The position numbers and the translations under genes are program-made. Below, piece after piece: positions 1-64,000 of a stretch of DNA of 64,000 nucleotides (the stretch's first letter is position 1; every line of letters begins with the position of its first letter). This stretch comes from a virus, in the IMG/VR virus record IMGVR_UViG_3300045988_135688; one strand, given 5' to 3'. The notes under the pieces were generated by a model. It was not told the DNA's origin and made no database searches. It worked only from the letters and a program-made list of their open reading frames with translations.

Positions 1-672
1 GTTGTTTGGGCTATCACCTCCAGTCTTTCTGCTCTCTATGTGATGCACATTCAAGACTTTATCTTTACTCTTACCCTTACAATGTTGGCAAATATGATTA
101 TCTCTAAATAACACATATTCACGCACATTGAAGAAATCAAGCTGTTCTCCTTGTTGGTATTCACTGCCAGATATACTTGGATTATTAATCTTTTGTATAT
201 CAAAAGCAGCCGTTTCAACTACGATATTAGTTATCGGTAGGAACTTATGTATCTTCTCAACAATAGTCAAATGAGTTTGGATTTTGTTTTCAATAGATGG
301 TGCTATCCAACCTTTACGCTTGGAAGATACCCTATTATTGAAACGAGCCTTGCGATAACGAAGCCTACTCCTACGGGTTCTTCTTAATTCCCTACGAGTA
401 GATAGCTTATCCACAATATCGTTTCTCAATTCCACATCTGCTGCATACAATTCCTTCTCACTTGTTGTTGCTGAAATGCCGATATGCTTGCTACCAGCAT
501 CTACACCCAAACTTACGGGCTGTGTATAATCTGTTGTGTCATAATCCAATTGAATTGTGAACGGAATACGGCACACAACATGGGCTAGACTGTTTTTTAA
601 CAGCCTTCTCACCTTACCAAACCTTTCGGTTGGCATAAGTGCTTGTCCTTGTTTGTTAATTACGTAAACCAT
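1..672 (-). CDS. iscB: IscB-type RNA-guided nuclease (OMEGA effector), N-terminal 224 codons; ORF runs off the left window edge
   Basis: Not in ORF track because truncated. Own translation from ATG 672..670: MVYVINKQGQALMPTERFGKVRRLLK (PLMP-type N-terminus), SLGVDAGSKHIGIS (RuvC-I Asp), RRELRRTRRSRLRYRKARF (Arg-rich bridge helix), CQHCKGKS...LNVHHIESRKTGGDSPNN (HNH). Frame stays open to base 1. Confidence 0.75.
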   Translation of the reverse strand, partial: MVYVINKQGQALMPTERFGKVRRLLKNSLAHVVCRIPFTIQLDYDTTDYTQPVSLGVDAGSKHIGISATTSEKELYAADVELRNDIVDKLSTRRELRRTRRSRLRYRKARFNNRVSSKRKGWIAPSIENKIQTHLTIVEKIHKFLPITNIVVETAAFDIQKINNPSISGSEYQQGEQLDFFNVREYVLFRDNHICQHCKGKSKDKVLNVHHIESRKTGGDSPNN

Positions 673-900
673 TTTTACTATAAGTCGGATTTATCCGTTA
701 AATGCTCATCGACAATGTTATAGAGAGGTTTTCCGTCAGTAACACTATTCCTACCCCACAGAATTGTTTAATCACTGACCTTAGAGCAAGGGGCTTGAGC
801 AAACACCCACTTGGTAACTATATATTCTCTCCTAACGCTTAGTCTAATCAACTTGGGCTTTTAGCCTAATGGGTAACTGACTTATGCTATAACCACTCCT
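673..900 (-). ncRNA. candidate IscB omega-RNA (HEARO-type) scaffold directly upstream of iscB; exact 5' end unknown
   Basis: 340 nt (673-1013) without a credible ORF sits immediately 5' of the iscB start, the canonical omega-RNA position. Local hairpins at 779-791 and 856-866. No covariance model was run. Confidence 0.35.
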
Positions 901-1013
901 ACTAGTTTTTCTATGAAAATAATTTAAAATCCAAGCAACAGTCTATAAGACAAATGTTGTTTTAAAATCTTCGATGGTAGCAAAATTACCACAAATATAA
1001 TAAATATTGTGAA

Positions 1014-1706
1014 TTAATTGTTTATTAGCTCTAAATAAAGTATAGAATTTACATCTTTCTCTATCTTTGACACAACACTTTCATCAAATTTATCCTCGTC
1101 AATGCTTTTTATGTAGTCAACCAAAGAATGAATCTTCCTGTTAGTGTAAATAATAGCAGAACGAACATCATCAATCATCACGCTGTTTGAAGCCTTATCC
1201 ATCTCCTTGTCTGCAAAAGTTCTCTCATGTATAGTTCCATCTTCCTCAATTTTGTATGAAGGAATTTTGAAGAACTCACATACATCAAAACGGCTCATAA
1301 GACTAACTGCACTCATCATGCTTGTAATATCATCATCAGAGCAATCCAAGACGATATCCCTATAATCTTCACACACCAAACAACTTTTAAAAGAAAAATA
1401 TGGAATATCATCTTCCGAATCAAAAGTCCATGTTTCTTTATACTCGTTTGTCTTTATTTCAACAAACCTAGAATGATCATAGCCAACAGACTTATATTCA
1501 TTGATAACATCAATCCATCCTGTAAGTTTAGACATTGTATCATTAATATATTTTCCATACAAAACAACATCATAATACAATGCAGGTAAAGCATTATCAC
1601 GGGAAGAGAAAGTTACAGGCTTAGAAATAGATTCCAAAACGGATAACTTACCCAACACAAAATTAAATATATCAGCTAAAGGATATTCACTCTTTATTCG
1701 TTTCAT
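1014..1706 (-). CDS. hypothetical protein (230 aa)
   Basis: Long ORF co-oriented with neighbours; no motif recognised. Confidence 0.6.
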   Translation of the reverse strand: MKRIKSEYPLADIFNFVLGKLSVLESISKPVTFSSRDNALPALYYDVVLYGKYINDTMSKLTGWIDVINEYKSVGYDHSRFVEIKTNEYKETWTFDSEDDIPYFSFKSCLVCEDYRDIVLDCSDDDITSMMSAVSLMSRFDVCEFFKIPSYKIEEDGTIHERTFADKEMDKASNSVMIDDVRSAIIYTNRKIHSLVDYIKSIDEDKFDESVVSKIEKDVNSILYLELINN

Positions 1707-1838
1707 TCTAAACTATAAATAAAATCGGATGGAGGAAAACCCGAAATATGGCAAAAAAGATAAACCTCCATCCGCAAACAAAAACAAGAATTTGATCAAT
1801 ACAGGCAAAAACCACACATTTCGGATAGCATTGCAATG

Positions 1839-2174
1839 CTAAAAGGGTAAATCATCCCGTCTTTCAGGCTGGACAGGTGCAGGTGATGGAGCTTGTGCTG
1901 GTTGCGGCATATCTATCTTAAAACACCCAACTTCATTGTAATATTTACCCTGGTATTCTCTTGCTCTGATTTCAAGATGGGCAGTAATAGTATCACCCTC
2001 TTTCAATTGAAGATCACACAGGGTGCCCATTACATAGAAATACACCTCTTTGGAATACATGGAACCAATTTCCTCAACGAGATAATTTCTCTTCTGCCAA
2101 GGATTACCTGCCTTACTTGTACCAGCCTGTAACTGACCTACTTTCTTTACTTTACAATTTAATACTAAATCCAT
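1839..2174 (-). CDS. small OB-fold SSB-like protein with acidic C-terminal tip DDLPF
   Basis: 111 aa with a Pro/Ala-rich linker followed by RRDDLPF at the C-terminus. This resembles the bacterial SSB tip motif (D-D-D-I/L-P-F). Confidence 0.55.
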   Translation of the reverse strand: MDLVLNCKVKKVGQLQAGTSKAGNPWQKRNYLVEEIGSMYSKEVYFYVMGTLCDLQLKEGDTITAHLEIRAREYQGKYYNEVGCFKIDMPQPAQAPSPAPVQPERRDDLPF

Positions 2175-2178
2175 TTTT

Positions 2179-2379
2179 TTATTTTTTATATTTCTCCTCT
2201 TTTATTTTGTCTAATTCTCTCATTGCAGACAGCCTTCTTTTGTGAGCGTCCACCCTTATCCAGAAAACCTTCCAGCTAACTTCCTTACCGTTAGTTGTGT
2301 TCTCTTTAAGTATCTTGCCACATTTAAAAATCTCGTTGACAAGATAATCATACCGTTCTTTATCATAGCAATATCTCAT
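2179..2379 (-). CDS. hypothetical protein (66 aa)
   Basis: ORF track; packed 4 nt downstream of the neighbouring gene. Confidence 0.5.
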   Translation of the reverse strand: MRYCYDKERYDYLVNEIFKCGKILKENTTNGKEVSWKVFWIRVDAHKRRLSAMRELDKIKEEKYKK

Positions 2380-2438
2380 GCGACAAAAGTAATATTAAAA
2401 AATAAACTAATACAGAAAACGATATTAAAAATAGTTAA

Positions 2439-3035
2439 TCAAATGGTTAATTCTTCCTCTTCCTCTTTCGACAATGCTTCCACGTCACCATCTTCACCTT
2501 TAGGAAAATACAGTTCGTCAAGATAATTGCTTGCTTCACTCTTTTCAGTAAAACTCTTTATAACACTTCCCCGTTTGCTAACGACACGGTAACTAATATT
2601 ATCCTCTGCTACAACTTTGTAACAATTTAAATCATCCACATCTACAACATCGGGAGCATTATCATCAATACGCATCATGCTCAATATATGAGAATACTCG
2701 TTCACCTTCACCGTACAGGAAAAAACATTAGGAACTGGTTCTATTATCAATCCGGCATTTATCAATGAATCAAAAACAGAACGCCTGGGCTTATATTTCA
2801 GTTGCCTCCTTATAAACTTCAACGTTATCATATTATCTCCCCTCTGTGCGGATAATACGCACAAACGTAATACCCGTAACGCATCAATACTACATAGAGG
2901 TGAAAGGTACTTGTACAACTGGACAGGAGTAAATTTATGGTAATAATCAAATACTCCCTCTTCCTCTATTTCCCTTACACGCCTTTCCCTTTCCTTGTTC
3001 CTTACCGTCAAATTAGTGGTTTTCCTTACCGACAT
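2439..3035 (-). CDS. hypothetical protein (198 aa), acidic C-terminus
   Basis: ORF track; co-oriented; the antisense ORF 2242-2526 looks spurious. Confidence 0.6.
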   Translation of the reverse strand: MSVRKTTNLTVRNKERERRVREIEEEGVFDYYHKFTPVQLYKYLSPLCSIDALRVLRLCVLSAQRGDNMITLKFIRRQLKYKPRRSVFDSLINAGLIIEPVPNVFSCTVKVNEYSHILSMMRIDDNAPDVVDVDDLNCYKVVAEDNISYRVVSKRGSVIKSFTEKSEASNYLDELYFPKGEDGDVEALSKEEEEELTI

Positions 3036-3038
3036 AGA

Positions 3039-3725
3039 CTACCCTTTCCATGTATCGTTTTCCTTTATCCATTTACGTTCATCATCACTAAGATCACCTG
3101 TTGATTCACGATGATATACACACTTGTTGCATAACCCTGCCTTGGCACGTACACACTTGTCGCAATCGTATGGGAAAAACGCTATGGTGGTCTTGTCATA
3201 GAAATCCTCACTAGCATCATCGTCAGAAAGCCATCCTTTGAACTTTGCAAGCATATCAAGCGCACCTTTCACATCCTTAAAATCAGCAGTGTCTATATCA
3301 GAACGCTTTAGGAAACTTTCTATAAGGCTTATCGCATCTTCAAATTCAAGGTTATCCTTGTTTATCAAAGTCTTTGTCTTTTCCTTATTCTCACCTTCCA
3401 ATACACGCCTCATGGATGGTGTCACATAATCGGAAGCAAGCATGGAAGATTTGGCATAATTGACAATCTGGGTTATCCTTGGAGAATTAACCCATTGCTT
3501 GGCTTTCATAAGCAAAGAACGCTCTGACATACCCTCGTCAACAACGTGTGTAGCTCTGTAAAACAAGACAGGATTGGTATCTATGACATAAGCGGACGCA
3601 GCCCATAACTCCATCTCATTCGCATCATCAATATGCTTTGCTATATCAATCTTCTTCTGTTTTTCATCGTCAATAAGAAGATTGTTACTAAGGGGAAGTT
3701 TACCCCATCCTTTATTCAAACCCAT
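3039..3725 (-). CDS. hypothetical protein (228 aa) with C-terminal Cys cluster (CDKCVRAKAGLCNKC)
   Basis: ORF track; abuts the stop of the upstream gene. Confidence 0.6.
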   Translation of the reverse strand: MGLNKGWGKLPLSNNLLIDDEKQKKIDIAKHIDDANEMELWAASAYVIDTNPVLFYRATHVVDEGMSERSLLMKAKQWVNSPRITQIVNYAKSSMLASDYVTPSMRRVLEGENKEKTKTLINKDNLEFEDAISLIESFLKRSDIDTADFKDVKGALDMLAKFKGWLSDDDASEDFYDKTTIAFFPYDCDKCVRAKAGLCNKCVYHRESTGDLSDDERKWIKENDTWKG

Positions 3726-4000
3726 TATCTTTCCTCCTTTATCCTAGACTTTATCTCCCTTACCCTCTCGTCAAGCTCAGAAGAATATTTAAAAAGATTG
3801 TATATGCTACTCCTGTCAATACATAGGAAATCAGAAATTTCAGATATACTTAAACCCATGTCACGCATGACACAGCACACAAGCGCACGGTTCATCACAA
3901 TATCATGCTTCCTGCTTTTCCTGTTAACATCAGTATCGGAGAGTCCGCTTGCCGCTAGAACTCTCCTAAAAACCAAAGCGTTATCAGCCTTTTTCCCCAT
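3725..4000 (-). CDS. DnaA C-terminal-domain-like helix-turn-helix protein
   Basis: The stretch SRKHDIVMNRALVCCVMRDMGLSISEISDFLCIDRSSIYN resembles the DnaA domain IV HTH pattern. Confidence 0.45.
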   Translation of the reverse strand: MGKKADNALVFRRVLAASGLSDTDVNRKSRKHDIVMNRALVCCVMRDMGLSISEISDFLCIDRSSIYNLFKYSSELDERVREIKSRIKEER

Positions 4001-4484
4001 TTTTCACATTCTCCTTGTCCACTATTAATTGCATTATATCAGCGTAGCCAGCCAAGTCAACCATATTGTCACGCTTTTTATGGAATCCCTGTCTGCATAG
4101 TTTTACAGCTATCTGTACAGCAACACAGTCATAAGGAGATAATTCCTTTCCCGTAATCAAAGAAGCCATCTTGGAAATGTTTTCAAAATTGGCTACAGCA
4201 TCACCATAGTCAGACTGTCTGCTGTTGCTACGGATATCCTTTGCTTCATCAAGGATGCTTCTCTCTTTAACATGATCAACATAAGCAATACAATCCGAGA
4301 AAAGAATATATTCTTTACCTTGGTCATCCGCACAAAGAAACTTTTCACCATTCTCAAAACAGTATTTAACAGTGACAAATTTTCCGAACACATTTGACTT
4401 GCTTACAGAATCTTCACCGTGAAGTGAAATGTATTTATCACGGTTTATAATTTTCACCCTGCTGTTCAACGTAACTCCAATCAT
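3984..4484 (-). CDS. hypothetical protein (166 aa)
   Basis: ORF track; its start overlaps the stop of the upstream small ORF (ATGA). Confidence 0.6.
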   Translation of the reverse strand: MIGVTLNSRVKIINRDKYISLHGEDSVSKSNVFGKFVTVKYCFENGEKFLCADDQGKEYILFSDCIAYVDHVKERSILDEAKDIRSNSRQSDYGDAVANFENISKMASLITGKELSPYDCVAVQIAVKLCRQGFHKKRDNMVDLAGYADIMQLIVDKENVKNGEKG

Positions 4485-4648
4485 AACAAATCACCTACCT
4501 TTATGTTATCCGCATCCTTCTTATCAGAAAAGAAGATACGGTCATACTTAGTTTCACCAAACTCAACAAACATGGCTAAGATAAAATACTTGTTCAATAC
4601 ACTATCATAACCCTTGTCGTAAATCTTGTTTATCTTTTTTGTTTTCAT
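4481..4648 (-). CDS. small hypothetical protein (55 aa), not in ORF track
   Basis: Own translation: MKTKKINKIYDKGYDSVLNKYFILAMFVEFGETKYDRIFFSDKKDADNIKVGDLL. ATGA start/stop overlaps on both sides (4645-4648 and 4481-4484) suggest translational coupling. Confidence 0.5.
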   Translation of the reverse strand: MKTKKINKIYDKGYDSVLNKYFILAMFVEFGETKYDRIFFSDKKDADNIKVGDLL

Positions 4649-5025
4649 CGTTTTTCACATTTAATGTCCATACTGTCACCTCCCATCATCATCTTCAACG
4701 TACATGTATTGGACATCAGTTCAACAATCTCGTATCTTACGTACTCATATCCATCAACATAACATGTAATGGTTTTACCAGAAATATCATAAGTACCGTA
4801 ACCATTCCCAAAATAGCCCCTTCCTACATAAGTACCATCCTGATTAAACTTAGCGTAAGTAGGTCTTATCATAGGATACCATCTACCATCCACTTTTACC
4901 TGAACAAGTTCCCATGTGCCGATAATAGCATCCTTGTATTCATCATCCTTATCATTGGAACAACTACACAACCCCAATAACACTATTGAAGAAATAGCTA
5001 AAAATAATAAAAACGTCTTTCTCAT
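4645..5025 (-). CDS. lipoprotein (signal peptide plus lipobox Cys)
   Basis: N-terminus MRKTFLLFLAISSIVLLGLCSCSNDKDD is a typical Bacteroidota lipoprotein signal. Confidence 0.7.
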   Translation of the reverse strand: MRKTFLLFLAISSIVLLGLCSCSNDKDDEYKDAIIGTWELVQVKVDGRWYPMIRPTYAKFNQDGTYVGRGYFGNGYGTYDISGKTITCYVDGYEYVRYEIVELMSNTCTLKMMMGGDSMDIKCEKR

Positions 5026-5480
5026 TTCTCTGCATTATTTGTGGAACCAAAACCTCCATCACCCCTATCCGTTGAATCAAGGCTTTCAACCTCAACAAAT
5101 TCAACCTCAATATAATTACTGAAAAGAAGCTGAGCAATTCGCTCCTTGGCAGCAATATAGAAAGGCTCTTTCTCAAAGCTCTTCACTATAACACCTATAC
5201 AACCTGTATAGTCACAATCAATAACACCATCCAACACATCAGCGTCATGATACTTCCCGTCAACGCCAATAATACCTTTCAGGGAAAATCCACTCCGCGG
5301 CTTGATAATAGCCTTCATATTTGAAGGCATCTGAATGGCTATACCAAGTTTAATCAGATTACGACCTTTTCTTATCAACGTGTTGTCAGGAACATACAAA
5401 TCATACCCGGCAGCACCATCAGTTTTTTTTTCGGGAAGAACTGCATCCCGTCTTAATTTTACGAATTTTACTTGATTCAT
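5022..5480 (-). CDS. dut: dUTP pyrophosphatase
   Basis: dUTPase motifs AAGYDL, KPRSG and GVIDCDYTG, with C-terminal RGDGGFGST. Confidence 0.85.
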   Translation of the reverse strand: MNQVKFVKLRRDAVLPEKKTDGAAGYDLYVPDNTLIRKGRNLIKLGIAIQMPSNMKAIIKPRSGFSLKGIIGVDGKYHDADVLDGVIDCDYTGCIGVIVKSFEKEPFYIAAKERIAQLLFSNYIEVEFVEVESLDSTDRGDGGFGSTNNAEK

Positions 5481-5944
5481 TTTTTTATTTTTCTCTTTAA
5501 ATCATACATAGCGCATTCCCTGCTTCTATAAATCTTGCTTGCAGGATAAATCACATCACTTACAATAACAAAGCCGACAACAGGATCTGTAATTGGAACT
5601 ACTTCACCATCAACAATGGTAAAATGATTCTCGGACAAAAGTCTTCTCATGGCAGCAATCTGTTCGAGAGTAGCCTTTGAGATATCATAGCCGTTTGAAA
5701 AGTTAAACTCTGAATTACATATAAGAGTATTCTTGTCCTCATACAAGAATATAGCTTTCAAACCACCATTATTGATAAAAACATAATCCTTGCCATTTCC
5801 TGTCCTGCTCTTAGCAAACAGGAAATCTCCTTTCTTGAAATCGTCAATCTTTACCAACTCGTAAGTACAATCATCAATCTTATTCAAGATATACCCATTA
5901 GGCAGTTTTATTACACTTGAATTAGTATTACCCATTTCTTTCAT
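5477..5944 (-). CDS. hypothetical protein (155 aa)
   Basis: ORF track; overlapping start/stop with neighbours. Confidence 0.6.
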   Translation of the reverse strand: MKEMGNTNSSVIKLPNGYILNKIDDCTYELVKIDDFKKGDFLFAKSRTGNGKDYVFINNGGLKAIFLYEDKNTLICNSEFNFSNGYDISKATLEQIAAMRRLLSENHFTIVDGEVVPITDPVVGFVIVSDVIYPASKIYRSRECAMYDLKRKIKK

Positions 5945-6143
5945 CCGTATTCAATCTGAATGCAGCCTCCCTAGCCTGATCCTTCGTTCTATACAACTCT
6001 ATTTTTTCAAACATACGACCATCATCACAGTCATACGTACACAAGGTGACAGCCCACATATTACCACGCGGAGAATAGAAATACCTGCCGTAATCCTTTC
6101 CCATCACCTTACCGTCAATTCTTATTTCTCCTTTGTTAGCCAT
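5928..6143 (-). CDS. hypothetical protein (71 aa)
   Basis: ORF track; operon context. Confidence 0.5.
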   Translation of the reverse strand: MANKGEIRIDGKVMGKDYGRYFYSPRGNMWAVTLCTYDCDDGRMFEKIELYRTKDQAREAAFRLNTDERNG

Positions 6144-6837
6144 GCTTATTCTTATAAATTTTCCTCATTTCATCTATTAAATTAGAAAAAGATTTTATAT
6201 ACCCCATATCTATAGCAAACGATAAAGATTTTTGCAAATCATCCAATTCTTTTAATTGTTCCTGAGTAGCTGTATTTCTTATCATTGTTTCATGGACACC
6301 AAAAACAATATAATTCAATCCTTTTGCTATGATACGGTAATCCACATCATCAAACTTAGATGCCGAACGACATAAATCATTATATCTATCACCAGCTTCA
6401 ATACGATTAATAATCAAATTATCTGTCAACCACATTATAACAGTAGCATATATTTCAGGGTTAAGTTCAAGAGCAATAAGAACCCAAATATAAGGATTAC
6501 AGGAAACATGTCTATTGTTACGAGCACCAAGAGTCTTATAAACACCATACTTCTTTAAAACCTTAACCAATGAACTTTTATTAACCTCATCAATAAAAGC
6601 AGTAAATCCTGTTTTTATAATTCCCTGTTTATTAAGGATATAATATATACGCTCAGAAGACGAATTGTTAGATAATATATTTTCAATCCTCTTCTCATTC
6701 CATCCTTTTTCAATTCTAGCCCTAGTATATGCCTCCTGCAAATCAGTTATAGATAAAAATTGATTTTTGGTATCTTGTCTAATAGTTACCCCAAATAATT
6801 TTCTGTCATTAGACACCATTGTAACGTTTGTTTTCAT
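6136..6837 (-). CDS. KilA-N-like DNA-binding domain protein
   Basis: FGVTIRQDTKNQFLSITDL...CNPYIWVLIALELNPEIYATVIMWL resembles the KilA-N pattern. Own -7 box upstream. Confidence 0.5.
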   Translation of the reverse strand: MKTNVTMVSNDRKLFGVTIRQDTKNQFLSITDLQEAYTRARIEKGWNEKRIENILSNNSSSERIYYILNKQGIIKTGFTAFIDEVNKSSLVKVLKKYGVYKTLGARNNRHVSCNPYIWVLIALELNPEIYATVIMWLTDNLIINRIEAGDRYNDLCRSASKFDDVDYRIIAKGLNYIVFGVHETMIRNTATQEQLKELDDLQKSLSFAIDMGYIKSFSNLIDEMRKIYKNKHG

Positions 6838-6859
6838 ATTAATATAATTTAATTTAGTG

Positions 6860-6867
6860 CAAATATA
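6860..6867 (-). promoter_or_regulatory. Bacteroidota-type -7 promoter box (TATATTTG on minus strand)
   Basis: Matches TAnnTTTG, 22 nt upstream of ATG 6837. Confidence 0.4.
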
Positions 6868-6906
6868 CTAAATAAAATTATATTATCAAATATTTCACTA
6901 TGATTC

Positions 6907-7449
6907 TTATTTCCTCACCCCAAACTTTTTCCTAAACTCATCAGCAGAACACGCTATTCGCTGACCAAGATGGTCTACATACAAAACAGCATCTTTAATC
7001 ATTCGGTCATTATCGGCAAGCATGTGGATAACACTGTCAACGACACACTCTTTACCACTACCTAATTCAACATACTTATTACCCATGACAATACAGTCTT
7101 TTTCCTTCAAAGGAACAATACGTTCAATCTTGCTTTCACGATATTTTTTCAGCTTTTCAAAGAACTCACGGTGCATGACACGCTCATTCTCATCCATCAC
7201 ATAGTAAAATTCACAGCAAATATCATTAACATCATTTACTGTAGTGAGTTCAATAATGTTTTCAGTAGCATTCTGCAATGCGTCAAAGAAATTCACATCA
7301 TGATCATCCAACACTTCTTCCATCATTCTGTCAATGGAAGCAATAACCGCGTTCTTAAAATCAATATCGTCACAACGAAATCCCAAAGAGATATAATTAC
7401 GCAAGGAAAGAAGGTTTTCCTTAAAATCAATTCCTAATTCAATATCCAT
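6907..7449 (-). CDS. hypothetical protein (180 aa)
   Basis: ORF track; antisense ORFs 7022-7204 and 7171-7437 look spurious. Confidence 0.6.
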   Translation of the reverse strand: MDIELGIDFKENLLSLRNYISLGFRCDDIDFKNAVIASIDRMMEEVLDDHDVNFFDALQNATENIIELTTVNDVNDICCEFYYVMDENERVMHREFFEKLKKYRESKIERIVPLKEKDCIVMGNKYVELGSGKECVVDSVIHMLADNDRMIKDAVLYVDHLGQRIACSADEFRKKFGVRK

Positions 7450-8411
7450 TCTCTAAATTGTTTAATGTTAATACTCTTCAAATTATTAATAACAGCATCT
7501 CCGATATCATCGTTATGCTTCAATCCAAAAGACAGGCTAGGGAACTCCCACCATCTCGCCACACGTCCTTTGTCACCCCACAAAGATATAGCTTTATTAT
7601 CAAAGTCGGGGAATAAAATAACATTTTTTGGCAATTTATTTCCAAGCTGGTTCATTCCGCCACAAGCTATCCATACAAAACCGTTACCGAAAGCCATAGA
7701 AGCTATTATGGCGGTTTTCTCCGATTCAACCATACAAGTTATCGCATCGCTACAATACTCCCCTAAAAACGGCTTAAAATAGCCGCGATAGGTAAATCCT
7801 TCGCCCGTAGTAAACTTCCTGAAAGCATGGGTTTCCTTCTTCCTGTGCCCGTTCACCTCATATCTTATCCTGTTGTCATGGCACACGTTACCATCCTTGT
7901 CGGAATACCAGAACACAGCGGATTCCTTTCCAAGACATCCTACCTTGTACCTTGAAAACACATCATTCACGGAATCAACACCGAAAACGCCTGAAAGGTA
8001 CTCGTACAGGTTATTACCCTTCCAATGCCCGGCATCGCTAAGCCTGTCAACATACTTCATATCAACAAACCTTGATTCCTGCCTTCCCGAATCATACTCC
8101 CTCTCGTAGAAATCCTTCAAACTCATCCTGCAACCGTCAGGACTTGACAGAATCCTAAAAGCATCAGAAGCACTGCTGCAACCGGGAAGATAAGACACGA
8201 GAAAATCAAATAGGTTGACAGAATCACCTCCCTGCTCGGTAACGGTGATACTGCCCGACTTGTTCATATAGAAAACCAGCTTATCCTTCCTGCTATGGCT
8301 CTCCAGATTTATCCGGGCAGGCAATGTCCACCGCTTACCCCTACGCCTTAAAGGAAGCCCAAGCACCGTGTCAAGATTGGCAAATATATACTCATAATCA
8401 ATACTAGCCAT
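7434..8411 (-). CDS. Toprim-like / primase-like protein
   Basis: CMVESEKTAIIAS (Toprim Glu) and ILFPDFDNKA (DxD) in the C-terminal half. Replication-module context. Confidence 0.45.
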   Translation of the reverse strand: MASIDYEYIFANLDTVLGLPLRRRGKRWTLPARINLESHSRKDKLVFYMNKSGSITVTEQGGDSVNLFDFLVSYLPGCSSASDAFRILSSPDGCRMSLKDFYEREYDSGRQESRFVDMKYVDRLSDAGHWKGNNLYEYLSGVFGVDSVNDVFSRYKVGCLGKESAVFWYSDKDGNVCHDNRIRYEVNGHRKKETHAFRKFTTGEGFTYRGYFKPFLGEYCSDAITCMVESEKTAIIASMAFGNGFVWIACGGMNQLGNKLPKNVILFPDFDNKAISLWGDKGRVARWWEFPSLSFGLKHNDDIGDAVINNLKSINIKQFREWILN

Positions 8412-8415
8412 GGCA

Positions 8416-8649
8416 TTACTTAAAATTACGCCATCCCTGTTTCAAATCCCTAAAGAAATCGCTAAACGTATAACGATAACCGTCAGGATATCCTAGAAAA
8501 TCAGAAAGGCATGAAACATATCCTCCAGGCTTACGTCCACTCGTCCATCGGTACACCATTTCGGCAGGAACCATAAACACAAGAAGAACAAATAAAATGT
8601 CAACGTATATGAGAAACATGACAAAACGAACAAAGCACCTCATAATCAT
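8416..8649 (-). CDS. small membrane protein (start moved to internal ATG)
   Basis: MIMRCFVRFVMFLIYVDILFVLLVFMV is a hydrophobic helix. ATG 8649..8647 overlaps the stop of the upstream ORF (ATGA). Confidence 0.45.
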   Translation of the reverse strand: MIMRCFVRFVMFLIYVDILFVLLVFMVPAEMVYRWTSGRKPGGYVSCLSDFLGYPDGYRYTFSDFFRDLKQGWRNFK

Positions 8650-9248
8650 TCCTCCACATCCCCTAAAAGAAGTTTCTTCGCATAACGCAACGCAAATTCC
8701 CAATTGTAATAAAACGTACCTAGCAAATCAAAGAACAGGCTATACACGGCATCCTTGTCACCATCGGGAACGGAATACATGATATCATCCATCATACGGA
8801 TATCATCACTGAATCTGGCATTCTTTGTAGTATAACGCCACAAACCGCCAACGGCAAGTATCTTGGCGTGTTCATAAACATGATAGTCAATGGAATATAC
8901 ATCACAAACGTAGTCATTAAACCAATCCTCATTGTTAAGCACACCACTAACAGGGCTTGCCGACAAAATCATATTAACAAACACACCAAAATGACAATAC
9001 TGCTCTATCTTACCCGAATTATTGTCAAACTCAACCTTGAAAGCATCCTTGCCGCCCTCATTAATACTGCAAACCATGTCACTTACGTAAAGCGTCTTTA
9101 ACCACTGGCTGAAATTATACCTTTTCAAACCAGTCCTGTTACGGGCTTCATTTATCGCACACTGGGCATCAGACACACATACATACCAATCAGAAGTAAC
9201 ACGAATACTTCTATCAAATAAAACAATCTCTTTATTATCCATACACAA
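8646..9248 (-). CDS. hypothetical protein (200 aa)
   Basis: ORF track; promoter boxes upstream. Confidence 0.6.
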   Translation of the reverse strand: MCMDNKEIVLFDRSIRVTSDWYVCVSDAQCAINEARNRTGLKRYNFSQWLKTLYVSDMVCSINEGGKDAFKVEFDNNSGKIEQYCHFGVFVNMILSASPVSGVLNNEDWFNDYVCDVYSIDYHVYEHAKILAVGGLWRYTTKNARFSDDIRMMDDIMYSVPDGDKDAVYSLFFDLLGTFYYNWEFALRYAKKLLLGDVEE

Positions 9249-9261
9249 TAAAATTTTTCAG

Positions 9262-9295
9262 CAAAAATACATATTAAAGTAATATGGCAAAAATA
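9262..9295 (-). promoter_or_regulatory. two TATTTTTG -7 boxes (minus strand) upstream of 8646..9248
   Basis: Plus-strand CAAAAATA at 9262-9269 and 9288-9295 reads as TAnnTTTG on the minus strand. Confidence 0.35.
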
Positions 9296-9312
9296 ATAAC
9301 AGTTAAACAATA

Positions 9313-9927
9313 TTAAACAGACAACCTATTATCTTTCCATTTTTTAGCTTTCAACAAACCAACACGGACAGCTTCATTGTTATTCCATTTAAAAATGTCA
9401 CACATAAGAGATATATATTCATGGATCTTATCTCTATACAACAACTGTTCTTCTGTTGCGTGTTGCCAATCTGTCGTTATACCACATTCTTCTTTTATCA
9501 TAGTGCACAATAATGACATAGCTTTTGAGAACTGGCTTTTATTGGAACAATTATTATACAGCGCACCAGTCATTTCTTTAAATGAATCACCGCTATCATT
9601 ACGATATTCAAGAAGTTTGTCGAATAACCATTCATACACCTCAACTTTCAACTTTGGATTTATCGCCAACGCCAAATCCAAGAATAAAAAAGGATGAACC
9701 CATGTATGATGCCCTCTACCCCTTCCGCTAATAATAGCAGTACCATATTTTTTTTCTAACTCCACAATAAACTCTCTTGTATTATTGCTTTGCCGCCATT
9801 CATGCCATGAAAACAAAGATTTACCATTTTTTAAAAGCCAATTATTACCAGCTTTAATCAAATCCGTAGCAGAATACATTCCACTATCAGAAACAGTTAT
9901 TTTTTGACCAAAAATAGATGTATCCAT
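9313..9927 (-). CDS. KilA-N domain protein
   Basis: GMYSATDLIKA...GRGRGHHTWVHPFLFLDLALAINPKLKVEVYEWLFD is the classic KilA-N signature. Confidence 0.7.
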   Translation of the reverse strand: MDTSIFGQKITVSDSGMYSATDLIKAGNNWLLKNGKSLFSWHEWRQSNNTREFIVELEKKYGTAIISGRGRGHHTWVHPFLFLDLALAINPKLKVEVYEWLFDKLLEYRNDSGDSFKEMTGALYNNCSNKSQFSKAMSLLCTMIKEECGITTDWQHATEEQLLYRDKIHEYISLMCDIFKWNNNEAVRVGLLKAKKWKDNRLSV

Positions 9928-9928
9928 A

Positions 9929-10546
9929 TCAATAAGTTTTATATAACTCGAAATTATTATTCATAATACATTTATAGACTATGCCAATAAACTTTCCAAT
10001 ATTAACCTTGTTGTCTATTCTAATGACCTTATACCCCTTGCCTATTAAAAAGTTGGTTCTATTGATTTCATCAATTGTATCATATCCAATATGCCTGTTT
10101 TCATCTATTTCAACTATAATGGATTTATTAATTAAAATATCAACACAATATGGCTCTATAGGATACTGCCTTTCTATCGTAAAATTAATTCCAGATGATT
10201 CCATAAATGATTTCAATTCAAAGAAAAACTCACTTTCGTCTATTTTTCTCAAAGATATATCAGAATCAGAAACTAATCCTTGGACAAAAAGCTCGTGTAT
10301 AAAAAACTTTTTCTCGAACAAAGAAAGCCTATAAGACTTAGATAACCATTCTTTAATACATTCTCCATTAACAAGGACACAACTTCCTCTTCCTTTTTTA
10401 CTAGGACGAATTATGTTATCTTGATTAAGACTGTTTAATTCAGTATGTTTAAAAGAATTACTTCCTATAAACACATTAAAAACAGACGATTTAAACCATC
10501 CATCTTTAACACTTTCTACTTTTACATTATTAAATGTATATTCCAT
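9929..10546 (-). CDS. DUF559/Vsr-like (PD-(D/E)XK) endonuclease-domain protein
   Basis: C-terminus YCVDILINKSIIVEIDENRHIGYDTIDEINRTNFLIGKGYKVIRID fits the D...E-x-D/H...R pattern of DUF559-type nucleases. Start set at MEYTF. Confidence 0.5.
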   Translation of the reverse strand: MEYTFNNVKVESVKDGWFKSSVFNVFIGSNSFKHTELNSLNQDNIIRPSKKGRGSCVLVNGECIKEWLSKSYRLSLFEKKFFIHELFVQGLVSDSDISLRKIDESEFFFELKSFMESSGINFTIERQYPIEPYCVDILINKSIIVEIDENRHIGYDTIDEINRTNFLIGKGYKVIRIDNKVNIGKFIGIVYKCIMNNNFELYKTY

Positions 10547-10629
10547 ATCTCCTTTTTTATGCAAAGATATGGAATATACATTAATAAACAAAACAAAAAG
10601 GGTATTTATTTATCATAAAACAAACCACC

Positions 10630-12096
10630 CTAAAACGGCAAATCCTCCTTCATTATATCATCAGCCTGTTGGAGAAGATATTCGTCAGGATTATACTTCC
10701 GTCTTAGGACAACCTGAAACAGCCTGTTCCTGTTCTCATCCCACGCGGAAGTGACGGAATAGCCTTCCTGGCGTATCATGTCAACCATCTTTCTCTTACT
10801 GTAAGGTCTAACGCCACAGTCATTGCAGTATGCTATGTATTTCACATACAGGTCACGGTCACGGATAGCCGATTCCTCAATATCTCCCGAAGAATCATAC
10901 CCCGAATCGTAAAGATACGACAAGACACTGTTGGAATCACGTCTTGCATTCTCCGTAACGGATTCTATCGTGTAACTTCTCGTAAACTCACCCTTGTTCT
11001 TAACAAACCGTCTTGCACCCTCTATTATCCAGTTGATAATGGCTGCCGATTCCTTTGACAGCTTCAACGGAAGAGATCTGTCCTGTTCCGATTCCTTGAA
11101 CACACGATAGAACGGGATAACAAGGGAGCGTCTGAAGTGACCATAAGTCTGGTCCGAAACGGAAGGCATCTTGTTAAGGTTGGCCATGAAAGGCGGCATC
11201 ATGTCGGCAAGGAAAGGCTCACCGAACGGAAGGCGCGCCATAGTAGGCTCACCAGATATGAACTTCTTATACTTTCCACCGCTCACGTCCTTCCCACCCA
11301 TCTCTGAGGCGTAGTTGAGCAGCTTGCCGTTTATCATCGCTATATTGTACTCGCAAGTAGACTTGTCACCCGACAGGTCAGCCATCTCCATATACGACAC
11401 ATTGTCTTTCCCCAGGGCATTGACAACAGCGTCAAAGAACACCGACTTACCGTTACTACCACAACCGAGAAGGTAACACATCTTCTCCATCTTGATCTTC
11501 TTCCTGTCAACAAAGGCACACCCCACAAACTCCTGCAAGGCATCCTGTGTGTCCTTCACCGGGATCACATCGTCTAGGAACTTCTCCCACAACGGGCTGC
11601 GCGCCAACGGGTCATAATTGATATTGATACGTATGCACGATTCTATCATAGGAGAGAAATCGAACGTTTCCATCGTTTCCGTGTCAAGGACACAATTGTC
11701 AAACGTGATGAAGTTACGCTTGGGATTGAATATCTCATGCGTCACGTTCTTTACGATGGTACGGTAGAACCGCTCGCTCGTATCGGTCATGTACAGTTCG
11801 CTAAGACCGTTTATGCGGCACAAATCCATACACAGGCGCATCAGATCCTCCTTCATCATGGGAACGAATATCTTACCGTCAAAAGCCATGATGGAACCGC
11901 TCCTGTGGCGTCTGAAATTGCATTCCCTGCACGCATCGGCTATATCCATCTCGACCATAGCGGATATGGAACGCTTCCACTCGCCTTCATCCCTTGCTTT
12001 ACGGAAGCCACGACCACCACCCTTGTCCGCCAGCTTGCCCATAACGGAATCAAGGATGTATTCATAAGAAGCCTTTGCAGATTCAGCGACAGTCAT
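10630..12096 (-). CDS. P4/D5-family primase-helicase (SF3 NTPase)
   Basis: Walker A GCGSNGKS; overall D5_N/P4 C-terminal layout. Ends in EDLPF. Confidence 0.8.
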   Translation of the reverse strand: MTVAESAKASYEYILDSVMGKLADKGGGRGFRKARDEGEWKRSISAMVEMDIADACRECNFRRHRSGSIMAFDGKIFVPMMKEDLMRLCMDLCRINGLSELYMTDTSERFYRTIVKNVTHEIFNPKRNFITFDNCVLDTETMETFDFSPMIESCIRININYDPLARSPLWEKFLDDVIPVKDTQDALQEFVGCAFVDRKKIKMEKMCYLLGCGSNGKSVFFDAVVNALGKDNVSYMEMADLSGDKSTCEYNIAMINGKLLNYASEMGGKDVSGGKYKKFISGEPTMARLPFGEPFLADMMPPFMANLNKMPSVSDQTYGHFRRSLVIPFYRVFKESEQDRSLPLKLSKESAAIINWIIEGARRFVKNKGEFTRSYTIESVTENARRDSNSVLSYLYDSGYDSSGDIEESAIRDRDLYVKYIAYCNDCGVRPYSKRKMVDMIRQEGYSVTSAWDENRNRLFQVVLRRKYNPDEYLLQQADDIMKEDLPF

Positions 12097-13120
12097 TTTC
12101 CCCTCCTTTCTCTACCGATCCTACCGATTCTACCGATTTCTCCCGGTCCACAACCTTCCCGAACATTACAACAGGATACAGGTCATAATCGTCCGTTGAT
12201 ATGTCAGGGCGTGCGTCTATATCGTCAAGGGAAGAGTACACGTCCGCGATGTGCTCCAGTTTCCTGCACACGATGGAATCACGTCTTATCCCGTAATACT
12301 CTATAAGGTCAGCCATGTACTGTATGGTGATGTCCTTGAACCACGTGAACGCATCATCACGTGTCTTTGCACCGTCACAGCAGGTATTGAACGTGTACCC
12401 GAAACGCCTCATCTTCACGAAGTAGCTGTTCCGCCACAACGACACCGACTTGTCCATCTCGCTCCCTGCATTGCGTATGGCGGTGACGATGCTTCCCGGC
12501 ATGAGCGCGCACCGTGAAACGCGAGCGGCGGAAGGCTTCCCGTTCGCCCCGGTTCCATCCACCATATCCACATCGGGCACGAACCTTAGATCATCCACGC
12601 TCCTTCCGCCAACAACGGACGTGTCATGGCGCATAAGGTAGTCTGCATCCACGATATGCCCGTACTGTCTTACCTGGTCCTCGCACCACGAAGCGAATCT
12701 GCGCAACGACCGTTTCCACTCGGAAGGAAGCACATACCCGCACCTTGCACATATCTCCGCTATATGCTTCCTCTCCTTCTCCCATTTTCTCTTCATCTTC
12801 CTCTCGTACTCCAGCACCTCACCCTCCACGCTGACACCAGCGACCTGTGCAGCCATAGACTTTGCAGTTAAAGGTACGGGCACACGCTTGATGAATGACG
12901 CTTCCGACACGAACACAGCCTTTGTTCCGTCCTCCAGAGGCTCGTCAAGTTTAAGACAGCAGTGACGATCCCTGAAGCTGACGAGCGTAACCCACCCGAA
13001 CAGCCGTGTCTGAACCCTCATTCCCTTGTACCAACGTTCCCTGTCGGGCATTGCATCGGACAGGCATACGACACGCCTTGATTCGGGCAACCTAAGTTTA
13101 ATCTCTATTTTTTCTTCCAT
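12083..13120 (-). CDS. hypothetical protein (345 aa), G+C-rich
   Basis: Long ORF whose stop overlaps the primase-helicase start. Several antisense ORFs here are compositional artefacts. Confidence 0.6.
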   Translation of the reverse strand: MEEKIEIKLRLPESRRVVCLSDAMPDRERWYKGMRVQTRLFGWVTLVSFRDRHCCLKLDEPLEDGTKAVFVSEASFIKRVPVPLTAKSMAAQVAGVSVEGEVLEYERKMKRKWEKERKHIAEICARCGYVLPSEWKRSLRRFASWCEDQVRQYGHIVDADYLMRHDTSVVGGRSVDDLRFVPDVDMVDGTGANGKPSAARVSRCALMPGSIVTAIRNAGSEMDKSVSLWRNSYFVKMRRFGYTFNTCCDGAKTRDDAFTWFKDITIQYMADLIEYYGIRRDSIVCRKLEHIADVYSSLDDIDARPDISTDDYDLYPVVMFGKVVDREKSVESVGSVEKGGENDCR

Positions 13121-13153
13121 ATTTTACACACACATTTTACTTGATTTTACCTG

Positions 13154-13161
13154 CAAATATA
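13154..13161 (-). promoter_or_regulatory. -7 promoter box TATATTTG (minus strand) for the leftward operon
   Basis: Plus-strand CAAATATA, about 33 nt upstream of ATG 13120. Confidence 0.4.
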
Positions 13162-13306
13162 GCGCAAAAAACAATACGAAAACTAGTAGTTAAATTAATT
13201 AACTACAAATGTTTATGTGATTAACAAATACGTGTCAAGGAAGATAGTTTATCTTTCTTTACACAAGATTTTTTACTTTCACGTCCACAGTATTATTTGA
13301 ATAGGA

Positions 13307-13344
13307 AAAGTAAAAAATATTGATTGTTGTTATTTTTTACTTTT
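13307..13344. repeat. 14-bp perfect AT-rich inverted repeat (AAAAGTAAAAAATA / TATTTTTTACTTTT), 10-nt spacer
   Basis: Read directly. A third partial copy ATTTTTTACTTTC lies at about 13269-13281. Confidence 0.9.
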
Positions 13345-13470
13345 GTAATAATTTTTCTCATTTTAGTTAAAATGATTTAACTATAATTTTTTATCTACTT
13401 ATTATTTTCTACGTTAAGAAATGTAAAATTGACTTAATTTAACATAAAATAAAAAATCTCAACACCGATA

Positions 13471-13484
13471 GTTGCATATGCAAC
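13471..13484. repeat. 14-bp perfect palindrome GTTGCATATGCAAC
   Basis: Read directly. Confidence 0.95.
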
Positions 13485-13501
13485 TAATTGATTCGGGAAA
13501 A

Positions 13502-14256
13502 TTCGTAAAAAACCTACGAAATTCGTTGTTTTTTCGTAGACTTCGTAAACTCTTCGTTTTTCAACACTTGTCAAAAAACTCGCAAAAATTAGTGATTAAA
13601 TAGCTGAAAACAAGCTATTTAGTCTTGTCAAAAAAAATTGAATCGTTAATCGTAAAAATTTCACTCTCTATTAATTTGTATATTAAATGTTAAAGGTAAT
13701 ATATTTATACAATATATACATACACGTACACCTTACATACTCTATTACAATACATATACATACACAATACATACACAACACATACACATACAGACACCAA
13801 AACTGCATACGTAATTTAGTATAGATACATATCAAAACGACGAAATCAACGAAGAATACTGTAAACCAATAACTTATACTGCAAAAAAAGACATAAAAAA
13901 TGCAACCATACCTACGAAACACACCAAAAAACCTACGATTTTCGTAACTTTTTATGTAAAGATTTATCCGATTTTGTTGAAAACTACCGAAAATACACCA
14001 CCAAACCGCAAAATCAGCCATCCGAGCAAAATTTGGGGAAAAAAATTTTTCAGAAAAAAATTTATCGGAAGCGACACACCCGCAGCGAAGCCTCTACAAA
14101 AGGGGGTATGGCGCTGATTTACAGGCAATTACTCACGTTTATCTACCACGATTCTCAATGTTTGTAAATAAAAAAGAATTCTTTTCTACGAGAATCGAAT
14201 TTCGAAATCTTTACAAATAAAATATCTTTACAAGTGACTTCTACGAAGATTTCGTA
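13502..14256. promoter_or_regulatory. cluster of TACGA-N3-5-TCGTA inverted repeats and TTCGTA direct repeats (operator/iteron-like)
   Basis: CTACGAAATTCGT 13514-13526; TTCGTAGACTTCGTAA 13533-13548; CCTACGAA 13911-13918; CTACGATTTTCGTAA 13932-13946; CTACGAG 14186-14192; CTACGAAGATTTCGTAA 14240-14256. Confidence 0.5.
13711..13798. repeat. low-complexity ACATAC/TACACA tract
   Basis: Read directly; ORF 13683..14021 across it looks spurious. Confidence 0.85.
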
Positions 14257-14333
14257 ATTCCTTCATTATCAGACACTTACAAACAAATTTAACACAAATT
14301 AACATTGAAAAATCTTGAAATTAAACATAATAT

Positions 14334-14341
14334 TAGCTTTG
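14334..14341 (+). promoter_or_regulatory. -7 promoter box TAGCTTTG for the rightward operon
   Basis: Matches TAnnTTTG. It would give a ~530-nt leader before ATG 14877. Confidence 0.3.
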
Positions 14342-14798
14342 CATGGTCTGATCTATTAATATTATGCAATATTAATTTAAAATATGTATATAAACTGTAT
14401 TGTTTTTGCAAAAAACGGGCTTAATTTATAATGAATGTTAATGAAATGTACAACCTAATCAAAAACGCTGTATGTTTGCAGTGTCGGAAGGACAAAGCGA
14501 TACTTGACGTATTGAAACAGCTTGCCACGGTGAGAGCGTGGTACAGATCCGCAAACCAGGGAATAAGCGGAATATAAATAGCGGTGTTGTTAGCCACGAT
14601 GCAGAGGTACGGGTATTGCTTGATAATGGAGATAGTAACTTAGTGCGATATGCGATTAACATCCCTAATATAATATAATGTATGTGCGTATGTATCCTAT
14701 ACATAAGCCTTAATACTTGTCTGTTAGTCACGGTCGGTATATATAAGCCGTAAAAACATACGATACGCACATATTGTAATGTAGCTACCATCCTGCCC

Positions 14799-14820
14799 GG
14801 TGTGGTTGGTGTGGTTGGTA
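14799..14820. repeat. 9-bp tandem repeat GGTGTGGTT x2.4
   Basis: Read directly. Confidence 0.9.
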
Positions 14821-14876
14821 ACGGTTACAAGCCCGTATGAATACAGAGTACAGTATAAACTTAATACATTATATAT

Positions 14877-15662
14877 ATGGAAGCAAAGAAAATCTCACAG
14901 AGAGCAGTTAAGAGTATGATTAACAGCAATGTAACATTACTGCATATCGGTAATTTTGAAACTGGAAAGCGTACTAACTTGAAACGCGCGGTTAGCGAAT
15001 GTGTATATGATAGTCGGTTGTATTACAATACGGAATTGCAATCGGATAGCGAAAAAATCGAATACCTATCGGTATACGACACGGATAGACTGTTTGAGGT
15101 TAAGTTATACGAAACGCATATTGCAGCGTTTAACGAATACACTGAGTACCACATTGATTTTGACGATACAAGCAAGTATTACACATTGGTTATAAGTGGC
15201 ATGCAGTTTTTGATCGTGTCGAATTTAGGGTGGTGTAATATCTACCAGGTGTTTGATAGCGTGGTGGAAGAACTGGATAAAGATCCTTTGTTTAAAGAAA
15301 TTAAACAAAGCGGCGTAATAACAAAGGATCAGATACAGACATTAAAAAAACGCTCAAACGACTTGCGGCGTAATGTTATTAATTACAATTGGATGGATCG
15401 TGTTGGGAACGGATACGGTATACCGTTGACGGAGGAACAAGGCGCTAAGGAACTAGACTGGATAAAGTCTTTTGTCGGAAAAAATATATATCGTTATAAA
15501 GATATAGAGATCATAAAAAATGCATCTCCATCTGATTTTGTTTTTAAAGGCTTCTATAATAACGGTATAGGGAATTGGTGTAATTACTTGCCAATATACG
15601 AAATAAACGGTATAGAATATGTACCAATGTCACAACCCTATATAATTGGGAGATATGAGTAA
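14877..15662 (+). CDS. hypothetical protein (261 aa)
   Basis: First long ORF of the rightward block. Confidence 0.6.
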   Translation: MEAKKISQRAVKSMINSNVTLLHIGNFETGKRTNLKRAVSECVYDSRLYYNTELQSDSEKIEYLSVYDTDRLFEVKLYETHIAAFNEYTEYHIDFDDTSKYYTLVISGMQFLIVSNLGWCNIYQVFDSVVEELDKDPLFKEIKQSGVITKDQIQTLKKRSNDLRRNVINYNWMDRVGNGYGIPLTEEQGAKELDWIKSFVGKNIYRYKDIEIIKNASPSDFVFKGFYNNGIGNWCNYLPIYEINGIEYVPMSQPYIIGRYE

Positions 15663-15804
15663 AGAATATAAGTTAACAGTAGAGTTCCATAATGGAGCGC
15701 GTTATTGCTATTATGGCAAGACGAAAAAAGAAGCTATTGCCGAATTTAAGCGCAATTTCGGGAACTTTAAAGGATTTATTAAGAAAGAATGGGAAATAAT
15801 ATGA
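15655..15804 (+). CDS. small hypothetical protein (49 aa), not in ORF track
   Basis: Own translation MSKEYKLTVEFHNGARYCYYGKTKKEAIAEFKRNFGNFKGFIKKEWEII. Overlaps the neighbouring stop and start (ATGA at 15801-15804). Confidence 0.45.
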   Translation: MSKEYKLTVEFHNGARYCYYGKTKKEAIAEFKRNFGNFKGFIKKEWEII

Positions 15805-16010
15805 TAGTTTATACAGTAGAAACGATTGGCGGGCAAATTACAAGCTACGAAGCGAACAAGGAAAATTTGCCCAAATTTTTAGAAAAGCCCGTTAAGGAAA
15901 GTTTTAAAAAGTACGGTTTTTGTATGTGGAAAACTCCAGAATACGAATGTATTATATATCCTACCTTACAGGCTGCACAACATGCTATACAATGGACAAT
16001 TGAAAATTAA
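15801..16010 (+). CDS. hypothetical protein (69 aa; start moved to MIVYTVE)
   Basis: ORF track frame with ATGA coupling to the preceding small ORF. Confidence 0.5.
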   Translation: MIVYTVETIGGQITSYEANKENLPKFLEKPVKESFKKYGFCMWKTPEYECIIYPTLQAAQHAIQWTIEN

Positions 16011-16028
16011 CGATTAAATATTACAATT

Positions 16029-16391
16029 ATGGAAAGATACGATTATTTTGCAGCGGTTAAAGAAGACGTTTTAAATTATATCAATGACAACGGAATAGTA
16101 GTAACCACGGAAAACCGGGATGAAGTGGAACAGGAACTCAACGATACACTGTTTACATGTGATAGCGTAACGGGAAACGCTTCAGGATCTTACACATTTA
16201 ACGCGTGGAAGGCTGAAGAAAACCTGTGTCACAATTGGGACCTGTTAGGAGAAGCGTTAACAGAGTTCGGGTGCGATATGAATTATTTGGGACGCGGTGC
16301 AGAATCGTGCGATGTTACGATACGCTGTTATCTGTTAAATCAAGCAATTTCAGAAGTGTTGGACGAAATAGAAACAGAAGAAGAAGAATAA
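16029..16391 (+). CDS. strongly acidic hypothetical protein (120 aa, C-terminal ETEEEE)
   Basis: ORF track. The acidic composition is compatible with a DNA-mimic or anti-restriction role, but no motif was recognised with certainty. Confidence 0.55.
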   Translation: MERYDYFAAVKEDVLNYINDNGIVVTTENRDEVEQELNDTLFTCDSVTGNASGSYTFNAWKAEENLCHNWDLLGEALTEFGCDMNYLGRGAESCDVTIRCYLLNQAISEVLDEIETEEEE

Positions 16392-16711
16392 AACGCGCAT
16401 ACAGGGGTAAATAAGCCCCCGTATCGAAAGATCTCCAGTAAATTAAAGAAATTATGAGAACGTTTTTTGCACAAGTTGAAACACGGTATCGGGCGATTAA
16501 AAATTGCCCGTTTACCCCCGCACATGTTGTCAAGGTTTTTGGCGGTTATATGTGTTTTGAGAGTGATAACGATTATAGAGTTTGGAAAAATCAAAAGTAA
16601 ACAACTATGATCGAAACATTAATATTATTAGGTTGCTTGTACTTATCCATACGAGTAACCGACTACGTAGAAAAACAGAAACAAAGCAATAACAATTAAA
16701 AATATAACATT

Positions 16712-17014
16712 ATGGAAAGAAGAAACGACATACCCAATTTGCTTGCAATGTATATATGTAACACAAGTGAGATATATAATATAACATCATGGCTGCAAAA
16801 CTGTGTAATCAAAAAAGCAAACAAGGGCATACAACCACAATTAGAATACCTTGCAAATTGCAGCACAATGAAAGGCATAATCAGAGAGGCCGCCAAACTG
16901 TTATACAAGTACGATGGGATAACACCCACCAGACAGGAAAAACAGGAAGCGGCCCTGGAGCACGCTAAATATATACTTGAATGTGTGCAATACTCCATTC
17001 AGAAACACCAATAG
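16712..17014 (+). CDS. hypothetical protein (100 aa)
   Basis: Plus-strand ORF preferred over the mirror ORF 16696..16998, based on operon orientation and less hydrophobic-junk composition. Confidence 0.45.
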   Translation: MERRNDIPNLLAMYICNTSEIYNITSWLQNCVIKKANKGIQPQLEYLANCSTMKGIIREAAKLLYKYDGITPTRQEKQEAALEHAKYILECVQYSIQKHQ

Positions 17015-17035
17015 AGGGCAAAATAAAGCCTTCTA

Positions 17036-17416
17036 TTGAAAGATCTCAATCAATACCGATATATTACCCATAAAACAAAAAATATTATGATACTAGTAAT
17101 ACTAAAAAACAGCAAAACAGGTAGCCAATATATTTGCAAATCGGCTTCAAAAACAGTAAAGTATATAAGCTACCATTTCGTATGCAGGCACAAGGATCAC
17201 CCGTTTTTTAAACAATTCTATCACGGTCCGAACGGAATACAAACAGGATCAGAACGATACAAGGAAATAGAAGCCCTAGAAAAATCTATCTATAATACAC
17301 CGATACACGAATTACTAGAGCTAACCATCACGGAAACACCCCTAGACGGACGTACACGATACGCAAAACAGTTACCCGTATATAATGTGGACGTATTGGC
17401 AGAACTCACCTATTAA
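17036..17416 (+). CDS. hypothetical protein (126 aa)
   Basis: ORF track. Confidence 0.5.
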   Translation: MKDLNQYRYITHKTKNIMILVILKNSKTGSQYICKSASKTVKYISYHFVCRHKDHPFFKQFYHGPNGIQTGSERYKEIEALEKSIYNTPIHELLELTITETPLDGRTRYAKQLPVYNVDVLAELTY

Positions 17417-17437
17417 TCAATCAAAAACAATATAATT

Positions 17438-17614
17438 ATGATACAGTTTTCTATTGATAGCTTCAGTAATGGTATATCAGGCCGCCCGTATAAATCAATC
17501 AATGAAGCTATACAAGACGGTGGCTACTCCGTTTGGTGCAACGAAAAGATTAAAAAAGCATTCAGTTTTGGGAACGGCACGGAAAATGTACCTAGATACG
17601 CCCGAATTGATTAA
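17438..17614 (+). CDS. small hypothetical protein (58 aa), ATG-initiated, not in ORF track
   Basis: Own translation MIQFSIDSFSNGISGRPYKSINEAIQDGGYSVWCNEKIKKAFSFGNGTENVPRYARID. The track ORF 17454..17801 starts at TTG in another frame. Confidence 0.4.
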   Translation: MIQFSIDSFSNGISGRPYKSINEAIQDGGYSVWCNEKIKKAFSFGNGTENVPRYARID

Positions 17615-17801
17615 GTTTGTAAGAGAACACGCAAACGACTACGATACGTTAAAACGAAAAGACGTACCTAGATGCCTAACTATTAAGTATAGTCGGAATG
17701 GACGTTATTTTTCCGTATATATTGAAAAATTTGGGGAAATAAGTTTTAAAGAAGTTTTGAATGTTTTCCCGTTACTTCCCAAATCATATTTGAACGAATA
17801 A
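17586..17801 (+). CDS. small hypothetical protein (71 aa; ATG-initiated part of track ORF 17454..17801)
   Basis: MYLDTPELIKFVREHANDYDTLKRKD...; overlaps the previous small ORF by 29 nt. Confidence 0.4.
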   Translation: MYLDTPELIKFVREHANDYDTLKRKDVPRCLTIKYSRNGRYFSVYIEKFGEISFKEVLNVFPLLPKSYLNE

Positions 17802-18115
17802 TGAAAGTGATTAGAGTGATTAGAGTTTTAAGGAGAATACTAACTGATTCAGATATTATAGACCTGTATGGTTTATATTGTGAGTTTTACAAAAATATAC
17901 AATAATATTAGATAACATTTTGCGTAACTTATTGGTTGCCGGGAACATTGTAACCGTACCGTTTGAACAAATGAGAGAGATACGCAAAGAACTGGGCTGA
18001 TTTGTTAAGCCTGTCATTTAGGGAATTAAGATAAATAGGATTGCCCGGTATGGAGAACAACGAACAGAGCGATACTATTACCTGGAACTAATTAATAACT
18101 TAAAAACGAAAAGAT

Positions 18116-18448
18116 ATGAATATTATTACAGATAAGGCGAAAACTCCTGCAAAGCTACGTTATAGGGTGAGCGATAACAGCGGAACAATAAATAAGGAGT
18201 TCGGCAAAAATCAACAAGCGGCCTATGACTTTGCAAACGAGATGAAAGAAACGGCACCATACGCGGATATTTTGCTTTTAAACATAGAGGGCAATGGCAA
18301 ACGAATACGGTATTCATTGATCATGTATTTAAATAACCAACTATCCCGGCGTGGAGAACAACAAGCGGATCGCCACCGCCGCCGGGAACTATTTATTAAC
18401 TTAAAAATAAAAAGACATGGAAAGTACATTAAAGTTGTTAGCTACTGA
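18116..18448 (+). CDS. hypothetical protein (110 aa); 3' part runs through a repeated 75-nt element
   Basis: ORF track; conserved A-rich start context TAACTTAAAAACGAAAAGATATG. Confidence 0.5.
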   Translation: MNIITDKAKTPAKLRYRVSDNSGTINKEFGKNQQAAYDFANEMKETAPYADILLLNIEGNGKRIRYSLIMYLNNQLSRRGEQQADRHRRRELFINLKIKRHGKYIKVVSY

Positions 18449-18641
18449 CAGACAGGCGCAAATACTATTCAACAACTATTGCGTTAAACTGATGGAGTTC
18501 AAAGGGGATAAAGAAAGTTATCCAGAAATGAATATAAATAATGAAATAATTTACCCGTGGCGTGTTACATTACGGCATAAAGAAGAATTAGGCAAACTTC
18601 GTGGGGTGTATTCATTTGAAAAACTTGTAAGTATCATTTGA
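18417..18641 (+). CDS. hypothetical protein (74 aa)
   Basis: ORF track; same conserved start context. Confidence 0.5.
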   Translation: MESTLKLLATDRQAQILFNNYCVKLMEFKGDKESYPEMNINNEIIYPWRVTLRHKEELGKLRGVYSFEKLVSII

Positions 18642-18657
18642 TTTAAAAATAATCATT

Positions 18658-18804
18658 ATGAAACGAATTGAAATTTTGGCTTTATTATCATTAAGTCTAT
18701 CATCATGTAGTGAATACTTCGATAAACAACAAAGTAAGAATGAACTAAAGAAAAAGTATTCTTTCGCATTAAATTACTATGTTGAAAGATTGTCCGTTAT
18801 TTGA
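18658..18804 (+). CDS. small lipoprotein (48 aa), not in ORF track
   Basis: Own translation MKRIEILALLSLSLSSCSEYFDKQQ... shows a signal peptide plus lipobox Cys. Confidence 0.45.
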   Translation: MKRIEILALLSLSLSSCSEYFDKQQSKNELKKKYSFALNYYVERLSVI

Positions 18805-18879
18805 ATCATACAGAGATAGTATCAACAAGTACACAATACTTTCAAATGAACTTGATTACTAACTTAAAAACAAAAGAAT

Positions 18880-19152
18880 ATGGGAACGAGCAATCAGCTA
18901 AGTATTAAGCAAATTATTTGTTTTAACATTATAGCGGCTGAAAAAGTTGCCGGGAATATATGTCAAGGTCTTGCTGTTAAGCTAGGGAAAGCGTTTATAT
19001 ACGATAACCGTGATATTGATGTCAATGAAATCTCATACATTAGTCAACAATGTGAGATTGCGCTTCAAAATATATCCGAATTAGGTCTTACGGAAGCCAA
19101 GAACAATGAAATGAATAATATAATAGCTAAATATAATGGGAACGAACAATAA
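18880..19152 (+). CDS. hypothetical protein (90 aa)
   Basis: ORF track; same start context (TAACTTAAAAACAAAAGAATATG). Confidence 0.55.
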   Translation: MGTSNQLSIKQIICFNIIAAEKVAGNICQGLAVKLGKAFIYDNRDIDVNEISYISQQCEIALQNISELGLTEAKNNEMNNIIAKYNGNEQ

Positions 19153-19384
19153 ACAAGCTATCCTGGAAGGACGGAAATGGGATGTGATAGAGAGTGTTGA
19201 CGGATATTTTTCCGGGGAAAAGAACGGAGTTATCATACAAGGAACGACAATGAGTGATCTGTATGAAAAATGTAAATCTTTTGATATAGCTTCGGTTATG
19301 GAGAAGATTAATACGGGTGACAATCTGAACGACTGGGAAAAACGCTTAATAAAAGTTAATAAAAAGTTGTTGGCAAACCAATAA
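19136..19384 (+). CDS. hypothetical protein (82 aa)
   Basis: ORF track; N-terminus MGTNNK is similar to MGTSNQ of the preceding gene. Confidence 0.55.
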   Translation: MGTNNKQAILEGRKWDVIESVDGYFSGEKNGVIIQGTTMSDLYEKCKSFDIASVMEKINTGDNLNDWEKRLIKVNKKLLANQ

Positions 19385-19400
19385 ACTATATCTTTGCCAT

Positions 19401-19586
19401 ATGAGAAAGAAATACGTGGCATATTATAAGGGATGTACAATAGAGGTCACAGGAGAAAAAGACTTCATGTACCAGATAATAAAAGGTGAACGGATGGTTC
19501 TCTTTGTAGATATGTTTTACAGGTCTACAACTGATGCGCTAAAGGGCGCAATGAGGTGGGTGGACAATAATGTTAGAAAGGAGTGA
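19401..19586 (+). CDS. hypothetical protein (61 aa)
   Basis: ORF track. Confidence 0.5.
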   Translation: MRKKYVAYYKGCTIEVTGEKDFMYQIIKGERMVLFVDMFYRSTTDALKGAMRWVDNNVRKE

Positions 19587-19724
19587 ATTTATGCTTTTTG
19601 GAATTGTTTTTGCTATGATAATGAAAGCTATATGTGGAAATATGTTGGACGATTGATGATTGTCATTGTATGGCTTATTGTGTTACAGATTTTGTCTGAA
19701 TGTTAATTATGTGTGTATATTTAT

Positions 19725-20030
19725 ATGACTAAAGAAGAATTTAAATCAAAGAAAGAAATTATCAATTCAAAGATAAGAGAATTGAATAACGAAATGATAA
19801 AATTAAAGAAGGAGTACATTGAATCCAATGTGAAGTATCCTATCGGAAGCAAGGTGTGTATTACTACTAATGAATCAAAACGATATGCCTATGTCAAGGA
19901 TTATAGGATTGATTTTTTTGACAATATTGAACCATTGTTTAACAAGGTGAAGAAAGATGGAACCGTGTCGGAGATGGGCTTATATGTTTGGTCTTGTGAA
20001 TGCCCTACGATAGAACTAGTAAAGGAGTAA
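19725..20030 (+). CDS. hypothetical protein, paralog of 42872..43192
   Basis: MTKEEFKSKKEIINSKIRELNNEMIKLKKEYIESN..GSKVCIT aligns with MNKEEFQTKKNDIDSKIRELKNQKIQLEKEYIESN..GSKVCIT. Confidence 0.6.
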   Translation: MTKEEFKSKKEIINSKIRELNNEMIKLKKEYIESNVKYPIGSKVCITTNESKRYAYVKDYRIDFFDNIEPLFNKVKKDGTVSEMGLYVWSCECPTIELVKE

Positions 20031-20035
20031 TTGTT

Positions 20036-20197
20036 ATGGCAAAGGTAATGAATTTAGGAGCACATTGTAGTGAATGTATTCACTATCAATGTATTTGTCC
20101 GTTTATGTATTGCATGGCTTTACAAAAGAGAATAACGGCTAGGAAAACTCCTAAGTATTGTAAACATTATAAAACGTATAAAATGAAACGGTCATGA
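20036..20197 (+). CDS. small Cys-rich protein (53 aa)
   Basis: ATG preceded by AAAGGAG; sequence MAKVMNLGAHCSECIHYQCICPFMYC. Confidence 0.5.
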   Translation: MAKVMNLGAHCSECIHYQCICPFMYCMALQKRITARKTPKYCKHYKTYKMKRS

Positions 20198-20385
20198 ATA
20201 AGGTGGAAGTAGGAATCCTTGACGAGAACGATCTGTTTGAACACAGGGGTGTAATATATGAGGTCTTATACAAGACGGATTATTGTGTCCGTTGCCAATA
20301 CCCAAACGACAAATATCGTTACAGGGATATGTGGAAATATCTCTATACCGAATTTAGTTTGTGGATAAAAGTGAACAAGATATGA
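20194..20385 (+). CDS. hypothetical protein (63 aa)
   Basis: ORF track; ATGA overlaps. Confidence 0.55.
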   Translation: MNKVEVGILDENDLFEHRGVIYEVLYKTDYCVRCQYPNDKYRYRDMWKYLYTEFSLWIKVNKI

Positions 20386-20543
20386 AAACATTGGTTTTTG
20401 ATGTGATGCTTGACGGGCGATTTGTACATACGTTCAGATACCAATATTGCCCGTTGTTCCCGATAGACGAACAGGAACTAGAGAAGTTTGTTACCGACAG
20501 GCTTCCTACATTAAAAGGTAAAGATTTTAAAATAGTATTTTGA
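20382..20543 (+). CDS. hypothetical protein (53 aa)
   Basis: ATG 20382 overlaps the stop of the preceding ORF. Confidence 0.5.
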   Translation: MKTLVFDVMLDGRFVHTFRYQYCPLFPIDEQELEKFVTDRLPTLKGKDFKIVF

Positions 20544-20544
20544 T

Positions 20545-20940
20545 ATGAAACAGACAGTAGAAGAAGCAGCAAGAGAAAATATCCTGTTTAATCACAGGAC
20601 AGTTGACAGAACTTTGTTTGGTAAAGATTTGGCAAAGTTTGGAGAGATGAATTTCGTTCAAGGTGCCGAATGGCAGTCAAAGCAATCTCCTTGGATAAGC
20701 GTTAATGAACGGTTGCCGGAAAATGAAGATATGGTATTTACACTCTGTAAGGTGAAGCGCTCTAATAATTATTTTATATGTGTAAACAATTATATAGATG
20801 GAGAATGGGAAGCAAAAGCATTAGTGTATTATGATACGGTGTATTATGATACGGTAGCTTGGATGCCCATCCCGTCTTTTGATGATATACTAGAAGCCAA
20901 CAGAGATGTACTTGAACGGATTAAAGAGAAAGGAGATTAA
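20545..20940 (+). CDS. DUF551-like protein, paralog of 40707..41099
   Basis: QGAEWQSKQSPWISVNERLPE ... WMPIPSFDDILEANRDVLERIKEKGD, shared with the second copy. Confidence 0.65.
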   Translation: MKQTVEEAARENILFNHRTVDRTLFGKDLAKFGEMNFVQGAEWQSKQSPWISVNERLPENEDMVFTLCKVKRSNNYFICVNNYIDGEWEAKALVYYDTVYYDTVAWMPIPSFDDILEANRDVLERIKEKGD

Positions 20941-21000
20941 TTATGGGATTCAGTAGAGGAGCAAAGCCGGGTGCAGAAAACAGAAAAGGAGGAATAAATT

Positions 21001-21291
21001 ATGTGTAATTCAATAGAATGGGGCAGATGCGAAATATGTGGAAAAGAAACCCAGTTGGAACGTACTTATTTTTACTATCCAATTCATTGTGAATGTTGTG
21101 GCAATAAGGAAAATAGACATTTTGAAATGATAAGACATTGTAAAAAATGTCCTGCCCCTATGCCTAAAGAAATACATCCACTATGTAAGGCAATGGACGG
21201 TAAGACTTATCATGCGAGTGTTTCCAATATGCTTCCCATTGATATTCATGGAGAGTTTATTATAAATGAGCGAATAATTAAGGAGGAATAA
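21001..21291 (+). CDS. Cys-rich zinc-ribbon-like protein (96 aa)
   Basis: CEICGKE...CECCG...CKKC; strong SD AAAAGGAGG. Confidence 0.55.
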   Translation: MCNSIEWGRCEICGKETQLERTYFYYPIHCECCGNKENRHFEMIRHCKKCPAPMPKEIHPLCKAMDGKTYHASVSNMLPIDIHGEFIINERIIKEE

Positions 21292-21293
21292 CT

Positions 21294-21680
21294 ATGGGAT
21301 TTACAACACCGTGTTTCATACGCAAAAATACTGATAATATTAGAAATAGATTAAAAGAACTTGGCTATTATTGTAATACATATTTAGGTTGGCATAATCT
21401 ATGTACTTGTATGTTTGGAATTATTTCGGTTTATTCATGGCGCGATGATGATATAAATGCTCTTAAAGAAATAGATGTCCTTGTTGATTGCGGAGCTAAC
21501 GAGGAACTTTTCCTAGCTATCGCTGCATTAAGGGATGATACAGACAAGTACCAATGGTTTACCGATGGGGATTTATGGTTTAAATGTGGTGATGAAGTAT
21601 GTAATGAAGGTAGAAAAATTCACAAGGCTACCGTAAACGAACTGATTGAACACTTTAAAACAAAGGAGGAACAATTATGA
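21294..21680 (+). CDS. hypothetical protein (128 aa); N-terminus related to 26613..27113
   Basis: IRKNTDNIRNRLKELGY aligns with IRKDSSDIRNRLERLGY. SD AAGGAGG. Confidence 0.55.
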   Translation: MGFTTPCFIRKNTDNIRNRLKELGYYCNTYLGWHNLCTCMFGIISVYSWRDDDINALKEIDVLVDCGANEELFLAIAALRDDTDKYQWFTDGDLWFKCGDEVCNEGRKIHKATVNELIEHFKTKEEQL

Positions 21681-21841
21681 TTACAATAGCATGGTATAAT
21701 GTAGTGGCAATTATAGTTTTAATACTTTGGTTGTTTTGGGCATCTAATGGTAAGGACGGTGCTTTTGGTTTGGGTGCTGTTGTCAAACTTGTAGCAGGTA
21801 TTATTTTTATATTATTTTGGGGTGGAATGTTTTGGTGGTAA
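21677..21841 (+). CDS. small two-helix membrane protein (54 aa), not in ORF track
   Basis: Own translation MITIAWYNVVAIIVLILWLFWASNGKDGAFGLGAVVKLVAGIIFILFWGGMFWW. SD AAAGGAGG and an ATGA overlap. Confidence 0.55.
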   Translation: MITIAWYNVVAIIVLILWLFWASNGKDGAFGLGAVVKLVAGIIFILFWGGMFWW

Positions 21842-21860
21842 TATAATAAATGATTAAACA

Positions 21861-22139
21861 ATGAAAGCAAGAATAAAATCAACTGGAGAAATTGTAGAGA
21901 TTAAGGATTTATATGATGATGGTACTGCATTGGTGGGAAACATGTATATCAAGGTGTCAGAACTTAATTTCTTTAGTGAAAACATTGATTGGGAACAACG
22001 TAGGTACGAATTGGCAAAAGACATTATTAAAATTGTTATAGCAAACGACTATGGTGTTAATTCTGATGTAGTCGCTAAATATTCGCTTAATTGCGCTGAT
22101 GCACTAATTAAAAGATTAAAGGAGGTGAATAATGAATAG
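21861..22139 (+). CDS. hypothetical protein, paralog of 41751..42047
   Basis: MKARIKSTGE...IDWEQRRYELAKD is shared; identical upstream ATAAATGATTAAACAATGAAAGCAAGA. Confidence 0.6.
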   Translation: MKARIKSTGEIVEIKDLYDDGTALVGNMYIKVSELNFFSENIDWEQRRYELAKDIIKIVIANDYGVNSDVVAKYSLNCADALIKRLKEVNNE

Positions 22140-22347
22140 CATACAGACACAAACACTTTCCATTAACGGAGATGGAGGTGGTGAAGCGTATATTGACTTT
22201 TGTGATGGACAATTATGTGTTTCAGTTGTCATAGAAGATAAACAGGCGGATTTTCACTTTGAGCCTGTTACTCTAGGAATGTTTGCCCATGCTTACAAGC
22301 TGCATTGTGAAGAATGTGAAGAATGTGAAAAGAAGAAAGGAGAATAG
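22132..22347 (+). CDS. hypothetical protein (71 aa)
   Basis: ORF track; SD AAAGGAGGTG. Confidence 0.55.
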   Translation: MNSIQTQTLSINGDGGGEAYIDFCDGQLCVSVVIEDKQADFHFEPVTLGMFAHAYKLHCEECEECEKKKGE

Positions 22348-22349
22348 TC

Positions 22350-22721
22350 ATGACCGAAGAATTTGTAACATTAGAAACAGCGAAACTGCTGAAAGAGAAA
22401 GGCTTTAATGAGTATTGCAAATATATCATTAACGATAAAGGCTTGATGATGGAAACCATATTTAGAACTAGTAAGGATTTACCTAAATTATTCTATTCTT
22501 GTCCAATACAATCCATCGCCCAGAAGTGGCTTCGTGAAACTAAGAACATTCATATATGTATATACAACTGTGCTTGTGGCTATGGATACGAAATATCTAA
22601 AGCTGACAATGGAACTCATATGGCTAGTTCTGTTTATAAAGGAACAAATGATGGAGAGGAATGGGATAGCTACGAAGAAGCACTTGAAGCTGGATTACAG
22701 GAAGCATTAAAATTGATATAA
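22350..22721 (+). CDS. hypothetical protein, paralog of 42052..42345
   Basis: MTEEFVTLETAKLLKEKG ... IAQKWLRETKNIHICIYNCACGYGYEISKADNGTH is shared, with roughly 90% nt identity by eye in the 3' half. Confidence 0.6.
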   Translation: MTEEFVTLETAKLLKEKGFNEYCKYIINDKGLMMETIFRTSKDLPKLFYSCPIQSIAQKWLRETKNIHICIYNCACGYGYEISKADNGTHMASSVYKGTNDGEEWDSYEEALEAGLQEALKLI

Positions 22722-22723
22722 AT

Positions 22724-23371
22724 ATGAAAAAGATATCTTTCAATGATAAATTTGGATTAACACAAGCGGTGTTGGACGGTCGTAAGACTATGACGAGAAG
22801 AATAATCAAATGTCCTAGAACTTTTAAAGGAGAATGGGTTGCTGGATTCAATATACACAGATGCCATTCTGATAAAAAGATTGTTGGCTATCCTTGTATG
22901 TATGATGCTGATGAAAGGGAATTTGATTCGGGAGAAATTATTCCACGCTACAAGGTTGGTGAAGTTGTTGCCATTGCGCAAAGCTATGAAACCATATTTC
23001 ATGTGGGGAATTGCCCTAATGATTTCTTTGTAGATTCATCAACAATTAACAAAAAGTATTGTGGGGCAGGATTTGAAAATAAGATGTTTGTCCGCGCTGA
23101 CCTCATGATACATCATATCCGAATTACCGACATCAAGATTGAACGTTTACAGGACATTAGCGATGAAGATTGCTTGAAAGAAGGGATATATGAAGATTCG
23201 GGTGATGATGAGTTTCCACCATCTATATTTTATGAATTTGAGGGAAACAAAGACGATGGATTTGATACACCCCGTGAAGCCTTTTCAGCCCTCATAGATA
23301 AAGTATCAGGCAAGGGCACATGGGAATCCAATCCTTATGTTTTCGTTTATGAATTTAAACTGATTGATTAA
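22724..23371 (+). CDS. ASCH-like domain protein (tentative)
   Basis: N-terminus KFGLTQAVLDGRKTMTRRI resembles ASCH-type beta-barrel proteins. Confidence 0.4.
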   Translation: MKKISFNDKFGLTQAVLDGRKTMTRRIIKCPRTFKGEWVAGFNIHRCHSDKKIVGYPCMYDADEREFDSGEIIPRYKVGEVVAIAQSYETIFHVGNCPNDFFVDSSTINKKYCGAGFENKMFVRADLMIHHIRITDIKIERLQDISDEDCLKEGIYEDSGDDEFPPSIFYEFEGNKDDGFDTPREAFSALIDKVSGKGTWESNPYVFVYEFKLID

Positions 23372-23389
23372 CAGATAGAGAGTAAATTT

Positions 23390-23983
23390 ATGAATAATAT
23401 TAATTTGAACGAACTACGGGATATAGCTTATAAGACAGCTTGTGAGCATGGTTTCCACGATAAAGAATTGAGTGATGAACACTTCCTTTGTCTTATCGTT
23501 GGAGAGCTTATGGAAGCTGTGGAAGCGGATAGAAAGGGAAGATTAGGAAAGAAATGTAAATCACGTTTTGAAATGGACTATAATCGCTATCCTACATTAG
23601 TGGAAGAAGAAAAGCGATTTAAGTGTTCCTTTGAAAAAAATGTAAAAGACACACTTCCAGACGAACTAAGCGATGCGGTTATACGCCTGCTTGACCTTGC
23701 AGGATTTCGAGGAATAAGCCTTGAATCTGCTAGTAATGATATTAACTCCGAATATATGGATGATATTGCCTGTATGTACAGCAAATTGAGTTTCACGGAA
23801 GCGATATATTCCATATTTACCAAACCAATTGTAGATTACCAGTATCTTTCTACGATTGTAAATGAGATGATATTTTCAATCTTTGCACTAGCCAAACATC
23901 TTGGCATAGATTTGCTATGGCATATTGAGCAGAAGATGAGATACAATGAACTAAGACCTATGTTTCACGGAAAAAAATATTGA
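23390..23983 (+). CDS. MazG-like nucleotide pyrophosphohydrolase
   Basis: LIVGELMEAVEADRKG and LPDELSDAVIRLLDLAG ... KMRYNELR fit the MazG EExxE/D helix pattern. Confidence 0.6.
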   Translation: MNNINLNELRDIAYKTACEHGFHDKELSDEHFLCLIVGELMEAVEADRKGRLGKKCKSRFEMDYNRYPTLVEEEKRFKCSFEKNVKDTLPDELSDAVIRLLDLAGFRGISLESASNDINSEYMDDIACMYSKLSFTEAIYSIFTKPIVDYQYLSTIVNEMIFSIFALAKHLGIDLLWHIEQKMRYNELRPMFHGKKY

Positions 23984-24228
23984 TTATGAAAACAATATTA
24001 TTTACAATTATATGTATTATCGCCCTATTATGGGTTGGAGATCTAACAATTACATTTAAGCCGTTTTCCATCTCGTTACCCGGTTGGCATAAGGCTTTAG
24101 GTATCATCCTGTTTGTATTTGCAATGGCGGTGTATAACATTGGAGAATACGCTAAGGGATACAAGCATGGTTTCGATGATGGGGCAAAGGAATGTATTGA
24201 AGCGATTAAGGGAAATGGAAAGAAATGA
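23980..24228 (+). CDS. small membrane protein (82 aa)
   Basis: Two hydrophobic helices; ATGA overlap with the preceding gene. Confidence 0.5.
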   Translation: MIMKTILFTIICIIALLWVGDLTITFKPFSISLPGWHKALGIILFVFAMAVYNIGEYAKGYKHGFDDGAKECIEAIKGNGKK

Positions 24229-24667
24229 CATTAATTTCCCGTTACTCCGTATATTTAATGGAGTAACGGGGCGATATGAACTTCTTATTGACGATGTATC
24301 CATAGATGCTTATGGACGTGTAAGAGATAGCAGTGGTTGTGTTGTAGAATGGTTTACAGGCGTGTTTGACATGAACGGAATACCATTGTTTGAAAACGAC
24401 ATAATCATGCCTGTAAAGGACGGAATAAGCCAATACAGACGCATATGGAGAACAGTAGGTGGATTTGTATTAAGCAGAAGAAATGATGTGAAAGGACTTT
24501 CAAGATTGGATATGCTTGGTGCGGACTATCTGGTAAACGAACGTGTGCAGCAATACATATCTGATGGTTGCGTAAAGGTAGGTTCTGCAACAATTGATCT
24601 TAACCTGTTGAAAGGGAGAACGAAAGAAGAGATTATTAGGAATTTGTCCAGGAGAGTAAATTTATGA
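24215..24667 (+). CDS. YopX-like protein
   Basis: From internal ATG: MERNDINF...WFTGVFDMNGIPLFENDII is a YopX-type motif (tG..D.nG..ifegDii). Confidence 0.55.
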   Translation: MERNDINFPLLRIFNGVTGRYELLIDDVSIDAYGRVRDSSGCVVEWFTGVFDMNGIPLFENDIIMPVKDGISQYRRIWRTVGGFVLSRRNDVKGLSRLDMLGADYLVNERVQQYISDGCVKVGSATIDLNLLKGRTKEEIIRNLSRRVNL

Positions 24668-25185
24668 AAGACAAAATGCTAGAGGAAAGTTTGAACAATT
24701 TATACAGGACGTTTCTTATTTGGGTGATAAGATGTTATCCTATATTGTTCTGTCTTGCAATACTTGTCCATCAGTGTGAGGTTATACACTCTGTTGGCAC
24801 AGGTGATATTATTGAGTATTATGATGGTGACACATTGGAGTACATTCAGTATGCCACTCCGTTTTCGGACAAGTACCTTACCATATTCTTTAACGCCAAA
24901 CTGTTTAATGCAATATTGTTCTATGTATTGTCAAAGGTGTTTTTATTTTGTATATACCATAGAGTATTTGTCATTGAAATGTTTATATACGCAATACTGG
25001 ATATTGTATTTAATAATGTGGTGTTTGAGGATGTGAGATGCACTATGTTTTATTCGTATATATCAATAGGATTTGTAACTGTATGTTTCTTTATTGCATT
25101 GTATCTACATCAACGATTCGGAGATAGGAATATAAATAATCATCAATCTATAACCGATGGTTTTAGAAACTGTTGTAGATTATAA
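24664..25185 (+). CDS. multi-pass membrane protein (173 aa)
   Basis: Several long hydrophobic segments; ATGA overlap. Confidence 0.55.
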   Translation: MKDKMLEESLNNLYRTFLIWVIRCYPILFCLAILVHQCEVIHSVGTGDIIEYYDGDTLEYIQYATPFSDKYLTIFFNAKLFNAILFYVLSKVFLFCIYHRVFVIEMFIYAILDIVFNNVVFEDVRCTMFYSYISIGFVTVCFFIALYLHQRFGDRNINNHQSITDGFRNCCRL

Positions 25186-25378
25186 TTTCTGTTTTCCTGT
25201 GGGCTGTAATCCTCCCGTATTCTTCATGTTTATCTTGACCTTTACGGGAGATGCCTTTTTATTTGATGTTATTTTAGGGGATTTAACATTCACCCTAATC
25301 ACTTTCTTTGCCATATATTACTCATTTTAATTGTTTTGCAAAAATAATGATTTTTTTTGGTATTATAAAAACTTTATG

Positions 25379-25386
25379 TATCTTTG
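25379..25386 (+). promoter_or_regulatory. -7 box TATCTTTG with TTTG -33 element 19 nt upstream
   Basis: TTTG at 25356-25359 and TAnnTTTG at 25379-25386 fit the Bacteroides consensus spacing. Confidence 0.5.
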
Positions 25387-25443
25387 CGGTGCGATAGTTT
25401 TTGGACTTTTTTGTTTTATAATGATAGCTGCTACCTAAAATAT

Positions 25444-25525
25444 AAGCAGAGGTTTCTTCATACATTTTTCATAAGTCTAATGTATAACTGTCGCAAGTTG
25501 AAGAGATCTCTGCTTCTTTTTTTTT
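25444..25525 (+). terminator. terminator-like 16-bp stem (two G.U) with 40-nt loop plus T9 run, ending 4 nt before ATG 25530
   Basis: 25444-25459 pairs with 25500-25515; T run at 25517-25525. Confidence 0.45.
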
Positions 25526-25529
25526 ATTT

Positions 25530-26279
25530 ATGCGACAGTTTAATGAAGAAAACTTAAATGACACAGGTGTTGTTTTAAGTACGGCAAATCCCTCCGAAAT
25601 GGGTAAGATATTTTCTTATAATGGAATAAATGTTAGGATGCGTAAGATGAATGGATATATCCTTGTATGTCTTACAGATTTTGCTAGGTTATTTCCTGAT
25701 AAAAATCTATCCACTATTATAAATTCTAAGGAAATGACTGATTATGTAAATCGTTTGAGCGAAATAAAAAATTTTATTTCGACTGATTTACTGCAAATTA
25801 TAAAGGGAGGAAATGTATCACAGCAAGGAACATGGGCACATCAAAAAATAGCTCTTAGGGTTGCTCAAAAATTATCCACTGATTTTGCTATTTGGGTAGA
25901 TGACAAGATCGAAGAGTTTCTTACCACGGGAAATACTTCTATATCATCAAGACTTCCAAACTTCAACAATCCTGCCGAAGCTGCTAGGGCTTGGGCTGAT
26001 GAGTATGAAAGGAATCAAGCATTAACCTTAGAAAACAAGGAAGCAAAGCTACAACTAGAACTAAAGACGGAACAACTAGATGAATCCAAGGAATGGTATA
26101 GTATCAAAAGATGGTCAAAGGAAAACGGTGTAAACTGGAGAAAGGTTAGCTGGAGAAAGATGAAAGTAATATCTTACGAGCTAGGTTACGAAGTGAAAAA
26201 GATTTTTGATGCTAACTATGGACAGGTTAATATATACAATGTGAATGTATTTAAGGCATACTTTAACAAATGTGAATAA
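25530..26279 (+). CDS. KilA-N domain protein with C-terminal coiled-coil region
   Basis: GYILVCLTDFARLF ... QGTWAHQKIALRVAQKLSTDFAIWVDDKIEEF. Confidence 0.7.
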   Translation: MRQFNEENLNDTGVVLSTANPSEMGKIFSYNGINVRMRKMNGYILVCLTDFARLFPDKNLSTIINSKEMTDYVNRLSEIKNFISTDLLQIIKGGNVSQQGTWAHQKIALRVAQKLSTDFAIWVDDKIEEFLTTGNTSISSRLPNFNNPAEAARAWADEYERNQALTLENKEAKLQLELKTEQLDESKEWYSIKRWSKENGVNWRKVSWRKMKVISYELGYEVKKIFDANYGQVNIYNVNVFKAYFNKCE

Positions 26280-26324
26280 ATAATATGTATTTTAAAATGT
26301 TTGATAGTATGTCATTTTATTGAC

Positions 26325-26332
26325 TATATTTG
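26325..26332 (+). promoter_or_regulatory. -7 box TATATTTG
   Basis: Matches TAnnTTTG. Confidence 0.4.
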
Positions 26333-26378
26333 CATCATGTTTGAGTGTAGAAGCAAGCATATCTATAATGAAAGTTTA

Positions 26379-26403
26379 GGGGGAAAGCGTTCCCCCGATT
26401 TTA
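26379..26403 (+). terminator. intrinsic terminator GGGGGAA-AGCG-TTCCCCC followed by GATTTTATT
   Basis: 7-bp perfect G/C-rich stem, 4-nt loop and a T-rich tail. Confidence 0.6.
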
Positions 26404-26425
26404 TTAACCATTAAAACAAAAGACC

Positions 26426-26629
26426 ATGATTCTACTAGAAATTTTTCAAAACTGCTTTATTGTGGGGTATGACGGAAATAAAATACCCTTCGTAAAAGAT
26501 GATTTCCTGTTTAGTGATATCGGGCAAAGATACATTTTGACCAACAAGGAAAACAGTGAACAGGTTAGTCTACCGAAGGAATCGACAATAATAATTAAAC
26601 ATAATATTTGCCATGAAGGTATTGATTAG
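26426..26629 (+). CDS. hypothetical protein (67 aa)
   Basis: ORF track. Confidence 0.5.
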   Translation: MILLEIFQNCFIVGYDGNKIPFVKDDFLFSDIGQRYILTNKENSEQVSLPKESTIIIKHNICHEGID

Positions 26630-27113
26630 AAAGGATTCAAGCGACATAAGAAACAGACTTGAACGATTAGGGTACACCGCTTCCGAGAAATCGTTGGATG
26701 GATTTGGTGATGGCATCTTTGTAGACAAGTCAGATAATACTTTTCACGTAAAATCAGAGTGGGAAGTTATCCGTATGTTTCTTGAAACAGTAGATTGCGG
26801 AGATGATGAGAATATGTTTTTTGATTTTGTAGAAAACGACATAACGTCAATAATGCCAATGATGCTAGGTAAGTATAAATCTTTAATAAAAATTTGTGAC
26901 TTTCCCATCATTAATACATCTAGCATTAAAGATGTGTTATACCGTGAAGATAGAGAACATAACATCATAGAAGTTATTGTTGTTTCAGTGTATGGGGTAA
27001 AGTTGAAAAACATAAAGGATGTAGACTTTTCAGACCCTAATGCGGATACAATAATAGAGTATATGAAATCGTTGCATAAACAACTAAAAGAATATATAAA
27101 GCATGAAATGTAA
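26613..27113 (+). CDS. hypothetical protein (166 aa)
   Basis: ORF track; N-terminus related to 21294..21680. Confidence 0.55.
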   Translation: MKVLIRKDSSDIRNRLERLGYTASEKSLDGFGDGIFVDKSDNTFHVKSEWEVIRMFLETVDCGDDENMFFDFVENDITSIMPMMLGKYKSLIKICDFPIINTSSIKDVLYREDREHNIIEVIVVSVYGVKLKNIKDVDFSDPNADTIIEYMKSLHKQLKEYIKHEM

Positions 27114-27384
27114 TTTTACCCCCATGGACAAATTCTACCAGATACTGGATTACTACGGTTTGTCTTACACGGAGATTAAGAAAAATCATATCCGTGTGTT
27201 TTATGAAAACAAGAAAATGTTTGATTATTATCCGCTTCGTATGAAGCTGTTTGATTACCATGAATGGCATCAGCTTACTTATCCGTTCGTGAAGGGCAAG
27301 GAAGATGAATGGGAAATAGAACTTACCATGTTCATTAGCGGAGTGTTGGGAGATGAGATGTTTAAAAAGTTTAAAAACGATTGA
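27103..27384 (+). CDS. hypothetical protein (93 aa)
   Basis: ORF track. Confidence 0.5.
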   Translation: MKCNFTPMDKFYQILDYYGLSYTEIKKNHIRVFYENKKMFDYYPLRMKLFDYHEWHQLTYPFVKGKEDEWEIELTMFISGVLGDEMFKKFKND

Positions 27385-27408
27385 TAAACTAAACAATTTC
27401 GGATTGCT

Positions 27409-27627
27409 ATGATAATAAAAGTAGACATACCTGAACCGTTCATAGACGGTGACAATACGATGGTAAACATCACGTCTGATTCATTCTGTTATTCTAGCAT
27501 TGATTCACGTTATGAAGGATTTCAGAGTTCCTACAAGGACGGGAATATGAATCAGAAGATACAAGGAAAACTAGAAATAATTGCGGACCAGTTTAAAGAA
27601 CTTATAAAGATAATTAAAGATAATTGA
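27409..27627 (+). CDS. hypothetical protein (72 aa)
   Basis: ORF track. Confidence 0.5.
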   Translation: MIIKVDIPEPFIDGDNTMVNITSDSFCYSSIDSRYEGFQSSYKDGNMNQKIQGKLEIIADQFKELIKIIKDN

Positions 27628-28127
27628 AGATGGAAAGACATTTGTTAATACAGGAGTGTGAGAGAGAGGAAAAGATGAAAGAGTTACGCAAGCAGCAGAA
27701 CGATCTTATCAAGAAAGGCCGTATGGTTGAGTGCTCTCGTGTAACAGCTAAGATAAAGGAGTTCCAGGAAGCATATATCAAGGCTTATCCTGACGGTAAA
27801 TATGTAAGGGGCATGGATATTATCAAGAAGATGTCTGATGATGAGAAAATGGATTGGATGATGTATGTCAACGCCATTGCTTTCTGTGCTGATATTATCC
27901 ACTCATCTTCCATTGAGTTGAATGAAATGCTAAAGAAAACACTCCCCGGATCTAGCCTTCAAATGTTTGAAACGCTTGAAAAGGTAGGTACTATGGCAAA
28001 GAATCAAATACTATGGATGGATAACAATGTTGACGAGAAATACCAGGATGATTTTGCAAGATATGCCGATGAAATATCCGTGATGCTTTTATCATTTGTT
28101 AAAAATAAATTTTTGCCCAGGAAATGA
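27624..28127 (+). CDS. hypothetical protein (167 aa)
   Basis: ORF track; overlapping stops and starts. Confidence 0.55.
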   Translation: MKMERHLLIQECEREEKMKELRKQQNDLIKKGRMVECSRVTAKIKEFQEAYIKAYPDGKYVRGMDIIKKMSDDEKMDWMMYVNAIAFCADIIHSSSIELNEMLKKTLPGSSLQMFETLEKVGTMAKNQILWMDNNVDEKYQDDFARYADEISVMLLSFVKNKFLPRK

Positions 28128-28324
28128 CACGAGAAGAGATACATAAGAATGTGCTGGAAATAAGAAATTATTATTTCAGTATTCAGAATAAGATTGATAA
28201 CGGATGTAATGTTTCAGAATTGGATATAAATTCTAAAACGCATAACCAGATGATTGACGATACAATAAAATCAGCCCTTGAAGATCATAAAATGATTCTT
28301 GCTTTGGAAAAATACAAGTTATGA
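28124..28324 (+). CDS. hypothetical protein (66 aa)
   Basis: ORF track. Confidence 0.5.
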   Translation: MTREEIHKNVLEIRNYYFSIQNKIDNGCNVSELDINSKTHNQMIDDTIKSALEDHKMILALEKYKL

Positions 28325-28773
28325 AAAAGAAAGATATAGACGAAGGATATATTGTAGGTGACTTTTATATTATTAAAAGCCCTATCAAAGAGGGATGGCT
28401 TCACATAGTGAATATAAAAACATCTTGGCAGATAAAGGTGATGATGGGAGCGAATACGGCAAAGTTTCTAAGCCTTCCCCAACAGGAGATATTTGACAGG
28501 ATTAACGGAATATACATTCAATCCATGATGTCTTTATACGATTCAGATTATGCCTTGAAAATAGCTAAAGATGCTGTGTCTTATATGTCTGAAAAGGCAG
28601 GAAAGATGGAAAAGTTGGAAAAGGTGGGGAATACTGAAAATGAAGATATTGAAAAGGTGAAGAAAGATGAGTTTATGATGAAGATAGCCACATCTTCCGA
28701 TGAAGAAATTATGGACATGATCATAAATGGGGAAATAAAGTACGAATATTTCAAGCAAGAACAGGAGGATTAA
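28321..28773 (+). CDS. hypothetical protein (150 aa)
   Basis: ORF track. Confidence 0.55.
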   Translation: MKKKDIDEGYIVGDFYIIKSPIKEGWLHIVNIKTSWQIKVMMGANTAKFLSLPQQEIFDRINGIYIQSMMSLYDSDYALKIAKDAVSYMSEKAGKMEKLEKVGNTENEDIEKVKKDEFMMKIATSSDEEIMDMIINGEIKYEYFKQEQED

Positions 28774-28776
28774 ATC

Positions 28777-28875
28777 ATGCAAGACTATATTTCAGACTGG
28801 TTCATCCCGATGGATTTTGGTAATGATATGCCTGACGAAGAGCCAAGTGGTGAGGATAATTTCAATTTTGATTAA
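28777..28875 (+). CDS. small acidic peptide (32 aa), not in ORF track
   Basis: SD CAGGAGG then ATG. Sequence MQDYISDWFIPMDFGNDMPDEEPSGEDNFNFD. Confidence 0.35.
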   Translation: MQDYISDWFIPMDFGNDMPDEEPSGEDNFNFD

Positions 28876-28899
28876 ATTAATTTGTTAATAATAATAGAC

Positions 28900-29448
28900 A
28901 TGAAAACATTTTTTGAGTGTAAAATTCGCTACGAAAAAGTAGCAGAAAATGGGATGAGTAAGAAAGTAAGTGAGCAATACCTGGTTGATGCGCTTAGCTT
29001 TACTGAGGCGGAAGCACGTATTATATCGGAAATGACACCGTTTATCAGTGGCGAGTTCACTGTTTCGGACATTAAACGCTCCAACTACAGCGAACTGTTT
29101 CCCTCTGAGGAAGATGCAGCCGATCGCTGGTTTAAATGCAAGCTGTATTACATCACGCTGGACGAAAAGAGCGGAGCGGAAAAAAAGACATCATGCTATA
29201 TGCTTGTTCAGGCAGCCGATTTGAGAGATGCTGTAAAGAAACTGGACGAAGGAATGAAAGGTACAATGGCAGACTATGTGATTTCATCCATAGCCGAAAC
29301 CGCCATTATGGATGTATATCCGTATGAAGTGGAAAATGATTCCTGTTTATCGGAATACCCAAGTGGACACAAGACGGAAGCTGTCATAGGCGGAAAGAGC
29401 GTCATTGTAGACAAAACGGGAAATTCAACTGTAGTTTTACCTAGCTAA
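28900..29448 (+). CDS. DUF4494-like protein (tentative)
   Basis: MKTFFECKIRYEKVAENGMSKKVSEQYLVDALSFTEAEARII resembles a Bacteroidota/phage family that I recall as DUF4494. Confidence 0.45.
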   Translation: MKTFFECKIRYEKVAENGMSKKVSEQYLVDALSFTEAEARIISEMTPFISGEFTVSDIKRSNYSELFPSEEDAADRWFKCKLYYITLDEKSGAEKKTSCYMLVQAADLRDAVKKLDEGMKGTMADYVISSIAETAIMDVYPYEVENDSCLSEYPSGHKTEAVIGGKSVIVDKTGNSTVVLPS

Positions 29449-29532
29449 ATTTAATATGGTATTTATAGTCAATTAAACACCATTTAACAAAATTAGTTAT
29501 GTTGTAATTTGATTTATAGTTATATTTGCAAT

Positions 29533-29679
29533 ATGAAACGAGCATATAAATATAGACTTAATCCTATGCCTAAGCAGATTGTTTTCTTCAACAAATCTTT
29601 CGGGTGTTGTAGGTTTGTATATAACTATGGCATTAGAACGAATTTACACTATTATATAGAAGTACATAATACTGGCTAA
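29533..29679 (+). pseudogene. orphan TnpB N-terminal fragment (48 codons then TAA)
   Basis: MKRAYKYRLNPMPKQIVFFNKSFGCCRFVYNYGIR is the canonical TnpB N-terminal motif. A different frame begins 2 nt after its stop. TATATTTG box at 29521-29528. Confidence 0.5.
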
Positions 29680-29680
29680 T

Positions 29681-30895
29681 ATGCAATTAGTTTATAAATT
29701 TGACATCAACCATTCCGACAGGCTTTGCGCTATCTGCCGTGTTACGAACAACCTGTACAACCAGGCGTTGTATATTGTCCGTAACGAGTTGAAGGATAAC
29801 GACAGGTGGCTGTTCTATCCCGACTTGGACAGGATAATGAAAAATGTCACCAACCTTGAAGGTACGATAAATTACAGGCTTGTGAAATCACACGTAGCCC
29901 AACAGACATTGCGCGTGCTTGACAAGGCAATGAAGGGATATGTCAAGGCTGTAAAGGATTGGTCTAAGAATCCGGGGAAGTATAACGGTAAGCCCGAACT
30001 GCCATGCTATCACAAACGTGGAGGGATGAGCAATGCGATATATACCAACCAGTCGTGCAAGATACATGACGGGTATATAATCCTTGACCGTGACTTGAAA
30101 ATACCCGTTCCTCAATGGGAGAAATACAAGGACAGAATCGAACGGTTCAAACAGGTTAGGATAATTCCAAAGCGTACATACATGACCGTGGAGGTTGTAT
30201 ATGATTGTGACTGTTCGGATAATGTCGGTACTGGTATGGCTTCGATAGACTTGGGTGTGAACAACCTTGCCACGCTGGTGTGCGGATGTAATGCGCTATT
30301 GTTTTCCGGCAAGGTTATCAAGTCATATAACAGATGGTTTAACAAAAAATTATCCATGCTGCAATCCATAAAGGACAGGCAGGGTATAGAGAAACTGACA
30401 AACAGAATGAGAAAGATGTATGATAAACGTGAACGGTTTATGAATGATGCGATGCACAAGACAAGCAGGCGTATCGTTGATTATCTTGTATCACACCATA
30501 TAGGCACTCTTGCTGTAGGCTACAACAAAGGATGGAAGCAATCCGTCAATATGGGCGGAGTAAACAATCAGAAGTTTACATTCATCCCTTTTGCGAGGTT
30601 GAGAAGCTGCCTTAGATACAAGTGCGAGCTTGCAGGTATCAGCTATATCGAACATGAGGAAAGCTACACGAGCAAATGTGACGCTCTGTCTATGGAGGAT
30701 ATATGCAAGCATGAGAGTTATCTCGGCAAGCGTGTCAAGCGAGGACTGTTCAAGTCGGCAGTTGGAAAGGTTATCAATGCTGATGTCAACGGTGCGCTTA
30801 ATATCGGTAGAAAAGTATTCGGTGATTCATTTATGATAACTGATAGTGGGCGTTGGTATCGCCCCGAACGAATTAACGTTTTAAAATGTGTGTAA
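29681..30895 (+). CDS. tnpB: TnpB RNA-guided endonuclease (IS605 OrfB family)
   Basis: RuvC triad candidates SIDLGVNN (D), IEHEESYTSKC (E), INADVNGALNIGRK (D). N-terminus YKFDINHSDRL..LYNQALYIV. Confidence 0.85.
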   Translation: MQLVYKFDINHSDRLCAICRVTNNLYNQALYIVRNELKDNDRWLFYPDLDRIMKNVTNLEGTINYRLVKSHVAQQTLRVLDKAMKGYVKAVKDWSKNPGKYNGKPELPCYHKRGGMSNAIYTNQSCKIHDGYIILDRDLKIPVPQWEKYKDRIERFKQVRIIPKRTYMTVEVVYDCDCSDNVGTGMASIDLGVNNLATLVCGCNALLFSGKVIKSYNRWFNKKLSMLQSIKDRQGIEKLTNRMRKMYDKRERFMNDAMHKTSRRIVDYLVSHHIGTLAVGYNKGWKQSVNMGGVNNQKFTFIPFARLRSCLRYKCELAGISYIEHEESYTSKCDALSMEDICKHESYLGKRVKRGLFKSAVGKVINADVNGALNIGRKVFGDSFMITDSGRWYRPERINVLKCV

Positions 30896-30912
30896 AAATT
30901 AACATTAATGCC

Positions 30913-31440
30913 ATGTCAAACGAACAACAAAACAAAGTTCTCCATCATTGGAGAACTGGAAGTCAATCTGATTATGTGGGAGTAGAAATACTCCCTAACG
31001 GTCAGTCCATTATTGCTACAATATCCCATATCGTATGGGATGAGAATGCAAAGGTACAAGGTAGTAAGAAACCATCATGGATTGCTTACTTTAAAGAAAC
31101 AAACCTTGTTCCTAAACCTATGCTATTGAACAGTACGAACCGCAAACGTCTTACTAAGCTGGCTCAAACTGATTATCCTGAAACCATCCGTGATTTTCGT
31201 GTCATATTATGCAAGGAACTGACACGTGACCCAAGCGATGGAGGAAAGGTCTACGGATTGCGTATAGGGCGTGATGTTCCGCCACCACCACAGAAAGAGA
31301 AGATGACAGTGAACTCTGATAAATTCAATGCTGCATTGGAAGCATTGAAAAGTGGGAAATGCGACATTGGATACATCACGGCAAGCTATGATGTGGACGC
31401 TGAAGCTATGAAATTGTTTAACGAATCAGTTAAAAAATAA
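30913..31440 (+). CDS. hypothetical protein; positioned as possible partner of the YqaJ exonuclease
   Basis: Start moved to MSNEQQ. The stop abuts the start of the exonuclease gene. No annealase motif recognised. Confidence 0.5.
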   Translation: MSNEQQNKVLHHWRTGSQSDYVGVEILPNGQSIIATISHIVWDENAKVQGSKKPSWIAYFKETNLVPKPMLLNSTNRKRLTKLAQTDYPETIRDFRVILCKELTRDPSDGGKVYGLRIGRDVPPPPQKEKMTVNSDKFNAALEALKSGKCDIGYITASYDVDAEAMKLFNESVKK

Positions 31441-32240
31441 TGGAAGCGGAAGAAAAAGAAAAATTATGGCTTATGAAGAGGTGTGGTAAAATCACCTCTT
31501 CCGCCATTGGAAAACTTATGGTTTCCGGGAGAAGGGAAATGACACCTTCCGAACTAGATATTGCAAAAAAACAGGGTGTAAAGAGAAAGACAGTTGATGT
31601 TCCTTTTGGGGATACAGCTATTTCTTATCTTTATCAGGTTGCAAGGGAAAGAAGGTTAAACAAACCATGCCGACATATATCCACTTATGACATGGAGTGG
31701 GGGAAGGATCATGAAAAAGACGCTATCGAGTGTTTTAACCATAACACGTTCTCCAGACTAATGTCCTGTGCGGATGATTTTGACGAAATTGTTTTTGTCG
31801 ATAATATCTATGATGGATATGGCGATTCTCCCGATGGGTATGGATTTGATGTCAATGGTAAATTATCTTATATAGCCGAAGTGAAATGCTTTACTTCTGA
31901 AAGTAAGATTGAATATTTGAGAGAAGCAACAAAAGAACAGGCTATAGAGGAATACTATTGGCAGCTAATGTCGCATTTTCTTTCCCATCCCGATGTAGAT
32001 AAAATGTATTATATCGTATATGACGGTAAATCTGATGATGATCCATTTGATTTACGCCCGGTTAATGACCCGTCAAGGCTTTTGTATTGGGAACTTGACA
32101 GAAGCGATTATAAAGATGATATAGACAGGATGGAGGATAAGTTACAAATGGCTCTATCTTATATTTCATTCAACGAACGTGATGCGAAAAAATACCCAAT
32201 AAGTAAAATTAATGACTTCGTTGGTGTTTCAAATACGTAA
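31440..32240 (+). CDS. YqaJ/lambda-Exo-like PD-(D/E)XK recombination exonuclease
   Basis: KRCGKITSSAIGKLM N-terminal motif; SPDGYG...YIAEVKC (D...E-x-K). Confidence 0.7.
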   Translation: MEAEEKEKLWLMKRCGKITSSAIGKLMVSGRREMTPSELDIAKKQGVKRKTVDVPFGDTAISYLYQVARERRLNKPCRHISTYDMEWGKDHEKDAIECFNHNTFSRLMSCADDFDEIVFVDNIYDGYGDSPDGYGFDVNGKLSYIAEVKCFTSESKIEYLREATKEQAIEEYYWQLMSHFLSHPDVDKMYYIVYDGKSDDDPFDLRPVNDPSRLLYWELDRSDYKDDIDRMEDKLQMALSYISFNERDAKKYPISKINDFVGVSNT

Positions 32241-32395
32241 CGGGTAATTGCGGAGTTACCACAAAAAGTTAATAATATGTCAACAAATATAACATTATCT
32301 AAAGAAAGTAGTGAAAACGAAATTAAGGCGTATTTCAATGAAATATTAGGCATTAAGGACCAAATAGGCAGTATTATATAGTATTACATTATATT

Positions 32396-33307
32396 ATGGA
32401 ACAGAAAATAAAGGCTTATAAAGCATTTGATAAGGATTTATCTTGTAGAGGGTTTAAGTATGAGGTAGGTAAGGAATATGAAGAAACAGGCGACATAAAG
32501 GTATGCGAGAAAGGTTTTCATGCATGTCCTTATCCTCTGGATGTTTTTGGTTACTATGCGCCGGCCGGGTCAAGATTTTGTGAGGTTGAGCAGAGTGGTA
32601 AAATAAACGATTCAAAAAGTGACAAGGTTTGTTCTTCAAAAATTAGAATAGGTGCTGAGCTTGATATAAGGGGGCTTGTGAAAGCAGCTGTATCTTATGT
32701 CAAGGAACGGTGTACTAACGAGTGTAATGCGGAACCGGGAAAACCTGCTACGGCTGGTGATAGTGGTGCTGCTACGGCTGGTGATAGTGGTGCTGCTACG
32801 GCTGGTGATAGAGGTGCTGCTACGGCTGGTAATTATGGTGCTGCCACGGCTGGTTATAGAGGTGCTGCTACGGCTGGTGATAGTGGTGCTGCCACGGCTG
32901 GTGATTATGGTGCTGCCACGGCCGGTAATAGTGGTGCTGCCACGGCTGGTGATAGTGGTGCTGCCACGGCTGGTTATAGAGGTGCTGCTACGGCTGGTGA
33001 TAATGGTGCTGCCACGGCTGGTAATAGAGGTGCTGCCACGGCTGGTGATAGTGGTGCTGCTACGGCTGGTAATTATGGTGCTGCCACGGCAAGAGGAAAG
33101 GCTTCAACAGGATCTAATGGTTTGTCAGTAGCAAGAGGAAAAAATGTTCAGGTAAAAGGCGGAATAGGTGCAATTTTGGTCATAGCTGAGGAAAGGGATG
33201 ATACGTATGATATTGTTGATTGGAAGGCTGTAGTAGTTGATGGTGAGGTTGTCAAGGCTGATACATGGTATAGACTGGAAAACGGTGAGTTAGTGGAAGT
33301 TGATTAA
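32396..33307 (+). CDS. octapeptide-repeat (ATAG-x-x-GA x14) protein with globular N- and C-terminal domains
   Basis: ORF track with a direct 24-bp tandem array. N-terminus KAYKAFDKDLSCRGFKYEVGKEYEE..GFHACPYPLDVF. Confidence 0.7.
   Translation: MEQKIKAYKAFDKDLSCRGFKYEVGKEYEETGDIKVCEKGFHACPYPLDVFGYYAPAGSRFCEVEQSGKINDSKSDKVCSSKIRIGAELDIRGLVKAAVSYVKERCTNECNAEPGKPATAGDSGAATAGDSGAATAGDRGAATAGNYGAATAGYRGAATAGDSGAATAGDYGAATAGNSGAATAGDSGAATAGYRGAATAGDNGAATAGNRGAATAGDSGAATAGNYGAATARGKASTGSNGLSVARGKNVQVKGGIGAILVIAEERDDTYDIVDWKAVVVDGEVVKADTWYRLENGELVEVD
32747..33091 (+). repeat. 24-bp tandem repeat, 14 full units plus a partial one (consensus GCTACGGCTGGTGATAGTGGTGCT)
   Basis: Counted directly: 32747 + 14 x 24 = 33083. 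Confidence 0.95.
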
Positions 33308-33392
33308 TTTACAAGTGCCACCAAATATTATGGTAATTTGTCTAGAACAAAATGTCTGTAAAAATGTATATTAATACCTTGTCTAAGTTGTT

Positions 33393-33698
33393 ATGACTAC
33401 ACTAATCAAGCACAACAAACCTAATCGTGGGGATGAAATAATCATCCCCTATCTTGCCATAGAAAACAATATCAACTTTATCATGCTCAATGGAGGTGTA
33501 GGTGACGTTGAACTTATGGACGGAACGAAATGTAAGTCAATAAGCTGCACTCCTATCAAATTTGATGATGTAGGAGATGATATATATCGTATATATGGTA
33601 TAGGAAAAGAAGCATGGAAAATGGCATGGCTGAAAAGAGTACATGCCATGAGTGATGAAATTGTAAAACTAAAGTTAGATTTCAATGCCAGCAATTAG
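33393..33698 (+). CDS. hypothetical protein (101 aa)
   Basis: ORF track. Confidence 0.5.
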   Translation: MTTLIKHNKPNRGDEIIIPYLAIENNINFIMLNGGVGDVELMDGTKCKSISCTPIKFDDVGDDIYRIYGIGKEAWKMAWLKRVHAMSDEIVKLKLDFNASN

Positions 33699-34068
33699 CG
33701 AATTATGGATAGATTATCCAATATCTTACCGTGACGAAAAAGGAAGGTTCGTAAAAGGCCATAATTATGGATTCAAGAAAGGAAGGGAAGTATCGGATGA
33801 GGAACGTGAAAAGAAAAGAGTTCTTATGAAGGAACTCATTAAAAAACGAAAGGAAAACGGTTCTTATCTCGGTCATAGAAACAATACAAGGGCTGTCATT
33901 GCGATAGAGGATGGCACGAACAGATTCCTATGCTTTGAAGCCTGTTGTGACTGTGAGAGGAAATTAGGTATGCCACAACGCTCATGCAGTTCTTTCTGTA
34001 AGGGGAAAAACGGGCATAGATGGAGAAACTTTAAATTGTTTTACGAAGATGAATACGGATTACGTTGA
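33685..34068 (+). CDS. NUMOD3-like DNA-binding protein (homing-endonuclease DNA-binding module without visible catalytic domain)
   Basis: GRFVKGHNYGFKKGREVSDEEREKKR resembles NUMOD3 repeats. Cys-rich C-terminus. Confidence 0.4.
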   Translation: MPAISELWIDYPISYRDEKGRFVKGHNYGFKKGREVSDEEREKKRVLMKELIKKRKENGSYLGHRNNTRAVIAIEDGTNRFLCFEACCDCERKLGMPQRSCSSFCKGKNGHRWRNFKLFYEDEYGLR

Positions 34069-34399
34069 CGAATTTGAAAACTACGACAGGAAGCTGATCA
34101 AACTAAATAGCGACACTGCCATTTTGCTTCACATATTCAAGAAAAAGCCAAACCACCACTTCGAGGATTGGATGGTTCTTCAAGACAATGAGGAATACTT
34201 CAAAAAGGAATGTGTTCCTGATTACGAAGATGCCGCAAGGCAGTTTGTCAAGCAGTTTGAAGGAGAAGAGTGCATGGCTTTTGTGATTGCATTGAAAAAC
34301 GAACTTGAAAGAATAATACAAGAAAATGAGTACAAACGAAATCAGGCTAAGGGATTACCAAGAGGTGGGGATAACCCGTCTGAGAAATGCCCTGACTAA
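34049..34399 (+). CDS. hypothetical protein (116 aa)
   Basis: ORF track; overlaps the helicase start by 74 nt, so either start may differ. Confidence 0.4.
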   Translation: MNTDYVDEFENYDRKLIKLNSDTAILLHIFKKKPNHHFEDWMVLQDNEEYFKKECVPDYEDAARQFVKQFEGEECMAFVIALKNELERIIQENEYKRNQAKGLPRGGDNPSEKCPD

Positions 34400-35807
34400 T
34401 CATAAACACGTCATATTCTCAGCCTGTGTAAGTTACGGCAAAACGGTCATAATGAGTTTTATGGCTAAAGGTGCTGTCGAAAAGGGGAATAAGGTGCTTA
34501 TCGTATCCCACAGATCTGAACTTATGACACAAACAGGGGGAACGTTGGAAAGAGTTGGCATACAGGCTGAATACATCTCCCCTAAGCACAGGAACATACC
34601 TAAAGGTCTAGTAGTGTCCGCAATGGCTCAAACTCTCCGTAGAAGGATTGAAAAGCCCGAATGGGTTGAATGGGTTAAAAGTGTATCTCTCTGTCTGATA
34701 GACGAAGCGCATTCGTCTGACGCGGATTATCTCTTTGAGTCTGGTTTGCTTGATGATAAGTATGTAGTAGGTCTTACAGGAACCCCGATGAGAAGTGGAA
34801 ACCAAAGGCAGCTTGGCATGAACTATGAAGAGATTGTAGAAACCGCCCAGATACAGGATATGATGGACCGGGGAAACATAACCAAGTTGAGAACGTTTAC
34901 AGTTGATGCGCCCGACTTGTCTAAGGTTAATACCGATTATCGCACAGGTGATTTCGATAGCAGGCAGATGGGTGCGGTGTTCAACAAGTCTGTACAGTAC
35001 AAGGGGGTGATTGAAAACTATATGCGTATCTGCCCGATGAAGAAAGCAATCTGTTTTGATGCCACACAGGCAAATGCGATAAGGATGTGCGCTGAATTTA
35101 ATGAAGCTGGCATTCCTGCAAAATTCCTCATATCAGGTATAGATAAGAATAAGCCGGATGAGTTAGCATTATATGAAAGATACAAGCATCTTACAGGAAA
35201 CAGGGAACAGCTTATCAAGGATTTCCATGACGATAAATTCACCGTTATATGCAACAGTGGTATCTTATCTACGGGATACGATGAAACAAGTATAGAGGTT
35301 TGCATATTAAACCGTGCTACACAATCCGTTCAGTTTTATATCCAGGCAACTGGCAGGGCTATACGGCTTCACCCAAATAAAACGGAAGCATTTCTCCTAG
35401 ACTTCGGTGGTAACATATCACGGCTCGGCAAGTTTGAGAAAGAACGTAAATGGGCTTTATGGCATAACAAGGGGAAATGTGAAGGAATACAAGGGGTGAA
35501 AGAGTGTAAACAATGTGGTAAATATATTGCCATAACCGCTTCGGAATGTCCTTTCTGCGGATATGTATATCCAACCGAAAAGGAAATAAGAATGGCGGAA
35601 CTGCAAGAACTAGTAGGAGATTTAAAATTTGAACAAATGACACCTACACAATTTTTCCAGTATGCGGAACTTAAAGGATACAATACTTATTGGGCAATAC
35701 GGCAGTTGTATATCAGAAATACGGAAACTGATTTTCGTAAAGCCATGAAAGAATGCGGATATTCCAGCAAGTTTATATGGGGTTATATTCAAAGAAACAA
35801 AAAATAA
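34326..35807 (+). CDS. SF2 DEAD/DEAH-box DNA helicase with C-terminal zinc ribbon
   Basis: LRDYQ, ACVSYGKT (motif I), LIDEAH (motif II), GLTGTP, QATGRAIR (motif VI), CKQCGK...CPFCG. Confidence 0.8.
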   Translation: MSTNEIRLRDYQEVGITRLRNALTNHKHVIFSACVSYGKTVIMSFMAKGAVEKGNKVLIVSHRSELMTQTGGTLERVGIQAEYISPKHRNIPKGLVVSAMAQTLRRRIEKPEWVEWVKSVSLCLIDEAHSSDADYLFESGLLDDKYVVGLTGTPMRSGNQRQLGMNYEEIVETAQIQDMMDRGNITKLRTFTVDAPDLSKVNTDYRTGDFDSRQMGAVFNKSVQYKGVIENYMRICPMKKAICFDATQANAIRMCAEFNEAGIPAKFLISGIDKNKPDELALYERYKHLTGNREQLIKDFHDDKFTVICNSGILSTGYDETSIEVCILNRATQSVQFYIQATGRAIRLHPNKTEAFLLDFGGNISRLGKFEKERKWALWHNKGKCEGIQGVKECKQCGKYIAITASECPFCGYVYPTEKEIRMAELQELVGDLKFEQMTPTQFFQYAELKGYNTYWAIRQLYIRNTETDFRKAMKECGYSSKFIWGYIQRNKK

Positions 35808-35816
35808 CATTTAATT

Positions 35817-36740
35817 ATGGGAAAAAATTTACTTAACAGCGATGGTAAAATTGCCTTGTTTCATGAAGCTATAAGGCTTGACTTTAATCTGCCCAAATAT
35901 GCCGTTATAGAGCAGAAAGATCCTAATCCAAGTGTAATGTCTTACGATTTCCTAAAACAATACATGGAAAGCAATGACAAGGAAGGAGTGGCGGAATTTA
36001 ATCTTACCGTTTCACCTACAATGCTTGATTCTGTAAAAACAAACCAGGAACACAAGCAAGTAAGAACCTCTCTTCTTGGCATAAACCATAAGGAAAACTC
36101 ATGGTTTAAAAAGATTAAGGATTATGTAGACGAATATAGAAGATCCAAGTTTGACGTAATACATTTCTTTTCTGAGGTGAAGATACAGACAGAGAACGAG
36201 ATGAAGCAATACAGGGATAGAATAAAAGACTATATACTGATGCTAGGTTATGCTGAAAGATCCGGTCAACACGCCTTGAAAGAAAAACTGTTCCGAAACA
36301 TGGTGATATGTAAATACGAAAGCATATTGTTCAGTAAAGGATTATACAAGGCTATATCAGAGGAAAATCTTATGAAGTTTGCAAAAGGATGTCCGAAAAA
36401 TCTATGCCTTGATTACATATCTGACTATACAAGAATCATACCATTTGACATAATTAGGAAAAAGACGGACATAGACAAATATGAAATATTTGATAATTAT
36501 GTCATTCTCCACTACGACTTTGATAACAACGGAACAGATTTATCGTCTGACAAGAAAAAAGAAGAGGTGGAAAAAAGAAAAGACCCTATTCTGTTTGGTA
36601 TTATTGCAGGAAGTAACAAACTATACTTCATAGGTGACTGGATTGACGAGTATTGCGATTTGCGGTTCGATGATGTGGTAAAACAATGCACGGACGATTT
36701 CTTGTCAGAAAACATTTCTTTGGATGATCTTGCAAAATAG
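35817..36740 (+). CDS. hypothetical protein (307 aa)
   Basis: ORF track. Confidence 0.6.
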   Translation: MGKNLLNSDGKIALFHEAIRLDFNLPKYAVIEQKDPNPSVMSYDFLKQYMESNDKEGVAEFNLTVSPTMLDSVKTNQEHKQVRTSLLGINHKENSWFKKIKDYVDEYRRSKFDVIHFFSEVKIQTENEMKQYRDRIKDYILMLGYAERSGQHALKEKLFRNMVICKYESILFSKGLYKAISEENLMKFAKGCPKNLCLDYISDYTRIIPFDIIRKKTDIDKYEIFDNYVILHYDFDNNGTDLSSDKKKEEVEKRKDPILFGIIAGSNKLYFIGDWIDEYCDLRFDDVVKQCTDDFLSENISLDDLAK

Positions 36741-36933
36741 CAACACAAAGCCTTGCAGGAACGGAGAGTATTGCTGCTGTCGCTGCAAGCATAGATACAC
36801 AGTTATTGTAGATGGTTTGTTTGTTGGATACGTATGTTATATTCCTTGGTTTGAAAAACACGTTGCCATGAAGATAAGAAACAGCGGACATGACATGTGT
36901 GAAGGATTTGAGATGGTTGATAACAAACTTTAA
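36724..36933 (+). CDS. small Cys-rich protein (69 aa)
   Basis: ORF track; sequence CRNGEYCCCRC. Confidence 0.4.
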   Translation: MILQNSNTKPCRNGEYCCCRCKHRYTVIVDGLFVGYVCYIPWFEKHVAMKIRNSGHDMCEGFEMVDNKL

Positions 36934-36994
36934 CCTTTTTCCCTTTTCACATATCACATTTCGTGATACCTTTGCCAAATACAATTTTTTTATT

Positions 36995-37468
36995 ATGGCT
37001 GAGGAAAAACGATCTGCGGAAGAAAAGAAAATGCAGAAAGATATAGTAGTTAGTTACAGGAACGAGAAGGAAGGTAAAGGATGCAGGGGATTGCTTGTGG
37101 CATTCTTTTCCGAACTTCTCCATCCCGCTGTAAGTGGTAACAAGTCGGCTGAGTTTCGTGCTCTAGGAGCAAAGAAAAGTATGCCGGACCTTGCTTATAT
37201 ACATGATGGGAAAATATATGGCATAGAACTTAAAATGCCTGACAGTAACCATGACCGTAATCATATAATAGAACAGGCTGATGTGATGGCTACATATTTC
37301 TTTAGAGGATATTTTGTATGGTCTAAGGAAATGTTGTGGAATATCCTTGACGCTATTGAGCGTGGTCAGCCAGGAATGTCAAATACACTACAGATAAAAG
37401 ATTATTGTATGCGTAACAGCACTACAAAGGTAAGTTTTGAAAAAATAATTAAAGAGCTGTTTCAATGA
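36995..37468 (+). CDS. VRR-NUC-like PD-(D/E)XK nuclease
   Basis: From MAEEKRS: KKSMPDLAYIHDGKIYGIELKMPD...IIEQ fits the D...E-x-K...Q of VRR-NUC. Confidence 0.5.
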   Translation: MAEEKRSAEEKKMQKDIVVSYRNEKEGKGCRGLLVAFFSELLHPAVSGNKSAEFRALGAKKSMPDLAYIHDGKIYGIELKMPDSNHDRNHIIEQADVMATYFFRGYFVWSKEMLWNILDAIERGQPGMSNTLQIKDYCMRNSTTKVSFEKIIKELFQ

Positions 37469-37779
37469 AAGTTATATATAACAAAATAATTCCATTCAAG
37501 GGGTACAAGTGTATAAATTTGTTTGGGGTTCTTTTCGTAAGAAAAGGATGTACGATGCGTGAAAGCGATTACAATCACGAAGCGATTCATACAAAACAAA
37601 TGAAAGAGCTTTTGTATGTTCCGTTTTACATTTTGTATCTTTTGGAATGGCTGTACAGGCTTACACAAAAAGGTAATGCGTATAGGAATATATCGTTTGA
37701 GAAGGAAGCCTATGATAACGAGAACGACATGGATTACCTTGATAAAAGAGAACATTTTTCTTGGATTGAATACATTTGA
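37465..37779 (+). CDS. small HExxH-motif protein (104 aa)
   Basis: NHEAIHTKQ followed by a hydrophobic helix. Confidence 0.45.
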   Translation: MKVIYNKIIPFKGYKCINLFGVLFVRKGCTMRESDYNHEAIHTKQMKELLYVPFYILYLLEWLYRLTQKGNAYRNISFEKEAYDNENDMDYLDKREHFSWIEYI

Positions 37780-37790
37780 ATTTTACATTT

Positions 37791-38957
37791 ATGAATAAGA
37801 TAGTTTTTGATAGAAAAGTTTTATATTCAACGTTAAACTCAGCCAAAGCCTGCCTTTCCGATACAGGCTTGACGATACTTAAATGTTTTCGTTTTAAATA
37901 TATAGCATCAGAGAATGCGATAGAGGTTACTTCATACAACAACCTCAATGAGATGCGTTTGATTATTCCCGTTATTGATTCAGACTGCAATGACGGGCAG
38001 GAGTTTGCAGTAGACGGAATAAGACTTGTAAAGTTACTCAAAACAGTAAAGGATTCCATTGTTACGGTAAAGATATATGATAAGGATATAATATTCTCTT
38101 ACAATGGCAGTGAAGCGTCTTTCTTTGCAGAAGATGTGGAATCTTATCCTGATATTAAAATAGGTAAGCGTGGTACCGGGATAAGGGTCAACGTGAACAG
38201 GAATGATCTGTATAGAGCATTAAAAAGGAACATAGGATTTAATGATATCAGTGACGTTGTGACCAGCCTTAGTGGAGTGGGGATAAATTTTATTTGTTCC
38301 AATAATTGCATTGATATATGTTCGTCCGATAAGATTGTATTTGTAAGAGATGTTATAGAATGTCAGCCGGATATATCAAAGGACTTGTGCATAAATGTAA
38401 TGCCTACATCGGTAAAGGAAGCGTTATCTTTTCTTGAAATGTTGTCAGAAGAAAATGTAACTGTTTCTGTATCTGATGATGAAAGGGTGATGTCCATATC
38501 TTATGGGGATTTCGGTTCTGTCTTTAATTGTACGCTGATGGAGGTTAAGTTTGTAAACTACACACCATTGGTAAACAATATAAAATCAAACTTTAATTAC
38601 TTTATTAAAGCAAGAACTAGCGACTTGATAGATTCCCTTTCAAGAATAAAGGTAATGTCAGATGTATATAACATATCACATTTTGTTTGCAGGGAGGGAG
38701 ATAATAAAATGGATATAACATACACAAATGATGCAGGATATAAAATATCGGAAAATGTTGGAATTGAAGGATATTGTCAAGGGCGTTTGGATTGCAATCT
38801 GAATATTGAAAAGATGATTAACGCATTGAAGGTGTTCCCTGGGGATTATGTTACATTGGCATATACCAATCCTGATAATAATGCTCCTATATGTATCATT
38901 AACGAAGAGGGAGATTATAAATTAATGGGCGTAGTAAACATTTTTAAGAGTTGCTAA
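37791..38957 (+). CDS. DNA polymerase sliding-clamp (beta/DnaN-like), tentative
   Basis: About 390 aa, the size of a three-domain clamp. Has an N-terminal pattern similar to DnaN and FFAEDVESYP resembling the DnaN ..edfP motif. Confidence 0.45.
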   Translation: MNKIVFDRKVLYSTLNSAKACLSDTGLTILKCFRFKYIASENAIEVTSYNNLNEMRLIIPVIDSDCNDGQEFAVDGIRLVKLLKTVKDSIVTVKIYDKDIIFSYNGSEASFFAEDVESYPDIKIGKRGTGIRVNVNRNDLYRALKRNIGFNDISDVVTSLSGVGINFICSNNCIDICSSDKIVFVRDVIECQPDISKDLCINVMPTSVKEALSFLEMLSEENVTVSVSDDERVMSISYGDFGSVFNCTLMEVKFVNYTPLVNNIKSNFNYFIKARTSDLIDSLSRIKVMSDVYNISHFVCREGDNKMDITYTNDAGYKISENVGIEGYCQGRLDCNLNIEKMINALKVFPGDYVTLAYTNPDNNAPICIINEEGDYKLMGVVNIFKSC

Positions 38958-38960
38958 CTA

Positions 38961-39076
38961 TTGTTTAACCTATCGAATATGCCGTTTTATTATTTTTGCA
39001 ACAAAAATATATAACTTATGGAAAACGAAGAAAGAACAATTCAGATTCTCGCTGAAACAATAGATAGGTTAAACAA
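38961..39076. repeat. 14-bp perfect inverted repeat TTGTTTAACCTATC (38961-38974) / GATAGGTTAAACAA (39063-39076)
   Basis: Read directly. It brackets the promoter box and the integrase start codon. Confidence 0.95.
38991..38998 (+). promoter_or_regulatory. -7 box TATTTTTG upstream of the integrase
   Basis: Matches TAnnTTTG, 20 nt before ATG 39018. Confidence 0.4.
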
Positions 39077-40091
39077 GACTATAGAATCACAGAACAGGCT
39101 GATTGAGGATTTAAAAAACAGGCTTGAAACAATTCAGAACGAATATAGCCCTTCAATTATGACTGTAGGAGTATTGATAGAAAAGTTGAATAATACAAAG
39201 ACAAGAAGCGGAAAGGTAAGATTTGAAGCATTATCCAAACATATAATGCCATATCTTACCAATCAGCTTTATGACGAGTATGATTTTAATGATGCCATTC
39301 CTACGTTCAAGGAAGTCCCGTCCGTTGAAAAGCCTGTCAATCGTGACATGATAGATGATATGATCAATGTTATAAAATCAAAGAGAAAGATAAGCGAATC
39401 ATCCCAAAAGGCATATCTTTTAATGCTTAAAAGAATATTGTCCGAATCAAAAGAGATGAGCAAATATATCAATGATTATATTATCTCACTGAACGTAAAA
39501 TCTCCTTCAAATATATCTCTTACGGATGAAGAAATAGAATTATTCTGGAATGTCGAGCCGTTTAACGTTACAGAAAAAATAGTAAAGAAATTGTTTCTGA
39601 TTCAATGCTATACTGCCATGAGATATTCCGATATTTTCAGATTGAAAGATTCTATGATGGAAGGAAATGTTATTTCGTATATATCAAAAAAGACAGGTAA
39701 GAACGTTGAGGTTCCTGTACCTTCCAAGATTATAGAAATGATAAAAGAGGTTAGATCGTTCGATAAATACAACATAGAATCTTCCTTAAAGACTACTATG
39801 AATGAAGTTCTACCAACCCTTGGATGTAGAGCAGGTATAAACAAGCAGGTATTTGTAAGACGGGCAAATGTACTCATGAAAGGGCCGAAGTACCAGTTCA
39901 TCAAAACACATACAGGACGTAGAACAGCTATTACCAGATGGGCTAATATGGGAATACCAGAAGGAGAACTGAAATCTATGGCTGGTCATTCTGATATAAG
40001 AACCACGAACAGATATATTACTGCAAGCGTATCAAATAAAACCAAAAATATTTTAACTGATGGAAATTTTGGAGAATGTGCTGTCAATTGA
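39018..40091 (+). CDS. int: tyrosine recombinase / phage integrase
   Basis: CYTAMRYSDI (box I Arg), HTGRRTAITRWANMG (H-x-x-R), GHSDIRTTNRYI (His...Tyr). Confidence 0.85.
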   Translation: MENEERTIQILAETIDRLNKTIESQNRLIEDLKNRLETIQNEYSPSIMTVGVLIEKLNNTKTRSGKVRFEALSKHIMPYLTNQLYDEYDFNDAIPTFKEVPSVEKPVNRDMIDDMINVIKSKRKISESSQKAYLLMLKRILSESKEMSKYINDYIISLNVKSPSNISLTDEEIELFWNVEPFNVTEKIVKKLFLIQCYTAMRYSDIFRLKDSMMEGNVISYISKKTGKNVEVPVPSKIIEMIKEVRSFDKYNIESSLKTTMNEVLPTLGCRAGINKQVFVRRANVLMKGPKYQFIKTHTGRRTAITRWANMGIPEGELKSMAGHSDIRTTNRYITASVSNKTKNILTDGNFGECAVN

Positions 40092-40464
40092 AAAAATGAA
40101 ACACCTGCAAGAACTTGGAGTGAATACAGGTAACGCATCAATGACTTGGATGTTATATCCTTATGAGGAAGGGAAACAACCACAATTATCTTTACGAGAG
40201 TGGAAAACTTTCAAGGAACCGTTCAGAAAAGAACATTGTATTCCTGCATTTACTTTTCTTGACATCTTGGAACTGTTACCAAAAGAGATAAAAACAGGAA
40301 CGGATACTTATTGGATTACAATGTACTTTAGTGACAATTGTTGGCATATATGTTATTCCATGTCTGACGAGTTTGATTATTATCAAGAATTTTTATCTTG
40401 CTCATTAATAGATGCAGCTTATGAAATGCTATGTTGGTGCGTTGAGGAAAGATTAATATCATAA
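40060..40464 (+). CDS. hypothetical protein, paralog of 41308..41574
   Basis: VLSIEKMKHLQELG ... LIDAAYEMLCWCVE aligns with VLSFKQMKHLQELG ... LIDAAYDMLCWCIE. Confidence 0.5.
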   Translation: MEILENVLSIEKMKHLQELGVNTGNASMTWMLYPYEEGKQPQLSLREWKTFKEPFRKEHCIPAFTFLDILELLPKEIKTGTDTYWITMYFSDNCWHICYSMSDEFDYYQEFLSCSLIDAAYEMLCWCVEERLIS

Positions 40465-40706
40465 AGATAAAACGGAATTAATTAAAAACGAATTAGAAAT
40501 GAATGATGGAGTTCACTTTGACCAAAATGGTAACGAGGTAATCGTAATCAATGGATTTGAATATTCACGAGAAGAATTTGATTCCCTTGTGAATATATGT
40601 GGAGATTGCAATATATAATAACAAGAAAGTAATGAGTAAAACAACAATTTATTACCTATTCCTAGTAGTAATGTATATGCTGCTAGGATAGGTGGAAAGG
40701 AGAGAT

Positions 40707-41099
40707 ATGAAACATACAGTAGAAGATGCAGCGAAGGAAGCGGCAGAATATTGTTATGAATGCCAATACGATAATAGCTTAGAAATGAGGTTGGTTAAAG
40801 AGGCATTCAGACAAGGTGCCGAATGGCAGTCAAAGCAATCGCCTTGGATAAGTGTTAAGGAACGGTTGCCAGAGCCTAACAAGATTGTCCTTTGCAGAAT
40901 GGTATCAAATGGAGCGATTGTTAGTGGCTATATCGTTGTTTCATCCGGGAGATCGCCATACGTTGCGACAGACGGAGGATTTGAATTTGAGGATTGGAAC
41001 GACTACGAGTGTGACATGTGGATGCCCATTCCTTCTTTCGATGATATACTCGAAGCCAACAAGGATGTGCTGGAACGGATTAAACAGAAAGGAGATTGA
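40707..41099 (+). CDS. DUF551-like protein, paralog of 20545..20940
   Basis: ATG after GAAAGGAGAG. QGAEWQSKQSPWISVKERLPE ... WMPIPSFDDILEANKDVLERIKQKGD. Confidence 0.65.
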   Translation: MKHTVEDAAKEAAEYCYECQYDNSLEMRLVKEAFRQGAEWQSKQSPWISVKERLPEPNKIVLCRMVSNGAIVSGYIVVSSGRSPYVATDGGFEFEDWNDYECDMWMPIPSFDDILEANKDVLERIKQKGD

Positions 41100-41104
41100 A
41101 CGGT

Positions 41105-41311
41105 ATGAAAGTCAAGAACGGAATAATAATAGACGGAGTGCTACATGAATTGCGAGTTGGAATATGTGATGAGTGCTCATTACAAAATGAGTGCGATGAT
41201 AGTTCAGAAATCATTTGCGATATAGCTTACGAAAACCAAAACATGGACCAGTGCTTTGTCAGTCGTGGGAAAATAACAGATATTAAGATAGATAAGGAGG
41301 AAAAGAAATGA
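41105..41311 (+). CDS. small Cys-containing protein; truncated relic copy at 58173-58270
   Basis: MKVKNGIIIDGVLHELRVGICDECS...CFVSRGKITDI; SD AAAGGAG. Confidence 0.5.
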   Translation: MKVKNGIIIDGVLHELRVGICDECSLQNECDDSSEIICDIAYENQNMDQCFVSRGKITDIKIDKEEKK

Positions 41312-41574
41312 AACAGGTATTGTCATTCAAGCAAATGAAGCATTTACAAGAACTTGGATTATACCATATCTACACCTTGCAGGATATTCTCGATAAGCTG
41401 CCTTGCTTTATTGGCAATCAAGTGCTTACCATCCAAAAACTTGCGGATAGCTATACGTGCTTGTATATGGAATCTTATAAGATTACAGAGAGTAAAGAAC
41501 TCATTGATGCAGCATACGATATGTTGTGCTGGTGCATTGAAAACGGATATGTTAAAGTTGGGAAGAAGGAATAA
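41308..41574 (+). CDS. hypothetical protein (88 aa)
   Basis: ORF track; SD AAGGAGG. Confidence 0.55.
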   Translation: MKQVLSFKQMKHLQELGLYHIYTLQDILDKLPCFIGNQVLTIQKLADSYTCLYMESYKITESKELIDAAYDMLCWCIENGYVKVGKKE

Positions 41575-41750
41575 CAATGAAAGCAAGAATAAAAAGAAAA
41601 ATACAAAAAAGACCATTCCTATACAATGTAGGACAAGTTTTTAAGGCTTGTGATTGGCTTACTGAAATTCAGCGTGGAAATATAGTTTGGCATCGGTATC
41701 ATTCATTCGGTACTATTACTAAGCGTTATGTTTAAATAAATGATTAAACA

Positions 41751-42047
41751 ATGAAAGCAAGAGTAAAATCAACAGGAGTTTTGGTAGATGTAACTCCCCA
41801 ATTAAACATCAACTCTCAACATAGCAATGATTATTTATATGTATGTGATAACATGGTTTACAGAGAATGCGAACTTGATTTTTCAGCTATCGACTGGGAA
41901 CAGAGGCGATATGAACTAGCGAAAGCTGCCATGCAAGGATTTTGCAGCAATCCACATGAACAGGTAATGAGTGCTAGTTTAAATATTACAGCAGAATGGA
42001 GTCTTGGTTTCGCTGATGCGCTAATAAAGAAATTAAAAGGAGAATAA
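41751..42047 (+). CDS. hypothetical protein, paralog of 21861..22139
   Basis: See 21861..22139. Confidence 0.6.
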   Translation: MKARVKSTGVLVDVTPQLNINSQHSNDYLYVCDNMVYRECELDFSAIDWEQRRYELAKAAMQGFCSNPHEQVMSASLNITAEWSLGFADALIKKLKGE

Positions 42048-42051
42048 AATT

Positions 42052-42345
42052 ATGACCGAAGAACTTGTAACATTAGAAACAGCAAAGTTGCTGAAAGATA
42101 AAGGGATGTTTATAGATATAGAATTTCCTCCGCAATCCATTGCCCAGAAATGGCTACGTGAAACCAAGAATATTCATATATGTATATACAACTGTGCCTG
42201 TGGTTATGGATACGAAATATCTAAAGCTGACAATGGAACTCATATAGCTAGTTCTGCTTATAAAGGAACAAATGACGGAGGAAAATGGGATACCTACGAG
42301 GAAGCACTGGAAGCTGGAATACAGGAAGCATTAAAACTTATATAA
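42052..42345 (+). CDS. hypothetical protein, paralog of 22350..22721 (shorter centre)
   Basis: See 22350..22721. Confidence 0.6.
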   Translation: MTEELVTLETAKLLKDKGMFIDIEFPPQSIAQKWLRETKNIHICIYNCACGYGYEISKADNGTHIASSAYKGTNDGGKWDTYEEALEAGIQEALKLI

Positions 42346-42384
42346 AAATGAGCCTTAGGTGGCTTTGTAAAACCCATAGAAACA

Positions 42385-42597
42385 ATGATGAAAAGAATAA
42401 TTACTGTCCAAGATATGATTGACGAGTTAATGTTAGTTGTCAATAAGGATGCTGAAATAAATATTGTAATGAATACAGGAGATTACCAAACTGAATACAT
42501 TCCAGATTTATATGATTTTTCCGTCATTGACTTTACTGATGTGCATCCTGATGATGGGAACTCGGAAAATAAAGTAGTAATAGAAATGTTTCGTTAA
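42385..42597 (+). CDS. hypothetical protein (70 aa)
   Basis: ORF track. Confidence 0.5.
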   Translation: MMKRIITVQDMIDELMLVVNKDAEINIVMNTGDYQTEYIPDLYDFSVIDFTDVHPDDGNSENKVVIEMFR

Positions 42598-42632
42598 AAA
42601 GAGAAATAAATAATTTTCAAAACTGAATAGTA

Positions 42633-42854
42633 ATGAATAAGATAGTAATCGAAGTAACTTCTGACGGATGGGAAACAACCGTAACCATTAATGGTAAGGA
42701 GTATAAAGAGAAGCATGTTGCAACAGCATTTGGATCTGAAAGTGTTGAAGGTAATTTTGAAAGCGAAGATGATATATCGGAAGAAATATATGACGCTTTA
42801 AATTCATCTTTCCCCTTTGAGTGTATGCAGGCATTGTATGCCATTGAGGATTAA
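42633..42854 (+). CDS. hypothetical acidic protein (73 aa)
   Basis: ORF track; antisense ORFs look spurious. Confidence 0.5.
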   Translation: MNKIVIEVTSDGWETTVTINGKEYKEKHVATAFGSESVEGNFESEDDISEEIYDALNSSFPFECMQALYAIED

Positions 42855-42871
42855 CGTAAAACGAGAAAAAA

Positions 42872-43192
42872 ATGAACAAAGAAGAATTTCAGACAAAGAA
42901 AAATGATATTGATTCAAAAATAAGGGAATTGAAAAATCAGAAAATTCAGTTGGAAAAGGAATATATTGAATCCAACCAAGGATTCCCTGTTGGAAGCAAA
43001 GTCTGTATAACGGTCCCGGCTCATGAAAGGATATTAGTTCCCGAAGCGAAGAAGTTAGCCTATATTGCAGATTATGATATTGATGATAACGGAGAGGTTG
43101 TCCCCTCTTTAAGACAGTTGGATTGCAATGGGGGTATGTCAGCAATACCTTTATTTGTTAATTTAAAGAAGGCTATAATTGAATTAGTATGA
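42872..43192 (+). CDS. hypothetical protein, paralog of 19725..20030
   Basis: See 19725..20030. Confidence 0.6.
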   Translation: MNKEEFQTKKNDIDSKIRELKNQKIQLEKEYIESNQGFPVGSKVCITVPAHERILVPEAKKLAYIADYDIDDNGEVVPSLRQLDCNGGMSAIPLFVNLKKAIIELV

Positions 43193-44094
43193 AAGAAATA
43201 ATAGATAAACAGATGGTTATGGATGAAAAAGAACAATTAGCCATTACTAGAATACAAAAATTCAGTAAGATAGCTAAAACAATGGGGTTGCAAGTACATT
43301 TGGGGTTTTCGGGAGGAAAAGATAGTCAGGTATGTTATGACCTTTGCAAACGTGCCGGAATACCGTTCAAAGCCTTTTTCAACCATGCCTTTGAAAGTAA
43401 TATTACATTAAGTTTTATAAAAGAAAACTATCCCGATGTAATATGGAGGCGTGATTACAAATTCGGGTTCATACAAAATATATGGAAAAACCACAAATCC
43501 ATCCTTCCTACTGTACAAATAGCTTATTGTTGCAAGGATTATAAGCACAATCCTAAATATGTGGATGCGTGCAGTATTACGGGAGTAAGGAAAGCTGAAA
43601 GTAGGAGTAGGAGTAATAGGACGGCATTTGAAGCGAAAAACAAAACGACTTTAAAGAAAAATAAAGAATTGTTTGATTCCTATTTTGAAGAACATTGTCA
43701 GTCTATTGGTGCCACTTCCATCATACAATTAAAGCCTATTATAGATTGGACGGATAAGGATGTATGGGATTATATCCATAAATATTCATTACCTATAAAT
43801 CCCGAATATGATTATTGCAAAAGAGTTGGATGTATTGTTTGCCCGAAAGCAAATTTAAATAGTAATTACATAGGACTTATAAAATATCCAAAACTTATTG
43901 ACGCCTTTATTTCTGCAAGAGAAATGAGGAATGACGTTGATTGGTTTATTAATATTGATGAAACTGATTATTCCAATGATAAATGTTATTATATATGTCG
44001 GTGGTTAAATCATTCCTTCATGCCGTTCACAAAGAAGCAGGAAGAAAGGTATAAACAGGTAAGAGAAATATATGATAAATTACATAACAAATAA
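43189..44094 (+). CDS. PAPS-reductase-family PP-loop ATP pyrophosphatase
   Basis: LGFSGGKDSQV PP-loop (SGGxDS) near the N-terminus; about 300 aa. Confidence 0.65.
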   Translation: MKEIIDKQMVMDEKEQLAITRIQKFSKIAKTMGLQVHLGFSGGKDSQVCYDLCKRAGIPFKAFFNHAFESNITLSFIKENYPDVIWRRDYKFGFIQNIWKNHKSILPTVQIAYCCKDYKHNPKYVDACSITGVRKAESRSRSNRTAFEAKNKTTLKKNKELFDSYFEEHCQSIGATSIIQLKPIIDWTDKDVWDYIHKYSLPINPEYDYCKRVGCIVCPKANLNSNYIGLIKYPKLIDAFISAREMRNDVDWFINIDETDYSNDKCYYICRWLNHSFMPFTKKQEERYKQVREIYDKLHNK

Positions 44095-44096
44095 TT

Positions 44097-44522
44097 ATGG
44101 CTATTATAGGAATTGACTTTGACGGAACGGTCGTGACACATGACTTTCCTAAAATCGGCAAGGATATAGGTGCTGTGCCTATATTAAAAAGATTGGTTGA
44201 TAACGGACATAAACTTATTCTGTTTACCATGAGAAGTGATATTGACGAGGTGACTTCCGATGATTACGACATACACAAACAGGGAGGAAAGTATCTATCG
44301 GAAGCCGTGCAATGGTTTACGTACAACAACATTCCCCTGTTCGGTGTAAACGAGAATCCTGAACAGCACACATGGACCACATCACCCAAACCTTATTGTC
44401 ACATATACATTGATGATGCGGCATTGGGATGTCCGTTGAAATATAACGTGAACTTATCAAATAGACCATTTGTTGATTGGATGGAAGTAGAAAACACTCT
44501 TATAAAAAGAAAACTTATATGA
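44097..44522 (+). CDS. HAD-superfamily phosphatase / nucleotidase-like
   Basis: MAIIGIDFDGTVV (DxDGT motif I), FTMRS (motif II-like), YIDDA (motif IV-like). Confidence 0.55.
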   Translation: MAIIGIDFDGTVVTHDFPKIGKDIGAVPILKRLVDNGHKLILFTMRSDIDEVTSDDYDIHKQGGKYLSEAVQWFTYNNIPLFGVNENPEQHTWTTSPKPYCHIYIDDAALGCPLKYNVNLSNRPFVDWMEVENTLIKRKLI

Positions 44523-45685
44523 AAGTAGGATTGATTGATGCGGATTTATTAGATAACGGAACCACATTCCCCAATCTTGCCATAATGAAAATGTCCGCGT
44601 TCCTTAAATCAAAAGGTATTCATACGGAATTATTGATGGATGGAAACAATATTGATTCCTATGATGTTATTACCGTATCAAAGGTGTTTACATCCACAAA
44701 CGAACCAAGTTTCATACATGGATATAAGGGAAGTGTGATGTATGGGGGAACGGGATGGTATATGGGAAATGCTCATGATAACAGCTTCAATGATATAAGA
44801 TATGAGGATTTGCACGATCTTCCTAATACAAAACTGTTTAACGGTTTGTTATGGGGAACACAGATGCCCGATTATCATATATATGATTCCTTTATTGAAA
44901 CGATAAAGCGAAAAGGTAAATTGAAGGCGTATCATTCGTCCTATACCGATTTTTCCATAGGATTCCTTACAAGGGGGTGTTTCAGAAAATGCCCGTTTTG
45001 CGTAAACAGAAACGAAAGCAAGGTATTCAAATATTCGGAGTTGTCCGATTTCCTAGACAGCGACAGAAAGGTAATATCACTTCTTGATGATAATTTCCTT
45101 GGATATGCAGGATGGGAGGATGACCTTACAGAGTTGCAAGCAACCGGGAAACAGTTTCAGTTCAAACAGGGTCTTGACATAAGACTTCTTACTCCTAACA
45201 GGGCTTCCATGTTATCTAAGAGCAAATATTACGGTGACTTTATATTTGCATTTGACAATATAAAGGACAAGGATGTTATTTCAAGAAAACTTGATTTATG
45301 GAGAAACATTACAGACAAGTCAACCAAACTTTATCTGTTTTGCGGATTTGGAATCGGTACAAGCAGAGAGTTGCTTATAAAAGACATTCTTGAACTGTTT
45401 GAAAGGATAGAGATACTTATGAGATACAAATGTCTTGGATATGTCATGAGATACAAGGATTACGCTCTTCATCCCATGTCAAACATATATGTGCAGATTG
45501 CAAGATGGGTAAACCAACCCAGTTTCTATAAGAAAATGTCATTTAGGCAATTTTGCGAGTTAAACCAAAAGGGAGTACAGAAAGAATGTATGTCTATGAG
45601 AACATTAAAATCCATGTATGACGAATTTCCTGAATACAAAAGTAAACTTGACCATTATTTTAACATGAAATATGAACAATTTTAA
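44519..45685 (+). CDS. radical SAM enzyme with N-terminal B12-binding-like/Rossmann-like region
   Basis: GFLTRGCFRKCPFCVNR gives CX3CX2C. ATG 44519 overlaps the stop of the HAD gene (ATGA). Confidence 0.6.
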   Translation: MKVGLIDADLLDNGTTFPNLAIMKMSAFLKSKGIHTELLMDGNNIDSYDVITVSKVFTSTNEPSFIHGYKGSVMYGGTGWYMGNAHDNSFNDIRYEDLHDLPNTKLFNGLLWGTQMPDYHIYDSFIETIKRKGKLKAYHSSYTDFSIGFLTRGCFRKCPFCVNRNESKVFKYSELSDFLDSDRKVISLLDDNFLGYAGWEDDLTELQATGKQFQFKQGLDIRLLTPNRASMLSKSKYYGDFIFAFDNIKDKDVISRKLDLWRNITDKSTKLYLFCGFGIGTSRELLIKDILELFERIEILMRYKCLGYVMRYKDYALHPMSNIYVQIARWVNQPSFYKKMSFRQFCELNQKGVQKECMSMRTLKSMYDEFPEYKSKLDHYFNMKYEQF

Positions 45686-45914
45686 ACTATATATCGCTCG
45701 TGACGAAGGCAAATGGGATGAAGATGTACAAACAACAGGAGAACTGAACCTGTTTTATGATACCCCAGAACTTCTGTTTAACGTAAAAGACAGGACATCA
45801 TACTGGGGAAATGCCCGAAAGATAGCGAATATTCCCTCTTACATGTATCCTCAAGTCAAGGATAAAGAGTGCTATGTTTTCAATAATCTTGAATTATACA
45901 AAAGTTTTAACTAA
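45672..45914 (+). CDS. hypothetical protein (80 aa), last gene of the rightward block
   Basis: ORF track. Confidence 0.5.
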   Translation: MNNFKLYIARDEGKWDEDVQTTGELNLFYDTPELLFNVKDRTSYWGNARKIANIPSYMYPQVKDKECYVFNNLELYKSFN

Positions 45915-45918
45915 TAAT

Positions 45919-45949
45919 AGAGAGGATAGGCAGTTAGCCTATCTTCTCT
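45919..45949. terminator. bidirectional terminator hairpin between convergent blocks
   Basis: AGAGAGGATAGGC-AGTTA-GCCTATCTTCTCT: 13 bp (one G.U), 5-nt loop, T-rich flank TTTCGTATTTT. Confidence 0.7.
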
Positions 45950-46103
45950 TTTCGTATTTTCTTTTCATTTTTCTTCTTTCCACCCGTGTCATTCCCATGC
46001 TTTGAGCAATACCGAACAGTATTTCCTTTTCTGAATCGTTAAGCATATCATATACTTCTTCTTTGCTTTTTCCGCTAATCATAGCCATAAAAATCTTTTT
46101 CAT
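45939..46103 (-). CDS. small basic protein (54 aa), not in ORF track
   Basis: Own translation MKKIFMAMISGKSKEEVYDMLNDSEKEILFGIAQSMGMTRVERRKMKRKYEKRR. Confidence 0.35.
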   Translation of the reverse strand: MKKIFMAMISGKSKEEVYDMLNDSEKEILFGIAQSMGMTRVERRKMKRKYEKRR

Positions 46104-46109
46104 AATGAT

Positions 46110-46520
46110 TTATTTTAGTTTTTTCTTACAACAATCGCAAATCTCGTCTTTTATAGGTTTTGTAAATAAAGCACCTACATATCCTGCAAGGTATCCGGCT
46201 TCTTCTGATGAAGGCTTTATGCCATAATGATCAATTATATGACCAATCATGTGCTGTTTTTCATGCTCCAGTGTATTCATAAATTCTTCATCAGACGTAC
46301 TGTGACTGATAATAATTACAGTGCACTTATTGTTTGAATACGTTACACCGTAATTGTATTTTTCAGTCTTTATCTTATCCGTTATCCTGTTCAGCAAATG
46401 AAAAGGACAGCCAATATATTCCAGTCTGTATATCGCTCTTAAATAAGAGTATTTATCCACAGAATAGAATACATCAACCGTCCAATCATATTCCTCAATG
46501 TATAGTCTTTGTCGTACCAT
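46110..46520 (-). CDS. HExxH-motif protein (putative metallopeptidase), start moved to MVRQRLY
   Basis: LEHEKQHMIGH; C-terminal CDCC. Confidence 0.45.
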   Translation of the reverse strand: MVRQRLYIEEYDWTVDVFYSVDKYSYLRAIYRLEYIGCPFHLLNRITDKIKTEKYNYGVTYSNNKCTVIIISHSTSDEEFMNTLEHEKQHMIGHIIDHYGIKPSSEEAGYLAGYVGALFTKPIKDEICDCCKKKLK

Positions 46521-46525
46521 AGCAA

Positions 46526-46966
46526 TCAGATATAATCCTCCCAAGAGAAAGGTGTTCCACAGGCTATACACTTTGCATAATACTCGTCAAGAGCACGGGT
46601 AGGGCTTCCGTCAACATCGTCAAGATAGTCTTTTACAAACATACAGGCATATTGCTCATTGACTATGGATGAACCCATATAGTCGGCACGTACCATATTC
46701 AATACATAAACCTTGTTGTATTCCACATCATTCTTCAACTCAACATTGAATTGCTTCATCAATGCTTCTACTTGATCCTTATCATACGGGTGTATTTTGT
46801 TACCGTTCCTGTCTTTCATTTTAGAAACGGCATATTCACACAATTTCTTTGAGAAATTCCATCCATGTTCTGCAAGATATTTTTCCATTCCCGAAGGAAG
46901 TTTCTCATATACATCTAATCTCGTTCTTTCCATAGCTTTTGTTTTTAAAAAGATAGCCCGTAGCAA
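46526..46966 (-). CDS. hypothetical protein (146 aa; alternative start MERTRL at 46933)
   Basis: ORF track. Confidence 0.55.
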   Translation of the reverse strand: MLRAIFLKTKAMERTRLDVYEKLPSGMEKYLAEHGWNFSKKLCEYAVSKMKDRNGNKIHPYDKDQVEALMKQFNVELKNDVEYNKVYVLNMVRADYMGSSIVNEQYACMFVKDYLDDVDGSPTRALDEYYAKCIACGTPFSWEDYI

Positions 46967-46992
46967 ACCACTACGGGCTTAAACCAATTTAA

Positions 46993-47232
46993 TTAGCGTC
47001 TACGTCTAGCGTAAGGACCAGTACCTTTGACTCCGCGTCTTTCTCCGTACTCATCATCGTCATCCCAAATACGCCCGTCATCGTCCATTCTTCTACGCAT
47101 TCCACGCTCACCGTAACGTCCATCCATTTCTTCCATAGCGTCACGATAGCCTTCTTTATACGCTTTTTCTAATTCCCGGTCCATATCTTCACCTTCAAAG
47201 CTACGGCCCATTCCATATACTTTCCAACCCAT
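46993..47232 (-). CDS. highly charged Arg/Asp/Glu-rich small protein (79 aa)
   Basis: ORF track; sequence RRRMDDDGRIWDDDDEYGERRG...ARRRR. Confidence 0.5.
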   Translation of the reverse strand: MGWKVYGMGRSFEGEDMDRELEKAYKEGYRDAMEEMDGRYGERGMRRRMDDDGRIWDDDDEYGERRGVKGTGPYARRRR

Positions 47233-47237
47233 AGTGT

Positions 47238-47786
47238 TTATTTTTTATTGTTGTTATTATTATTGTTTACATGTTGCACGTCAGGCAATTTGATACCAGA
47301 AGCAGCAAGTTGTGCAAGTATATCCTTTATCTGTGACAATTCACCTTTAAGTTCCTTCATCTCCTTGTCCTGCTGTGCCTTTTCGGCAAATGCAGGATTC
47401 AACGCTGTAAGCATCTCATCGCAGCTTTTTATTACTTTCTGATGGTATTCCACAGATTCCACAACCCTTACACTACTTATTTTCATTGCTTCTATCTCAG
47501 CATTGATGGCATCCTTGCTTTCCGATACAACCACATTCCCGCCTACTTGGGAAAAGTCTGCTATACTAAGATTGGCTGGCAACTTTTGAAAATCAAGAGT
47601 ATCATCTCCAACCTTAACTTTCACATCCACAACCATTTCATTTTGCGGAAGAGGATATGCTGTATATCCGTTCTGATATTTAGGAACAGGATTTGAAACA
47701 CTTACCACAGTGCCCACATCACATCTTGGGTTTTCCCCTTTATGCAATATGAAAAACTGCTGTCCTTGTCGTATTGATTGAAACAT
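47238..47786 (-). CDS. hypothetical protein (182 aa), coiled-coil C-terminus ending N7KK
   Basis: ORF track. Confidence 0.6.
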   Translation of the reverse strand: MFQSIRQGQQFFILHKGENPRCDVGTVVSVSNPVPKYQNGYTAYPLPQNEMVVDVKVKVGDDTLDFQKLPANLSIADFSQVGGNVVVSESKDAINAEIEAMKISSVRVVESVEYHQKVIKSCDEMLTALNPAFAEKAQQDKEMKELKGELSQIKDILAQLAASGIKLPDVQHVNNNNNNNKK

Positions 47787-47807
47787 ACTTATTCTAACTT
47801 TTTAATA

Positions 47808-48257
47808 TCATTTTACAGTGCTTCTAGCCTGTGCGGCAGTAGCAGGTGCAACGATATGATTAACTACTTGAAATATCCCATTACATTTGTCGTAATAGAC
47901 AAAGTATTTATTTCCTTGTGAAATCTCACTTGATGGCATTTGATCTCCAGAACCGTTTACCAAAGGAACTTTACTTGTCGTGGTTGACGGAGTGTTTGTC
48001 AATGTAGTAGCCACAGAAACAAGGTAAGCGTCAGATCCGGCAGCAGGAACATGGTTTACACTCAGAAGTAAGATACCTTGATTAGGTAATCGTCTGAACA
48101 GACATGGACTAATACCGTATATAACTTCGGAATTTGTTGTATCTGTTGTAACAGAAGAAGTTCTTATAAAAGGTATCCCTCCAAAGTCTAGCCTATGTAC
48201 TCCTCTGAAACGGTTAGCAGTATAGCCAGCCATATAAGGATTAAAAAAATAACTCAT
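47808..48257 (-). CDS. hypothetical (probably structural) protein (149 aa)
   Basis: ORF track. Confidence 0.6.
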   Translation of the reverse strand: MSYFFNPYMAGYTANRFRGVHRLDFGGIPFIRTSSVTTDTTNSEVIYGISPCLFRRLPNQGILLLSVNHVPAAGSDAYLVSVATTLTNTPSTTTSKVPLVNGSGDQMPSSEISQGNKYFVYYDKCNGIFQVVNHIVAPATAAQARSTVK

Positions 48258-48284
48258 AACTTTTCCCTTTCTTTAAAATTTTAT

Positions 48285-48292
48285 TATATTTG
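48285..48292 (+). promoter_or_regulatory. -7 box TATATTTG for the HNH gene
   Basis: Matches TAnnTTTG. Confidence 0.4.
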
Positions 48293-48387
48293 CATCGGGA
48301 TAGATAGGAGTGATCAGCCTATTGAAAAGGGTTCGCTAACGCCCTTCCCTCTTTTTTTTATGTTAGCATCACTAAAACTAGTTAGCA

Positions 48388-49029
48388 ATGACAAACGAAG
48401 AATTTATTAAGAGCATCTCCTTGGAAGGAGAAATTTGGAAGGACGTAATCGGATATGAAGAAACATATATGGTTTCTTCATATGGTAGAGTTGTGTTTAA
48501 AGAACGTTTTAGAGATAATGGCAATGGTGGATACGTTATGCCACCAAAGCTATGTCATTTAATGGAAACGAAATTTGGATACTTACAAGCTCGCCTATAT
48601 AAAGATAATAAAGAGAAAAAATGCTATGTTCATAGATTAGTTGCATCTGCACATATATCTAACCCTAATAATTATCCCATAATAGACCATATTGATACCA
48701 ACAGGAAAAACAACAAAGTATCTAATTTAAGATGGTGTAATTCCTCTATGAATGCTCTAAATCCAATAACAAGAAAAAGAAACTCTTTATCTAAAATTGG
48801 AAATAGAAAAATTATTCTAGCAAACAGTAAATCTGTTGTTCGTATCAATCCAAGTAATCCTAATGATATTAAGATTTATGAATCACCCACTTTTGCTAAG
48901 AAAACAGAAGGATATAACCAAGGTCATATTTCCGCTGTATGTTTAGGTAAAAGAAAGTATCATAAAGGATATAAATGGATGTACCTATCCGATTACGAAG
49001 CCCAATTCAATAAGTCAAAGAACTCTTAA
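48388..49029 (+). CDS. free-standing HNH homing endonuclease (NUMOD4 + HNH_3 type)
   Basis: EIWKDVIGYEETYMVSSYGRV (NUMOD4) and VHRLVASAHISNPNNYPIIDHIDTNRKNNKVSNLRW (HNH). Confidence 0.8.
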   Translation: MTNEEFIKSISLEGEIWKDVIGYEETYMVSSYGRVVFKERFRDNGNGGYVMPPKLCHLMETKFGYLQARLYKDNKEKKCYVHRLVASAHISNPNNYPIIDHIDTNRKNNKVSNLRWCNSSMNALNPITRKRNSLSKIGNRKIILANSKSVVRINPSNPNDIKIYESPTFAKKTEGYNQGHISAVCLGKRKYHKGYKWMYLSDYEAQFNKSKNS

Positions 49030-49036
49030 CTAAACT

Positions 49037-49933
49037 TTAGCAATTGCAACCACAGTTGTCACCAGCAGCATAACCTGCACCAAAACCAGCCATGAATGGA
49101 TAACCATATCCATAACCGCAATTTGGATTAGGCACTATATAGGATGGAACCGGGCACGGAGCCTTAAGTTGTCCAACTATATTTGCAGTCTGGGCCTGTT
49201 GAGAAGCAGCCAGAGCCAAATTGCTGTTTTCCTGTCTCAGAGCATCAATCTTGTTTTGCATTTCACGCATTTCAAGCTGACAGAACTTGTCATTGATGAT
49301 TGCGCTTTGAGCATCAATCTTAGCAGATATGATGTTGAACTGAGTGTTTGCATTGCTAGTCAGAGTGTTGGTCTGCTCTACAGTAGCCAATCGGCTATCG
49401 CATCCTTGACGTTCAATAGCTGTACGGATATCGCAGCAGCAAGAAGCAAGCTGAGAACCGATAGCTGCACTATTGGACTGAATTGAGTTGATGATCTGTT
49501 GAGAGGAAAGACCTACCTGGTTACCAACTTGCTGAATCTGTCCTTGAATTTGGCAGATAGCATTCTGCAACTGTTGAGTAGAGCAGTTCAAAGAGCTAGC
49601 CAACTGGTTGATAGCTGTTCCGTTTCCTTGAATAGCATTCATCAACAATTCACGTCCTGCTTCATTGTTCAATTGAGCAGGGATTCCGTTTGCTCCATTG
49701 CCAAACCCGTTACCGAATCCGTTACCACCCCACAGGAAGAAGAGCAGGATAATCCAGATCCACCAACAACCAGCACCACCCCAAGCGTCTTGATTGTTTT
49801 TATTGCTCATAAGAGCGGCAACCATATTGGGGTCTAATCCTTTATTCTGCAACAGTGCAGGAATCATTGACATAATACCTGCGCTTTCTCCAGCGGCAGG
49901 ATTGTCGAACATAAAAATTTTGTCTGAACCCAT
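49037..49933 (-). CDS. low-complexity Q/N-rich coiled-coil membrane protein with Gly/aromatic and Cys-rich ends (start at MGSDKIF; track start 49984)
   Basis: GCWWIWIILLFFLWGG (TM), GNGFGNGFGNGANG, long Q/N/S heptad-like region, C-terminus CGYGYGYPFMAGFGAGYAAGDNCGCNC. Confidence 0.55.
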   Translation of the reverse strand: MGSDKIFMFDNPAAGESAGIMSMIPALLQNKGLDPNMVAALMSNKNNQDAWGGAGCWWIWIILLFFLWGGNGFGNGFGNGANGIPAQLNNEAGRELLMNAIQGNGTAINQLASSLNCSTQQLQNAICQIQGQIQQVGNQVGLSSQQIINSIQSNSAAIGSQLASCCCDIRTAIERQGCDSRLATVEQTNTLTSNANTQFNIISAKIDAQSAIINDKFCQLEMREMQNKIDALRQENSNLALAASQQAQTANIVGQLKAPCPVPSYIVPNPNCGYGYGYPFMAGFGAGYAAGDNCGCNC

Positions 49934-50158
49934 AATATTGTAATTTAATGTGTGTGTATTATAACTCCCGTAAAGACTGTGCACTCATCTTTACGAAAGT
50001 AAATTTACAACATGGATGGTCTAAACAAAAATAAAAATTTCGTAGTATAACTTATTGTGTTTCAGATAGTTTAAACTTGTTAAAATAAGTTATTTTCTTG
50101 TATGTTGCTTTTCCTATTCGTATATTAGCGCAATAATTTTAAAATAGAGGAATTGAAG

Positions 50159-50377
50159 ATGAAAGAATTAAAAAAATGGAATAATAATCCAATAAAGATT
50201 ACGTATTTAATACCTAGTGGAAACAAGTACGCTTATATAAAATTAGGTGACACTGTTGATCTGACGAACGGAACATATAAAATAACCGCTTTGGATAATG
50301 AAGAAAACATTTTCCAAGCGGTTAATATGGAGAATAAAGATGATTGTGTTACAATGTATGCGTATGAGGTTGTCTAG
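50159..50377 (+). CDS. hypothetical protein (72 aa), plus-strand insert in the late block
   Basis: ATG 50159 (MKELKKW) lies within the track ORF that starts at TTG 50153. Confidence 0.45.
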   Translation: MKELKKWNNNPIKITYLIPSGNKYAYIKLGDTVDLTNGTYKITALDNEENIFQAVNMENKDDCVTMYAYEVV

Positions 50378-50742
50378 CTTTTAGTCTTGTATTTACCCCT
50401 TGACTTCTTTGGACGTATAAGCCCGTTGTTTTTAAGAGCATCCAATGTTTCTTTCAAATAAACGGGCTTTGTCATTCCTTGTACTCTCACGGGAGAGAGA
50501 AGTGGTTTGATAGGGTGAAACTTAGTTCCTTTATATGTAAGTCTTGCAAATTCCGTATCGCTTACATCGAGATACTTTATGGCATTTTCTCTATCGAAAT
50601 AAGACGGTATAATAGTAGATTTGTTTATCGCATCAGTGATAAACTCAAACTGATCGGCATTGACATTTGAGTTTCCGCTTTTCAATGCTAGAGATATTCC
50701 GTCAAGTAAGGAAGCTAATATAGTGTTATAATTCATGCCCAT
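50374..50742 (-). CDS. hypothetical protein (122 aa)
   Basis: ORF track. Confidence 0.55.
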   Translation of the reverse strand: MGMNYNTILASLLDGISLALKSGNSNVNADQFEFITDAINKSTIIPSYFDRENAIKYLDVSDTEFARLTYKGTKFHPIKPLLSPVRVQGMTKPVYLKETLDALKNNGLIRPKKSRGKYKTKS

Positions 50743-50745
50743 GAC

Positions 50746-51072
50746 TTACTCGATAGATGATATGTTTGCTGTTCCCGTAACACTCACCTTGCTTCCCGGT
50801 GTGACTGAAAAATATTCCACCGTTCCTGCCGGGAGAAGCATTCCTGTTGGTGATATTCTGCTTGATCTGCTTTTCGTTTCCTGTACCAATGAGATACGGC
50901 ATCCATCCGATGTCGCTACTCTTATAAGGTTTGACAATGCTGTGTATTCCTTGTCGGTTACATCTTCCGATGCTGATATTCTTGCAGCTACGATACCTTT
51001 TAACGCTTCATCCTTTGAAGCGTTTTTGGTGGAGAAATACCCACCTATCTGTTGTTTATCATTGTTTTCCAT
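50746..51072 (-). CDS. hypothetical protein (108 aa)
   Basis: ORF track; antisense ORF 50735..51148 looks spurious. Confidence 0.55.
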   Translation of the reverse strand: MENNDKQQIGGYFSTKNASKDEALKGIVAARISASEDVTDKEYTALSNLIRVATSDGCRISLVQETKSRSSRISPTGMLLPAGTVEYFSVTPGSKVSVTGTANISSIE

Positions 51073-51415
51073 ATCCTTTCAAGTAAGATTGTTTCACACT
51101 TTCGGCAAACTCGTTCAGCTTTACATAATCCGGGTCAAGTTTGTTTAAAATACCTTTTCTGAGAGCCGCTTCTTCCTCACCGTTGGGAAATTCATCCTTT
51201 ATGGCGGCATCTACCGTTTTGTCGTATGATACAGGGTTCTTTACACGCTGTACATCGGCTTTCCACTTTTTGACGAACTTTTCCTGTACAATATTTCCCA
51301 TATCGTCCGTTTCGGGTTCGTCAACTTGTTCAATGTTTAAATGAACATTGCTATATCCAGTGCCTAAATCAAAGATAAAGGCAGGCTTCTCGTCAAAAAT
51401 CAAACCTCTTTCCAT
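51059..51415 (-). CDS. acidic hypothetical protein (118 aa) immediately downstream of the RT
   Basis: ORF track. Confidence 0.55.
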   Translation of the reverse strand: MERGLIFDEKPAFIFDLGTGYSNVHLNIEQVDEPETDDMGNIVQEKFVKKWKADVQRVKNPVSYDKTVDAAIKDEFPNGEEEAALRKGILNKLDPDYVKLNEFAESVKQSYLKGYGKQ

Positions 51416-51418
51416 AGT

Positions 51419-52708
51419 TTAAATATCTAATGTTCCATCAAAATAATAACCCCTATTGAATTTTATGACAACATCTTCCAATGGTAAAAGGCTTTTGTCT
51501 ACTTGGGAAAGGAATGCTCCTAATGTTTCGTATCCGCCTTTCACAAAGCATTTTTCTCCTTTGAACAGTATCTGCATTCTTACCCATGTACTATTGTCCT
51601 TCTTTGTAGATGGTCTTACATCAAAATCAAGAATGTCTATATGCTCATCGACAAGTTTGTCTATCTTTATATCCTTTCCGTCAAACTTTCTTGACACTCT
51701 TATATTTAAGTCACTAATCTTTGTCATGTGGCTATTATTATTAACTAAAACTTTATTAATTAAGTTTTTAGAATCACAGTGCATCAACATACCCATATAA
51801 CTCGTAATTGATTTTGGGTTATTACGTTTTGACGCAAAGTTTTTCTTTATTCTCTTTCTTATTTTGGTATGACCGGGAGTAAAGACAAATCCACCGAAAT
51901 CTATCCCTTCTGAAACGGGGAATATCCTGTAATTTTTCTTCATCTCCAACTTTTTTTCATACCACAGGTAATTTCTTATCCTCCACAGCCATTCATGCAA
52001 CTGTTTCTTGTCGTGGGATAATATCACCATATCATCGGCAAATCTGAAATAATGCTTTACTTTGAACTGCTCCTTTATAACATGATCCAAAGACCTTAAT
52101 ACCAAATGGCTTCCTATCTGAGCGTCAGGATTGCCAATAGCCAGACCTTTGTTGCTGTAATTAAGCGTATTCATAAGCCATAACGCATCCCTGTCTTTCA
52201 AGTCTTTGCTATATGCCTTCTTGTAAACGCTGTGTCTTACGGACGGATAAAACTTCTTAATATCCATTTTCAAAACGTATATTTTTCCGTTTTTGTCCAT
52301 TTCAAGCAATGTCCGTTTCATCTTTCTCACAAGGGAATGCTTTTTAACCTTACTTGTAATACCCCTTTTGGGCAGACAGTTATATGAATCAAGTGTAAGG
52401 CTTTTTGTCCATCTGTCCATCATGGGTACCAAAAGGCTGTGCTGGATAATCCTGTCCGGGTAAAACGGGAGTTTGTGTATCTCCCTTACCTTTCCTGCAT
52501 CAGTCACTTTCTCTATCACCTCATACTTGCTTACATGGTATGATTTGTCTTTGAGCATCTGATAAACATTCTGATGATATTCATCCTTATGTTTCTCATA
52601 ATCCCTCACACCCCTGTGATTCCTCTTTCCTTTCTTTGCCTTTTCAGCAGCAGAGATAATATTATCCATACTGCCTATCGTTTCAAAAATATTATTCAAT
52701 CTTTTCAT
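51419..52708 (-). CDS. DGR reverse transcriptase (429 aa)
   Basis: RT motifs KVREIHKLPFYPDRIIQH, LKMDIKKFYPS, GLAIGNPDAQIGSHL, YFRFADDMVILS (YxDD-type), GIDFGGFVF. Sits next to a TR/VR pair. Confidence 0.85.
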   Translation of the reverse strand: MKRLNNIFETIGSMDNIISAAEKAKKGKRNHRGVRDYEKHKDEYHQNVYQMLKDKSYHVSKYEVIEKVTDAGKVREIHKLPFYPDRIIQHSLLVPMMDRWTKSLTLDSYNCLPKRGITSKVKKHSLVRKMKRTLLEMDKNGKIYVLKMDIKKFYPSVRHSVYKKAYSKDLKDRDALWLMNTLNYSNKGLAIGNPDAQIGSHLVLRSLDHVIKEQFKVKHYFRFADDMVILSHDKKQLHEWLWRIRNYLWYEKKLEMKKNYRIFPVSEGIDFGGFVFTPGHTKIRKRIKKNFASKRNNPKSITSYMGMLMHCDSKNLINKVLVNNNSHMTKISDLNIRVSRKFDGKDIKIDKLVDEHIDILDFDVRPSTKKDNSTWVRMQILFKGEKCFVKGGYETLGAFLSQVDKSLLPLEDVVIKFNRGYYFDGTLDI

Positions 52709-52867
52709 CTTACGTGCTTTTCTTTGTCCGTTGAGCCAAAGATAACTAACTTTCCATATACCTACAACTGTAAATGTACTAATAAGTTCCCATTCTCAAA
52801 CAATGGGTTGTCTTGACATTTTCCATCTTCCTGACGAGGCTTCTGTATAGCAGTAATTTTTTTTAGC

Positions 52868-52977
52868 ACGTTAGCTGCCACCGATGTTCGTGTTCGCATT
52901 CGAAGGGGCATTGTTCGCATTACCATTCCGCAGAGAACAATTGTCGTTGTCCGACTTACCACCAAAGTAAACACCAC
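52868..52977 (-). repeat. DGR template repeat (TR), 110 nt
   Basis: Aligns with 53151-53260 at an offset of 283 nt. There are 18 mismatches, 17 at plus-strand T (adenines in the sense orientation). Confidence 0.85.
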
Positions 52978-53064
52978 CATTCTACAGACCGCCTTTTTTC
53001 AACTAACCGCCTTTGACAGACTTATTTAACTTTGCTGACGCATTTGGTTAGATTTTTAATTATG

Positions 53065-53072
53065 CAAACTTA
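53065..53072 (-). promoter_or_regulatory. -7 box TAAGTTTG (minus strand) upstream of TR, candidate TR-RT promoter
   Basis: Plus-strand CAAACTTA; lies between the target-gene stop and TR. Confidence 0.35.
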
Positions 53073-53109
53073 AACATTATTAATATATTTTGCAAGTTTT
53101 GGGAGGGGG

Positions 53110-53130
53110 ATTTTTCACTTCGTGAAAAAT
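53110..53130 (-). promoter_or_regulatory. 9-bp perfect hairpin (ATTTTTCAC-TTC-GTGAAAAAT) flush with the target-gene stop codon
   Basis: Read directly. Its right arm ends at 53130, the last base of TAA (53132..53130). Confidence 0.8.
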
Positions 53131-55160
53131 TAGGGTTGGGTTATTGTACAACGAAAGCCGCCACCGATGTTCGTGTTCACATTCGAAGGGGCACCGGACG
53201 CACTACCAAGCCGCAGAGAACAAGAGCCGTGGTCCGACCGACCACCAAAGCAAACACCACGCCTTCCAATCTTACCCGAACCTGCATTTCCCGTAAACCA
53301 GTTGTAATGGCATTCCCCCGTGTGAAGATTGCTTCCCTTGACCTCTCCAATAAGAGAGTTCTTAAAGTTCTTCGTTATGTATCCTTCACCTCTAGCCATA
53401 GAACCGACAAATTCATATGTATTCTCAAAACCGTAAGATTCCCCAGGATTCTTTTCTGTGGCTACATTGTCCGTAGTCAGATTGTTCACGTCATAGGTCT
53501 GATAGATGTCTATGGATGTAGAATCGTGCATGACACAATCTATCCCACTGTACCACATCCATATATCTCCCCACCCGGCAATACGTCCGCGAATGATAGG
53601 CTGTGTGAAGCATATCTCTATTTCACGGTTTGTAACTGCCGCATTGTCAGGAATACTCCATCCGCTAGTTACAGTTGCATTGACAAACTTGGCTACGATA
53701 CCCGACATCTCCCCGTCAGCCAATCCGTTATGACCTTGGAAGTTGTAGTATTTGTATTTTGTGCTTTCATATTCAAACTCGGTGTCGGGAGCGACATTGT
53801 GTTCCTTTGCGTATGACATGGCAAGCTGCGCTTCAAACATCTTCATGCAAGGACGGTAGTTGTTTATAAGCTGTGAAAAATTGTAAGCAGTTCCTGTTTC
53901 TGATGCTTTAAATCCTTGCCCGTTCATCTTGTAATACACATAAGTCTGACCGTCCGCCTTCTTGAATCTGACGCCTGTCATTTTCCCCCAGCTTGACGCA
54001 TCGGGGGCTGAATCGTTGGATGATATTCCTTTTCCGCAAACAGACTGTGCGTGTAGGTCTTTTGTTCTAAACTTAATAAAGAGAAGCGTACACCACACTT
54101 CAAGGTCAAGGGCGAAGGCATTGGCATAAGGATAGTTCTTCGTAATGTCCGGGTTCTTTGCCCTGGCGTATTTCTCAAAATCAAAACGTGATACATTTGT
54201 CGTAGGCCATCCATTTCCTTCCATTATGTTTACGCCTAGATTTCCTACTGATGTTGCTCCTTTTACCGTGTTGTCAAAAATAGATCTCTGCTTCCCATCC
54301 TTTATCGTGGAGTAACCGATACTCATTCCGAACGGTTTTATCTCTATGGCCGTATCGCCACCGTATGTAAACGGAGCGTCACTGACTAGCCTTCTTTCGT
54401 ATGTATCATCCGTTCCTCCGTTGATTATCCAGAAAGGCTTGGTGTTTACAAGCATAATATCGCTTCCGTCATCTGTTACATCAGTTCCGTCAATAACAAT
54501 ATTTGACGGGCTACCGTCAGCCATTTTGAAGAAATTGGTCTGGTCAAGGAATCCTACTACCTTACCGTCCTTTACCTTTGCCGCACGGAAAGAGTTGAGG
54601 ATAGGATGTGATGTCTTGAACTCTTCCTTTCCTATCCATGTCTGAAATACAGGGTCTGTCTGCCCTCTTCTCATCTCCACTCCATATATGTTCCCCTGCT
54701 GCATCTTTATCTGTTCGAGAAGCGTTTTGTAGTCATTGGTGAAATCATTTGTGGATAACTCCTTACCGTCCACCTTGTCTACCTTCTTGTCTAGGGCTGT
54801 TTTCTGTGCGGTGGATACGGGCTTTTCGGCATCGGACGTATTGTCCACATTTGACAGACCTATATTGTCTTTTGTTATATTGACATTTCCTGTCCTGTAA
54901 GACTGTTCGGCATTACCTTTCACGCCTATGACGGTATTCTTCTGTGCGCCTTCCTGTATCCCGTCAAGTTTGGTTTTTAACTGGGTAGTAAAGTTGTTGT
55001 CGGTATGAACATAGTTTTCGTCCATTACCATGCCTTGTCTTATCTTGGACACCGTGACGGATTTGTTCTCTTTAGGGCTTCCCGTCACACATGGTATCAT
55101 CTCTTCTCCCGTAGCGGTCTCAACGGGAGGCATCTGTGAAATTTTAAGATTATCTTCCAT
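53130..55160 (-). CDS. DGR target protein: tail-fibre / receptor-binding protein with C-terminal C-type-lectin-like variable domain
   Basis: 676 aa. N-terminal fibre-like segment (HTDNNFTTQLKTKLDG..., STNDFTNDYK); C-terminal VR. Confidence 0.8.
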   Translation of the reverse strand: MEDNLKISQMPPVETATGEEMIPCVTGSPKENKSVTVSKIRQGMVMDENYVHTDNNFTTQLKTKLDGIQEGAQKNTVIGVKGNAEQSYRTGNVNITKDNIGLSNVDNTSDAEKPVSTAQKTALDKKVDKVDGKELSTNDFTNDYKTLLEQIKMQQGNIYGVEMRRGQTDPVFQTWIGKEEFKTSHPILNSFRAAKVKDGKVVGFLDQTNFFKMADGSPSNIVIDGTDVTDDGSDIMLVNTKPFWIINGGTDDTYERRLVSDAPFTYGGDTAIEIKPFGMSIGYSTIKDGKQRSIFDNTVKGATSVGNLGVNIMEGNGWPTTNVSRFDFEKYARAKNPDITKNYPYANAFALDLEVWCTLLFIKFRTKDLHAQSVCGKGISSNDSAPDASSWGKMTGVRFKKADGQTYVYYKMNGQGFKASETGTAYNFSQLINNYRPCMKMFEAQLAMSYAKEHNVAPDTEFEYESTKYKYYNFQGHNGLADGEMSGIVAKFVNATVTSGWSIPDNAAVTNREIEICFTQPIIRGRIAGWGDIWMWYSGIDCVMHDSTSIDIYQTYDVNNLTTDNVATEKNPGESYGFENTYEFVGSMARGEGYITKNFKNSLIGEVKGSNLHTGECHYNWFTGNAGSGKIGRRGVCFGGRSDHGSCSLRLGSASGAPSNVNTNIGGGFRCTITQP
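53151..53260 (-). repeat. DGR variable repeat (VR) within the last ~43 codons of the target gene
   Basis: See TR. Encodes ...RGVCFGGRSDHGSCSLRLGSASGAPSNVNTNIGGGFRC, and ends with the CLec-type ..IG.FRC signature. Confidence 0.85.
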
Positions 55161-55164
55161 TATA

Positions 55165-56901
55165 TTATTCCGTTAATATTAAACCATCGTTTTCAAGCAA
55201 TATGCTGTATCCATTTTCAGTGATTACGGTATTCCGAAGAACCTCTAGCGTTATCCTTGAATCAGCAAGCTTCCATGAATTGTCAGAAAACGGCATATAC
55301 CCGTCTTTCTTTACAGACAGCGACATCGTGCCATTTGCCATACCCCGTACTTTTACTGTACCGTCAGACAACGTTTTGTACTGTACGCCTCCCACCGTGA
55401 CCGTTGCGTCCTGTATGGGTGAGCCTGATACGTCCACCACCGTTATCGTTACGATAGCCTTCGGTATATAGTAGTCAATCAAATCCTGCTCGGTGAATCC
55501 GTCATTCTGTTTGGTGGGAACTGAATCGAAACCGATGGAGTTGTAGAAAGCTGAACTAATCCATCCGCTATTATGGTCAGTATTGCTAAAGAATACAGGA
55601 GTTTTAGTTTTATCACCTGTCACATCATTGTTTACTATGGTGATTATTTGCTTTTTGTTTAACAAAGCGGAAACTATTGTAGATTCATTCAGTGTTCCAT
55701 CAATATAGGTCTTGCCGTTTGAGTTCCTACTATTATAAGCAATACTACCTTTGTCATTGAATACGGCAAACAGCCAAGGTTCAGTAGTATTCAGTCTTTG
55801 GTCATAGATAAACTTTCCATCAACAAACGGATTAATAGTAGTAAACAACACCTTAACGCCATGCTGTAAGTTCTGTATTTGCCCATAATCATCTACCCCA
55901 TCAGTTACTAGGGCGTTGGGATATCTAGGTATAAACTCTATTGTTACATCCATATCTCCTGTACTTCCTGTAACTCCTATGGCGTTATACAATGAAGTGG
56001 TTCCTTCGGGATAGGTTAATGTCACCTCATGCTCCCCGTTGTCAAAAGTATAAAATCCGCCATTTCTGTTTACCAAACTAACTTGTCTGCCATCAGAAAG
56101 ACCTGTAACCTTAAACTTATGCGTTGGGTTAGAGTTTGCCGGAACTATGTTTACCATGCTATCTGTGGTGGATAGTTTTTTAGTAATATGAATAATTCTG
56201 TTATCTGTAACAGTAACATTTGCTCTATCGGGTAGAATATTAGTGCTAGCAATATCATACCCTCCCACACCGCTCATTGCCGCGAACATGAAATTGTTAA
56301 GTTTCAGAGGTCTGTTGTTTCCGCTATGGTCTTGCAGGTATGGATTGGCTTTTAGTATCTCGTTTGTGGGAACGGATTGTTTTGTAGGTATTTCTTCTAC
56401 CACAATATTGCAATCCACGTCATTCACATTATCACCTGCCAAATAAAATCCATGATAAGATGTGTTTGTTGTGCTACTGTTCCTGTATTCAGGTATGTCA
56501 TATTCTCCATCAGACGTTATCTGAATATTATCATATCCAATCCTTCCTTTAATAGTGAAACCTGTTGGCAATCCTGTTACACGTATTTTATAAGATTCTA
56601 CATATTGTAACGGTTTTACAATTATTTGCCAAAATGCAATATTATTGTTATTTGTAGGTGTATGGGTTATTATACACTTATTTATAGCATTATCATAAGT
56701 TAATTTTCCACCATTGCCAACGAAAAGATTTGCATAGGTAACACCAGGAATATATGTATCCACAGGCTTTGACATATCATACCAAAATACCATATGTTCC
56801 TTAATCCATTTTTCTATCACCTTGTTTATATCGGTTTTTCCTGTACCTGCCGATTTTACAAGTCCAAGTTTTCCTATGTTAAAAAAACCTATCTTTCTCA
56901 T
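55165..56901 (-). CDS. tail-fibre/host-recognition-like structural protein (578 aa)
   Basis: Position between fibre genes. C-terminal Ig/CarboxypepD_reg-like segment VTITVVDVSGSPIQDATVTVGGVQYKTLSDGTVKV. Confidence 0.55.
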   Translation of the reverse strand: MRKIGFFNIGKLGLVKSAGTGKTDINKVIEKWIKEHMVFWYDMSKPVDTYIPGVTYANLFVGNGGKLTYDNAINKCIITHTPTNNNNIAFWQIIVKPLQYVESYKIRVTGLPTGFTIKGRIGYDNIQITSDGEYDIPEYRNSSTTNTSYHGFYLAGDNVNDVDCNIVVEEIPTKQSVPTNEILKANPYLQDHSGNNRPLKLNNFMFAAMSGVGGYDIASTNILPDRANVTVTDNRIIHITKKLSTTDSMVNIVPANSNPTHKFKVTGLSDGRQVSLVNRNGGFYTFDNGEHEVTLTYPEGTTSLYNAIGVTGSTGDMDVTIEFIPRYPNALVTDGVDDYGQIQNLQHGVKVLFTTINPFVDGKFIYDQRLNTTEPWLFAVFNDKGSIAYNSRNSNGKTYIDGTLNESTIVSALLNKKQIITIVNNDVTGDKTKTPVFFSNTDHNSGWISSAFYNSIGFDSVPTKQNDGFTEQDLIDYYIPKAIVTITVVDVSGSPIQDATVTVGGVQYKTLSDGTVKVRGMANGTMSLSVKKDGYMPFSDNSWKLADSRITLEVLRNTVITENGYSILLENDGLILTE

Positions 56902-57149
56902 ATTTCTCTCATTTTAATCCACTCATCAGATAAAAGAAGCTTCTCAAACTCTCTTGTGCCAGTGTCGTATGTGTCGTAAGGGAAAGGGTGTTCCGTTTCG
57001 TCATCCGGCAACGTCATAGGCATCACTTCCATGACCTTCTCGGTATGGATCATATAATACAGACCGTCTGTCGATTGTCTGAAAACGGACAGATCATCTT
57101 CCGAAAACATAATCTCGGCATCTATTTTTGGTACTATGGAAAACTGCAT
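56898..57149 (-). CDS. hypothetical protein (83 aa)
   Basis: ORF track; stop overlaps the next start. Confidence 0.5.
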   Translation of the reverse strand: MQFSIVPKIDAEIMFSEDDLSVFRQSTDGLYYMIHTEKVMEVMPMTLPDDETEHPFPYDTYDTGTREFEKLLLSDEWIKMREI

Positions 57150-57224
57150 ATTATGAATTTTATCTATTATCGCAAAGATAATTAAAAATAGTTAAACGTA
57201 TTGGTTGCATACGGTTTTATGTCG

Positions 57225-57232
57225 TATATTTG
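57225..57232 (+). promoter_or_regulatory. -7 box TATATTTG for the methyltransferase gene
   Basis: Matches TAnnTTTG, 25 nt before ATG 57258. Confidence 0.4.
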
Positions 57233-57257
57233 CTGAAAATTTAAAAAAAACATATCT

Positions 57258-58097
57258 ATGAATGTATTAAGTTTATGTGACGGGATAGCTTGTGGACGTA
57301 TTGCACTAGAAAGAATGGGGTATAGAGTGGAAAAGTATTACGCAAGCGAAATAAATGAACCGTCTATCAAGGTTGCATTGGATAATTACCCCGATATAAT
57401 TGAATTGGGGGATATTAGAAACTGGAACAAATGGAATATACAGTGGGAAGATATTGATTTGCTGATTGGCGGAACACCATGTCAGGATTTCTCACAGTTA
57501 GGGAAAGAGAAACTGAACTTCGATGGCGAGCGTTCGGGATTATTCTTTGAATATGTCAATATACTCAACCATATCAGACAGTTCAATCCTAATATAAAGT
57601 TCATGCTCGAAAACGTGAAGATGAAATCCGATTGGGCTGATTTGATTTCGTCACATCTTGGAGTAGACTATGTGTATATCAACAGTTCCGATTTCTCCGC
57701 ACAAATGAGAGCAAGATACTACTGGTGCAATTGGGAAATACCTGCATGGAAGGACAAGGGAATACTGTTCAAGGACATCATTACGGACGGGTATGTGAAG
57801 AAAGACAAATCATGGTGTATGCTTGAATCATGGAACAGGTTTGCCAAGAACCCCGAATCGTTGTTAAGAAGATATAAAAAATCACTTACACCGTTGATAT
57901 TCAACTCACCCGACTGTAATCCAGAAAAAGGTTTCAGAACGCCCAATATTACGGAAGCAGAAAGATTACAGACAGTTCCCGAAGGATACACCAAGTCGGT
58001 ACAACCACATATAGGCATGGGGCTGTTAGGAAACGGATGGACAGTAGATGTGATTAGTCATATTTTAAAAGGATTAAACAATGAACGCAATAGTTAG
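57258..58097 (+). CDS. dcm: DNA (cytosine-5)-methyltransferase, compact (279 aa), no cognate nuclease seen
   Basis: LSLCDGIACGRIAL (motif I), GGTPCQDFS (motif IV PCQ), FMLENV (motif VI), QTVPEGYT, GNGWTVDVI (motif X). Confidence 0.85.
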   Translation: MNVLSLCDGIACGRIALERMGYRVEKYYASEINEPSIKVALDNYPDIIELGDIRNWNKWNIQWEDIDLLIGGTPCQDFSQLGKEKLNFDGERSGLFFEYVNILNHIRQFNPNIKFMLENVKMKSDWADLISSHLGVDYVYINSSDFSAQMRARYYWCNWEIPAWKDKGILFKDIITDGYVKKDKSWCMLESWNRFAKNPESLLRRYKKSLTPLIFNSPDCNPEKGFRTPNITEAERLQTVPEGYTKSVQPHIGMGLLGNGWTVDVISHILKGLNNERNS

Positions 58098-58150
58098 TCA
58101 TATATTCGCATTCCTTTGCGGATGATCGTTTGTCATACTTGGTGCTATTT

Positions 58151-58270
58151 ATATTGGAACAAAAGGAGATTGAATGGAATAATAGACGGGGTGCTAAATG
58201 AATTGTGCGATGGAATGTGTGTAGAGTGTGATAAGTGCTTTATTAATCGTGGGAAATTAACCGATATTAA
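58151..58270 (+). pseudogene. relic of the early-module junction (DUF551 3' end AAAGGAGATTGA plus 5'-truncated copy of the 41105..41311 gene)
   Basis: AAAAGGAGATTGAATGGAATAATAGACGGGGTGCTAAATGAATTG matches GAAAGGAGATTGAACGG...GGAATAATAATAGACGGAGTGCTACATGAATTG at 41084-41150. The ATGAAAGTCAAG start is missing. Confidence 0.45.
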
Positions 58271-58301
58271 CTCCCCCTTACTGATAAACGGTAAGGGGGA
58301 G
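58271..58301. terminator. bidirectional terminator hairpin CTCCCCCTTAC-N9-GTAAGGGGGAG
   Basis: 11-bp perfect stem between the convergent dcm unit and the 367-aa gene (stop at 58310). Confidence 0.7.
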
Positions 58302-58309
58302 GATTGTGG

Positions 58310-59413
58310 TTATAAACTAGGGCCCATAGAAAGAAGCAATGTACTATCTTTATATGCAGCACTGTTAAGGCTTACCCATACTCTACAACTGCCCGATTGA
58401 ATCAGTTCCGATGATATTAATATTCTCACCTTCTTGTCAATGCTGGAATTGGCGGATACTGAAAAATCCTCTATTGTTTCTCTTGATTCACCTATAACCA
58501 TAGGATCTTCAAATTTCTTACTTGCAAACCTAGACATACAACTATTATTACGGAAAGAAATAGAGCTACTCGAACCGTTTCTCACTCTTACGGTAACTTC
58601 AATATATCCCATAACGGATGGCATCACTCCACCAATTATTGTTATGCTTACGTAAGAACCAACTATCTCTATATCTCTTTTACTTACCATTGGAACAGTG
58701 TATGCTATATGAGCAATATCGGGGTCATCCTGCTTCAATATAGCTGTACTAAGGAAAGGATAAACTTCCCAATCCCCAGCAGTCATACCCCACGAGTTTA
58801 CAGTCACCATAGCGTATCCTGTTCCTATCTTCTTGTCGGCAGTAACACGTCTGGACATCTGACTGGTCTTGTGCTTAACGTAGACACCGAAATAGCAATC
58901 GGCTATCTCTGCAAAGTCACCCATGTTAAGATAATCAGTATCATGCCCTTCGGATGGCATCATTATAGCCGCAGAACAGACAAAATTACTACTTGTAAAC
59001 TGATTGGTAGCAGTGTCCGGGCATGAGAACCCACTTATCGGTGCACTGGCACGATGATTGTACCCGTTAAAGTCGGTAAGGCGAAATGGAAACTTTCCTC
59101 CTGTAGGTGGAGTATATTCCCATCCGTTCATGCTTCCATCAGCGTGTTTTGGTGCATCCCAGTATCCTGCCATTTGAAAAGGTTTGACACCACAGTTCCC
59201 ATCCCATCCTTGCCACCACTTTTCATTCTCACCCGGTGCAAGGCTTTCGTAACGCACAGGCTTGTACCGTGCCCACGGGTTTATTTTCCCGTGGGTGTTT
59301 GCACAAGCGTATCCTAAATCATAATCCCCATTCACACTGCCTATGCCAAGAGTGGCGTAAACGTCACTAGCAAGGTTTATCGGGGCTGTAATCTTTCCGT
59401 TAGAATGACTCAT
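58310..59413 (-). CDS. hypothetical structural protein (367 aa)
   Basis: ORF track; tail-fibre neighbourhood. Confidence 0.6.
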   Translation of the reverse strand: MSHSNGKITAPINLASDVYATLGIGSVNGDYDLGYACANTHGKINPWARYKPVRYESLAPGENEKWWQGWDGNCGVKPFQMAGYWDAPKHADGSMNGWEYTPPTGGKFPFRLTDFNGYNHRASAPISGFSCPDTATNQFTSSNFVCSAAIMMPSEGHDTDYLNMGDFAEIADCYFGVYVKHKTSQMSRRVTADKKIGTGYAMVTVNSWGMTAGDWEVYPFLSTAILKQDDPDIAHIAYTVPMVSKRDIEIVGSYVSITIIGGVMPSVMGYIEVTVRVRNGSSSSISFRNNSCMSRFASKKFEDPMVIGESRETIEDFSVSANSSIDKKVRILISSELIQSGSCRVWVSLNSAAYKDSTLLLSMGPSL

Positions 59414-59429
59414 AATATTTTTTTATTTA

Positions 59430-62400
59430 TTAATTGTTAATTCCTAATCTCTTTTCCAATTCTTTCACTCTTTTCTTTAATCTTGTAACCTCATCATCAA
59501 CTTCCTGCAAACCTTTCCATACAACAGGGATAAGTCTTTCATAATCTATGGTATAGTAGTCATTGAAAGCGTCTTTCACCCACTGACTATAACCGCCGGA
59601 AAGCAAATCCTGTGCGATAAGACCATAATTCCAGTTATCATGGTTGAACACTTCGGAATTTTCCTTGGCAATAGCGTTCCAGTGATACTTCACACTCCGG
59701 AATTTACGGATAATACCCATAGCATCATAACCCTGAATATCGGTTTTCAACCTTATATCGGAAGAGGATGCCTTGGCAGTAACAGCTCCGTTTGCAATAA
59801 TATTAGCACTACTTGTAATATTCTTTCTCGCATATATTCCCCCTTCAGTTGATATTGCAGTAGCTGCATTAAAATCAGTATTATCTCCATTTTCAACATA
59901 AAATCTCTTTCCCCCGAACACTCTTACCCATGCACTGTCTTGCATATATATTCCGCCACCATAATCCTGATGATACCACCCTGAATTTCCTGTACTTCTG
60001 AACCAACCGCTGCATTGAATGGAATTGGGGAGTTTTAAATATACATTTGCAGAACCGTTCACACTAACCCCAGCACCCGTATGGGAAGCGTTGTGGTCCT
60101 GTATGTAGAACGTTCTGGCAGTAGTCCACACATCCGCACTAGAAGCCCTACTGTCAGCCAGCGTGGAAGCACCTCCAGCCGATACAGCCACAGACGTATT
60201 GGATGTGGATTGCAGATTTTCCCATGCAGAAACATTGCACCCATAATAAAGATATTGGTATTCAATGTTTGCATTGTGGTATGAACCAATTTGACGCACC
60301 TGCAATTCAAAATTGTTTGTTCCTACACGTACAAGGCGAATGTTATCCATTCCTTTTGCAAATGTGGGGAGATAAAGGCGTGCTGAATTTTCAACAGTTC
60401 CCACACTGCTATCAGAAGAACTAGGGCCACTTCTCATATAAAATATGGCACAGAAGTGATAATTCCATACTTCTGACTGTGCATGATTTCCATAGGCATA
60501 CCATATCCTTCCCCAAACCGTTACTGACTTATATGGTCCGGTTCCCGATTCAGAACAAGCGAATATCTTTTTCCAACCATTATCTTCACCACCTAGAGCA
60601 AATCTTACTGCATAACATCTACCTATATTGTAATTTCTAGGTAAGAAATTAAGATGCCAATTGTCTAGCATATCCGCATTTAAATTAGAGTTCAATGTTG
60701 TAGACGAGCACTGATACGGTTGTGTGCCTGTGCCTACGGTGGACACGAACCTGCTCGATTCAACATAATTACCTATAAAAACCTTGTTATCTTCCAGTAC
60801 GATATTGCATAATACATTATTGCTTGAATTTCTTGAATCAATATAAGCATAGGAACTTCCACCGCCCAATACCAACCGTCTAGCCGAATCCCAGTTTGCA
60901 GCTAAATAATTAGTATGGGCAGTAATAGCACCATGAGTATCCAAATTTCCATTTCTCACATTCAACCACATGGCGTTGTTTCCCTGCGTTACCGTTTGTC
61001 CACTGATTGTGGGATACCAACCTATACCATACCAAGAACCGAAACGCAAGTTTGCATCGGTTGAGGAAGCTGCATCTCCGCCACCGTGAATCCAAACACC
61101 CGTAGTTTTAACCACTCTAGTACTCCAACCCATATTAAAGCCTTTGGTATTGTTCATCGTTAAATCCCCTGTCATGGTGTCACCTGCTTTCTTTACGTAA
61201 CGTCCGTCAGCAATAGATGCGTAGTTTTCAGTATGTAACAATCTATGCCATGCAGACGTTATCTTATTAGTACCATCATGTTTTCCTCTAAAAAACAAGT
61301 CTGCACTAGTTCCTCCTATCTGTAATGCAGCAAATTTATTGGAATCCCATAAGTTAGCTAATAATCCATATCCAGCAAAAGGGGCATTATTTGTAGTTTG
61401 TTCTGTTGTTCTTATTTCCTTAATTGCTCTTTCAGAATAAGTATTTAAGTCAAAAGTACCATCACTCCTACCTACACTTAACAAGAACCTTTCAGCGTGA
61501 AATCCGTCAAGAAGGTCTGCATTAAGATTGACATTTAAAGTAGTAGACACGCATTGATAGGGTGATGTTCCTTGTGGTGCTTTTGCTATGAACCGTCCTG
61601 TATTGTAAAAGAACATATTTGCATCCCCTGCTTCCAATGAATCATGCTTGCTGACAGCAAGTCCATATCCGGGAACAAATGTATCATACCATTCATGGCG
61701 TAATACTACTCCTTGGGTTGCATCATCACATCTGAACAAAATACCTTCTCCTTGATTCTTTGCAGTAGAACCTGCTGACCATATTATAAGCTGTTTGTTG
61801 TAGGTTGAATTCTTTATTGTCAGTACACCGCTCATGTTAATGCTACCTACGCCCGTCATATTTCCGCTTACGTTAGCCGTACCATCAAATGACTGCCCCC
61901 AAAGGGTACGGGAAGTGGCTAATCCTGTGGAGCTTATATAGTTAACATAACTTGCATCACTTAACCCGGAGTTAGCTTGGTTAAAGGCAAATCTCAAAGT
62001 AATATTACCCGTTGTATTGGCATTGTTAGTTGTTATGCTATCATAGTTTTGTAGTATAGTAGAAGCCCATCTTCCATACTGATTTCCACCTCCAACTTTT
62101 ATAAAAATATACGCCTTATTATTTTCTACTTTGTAGTAAACGCTTCTCGCATGAGAACCTACCATACTCATTACATTAACAGAGCATCTTGGGGTTTTGT
62201 TACCATTATTATCATTGTTTGTACAAGCTATATGTAACTGTAATGCTGAATAGTGTTGATGTCCCCAAAACTCATTTGACAGTAATATAACATACGTGCT
62301 ATACGTAGTGTCTATGCCTATTTCGGCTATAAGCATAATATGTGTATCTCCACTGACATACGCAGCTCCGTTAGTAGAAGCCGAATAGTTACTGTGTATA

Positions 62401-64000
62401 AACCCAAACTTGTTATACCCTTCAAGATAATTGCTATTTAAATTATTAACAAGCGTATTGCTTGAAACTATCAACGGTGATAACCCTGTGGCAACAGTTG
62501 ACATAAACCTAGGTGCTCTCACATCATTTGGAGTGACACGTAAAACTAGTTTGTTGTTATGGTCTACGACACCAAATCCTGCACTATCCGTACTACTTCC
62601 TCTAAGGTTTCCTATATACCAATATGTGTCATACCAGTTGAACCTTAACCCGTTTCTTATAGAAGTTAACCCACCATCATCGTTCCTGATAACTCCGTTA
62701 TCCTTGTAGATATTGGTAATATCACAATTTTCCACTCCCTTGAATACGATTGAGCCGGAAGAAGATGCGGAAGTAAGTGTTCCAGTCATAGTATCGCCAG
62801 CCTTTTTCACCCATCTACCGTCCAATACGGAAGTAGGGATATGACTTGCGTCTATGATTTTACTTGAATCAGCCTTTTTCAATTCAGCCCACATAGCATC
62901 AGCGTCAAGTCCTCCCTGCCCAACCATGTCGTACAGTTTCTTTATCGTGTACGCATTAAACGTATTGTCAAGGTCTGAATCGGAGAAGGTTGTGCCGTCA
63001 GTAAGGTTTGCGAAGCTGTACACGGTCTTTATGACACCACTTCCTCCACCAGCACCACCTGTCTGCACTCCAAGAGCCGTAATCCAACCGTCCGAGTAGA
63101 ATCCTACCGTATTTCCGTCTGTTCTATGCTTCACTCTCAGAGCCTTGTTTGCCGAATCGTAAACAAGTTGAGCATCTCCTATCGTAATGGTATTTGTTGA
63201 CACTGATGGTGCTTGAACATTTCCTGCCTTATCAATCCAAACAGCACCTTCCGTATTATTGTGCCCATTAGGTCTTAGATTTATACTTCCATCTCCGAAG
63301 CTAGCTAGTATTGTATGACCGTTTGAATTTCTTAATGCTACATTTCCATCGGGATATGTTATACCACCGTTATTATTGAATACTATATTCTGACTAAACG
63401 TTTTTCTTCCCGAAATAGTCTGAGCAGTAGTCAAGGTAACGGCATCAGTAATTCCGTACCCTGCCAAAGTGGTAGGATTATCACCAACTGTAACACGCCC
63501 GTAGGTGTCTACAGTAACTTTCGTATATGTACCAGCCTTCACCCCCGTGGTAGCTAGTGACAATGTGCGGTTTGCGGACAGGTTTCCACCTCCCGTAAGA
63601 CCATTTCCTGCACTTATCGTTATGGTTTTGTCCGCTTTCAGTGCAAGAAGTTCGGCTAGGTTGTCGCTTTCCGTAAGACCGTCAAGAAACGCTTCAAGTT
63701 CTTTCCATTTGTTGATGATGTTATCGGTATCGCTTCCCTCTAGGAAGTTGTTCAGCTTATTGCTTAACTGTGTTACGGTATTATTCAGCGTACCCAAGTC
63801 CTGTTGTCTAGCGAATGTTTCCCCGAATACGGCAGTAATGGTTTTTCCGTCAGAACTAAGTGCCATGTCTGTTACGGCATTTCCACTCCCCGACTGGGTG
63901 ATGTTCTTTATACCACCACCTTCCTTCGCCATTTTCCAAATCTCGTTTATCGTGTACGCATTAAACGTATTGTCAAGGTCTGAATCGGAGAAGGTTGTGC
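59430..64000 (-). CDS. giant tail-fibre protein with C-terminal S74 intramolecular-chaperone peptidase domain; reading frame stays open to the right window edge
   Basis: GDTMTG fibre repeats (x2), three ..PYQC.STTLN.NLNAD.LDG modules, and C-terminal SSSDIRLKTDI...YHWN...GLIAQDL (S74). No stop between 63933 and 64000 in frame. Confidence 0.8.
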   Translation of the reverse strand, partial: TTFSDSDLDNTFNAYTINEIWKMAKEGGGIKNITQSGSGNAVTDMALSSDGKTITAVFGETFARQQDLGTLNNTVTQLSNKLNNFLEGSDTDNIINKWKELEAFLDGLTESDNLAELLALKADKTITISAGNGLTGGGNLSANRTLSLATTGVKAGTYTKVTVDTYGRVTVGDNPTTLAGYGITDAVTLTTAQTISGRKTFSQNIVFNNNGGITYPDGNVALRNSNGHTILASFGDGSINLRPNGHNNTEGAVWIDKAGNVQAPSVSTNTITIGDAQLVYDSANKALRVKHRTDGNTVGFYSDGWITALGVQTGGAGGGSGVIKTVYSFANLTDGTTFSDSDLDNTFNAYTIKKLYDMVGQGGLDADAMWAELKKADSSKIIDASHIPTSVLDGRWVKKAGDTMTGTLTSASSSGSIVFKGVENCDITNIYKDNGVIRNDDGGLTSIRNGLRFNWYDTYWYIGNLRGSSTDSAGFGVVDHNNKLVLRVTPNDVRAPRFMSTVATGLSPLIVSSNTLVNNLNSNYLEGYNKFGFIHSNYSASTNGAAYVSGDTHIMLIAEIGIDTTYSTYVILLSNEFWGHQHYSALQLHIACTNNDNNGNKTPRCSVNVMSMVGSHARSVYYKVENNKAYIFIKVGGGNQYGRWASTILQNYDSITTNNANTTGNITLRFAFNQANSGLSDASYVNYISSTGLATSRTLWGQSFDGTANVSGNMTGVGSINMSGVLTIKNSTYNKQLIIWSAGSTAKNQGEGILFRCDDATQGVVLRHEWYDTFVPGYGLAVSKHDSLEAGDANMFFYNTGRFIAKAPQGTSPYQCVSTTLNVNLNADLLDGFHAERFLLSVGRSDGTFDLNTYSERAIKEIRTTEQTTNNAPFAGYGLLANLWDSNKFAALQIGGTSADLFFRGKHDGTNKITSAWHRLLHTENYASIADGRYVKKAGDTMTGDLTMNNTKGFNMGWSTRVVKTTGVWIHGGGDAASSTDANLRFGSWYGIGWYPTISGQTVTQGNNAMWLNVRNGNLDTHGAITAHTNYLAANWDSARRLVLGGGSSYAYIDSRNSSNNVLCNIVLEDNKVFIGNYVESSRFVSTVGTGTQPYQCSSTTLNSNLNADMLDNWHLNFLPRNYNIGRCYAVRFALGGEDNGWKKIFACSESGTGPYKSVTVWGRIWYAYGNHAQSEVWNYHFCAIFYMRSGPSSSDSSVGTVENSARLYLPTFAKGMDNIRLVRVGTNNFELQVRQIGSYHNANIEYQYLYYGCNVSAWENLQSTSNTSVAVSAGGASTLADSRASSADVWTTARTFYIQDHNASHTGAGVSVNGSANVYLKLPNSIQCSGWFRSTGNSGWYHQDYGGGIYMQDSAWVRVFGGKRFYVENGDNTDFNAATAISTEGGIYARKNITSSANIIANGAVTAKASSSDIRLKTDIQGYDAMGIIRKFRSVKYHWNAIAKENSEVFNHDNWNYGLIAQDLLSGGYSQWVKDAFNDYYTIDYERLIPVVWKGLQEVDDEVTRLKKRVKELEKRLGINN
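62941..62995. repeat. 55-bp perfect direct repeat, copy 1 (copy 2 = 63946-64000, cut by the window end)
   Basis: TTTATCGTGTACGCATTAAACGTATTGTCAAGGTCTGAATCGGAGAAGGTTGTGC is identical at both places. Confidence 0.95.

Follow-up and report, generated by a model that had tools for sequence, protein, structure and literature searches.

What can be learned about a nuclease gene at the edge of a phage sequence from the systems that have already been characterized? In OgeuIscB, which comes from a human gut metagenome (PDB 7utn, 7xht, 8csz), a PLMP domain is followed by RuvC-I, a bridge helix, RuvC-II, HNH, RuvC-III and a C-terminal domain, and a HEARO-type omega-RNA lies directly 5' of the gene. For GstIscB from Geobacillus, the motif TTCAT has been described (Meers et al., PMC10055086), and HEARO nucleases have also been found in viral genomes, where few of them are linked to a TnpA (Goltsman et al. 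2022, PMC9755519). The locus described here lies at the left end of a 64,000-nucleotide stretch of viral DNA, which was analysed as a whole and is referred to as the window. Its nuclease has the domain order of OgeuIscB, identical catalytic residues and an omega-RNA of the HEARO type in the same position. In contrast to OgeuIscB (~496 aa), however, the phage protein has only 414 aa and a putative, diverged TAM-interacting (TI) domain, with an alignment that ends at residue 336; its omega-RNA lacks two small hairpins, and its context is a phage genome. Our analysis very probably places the locus as a non-autonomous OMEGA element of the IS200/IS605 type, about 1.45 kb long and resident in an uncultured phage of ~95 kb, which would take its guide from the flanking DNA and home into sibling phages.

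Within the window, the 5' part of iscB (codons 1-224 of 414) occupies positions 1-672 on the minus strand, as seen from its translation, from Pfam and PDB searches and from the identical contig L004. The ORF starts at the ATG at 672 and is still open at base 1 after 224 codons; as the ORF listing leaves out ORFs that run off an end, it is missing there. The initial annotation had nevertheless recognized an IscB architecture at this edge, and all the motifs it quoted are found in the translation: QALMPT, the RuvC-I segment GVDAGSKHIGIS, an Arg-rich stretch and CQHC...HHIESRKTGG..N. The assignment is borne out by the Pfam family RRXRR, which matches residues 2-175 with an E value of 5.9e-64, and by a PDB search with the window ORF, in which IscB chains rank best (E 8.5e-41), followed by IsrB and small Cas9s. 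The Pfam HNH family scores just under its cut-off (20.7 vs 21.4 bits), since the domain is severed by the window edge; in the full-length protein it is matched with an E value of 2.2e-10. The truncation is a matter of the window edge only and not of the genome, because contigs L004, L005 and L010, which share 100% identity with window positions 1-6000, extend further left and encode a protein of 414 aa, the length of the complete IscB in L004, itself part of a 95-kb contig that runs past the edge. The upstream ORF (1014-1706, minus strand) encodes a 230-aa protein that is found on at least 22 public contigs.

The part of iscB inside the window encodes the PLMP domain, RuvC-I with D58, the bridge helix, RuvC-II with E153 and the start of the HNH domain with C195, C198, H210, H211 and N224. 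Residues 1-50, including ALMPT, align to residues 3-52 of an IscB chain as the PLMP domain, and the bridge helix RRELRRTRRSRLRYRKARFNNR (residues 93-114) lies inside both the RRXRR match and the IscB alignment. When the full-length protein is compared with PDB IscB chains (E 1.1e-52), RuvC-I, bridge helix, RuvC-II, HNH and RuvC-III are all aligned. The RuvC catalytic residues, D58 and E153 in the window and H296 and D299 in L004, coincide with those of OgeuIscB-type chains and are invariant in 44 unique copies; in the HNH domain, located between RuvC-II and RuvC-III, C195, C198, H210, H211, N224, C229, C232 and H233 are invariant. The ~80 C-terminal residues have no counterpart in PDB sequences, as neither sequence nor family-profile alignments proceed beyond residue 336. 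An AlphaFold model, poor overall (mean pLDDT 57), predicts this part as beta-rich with a pLDDT of 60-70, and the top Foldseek matches of this low-confidence model are IscB-omega-RNA-DNA complexes, among them 8csz_D, matched end to end (E 1.6e-18); as modelled, a C-terminal TI domain is likely to be present. Of the domains that had been expected from a leftward extension of the contig, RuvC-II/III and HNH are thus contained in the 414-aa ORF, while the TI domain is represented by a low-confidence model. An identity as Cas9 was considered and rejected, the protein having 414 aa without a REC lobe and Cas9 chains matching weakly (E 1e-8 to 1e-15).

The IscB protein in phage genomes is under purifying selection. 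Intact ORFs of 414-419 codons are found in 83 of 87 copies, and 44 unique 414-codon sequences yield a dN/dS of 0.12 (mean dN 0.023, mean dS 0.193), with D58, E153, H210, H211, N224, H296, D299 and four zinc-binding cysteines being invariant. Degenerate relatives exist as well, namely a truncated one in L001, internal deletions in P0037 and P0042, and four broken ORFs.

Upstream of iscB, Rfam HEARO (RF02033) is matched at 697-881 on the minus strand, covering model positions 1-211 with 92.1 bits (E 6e-19; gathering score 83); in a cmscan of the 64-kb window, it is the sole family at gathering level. The match lies on the iscB strand, directly 5' of the gene, and ends 25 nt ahead of its start codon, which is reached by a conserved terminal hairpin, CGGAUAAAUCCG, and a short spacer. 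On the basis of this match, an alignment of 39 copies and the similarity boundary at 881/882, the omega-RNA scaffold is placed at 673-881 (minus strand), base 881 being the first base of the mobile element. The initial annotation had pointed to a 340-nt leader in front of the gene, described as free of credible ORFs, in the position where an omega-RNA of ~200 nt is expected. The region 673-1013 contains ORFs of 34 and 46 codons only, the Infernal search returns a full-length match above the gathering score, and the two hairpins pointed out at 779-791 and 856-866 both fall inside that match. The omega-RNA fills ~205 nt of the leader, the rest (132 nt, 882-1013) being intergenic phage DNA of the ordinary kind. 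Four modules vary in the 39-copy alignment: two small hairpins near the 5' end, a UUCG-type hairpin and a 46-nt stem-loop. Of these, the window omega-RNA is devoid of the UUCG hairpin and the first small one. Scores are 130-136 bits for full versions and 90-92 bits for the window type, and one copy that lacks the 46-nt stem-loop scores under the gathering score. The helices of the core persist, and among the 39 copies both partners are changed in 6 of 46 predicted pairs, as exemplified by columns 58/205 (AU in 28, UA in 9 and CG in 2); because these copies are closely related, the support from covariation is modest. The window omega-RNA stands just 9 bits over the Rfam gathering score, a point that counts against our preferred explanation.

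What is the extent of the mobile unit? In IMG/VR, 204 stretches in phage contigs encode relatives, 80 of which were retrieved for comparison with L004. Similarity among the copies begins at L004 position 10826, which is window position 881, and ends a few bases from the iscB stop, delimiting a unit of ~1.41-1.55 kb that consists of omega-RNA and iscB with no other content. A rough clustering that mis-calls a few scaffold starts sorts the flanks of these units into 28 types on the left and 19 on the right; some phages carry two copies per contig. Three exact pairs of filled and empty sites were obtained, L016 versus the window (junction 20381/20382), L061 versus L059, and L069 versus L084. In all three empty alleles the flanks are contiguous, with no duplication and no loss, and the element inserts between the 16-nt flank that forms the guide and the sequence ATGAA. 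Among the 19 right flanks, the successive bases of this motif are found with counts of A 19, T 19, G 17, A 18 and A 17, after which the sequence is variable. Its ATG opens an ORF of 53-367 codons at 13 of the 19 right flanks, so that the element there adjoins the start of the following phage gene and points the same way. In the window subfamily, the iscB frame is closed by the TGA of the flanking ATGA, as the gene itself provides no stop codon. The OgeuIscB motif NWRRNA would accept ATGAAA. Insertion next to a fixed short motif without target duplication, as observed in the three pairs and 19 flanks, is in keeping with membership in IS200/IS605.

Relatives of 418 aa, such as L070, have matching hairpins near both ends with the common loop CTAAAGA: in L070, CCCACAGG-CTAAAGA-CCTGTGGG is located 8 nt from the omega-RNA end and CCCATAAA-CTAAAGA-TTTATGGG about 22 nt from the ATGAA end, an arrangement that is the layout of IS200/IS605 ends. 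In the window lineage (L004), neither subterminal hairpin was found. A 46-nt deletion took the original iscB stop codon together with the 3'-end hairpin, and the second lost end hairpin is the one missing from the window omega-RNA. Intact ends are needed for excision by TnpA (PMC10055086); as both hairpins are lost, the window copy is presumably not excisable by TnpA. No called gene is a Y1_Tnp up to a distance of 10 kb in L001, L002 and L004-L011 or of 4 kb in L093-L094, and a HUH-motif regex scan of the window, a crude and weak test, yielded no TnpA candidate. L093 and L094, chosen as likely bacterial contigs that might hold a TnpA partner, contained none; L094 appears phage-like, with two IscB copies 4 kb apart and small unannotated genes, and L093 is a short contig. 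As no TnpA was found, the first colonisation of new sites is left without an agent, which also speaks against our preferred explanation. A TnpB noted previously some 29 kb away is indeed encoded at 29681-30895 (plus strand), with Pfam matches to OrfB_IS605 and a Cas12f1-like TNB.

The guide is predicted as the 16 nt directly 5' of the scaffold, AGTGGTTATAGCATAA (882-897, minus strand), at a place where the flanks vary between copies. It is flank DNA outside the element, as copies in different contexts diverge exactly before scaffold base 1, and 34 distinct 16-nt sequences are found upstream of the scaffold among the copies. In the window, where the sequence occurs once, it is composed of part of the 5' arm of a hairpin (899-887) and the first five bases of its loop (886-882, CATAA). 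An exact search with an 18-mer of the flank that has the guide at its end found no match in IMG/VR, and the exact guide plus ATGAA was likewise absent from a metagenome collection; both results count against our preferred explanation. In a genome collection, guide plus ATGAA had a single 21-nt match in a Bacteroidetes MAG, which we rejected as a host target: it lies in an unrelated 632-aa ORF without flank similarity, and ~0.3 such matches are expected by chance. A degenerate search with GGTTATAGNATAAATGAA, in which one base is variable, retrieved 67 IMG/VR sites, 55 of them in one homologous hairpin loop, GGGGTGGTTATAG-CATAAATGAAAAGGA-CTATACCACCCC. At 41 sites, in sibling contigs, the sequence reads GGTGGTTATAGCATAA followed by ATGAA, which agrees with 15 of the 16 guide bases and has its mismatch farthest from the motif; the 14 further hairpin-loop sites have two mismatches to the guide. 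An orphan guide, its target lost by a deletion beside the element, had been entertained and was dropped once these sites were found. The target hairpin has a 12-bp stem followed by UUUAUUU (-15.3 kcal/mol for the centroid structure, z -2.1) and, as folded, looks like a terminator of the upstream genes. The guide search suggested in the initial annotation therefore leads to the loop of a terminator-like hairpin, adjoining ATGAA, in 41 sibling phage contigs.

Conversely, the window contains intact target sites for the elements of its siblings. A site of the L016 type at 20366-20386 (plus strand) was identified by filled/empty comparison, guide scan and ORFs: window positions 20366-20381, followed by ATGAAA, match 15 of 16 bases of the L016 guide, the mismatch being distal, and constitute the exact L016 empty allele, in which the ATG starts the small gene that follows. 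A site of the L027 type at 26352-26372 (plus strand), recognized by guide scan and sequence, matches the L027 guide at all 16 positions (26352-26367), again followed by ATGAAA. Five more window sites have 0-1 mismatch to sibling guides and are adjacent to an ATG with a weaker motif. Targeting would thus be reciprocal, with the window guide matching 41 sibling contigs and the window phage carrying intact targets for the copies of its siblings.

At its own locus, the history of the window copy is more involved. The phage intergenic leader (898-1013, minus strand), delimited by alignments to L012 and L111 and by direct reading, lies between the 230-aa ORF and the guide and is kept in siblings; by eye, TATATTTG at 999-992 resembles a -7-like motif of the Bacteroides type. 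To either side of the locus, contigs L111, L131 and L132 share 96-97% identity with the window lineage. In these siblings, the upstream region is succeeded by the intact hairpin, the 94-aa ORF and the ATGAAAATT... flank; in the window, the upstream region is followed by the 5' hairpin arm with CATAA, the IscB element and the same ATGAAAATT flank, the element standing in place of ~310 nt. A simple filled/empty relation was rejected for this locus, given the hairpin and 94-aa ORF of the siblings and the location of the target on the other strand: the guide-matching sequence in siblings is on the strand opposite to the orientation of the window element, and the window arm GGTTATAG, with two T's, and the five loop bases fit a reading of the opposite strand. 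This orientation makes it necessary to assume that the hairpin, or an element inserted in it, was inverted, which counts against our preferred explanation. The flipped empty allele predicted from it, U-GGAGTGGTTATAGCATAA followed by ATGAA, was not found among the sibling sites. Many sibling copies, when compared with the window, have their motif-side flank fixed at a gene start and a variable guide-side junction; the variable upstream junction positions are each followed by ATG in the window, and the stretch of 11-1465 nt that separates junction and flank in the window is absent from these copies. Such a pattern of replaced alleles would arise from recombination between copies of the same orientation or from homing that uses the nearest shared flank, two routes that are not distinguishable here.

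The phage itself has no closely related isolate, since a megablast search of window positions 1-4000 against GenBank phages yielded as its only match 165 nt of the omega-RNA, in Parabacteroides phage PF672P2. The nearest isolate relatives of its primase are found in Bacteroides, Phocaeicola and Parabacteroides phages at 33-35% identity; judged from such sequence relatives, its host probably belongs to the Bacteroidales.

These observations suggest a scenario for the propagation of the element. The omega-RNA would be transcribed jointly with the DNA of its 5' flank, the last 16 bases of which would serve as guide; having destroyed the terminator of the upstream phage genes, the element would probably depend on read-through from them. 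IscB and its omega-RNA would then cut DNA in which the guide sequence is followed by ATGAA. The carrier genome should be spared, because there the element (GTCAG), and not ATGAA, comes after the guide sequence, while sibling phages with an intact terminator hairpin have the target and would suffer cleavage. Repair with the carrier genome as template would give the sibling a copy of the element, which amounts to homing during coinfection. With both TnpA hairpins lost, homing and recombination between copies, rather than peel-and-paste transposition, are the likely means of spread. Could this apply to the family at large? That this IscB family in gut Bacteroidales phages has become a transposase-independent, RNA-guided homing cassette is a tentative proposition, plausible but short of probable. 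Copies without end hairpins would cut sibling genomes at sites defined by their flanks, beside start codons within ATGAA motifs, and repair would copy the element in and replace the DNA from the cut as far as the next gene that both genomes share. If true, the element would drive the exchange of modules between phages, and each rearrangement of its flank would re-aim the guide.

Could the nuclease instead be a domesticated weapon, kept for a benefit to the phage and destroying sibling phages or host DNA? The strong purifying selection with 95% of ORFs intact, the loss of both TnpA hairpins together with the absence of TnpA among nearby called genes, and the match of the guide to sibling phage genomes would all be compatible with such a role, and there is a precedent in intron endonucleases, which are known for nuclease-mediated competition between coinfecting phages (cited in PMC13565253). 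However, each guide we examined is the adjacent flank and the targets are uninterrupted alleles, which is the pattern of a selfish element, and no host target was found, the lone match in a Bacteroidetes MAG being judged a chance event. We therefore regard a weapon as unlikely. Killing a competitor would, for that matter, be compatible with homing into it.

Still less probable is an inactive relic, a decaying insertion with eroded omega-RNA and ends whose nuclease is idle. The omega-RNA minus two of its hairpins and near the Rfam threshold, the disappearance of both end hairpins and the existence of degenerate relatives have the appearance of decay, but a dN/dS of 0.12 and invariant catalytic residues are at odds with it, the short form of the omega-RNA recurs, in various contexts, in several copies that are intact in other respects, and the helices of the core persist, with compensatory changes. 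Phage replication modules commonly contain HNH nucleases, and several other nuclease-like genes lie nearby in sibling contigs, so that an ordinary free-standing HNH homing endonuclease, recognizing DNA by protein and preceded by an unrelated structured leader, had to be considered; against it stand the split RuvC, the bridge helix and the PLMP domain, an alignment with IscB structures along the length of the protein, and a leader that is a HEARO RNA. The RRXRR match, the HEARO match and the IscB structure alignments refute this reading, which retains a negligible probability. Thus, the flank-guided OMEGA element that homes into sibling phages is the reading we prefer.

Since the IscB-omega-RNA system is well characterized and its presence in viruses has already been reported, our basic finding is a correct annotation rather than a discovery. 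What it adds is an example from nature, where the genomes of related phages reveal the guides together with the flanking motif and the target alleles in their uninterrupted state. Natural guide-target pairs, lost transposase hairpins and replaced alleles make RNA-guided homing in phages testable with defined sequences, and the naturally shortened omega-RNAs may interest engineers of compact genome editors.

How, then, does the element relate to those described before? It resembles ISGst5 of Geobacillus stearothermophilus (PMC10055086) in its flank-derived guide, in a motif that abuts the other end and is in fact the same, TTCAT being the reverse complement of ATGAA, and in predicted targets that are uninterrupted alleles. 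In contrast, the Geobacillus elements are excised by TnpA and restored at the donor site by the nuclease, whereas the targets of the phage element would be alleles in other phage genomes and not excision scars, as no TnpA was found and the end hairpins are lost. With the systems of Goltsman et al. (PMC9755519) it shares the occurrence of IscB/HEARO in viruses; that study, however, is a genome-editing resource in which insertion sites, guides and targets in phages are not described. With regard to outcome, the free-standing homing endonucleases of phages, such as Seg and Mob of T4, provide a parallel: in both cases a coinfecting sibling would be cut, the nuclease gene copied and the neighbouring DNA converted, although the phage element would recognize its target by an RNA guide and a 5-nt motif instead of by protein. 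A fitting concept is that of 'non-restorative transposon homing', which a 2026 review treats as theoretical for phages and as shown for plasmid-borne IS605 with TnpB (PMC13565253).

What can be discerned about the movement of the IscB element among these phages? The phage of the window is predicted to be a recipient as well as a carrier of the element. Two uninterrupted sites, both on the plus strand and each followed by the ATGAA motif that abuts the far end of the element, match guides belonging to IscB copies of sibling phages, one at 20366-20386 with a single distal mismatch to the L016-type guide, the other at 26352-26372 without any mismatch to the L027-type guide. For the window's own guide followed by ATGAA, the only exact match in the genome collection lies in a Bacteroidetes MAG (JAKAGV010000005.1; 768-788 of locus L092). 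We judged it a chance match, as about 0.3 such matches are expected, its flanks are without similarity, and it falls inside an ORF of 632 aa.

The element also occurs in reduced forms. In the cultured Parabacteroides phage PF672P2 (OP172820.1), an omega-RNA of 259 nt (HEARO, 130 bits) lies on the minus strand at about 57570-57828 (3131-3389 of locus L003), with no iscB at all. The last bases of the element are retained, with the end reading GTTAAATT|ATGAA at the start codon of PF672P2_00078. On the opposite strand, the omega-RNA is overlapped by a hypothetical protein (00077) in the annotation of the phage. It represents either a miniature form of the element or a guide RNA with possible action in trans. 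A decayed copy is found in the contig L001 (10001-11128), where iscB lacks the 3' part of the gene and encodes 375 aa, the last ~100 of which are unrelated to the family; it adjoins a phage integrase gene, and three intact copies (L017, L020, L023) have a nearly identical left flank. In the sibling contig L004, a GC-rich repeat, GCGACCGAAGCGAAGCGAGGGAGCACAGGGGCAGTC, lies ~40-70 nt downstream of the iscB stop (12314-12350), a short way beyond the left edge of the window; compared with L012, the repeat shows an indel. At least 10 independent assemblies break off at this repeat, within ~50-110 nt of the end of iscB, which could mean that the region is variable, that the genome ends here or that assembly went wrong.

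A second family of RNA-guided nucleases is represented in the window by a TnpB of 404 aa (29681-30895, plus strand; Pfam OrfB_IS605 and a Cas12f1-like TNB domain). In sibling contigs, TnpB genes lie elsewhere (L007 3195-4409; L004 19269-20441), and because these positions differ, TnpB may also be mobile within the phage group. The locus beside the primase gene (about 8200-10600 of the window, about 1100-3500 in L004-L011) looks like a gene-exchange hot spot; among sibling phages it holds differing nuclease-like or anti-repressor-like genes, including DUF559, T5orf172/MUG113, KilA-N, pRha and methyltransferase. A reverse transcriptase (51419-52708, minus strand; Pfam RVT_1, E 3e-9) and the large minus-strand ORFs adjoining it (53130-56901), one with a CarboxypepD_reg-like domain, could form a diversity-generating retroelement acting on a tail fibre.

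Finally, the omega-RNAs of six loci (L026, L052, L058, L061, L062, L063) lack a 46-nt stem-loop (columns 140-185 of alignment A3) while adjoining intact iscB genes of 414 or 418 codons. If active, these RNAs, of which that of L026 scores below the Rfam gathering score, would represent naturally minimised guide scaffolds.

Follow-up and report, generated by a model that had tools for sequence, protein, structure and literature searches.

An Avd-less target-TR-RT diversity-generating retroelement with a structured spacer RNA in an uncultured human-gut phage

The window analysed here, a 64-kb stretch of viral DNA (IMG/VR record IMGVR_UViG_3300045988_135688), contains a tail-fibre-like gene whose 3' end is repeated a short distance downstream, followed by a reverse transcriptase (RT) gene. 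The locus raises the question of whether these components form a working diversity-generating retroelement (DGR) and, if so, how such an element could operate with no avd gene found in the window. No known reservoir of DGRs is richer than the Bacteroidales phages of the gut, and the experimental paradigm is the DGR of Bordetella phage BPP-1 (mtd-avd-TR-brt), whose avd gene encodes a basic protein of about 120 aa that forms a four-helix bundle (Pfam PF05635). The locus is, with high probability, a functional Avd-less DGR of the order target-TR-RT, carried by an uncultured human-gut Bacteroidales phage of ~92-99 kb with RT relatives in Bacteroides, Phocaeicola, and Prevotella, i.e. the closest genome-borne relatives of the RT. 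The components of the cassette described below are located on the minus strand, and positions are those of the window.

The template repeat (TR; 52868-52977) is non-coding and contains 28 adenines and many AAY codons, and the variable repeat (VR; 53151-53260) corresponds to target codons of about 634-670. Realignment of the two repeats extended over 110 nt without gaps at an offset of 283 and yielded 18 mismatches. Taking the minus strand as the sense strand, 17 of them are located at TR adenines (7 A>G, 5 A>C, and 5 A>T), and the lone exception is a C>T difference at 52896/53179. The alignment claimed in the first-pass annotation was thus reproduced exactly, and the same pair was recovered by a separate repeat search. 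The translations given in that annotation also agree with our recheck: the VR translation ends with ...RGVCFGGRSDHGSCSLRLGSASGAPSNVNTNIGGGFRC, followed by TITQP and the stop codon, and the TR read in the VR frame contains a TAA. The same applies to the order proposed there, i.e. target-VR, a 173-nt gap, TR, a 159-nt spacer, and RT, the spacer being counted to the RT start codon (ATG at 52708). A search for additional VR copies, which the annotation had suggested, identified none on either strand of the 64-kb window, where the next-best adenine-masked match was 38/82. A 72-aa ORF overlying the TR (52762-52980) was not taken as a gene.

Direct repeats beside fibre genes are common in phages, and the pair might represent no retroelement at all but a partial gene duplication or a silent gene-conversion cassette, with the adenine differences having arisen by chance. 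The probability of such a bias in one genome is, however, 8.9e-12 (hypergeometric, for 17 or more of the 18 mismatches coinciding with the 28 adenines among 110 positions), and a DGR-type RT is encoded directly downstream. Moreover, among 72 related gut-phage loci, 1210 of the 1259 TR/VR mismatches (96%) are located at TR adenines and 49 elsewhere, and an adenine-biased TR/VR pair of its own was present in each of the distant relatives inspected, namely six long-RT loci (L077-L082), hankyphage, the crAss-like phage cr50_1 (with an RT of the short form), L083, and L086. Independent relatives therefore show the same bias, and the non-retroelement reading, to which we give a negligible probability, is effectively already refuted.

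The 72 loci, which were compared between genomes as assemblies, contain 67 distinct VR sequences and 15 distinct TR sequences. In eight genomes sharing an identical TR, the flanking regions diverge by 0-0.9%, yet the VRs differ pairwise at 63% of the adenine sites and 1.2% of the non-adenine sites. In a given VR, about 60% of the TR adenines have been replaced (63% in the eight genomes with the TR of the window), and A>G and A>T substitutions occur at similar frequencies, both exceeding A>C. Non-adenine changes in the TR at sense positions 60, 61, 71, 75, and 80 are mirrored in the cognate VR, which indicates that information flows from TR to VR. The VR is thus hypervariable only at TR-adenine positions, as the 1210 versus 49 mismatches show, while the TR, which is stable within lineages, and the flanking DNA are stable in the population; these were the outcomes that the annotation had anticipated for a genuine DGR. 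The zone under active variation spans sense positions 10-93 of the VR (53168-53251) and includes 25 adenines.

These data also bear on whether the element has decayed, with the TR/VR differences being relics or products of strain recombination. The comparison covers assemblies only, and the TR of one locus, L041, itself carries many adenine-site changes, as would be compatible with decay. However, the TR adenines are kept in all loci but this one, the RT ORF is uninterrupted, with 93-100% identity across 74 loci, the spacer RNA described below is conserved with compensatory changes, and the VR adenine sites of the eight genomes differ as described above despite an identical TR and nearly identical flanks. 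We therefore regard decay as very improbable; as read from the between-genome variation in assemblies, the DGR is evidently active.

The three 3'-most 'adenine' differences require a separate explanation. At sense positions 102, 106, and 107, the TR contains A, A, and A, and the VRs are nearly fixed for G (69/72), T (72/72), and T (68/72), respectively. The annotation had counted these sites among its 17 adenine differences. All 17 are indeed at TR adenines, but the last three are nearly invariant among the VRs of the 72 loci and behave as a fixed IMH/IMH*-type difference, not as products of ongoing mutagenesis. The 3' end of the VR (53151-53167; TCGGTGGCGGCTTTCGT, encoding ..GGGFR) is IMH-like, and the IMH*-like copy, formed by the 3' 17 nt of the TR (52868-52884), differs from it at these three positions. 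A G/C-rich VR 3' end with a fixed A>G and A>Y pattern recurs in distant relatives. By likeness to the IMH/IMH* of BPP-1, the 3' ends of the repeats may serve an IMH role.

The RT (51419-52708) is 429 aa in length and consists of a core (residues ~1-320) and a C-terminal domain (residues ~322-429). It matches Pfam RVT_1 and phrog_1423. In a phmmer search against the PDB, the E-value was 3e-21 for the BPP-1 RT (bRT; 8ub7) and 6e-6 for the best group II RT, although the identity to bRT is only about 23%. The AF2 model (pLDDT 93) has 8ub7_A as its best Foldseek match (TM 0.87, E 5e-20), and bRT fills ranks 1-4. The NCBIfam matches, to group II, retron, and Drt models, were all below threshold and were not counted as evidence because this library has no DGR model. 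Grouped by sequence score and predicted fold, the protein is thus placed with DGR RTs and not with those of group II introns or retrons, in agreement with the annotation, and it is intact. Alignment with bRT favours the ATG at 52708 as the start codon over the downstream Met chosen by gene callers. The motif LAIGNPDAQ occurs in place of the LPIGNxLSQ of relatives (the motif-4 serine being replaced by alanine), and the catalytic motif is FADD in place of YxDD; judged from the sequence, both appear to be minor departures from the usual RT motifs. The C-terminal domain, beta-rich and ~105 aa in length, is also conserved among the relatives with 415-460 aa, but a profile of it matched no PDB or Pfam sequence. 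This conserved domain without a known relative is one of the features found here. Relatives of the RT occur in about 150 IMG/VR stretches, and the nearest annotated RTs are those of the crAss-like phages cr50_1 and cr10_1 (39-40% identity), which are of the short form and cover only residues 1-306 or 1-312.

The product of the target gene (53130-55160), 676 aa in length, is a tail-fibre-like receptor-binding protein, and its C-terminal domain, which has a C-type-lectin fold, includes the VR. The tail-fibre label of the annotation is borne out by PHROG tail-fibre matches at residues 37-158 and by the names of BFVD matches: the best, with 99% identity, carries the name 'Receptor binding complex', and others are crAss-like tail and tail-collar fibre proteins, including those of cr7_1, cr55_1, and cr6_1. 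The C-terminal domain matched no Pfam or NCBIfam family and a sequence search of the target against the PDB found no match, and the fold was therefore taken from AF2 and Foldseek. The AF2 model has a pLDDT >90 over residues 155-676, and its best PDB match is TaqVP (5vf4; probability 0.98-0.99, E 5e-4), followed by Mtd. As the match is confined to the C-terminal domain, the TM-scores to both are low (0.22-0.41). The predicted structure thus places the target in the fold of DGR variable proteins and supports the earlier C-type-lectin guess. The 90% cluster of the target contains >6000 member sequences.

No Pfam match to Avd (PF05635) or HRDC was obtained among 55 small and mid-sized ORFs of the window or the neighbours of the cassette, in a sequence-based search within a 64-kb window that represents ~2/3 of the genome, and no ORF fits in the 173 nt that separate the VR from the TR. 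The annotation had called some features of the cassette atypical, but the missing Avd and the long RT are both already documented for DGRs: Lineage 3 DGRs lack avd, and a C-terminal extension is present on about 20% of all DGR RTs as a general statistic (Wu 2018, PMC5758913). Avd-less DGRs have a further precedent in PMC7290462. The element is therefore ordinary as a DGR, Avd-less target-TR-RT cassettes having been catalogued in 2018 (Wu et al., PMC5758913).

The DGR might nevertheless depend on an Avd-type protein supplied in trans, either from the ~30 kb of the genome outside the window (64 kb, compared with 92-99 kb for related contigs) or from the Bacteroidales host. The RT of BPP-1 is inactive without Avd (bioRxiv 10.1101/2023.10.23.563531), and the chromosomal DGRs of Bacteroides have genes for Avd-like proteins (bioRxiv 10.1101/2024.11.15.621889). 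We consider this dependence unlikely: none of the 55 window ORFs matches the Avd family in Pfam, the combination of Avd-less cassette, long RT, and spacer RNA recurs in unrelated phage backbones and prophages, and Wu et al. found no avd elsewhere in the genomes of avd-less cassettes and took this to mean that there is an Avd-independent mechanism (PMC5758913).

The spacer between TR and RT contains a structured RNA (52723-52854), which was defined by alignment, RNAalifold, and a covariance model (R1). The 5' strand of a helix termed H0 (AGGCGGTCTGTA, 52983-52994) ends 5 nt before the TR and pairs with a 3' strand at 52837-52847, so that H0 brackets the TR. Downstream of H0 are the helix P1 (52824-52836), an A-rich linker (52808-52823), the helix P2 (52789-52807), CUUAUUAGUA (52777-52786), the variable hairpin P3 (52755-52776), GAAAGUUAG (52746-52754), and CAACGGAC (52726-52733). 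Both P1 and P2 show covariation: in an alignment that was fitted to the model and thus leans towards pairing, 98.7% of the cells are paired, 9 of 10 pairs are compensatory, none of 500 shuffles reached the observed value, and slid controls gave at most 0.12 against the observed 0.69. For H0, in an alignment of 11 lineages that was hand-curated from duplex predictions and leans in the same direction, the corresponding figures are 92%, 8 of 10 pairs, and none of 1000 shuffles. Model R1 found 18 loci, every one immediately 5' of an RT start codon, and no Rfam family fits the spacer RNA. A first pattern scan of viral contigs was too strict (0 matches), and a looser pattern retrieved mostly chance loci, R1 matching 4 of 77 from other contigs. 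A priming duplex between the TR (CUAAC) and the spacer (GUUAG), noticed by eye, fails in L079 and L086 and was rejected. The covariation-supported structured RNA between TR and RT and the TR-bracketing duplex are thus found here; to our knowledge, published analysis of such a duplex concerns only Avd-bearing DGRs.

By analogy with BPP-1, a transcript starting in the VR-TR gap would span the TR and the 159-nt spacer and would probably extend through the RT gene. H0 and the spacer helices P1-P3 would fold this RNA around the RT, placing the TR 3' end for self-primed cDNA synthesis and setting the point at which synthesis stops. The RT would then copy the TR faithfully except at adenines, and the cDNA would take the place of the VR. 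The direction of transfer may be set by the three-base difference between the VR 3' end (GGCGGCTTTCGT) and its TR copy (GGCAGCTAACGT), and possibly also by a hairpin after the VR. The RT C-terminal domain and the conserved spacer RNA may stand in for Avd; that they make up a ribonucleoprotein that is self-sufficient with a single protein and a single RNA, replacing the Avd pentamer of BPP-1, is a tentative proposal that we think somewhat less probable than its opposite. If true, it would represent a mechanistically distinct, simpler route to adenine-mutagenic self-primed cDNA synthesis, and a single-protein DGR would appeal as a compact tool with which to diversify proteins in a targeted manner.

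The hairpin mentioned above (53110-53130; 9 bp with a GAA loop) begins 20 nt downstream of the VR, its first base being the final base of the target stop codon. Its predicted energy is -6.2 kcal/mol (z -5.85), and none of 200 shuffles folded as well. Relatives contain different, weaker hairpins at the same place (z -3.3 in L083; not significant in L086 and L077). It is a candidate either for a DNA hairpin or cruciform aiding target recognition or for a 3' structure of the target transcript. The gap as a whole is nearly invariant among close relatives. The annotation had placed a candidate promoter in it, and a Bacteroides-type -7 box (TAAGTTTG, 53065-53072) is indeed present; as a match to the consensus pattern and nothing beyond it, this box is a candidate promoter of the TR-spacer-RT transcript. 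A scan for sigma-70 promoters and terminators found nothing relevant, as expected because this is a Bacteroidales phage.

In addition to the resemblances already noted, i.e. the adenine-specific TR-to-VR mutagenesis, the placement of the VR in the 3'-terminal part of a gene for a receptor-binding tail fibre of C-type-lectin fold, the fixed IMH/IMH*-type difference between the repeat 3' ends, and the RT fold (TM 0.87 to 8ub7_A), the element shares with BPP-1 a hairpin shortly 3' of the VR, although the stem is A/T-rich here and the loop is 3 nt. It differs from BPP-1 in lacking avd between target and TR or elsewhere in the window and in having an RT that is ~100 aa longer, the 328-aa bRT being without the beta-rich C-terminal domain. 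The spacer RNA and its helices are unrelated to those of BPP-1 at the sequence level, P1, P2, and H0 being alike in arrangement only.

The element resembles Lineage 3 and Architecture A1 of Wu 2018 in its order target-TR-RT and its lack of avd, a likeness that rests on these features and is subject to the caveat that a small acidic ORF follows the RT here. The tail-collar-fibre type of target and the human-gut Bacteroidales setting are shared with Lineage 3, which includes the DGRs of crAssphage LMMB and other crAss-like phages (PMC7290462, PMC5758913), the RT of crAssphage LMMB having been assigned to Lineage 3 (PMC7290462). However, the best-matching crAss-like RTs are short whereas the RT here is long, cr50_1 has no match to model R1, and the gene content of the phage backbone (primase, helicase, and integrase) does not resemble that of crAss-like phages. 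Nucleotide searches of GenBank phages with 51000-56000 and 25001-50000 returned trivial matches only; the phage therefore has no annotated close relative there.

Hankyphage (Bacteroides phage p00) has a similar layout, i.e. VR, short gap, TR, ~200-nt spacer, and RT, together with an adenine-biased TR/VR pair, an ORF directly after the RT, and a Bacteroides host. Its 434-aa RT aligns over residues 1-385 of the RT described here with 28.6% identity. In contrast, its target is much larger (VR at residues 2188-2225), a 64-aa ORF lies between its VR and TR, and its spacer RNA has no match to R1. The chromosomal DGRs of Bacteroides, which act on type V pilus tip adhesins, share the host clade and the C-type-lectin-fold VR with our element, and ~50% of adenines are changed per event (bioRxiv 10.1101/2024.11.15.621889), compared with about 60% per VR here; they differ in encoding Avd-like proteins and, in some cases, Msl, and in diversifying bacterial pilins, not a phage fibre.

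The value of the element lies in its being a clean, very abundant example of the class that raises the question of how a DGR can operate in the absence of Avd, and its spacer RNA, TR-bracketing duplex, and RT C-terminal domain are concrete, mutable elements with which this question can be addressed. The ceiling of diversity is 4^25 (about 1e15) DNA variants, or ~5e14 peptides, on the ligand-binding face of the fibre. Variation of this receptor-binding face would therefore lead to shifts in host range, and the element implies continual retargeting of the receptor-binding fibre in a prevalent human-gut phage.

A small acidic ORF (51059-51415; 118 aa, pI 4.8) starts 3 nt after the RT stop codon and is the third feature found here, since it travels with the cassette: of 11 DGR lineages with a long RT, 8 have a homologue, placed either directly downstream of the RT or in the interval from target to TR. 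Variants of 185 aa have a weak match to DUF4376, and the ORF after the hankyphage RT, which shows no detectable membership of the small acidic family, matches DUF4376 above the Pfam cut-off. In Alteromonas phage V22, it is a tail-fibre chaperone that carries this domain (PMC7289586, PMC10579305). The small acidic protein therefore probably acts with the target fibre, as its chaperone or partner, and not as a cofactor of the RT, and a role as a replacement for Avd was set aside as the leading reading on the basis of its acidic pI, the DUF4376 matches of its longer relatives and of the hankyphage counterpart, and its shifting position. A tblastn search against phages returned nothing for this ORF, and an exhaustive HMMER search retrieved only 45 representative clusters. 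A 108-aa ORF (50746-51072), considered as kin of the 108-aa ORFs located between target and TR in L079 and L080, shows no similarity to them. In L085, considered as a possible case of the acidic ORF without a DGR, a deletion of the DGR block ends inside this ORF and has generated a chimera, which makes the locus uninformative on that point.

The element is a diversity-generating retroelement (DGR) of a gut Bacteroidales phage that lacks Avd, the usual DGR helper protein, and is encoded on the minus strand in the order target, template repeat (TR), and reverse transcriptase (RT). On this strand, the TR (52977-52868) aligns without gaps over 110 nt to the variable repeat (VR; 53260-53151), which encodes the C-terminus of the 676-aa target ORF (53130-55160). 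Seventeen of the 18 mismatches lie at TR adenines (7 A>G, 5 A>C, and 5 A>T), and the remaining one is C>T; given that 28 of the 110 positions are adenines, 17 or more of the 18 would fall on adenines with a chance probability of 8.9e-12. The pair was independently recovered by a general repeat finder (D3), and the alignment described in the first-pass annotation was reproduced exactly, as were the 173-nt VR-TR gap and the 159-nt spacer between the TR and the RT start codon. Read in the VR frame, the TR contains a TAA. No further VR was found in the window by an adenine-masked scan of both strands, the best other match being 38/82. A promoter may be located in the VR-TR gap, where TAAGTTTG is a candidate box. 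A second Bacteroides-type -7 box (TATCTTTG; 52737-52744, minus strand) lies within the conserved spacer RNA; located 29 nt before the RT ATG, it could serve the RT as a promoter of its own or be coincidental.

Searching IMG/VR with the RT protein yielded 74 loci with RTs of 93-100% identity on contigs as long as 99 kb, from which 72 TR/VR pairs, including that of the window, could be extracted and each VR compared with its own TR. In this population test, which the first-pass annotation had proposed, variation is concentrated at template adenines: 1210 mismatches were found at TR adenines versus 49 elsewhere, there are 67 distinct VRs versus 15 distinct TRs, and the positional entropy of the VR is high only where the TR has adenine. 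Lineage-specific non-adenine substitutions in the TR (sense positions 60, 61, 71, 75, and 80) reappear in the cognate VR, indicating that information flows from TR to VR. Among eight genomes possessing the exact TR of the window, mean pairwise divergence is 0.4% in the 1 kb upstream of the VR, 0% in the VR-TR gap, 0.3% in the spacer, and 0.9% in the RT gene, and within the VR it is 63% at the 25 adenine sites, which span 53168-53251, and 1.2% at non-adenine sites. This pattern is the signature of an active DGR, and the comparative data demonstrate adenine-mutagenic transfer from TR to VR by the DGR RT. Each VR has approximately 60% of the TR adenines substituted overall (63% for the eight genomes with the TR of the window), close to the roughly 50% reported for the BPP-1 and Bacteroides DGRs (bioRxiv 10.1101/2024.11.15.621889).

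At the extreme 3' end of the repeat, where the TR has adenines at sense positions 102, 106, and 107, the VR almost invariably has G, T, and T, and distant relatives show the corresponding A>G and A>Y differences. We interpret these as a fixed difference of the IMH/IMH* type (VR GGCGGCTTTCGT, TR GGCAGCTAACGT) that keeps the Gly-Phe-Arg motif of the fold and would mark the recipient copy. A 9-bp hairpin beginning at the target stop codon, 20 nt after the VR (z -5.85), is a candidate functional element; relatives have other hairpins at this place, with weak statistics. Both the IMH-like end and the hairpin could play a role in the transfer. In L041, 1 of the 72 loci, the TR (5732-5841) contains only 20 adenines and differs from all other TRs by about nine substitutions at adenine sites; either a mutagenized cDNA homed into the TR or the assembler mixed VR and TR. 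The loci L020 and L059 have nine non-adenine mismatches each, clustered within the first 20 nt of the VR, reflecting either a shorter 5' boundary of the VR or recombination in the target gene.

The RT (51419-52708, minus strand; 429 aa) matches Pfam RVT_1 and phrog_1423. By sequence, the solved structure closest to it is that of the BPP-1 DGR RT (bRT; PDB 8ub7; E 3e-21), whereas the best group II intron RT gave 6e-6. The AF2 model (pLDDT 93) is likewise best matched by 8ub7_A (TM 0.87, E 5e-20), and DGR RT entries occupy ranks 1-4 of the fold search, followed by group II, G2L4, DRT9, and retron RTs, so that the RT groups with DGR RTs and not with those of group II introns or retrons. Public gene calls start at Met14 (416 aa), but because the bRT alignment begins at residue 2 of the 429-aa ORF, translation more likely starts at the upstream ATG (52708). 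Compared with bRT (328 aa), the protein has about 105 extra C-terminal residues, which are modelled as a compact beta-rich domain. This domain has no sequence match in PDB or Pfam; DGR RTs of 415-460 aa form a family in which it is conserved down to 35% identity.

Distant long-RT relatives were collected via RT proteins of 37-59% identity (six loci, L077-L082) and via homologues of a small ORF (L083/L084 and L086). Each has its own adenine-biased TR/VR pair, and their TR-RT spacers share a clear motif, in which RNAalifold identified two helices with compensatory changes, P1 and P2. A covariance model of this spacer RNA (R1), for which Rfam contains no matching family, detected the element in 18 loci, including Bacteroides, Phocaeicola, and Prevotella(ceae) genome contigs, and in all 18 it lies between a TR and an RT start codon. 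In the alignment fitted to the model, 98.7% of P1/P2 cells are paired, double changes occur in 9 of 10 pairs, none of 500 shuffles attains the observed score, and slid controls reach at most 0.12 versus 0.69. The hankyphage, cr50_1, and L081 elements were not detected by R1, indicating that the motif marks a subclade.

A further duplex, H0, brackets the TR: its upstream strand (52983-52994, minus strand) ends 5 nt before the TR and pairs with a spacer strand (52837-52847) just 5' of P1. The H0 sequence differs entirely from lineage to lineage, e.g. TCTGTA/TACAGA, CTCAT/ATGAG, CCCGC/GCGGG, TTGATAGGTG/CACCTATCAA, and TATGCTGT/ACAGCATA (upstream/spacer strand). A hand-curated alignment of 11 lineages has 92% of its cells paired and compensatory change in 8 of 10 pairs; pairing in the best of 1000 shuffles is 75%. 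H0 and the spacer helices parallel the 'stop duplex' and the stem-loops following the TR in the BPP-1 ribonucleoprotein, for which the published conservation analysis covers only DGRs with Avd (bioRxiv 10.1101/2023.10.23.563531).

The target-TR interval is too short for any gene, and no match to the Avd/HRDC Pfam families was found in the neighbouring ORFs or in 55 small and mid-sized ORFs across the window. The absence of Avd is not new: avd is reported to be missing from 26% of DGRs and from the whole of Lineage 3, of which 3A occurs only in Bacteroides and its relatives; genomes with avd-less cassettes were searched with profiles, and no avd turned up elsewhere in them; and C-terminal extensions of unknown function occur in about 20% of DGR RTs (PMC5758913). 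The crAssphage LMMB DGR has the same order (TG-VR-TR-RT) and also lacks avd (PMC7290462), and the hankyphage cassette shares this order, with an RT of 434 aa. The C-terminal domain of the RT and the spacer RNA might together replace Avd, with cDNA synthesis possibly self-primed; that one protein and one RNA suffice for a working DGR ribonucleoprotein is an idea that we put forward tentatively, as possible rather than probable.

The target was annotated in the first pass as a tail fibre with a C-type-lectin-type end, and both labels are supported. The C-terminus has no Pfam domain. The AF2 model (pLDDT >90 over residues 155-676) is best matched in PDB by TaqVP (probability 0.98-0.99) and then Mtd, both solved DGR variable proteins. 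Among predicted viral structures, the top match, at 99% identity, is a fragment named 'receptor binding complex' from 'Myoviridae sp. ct04y17'; tail and tail-collar fibre proteins of the crAss-like kind come next. The N-terminus matches PHROG tail-fibre families.

A small acidic ORF (51059-51415, minus strand; 118 aa, pI 4.8) begins 3 nt after the RT stop codon. Homologues directly follow the RT in L077 (6951-7301), L083 (7001-7348), L086 (7001-7558), and L078, and lie between target and TR in L079 (5338-5664), L080 (5252-5578), and L082 (5292-5615). The family (about 107-118 aa, or 185 aa) always adjoins long-RT DGR cassettes and comprises 45 representative clusters among 1.84 billion proteins; it is absent from Pfam, and its sole PHROG match, to phrog_11557 (function unknown), is weak. 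In the 185-aa variants, DUF4376 is matched weakly over its full length, the hankyphage ORF after the RT matches this domain above the Pfam cut-off, and the tail-fibre chaperone demonstrated by experiment in Alteromonas phage V22 is marked by DUF4376 (PMC7289586, PMC10579305). Because of these links, the product is probably a fibre chaperone or partner, a reading favoured over that of an Avd substitute; as a chaperone gene, it would place the TR-RT unit between the fibre gene and its chaperone. In L085, a close relative whose flanking genes are 92-100% identical, comparison with 51100-58300 shows that a block of about 6.9 kb is missing (RT, TR, target, 578-aa ORF, 83-aa ORF, and DNA methyltransferase). 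The deletion ends inside the 118-aa ORF, generating a chimeric 112-aa ORF that joins a paralogue of a 367-aa gene to the last approximately 30 codons of the small ORF. The DGR-plus-target module is thus dispensable and variable in this lineage.

Elsewhere in the window, a tyrosine-integrase-like ORF (phrog_1) is present at 39018-40091 (plus strand), and the closest genome-borne relative of the RT resides in a Bacteroides MAG chromosome (L084/L206), suggesting that a temperate lifestyle is possible in this phage group. HEARO RNAs go with IscB/HNH-type IS200/IS605 elements. A full-length HEARO match (Rfam RF02033; 92 bits, above the gathering score) is located at 697-881 (minus strand), away from the PHROG 'transposase' ORFs at 29681-30895 and 35817-36740. 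The ORF at 32396-33307, a phrog_4433 protein of unknown function, contains about 14-20 tandem 24-nt units (8-aa repeat) at 32673-33152 (plus strand). Collinear direct repeats of 74-94% identity at 20540-22730 and 40700-42350, about 20 kb apart (D2, D6, D8, D9, D11, and D17), point to duplication of a block of small genes. At 62941-62995 and 63946-64000, a 55-nt sequence is repeated exactly in direct orientation (spacing 1005 nt); the first copy lies inside a 1500-aa tail-fibre ORF and the second runs to the end of the window. The repetition may be internal to the fibre gene or an artefact of the assembly end.
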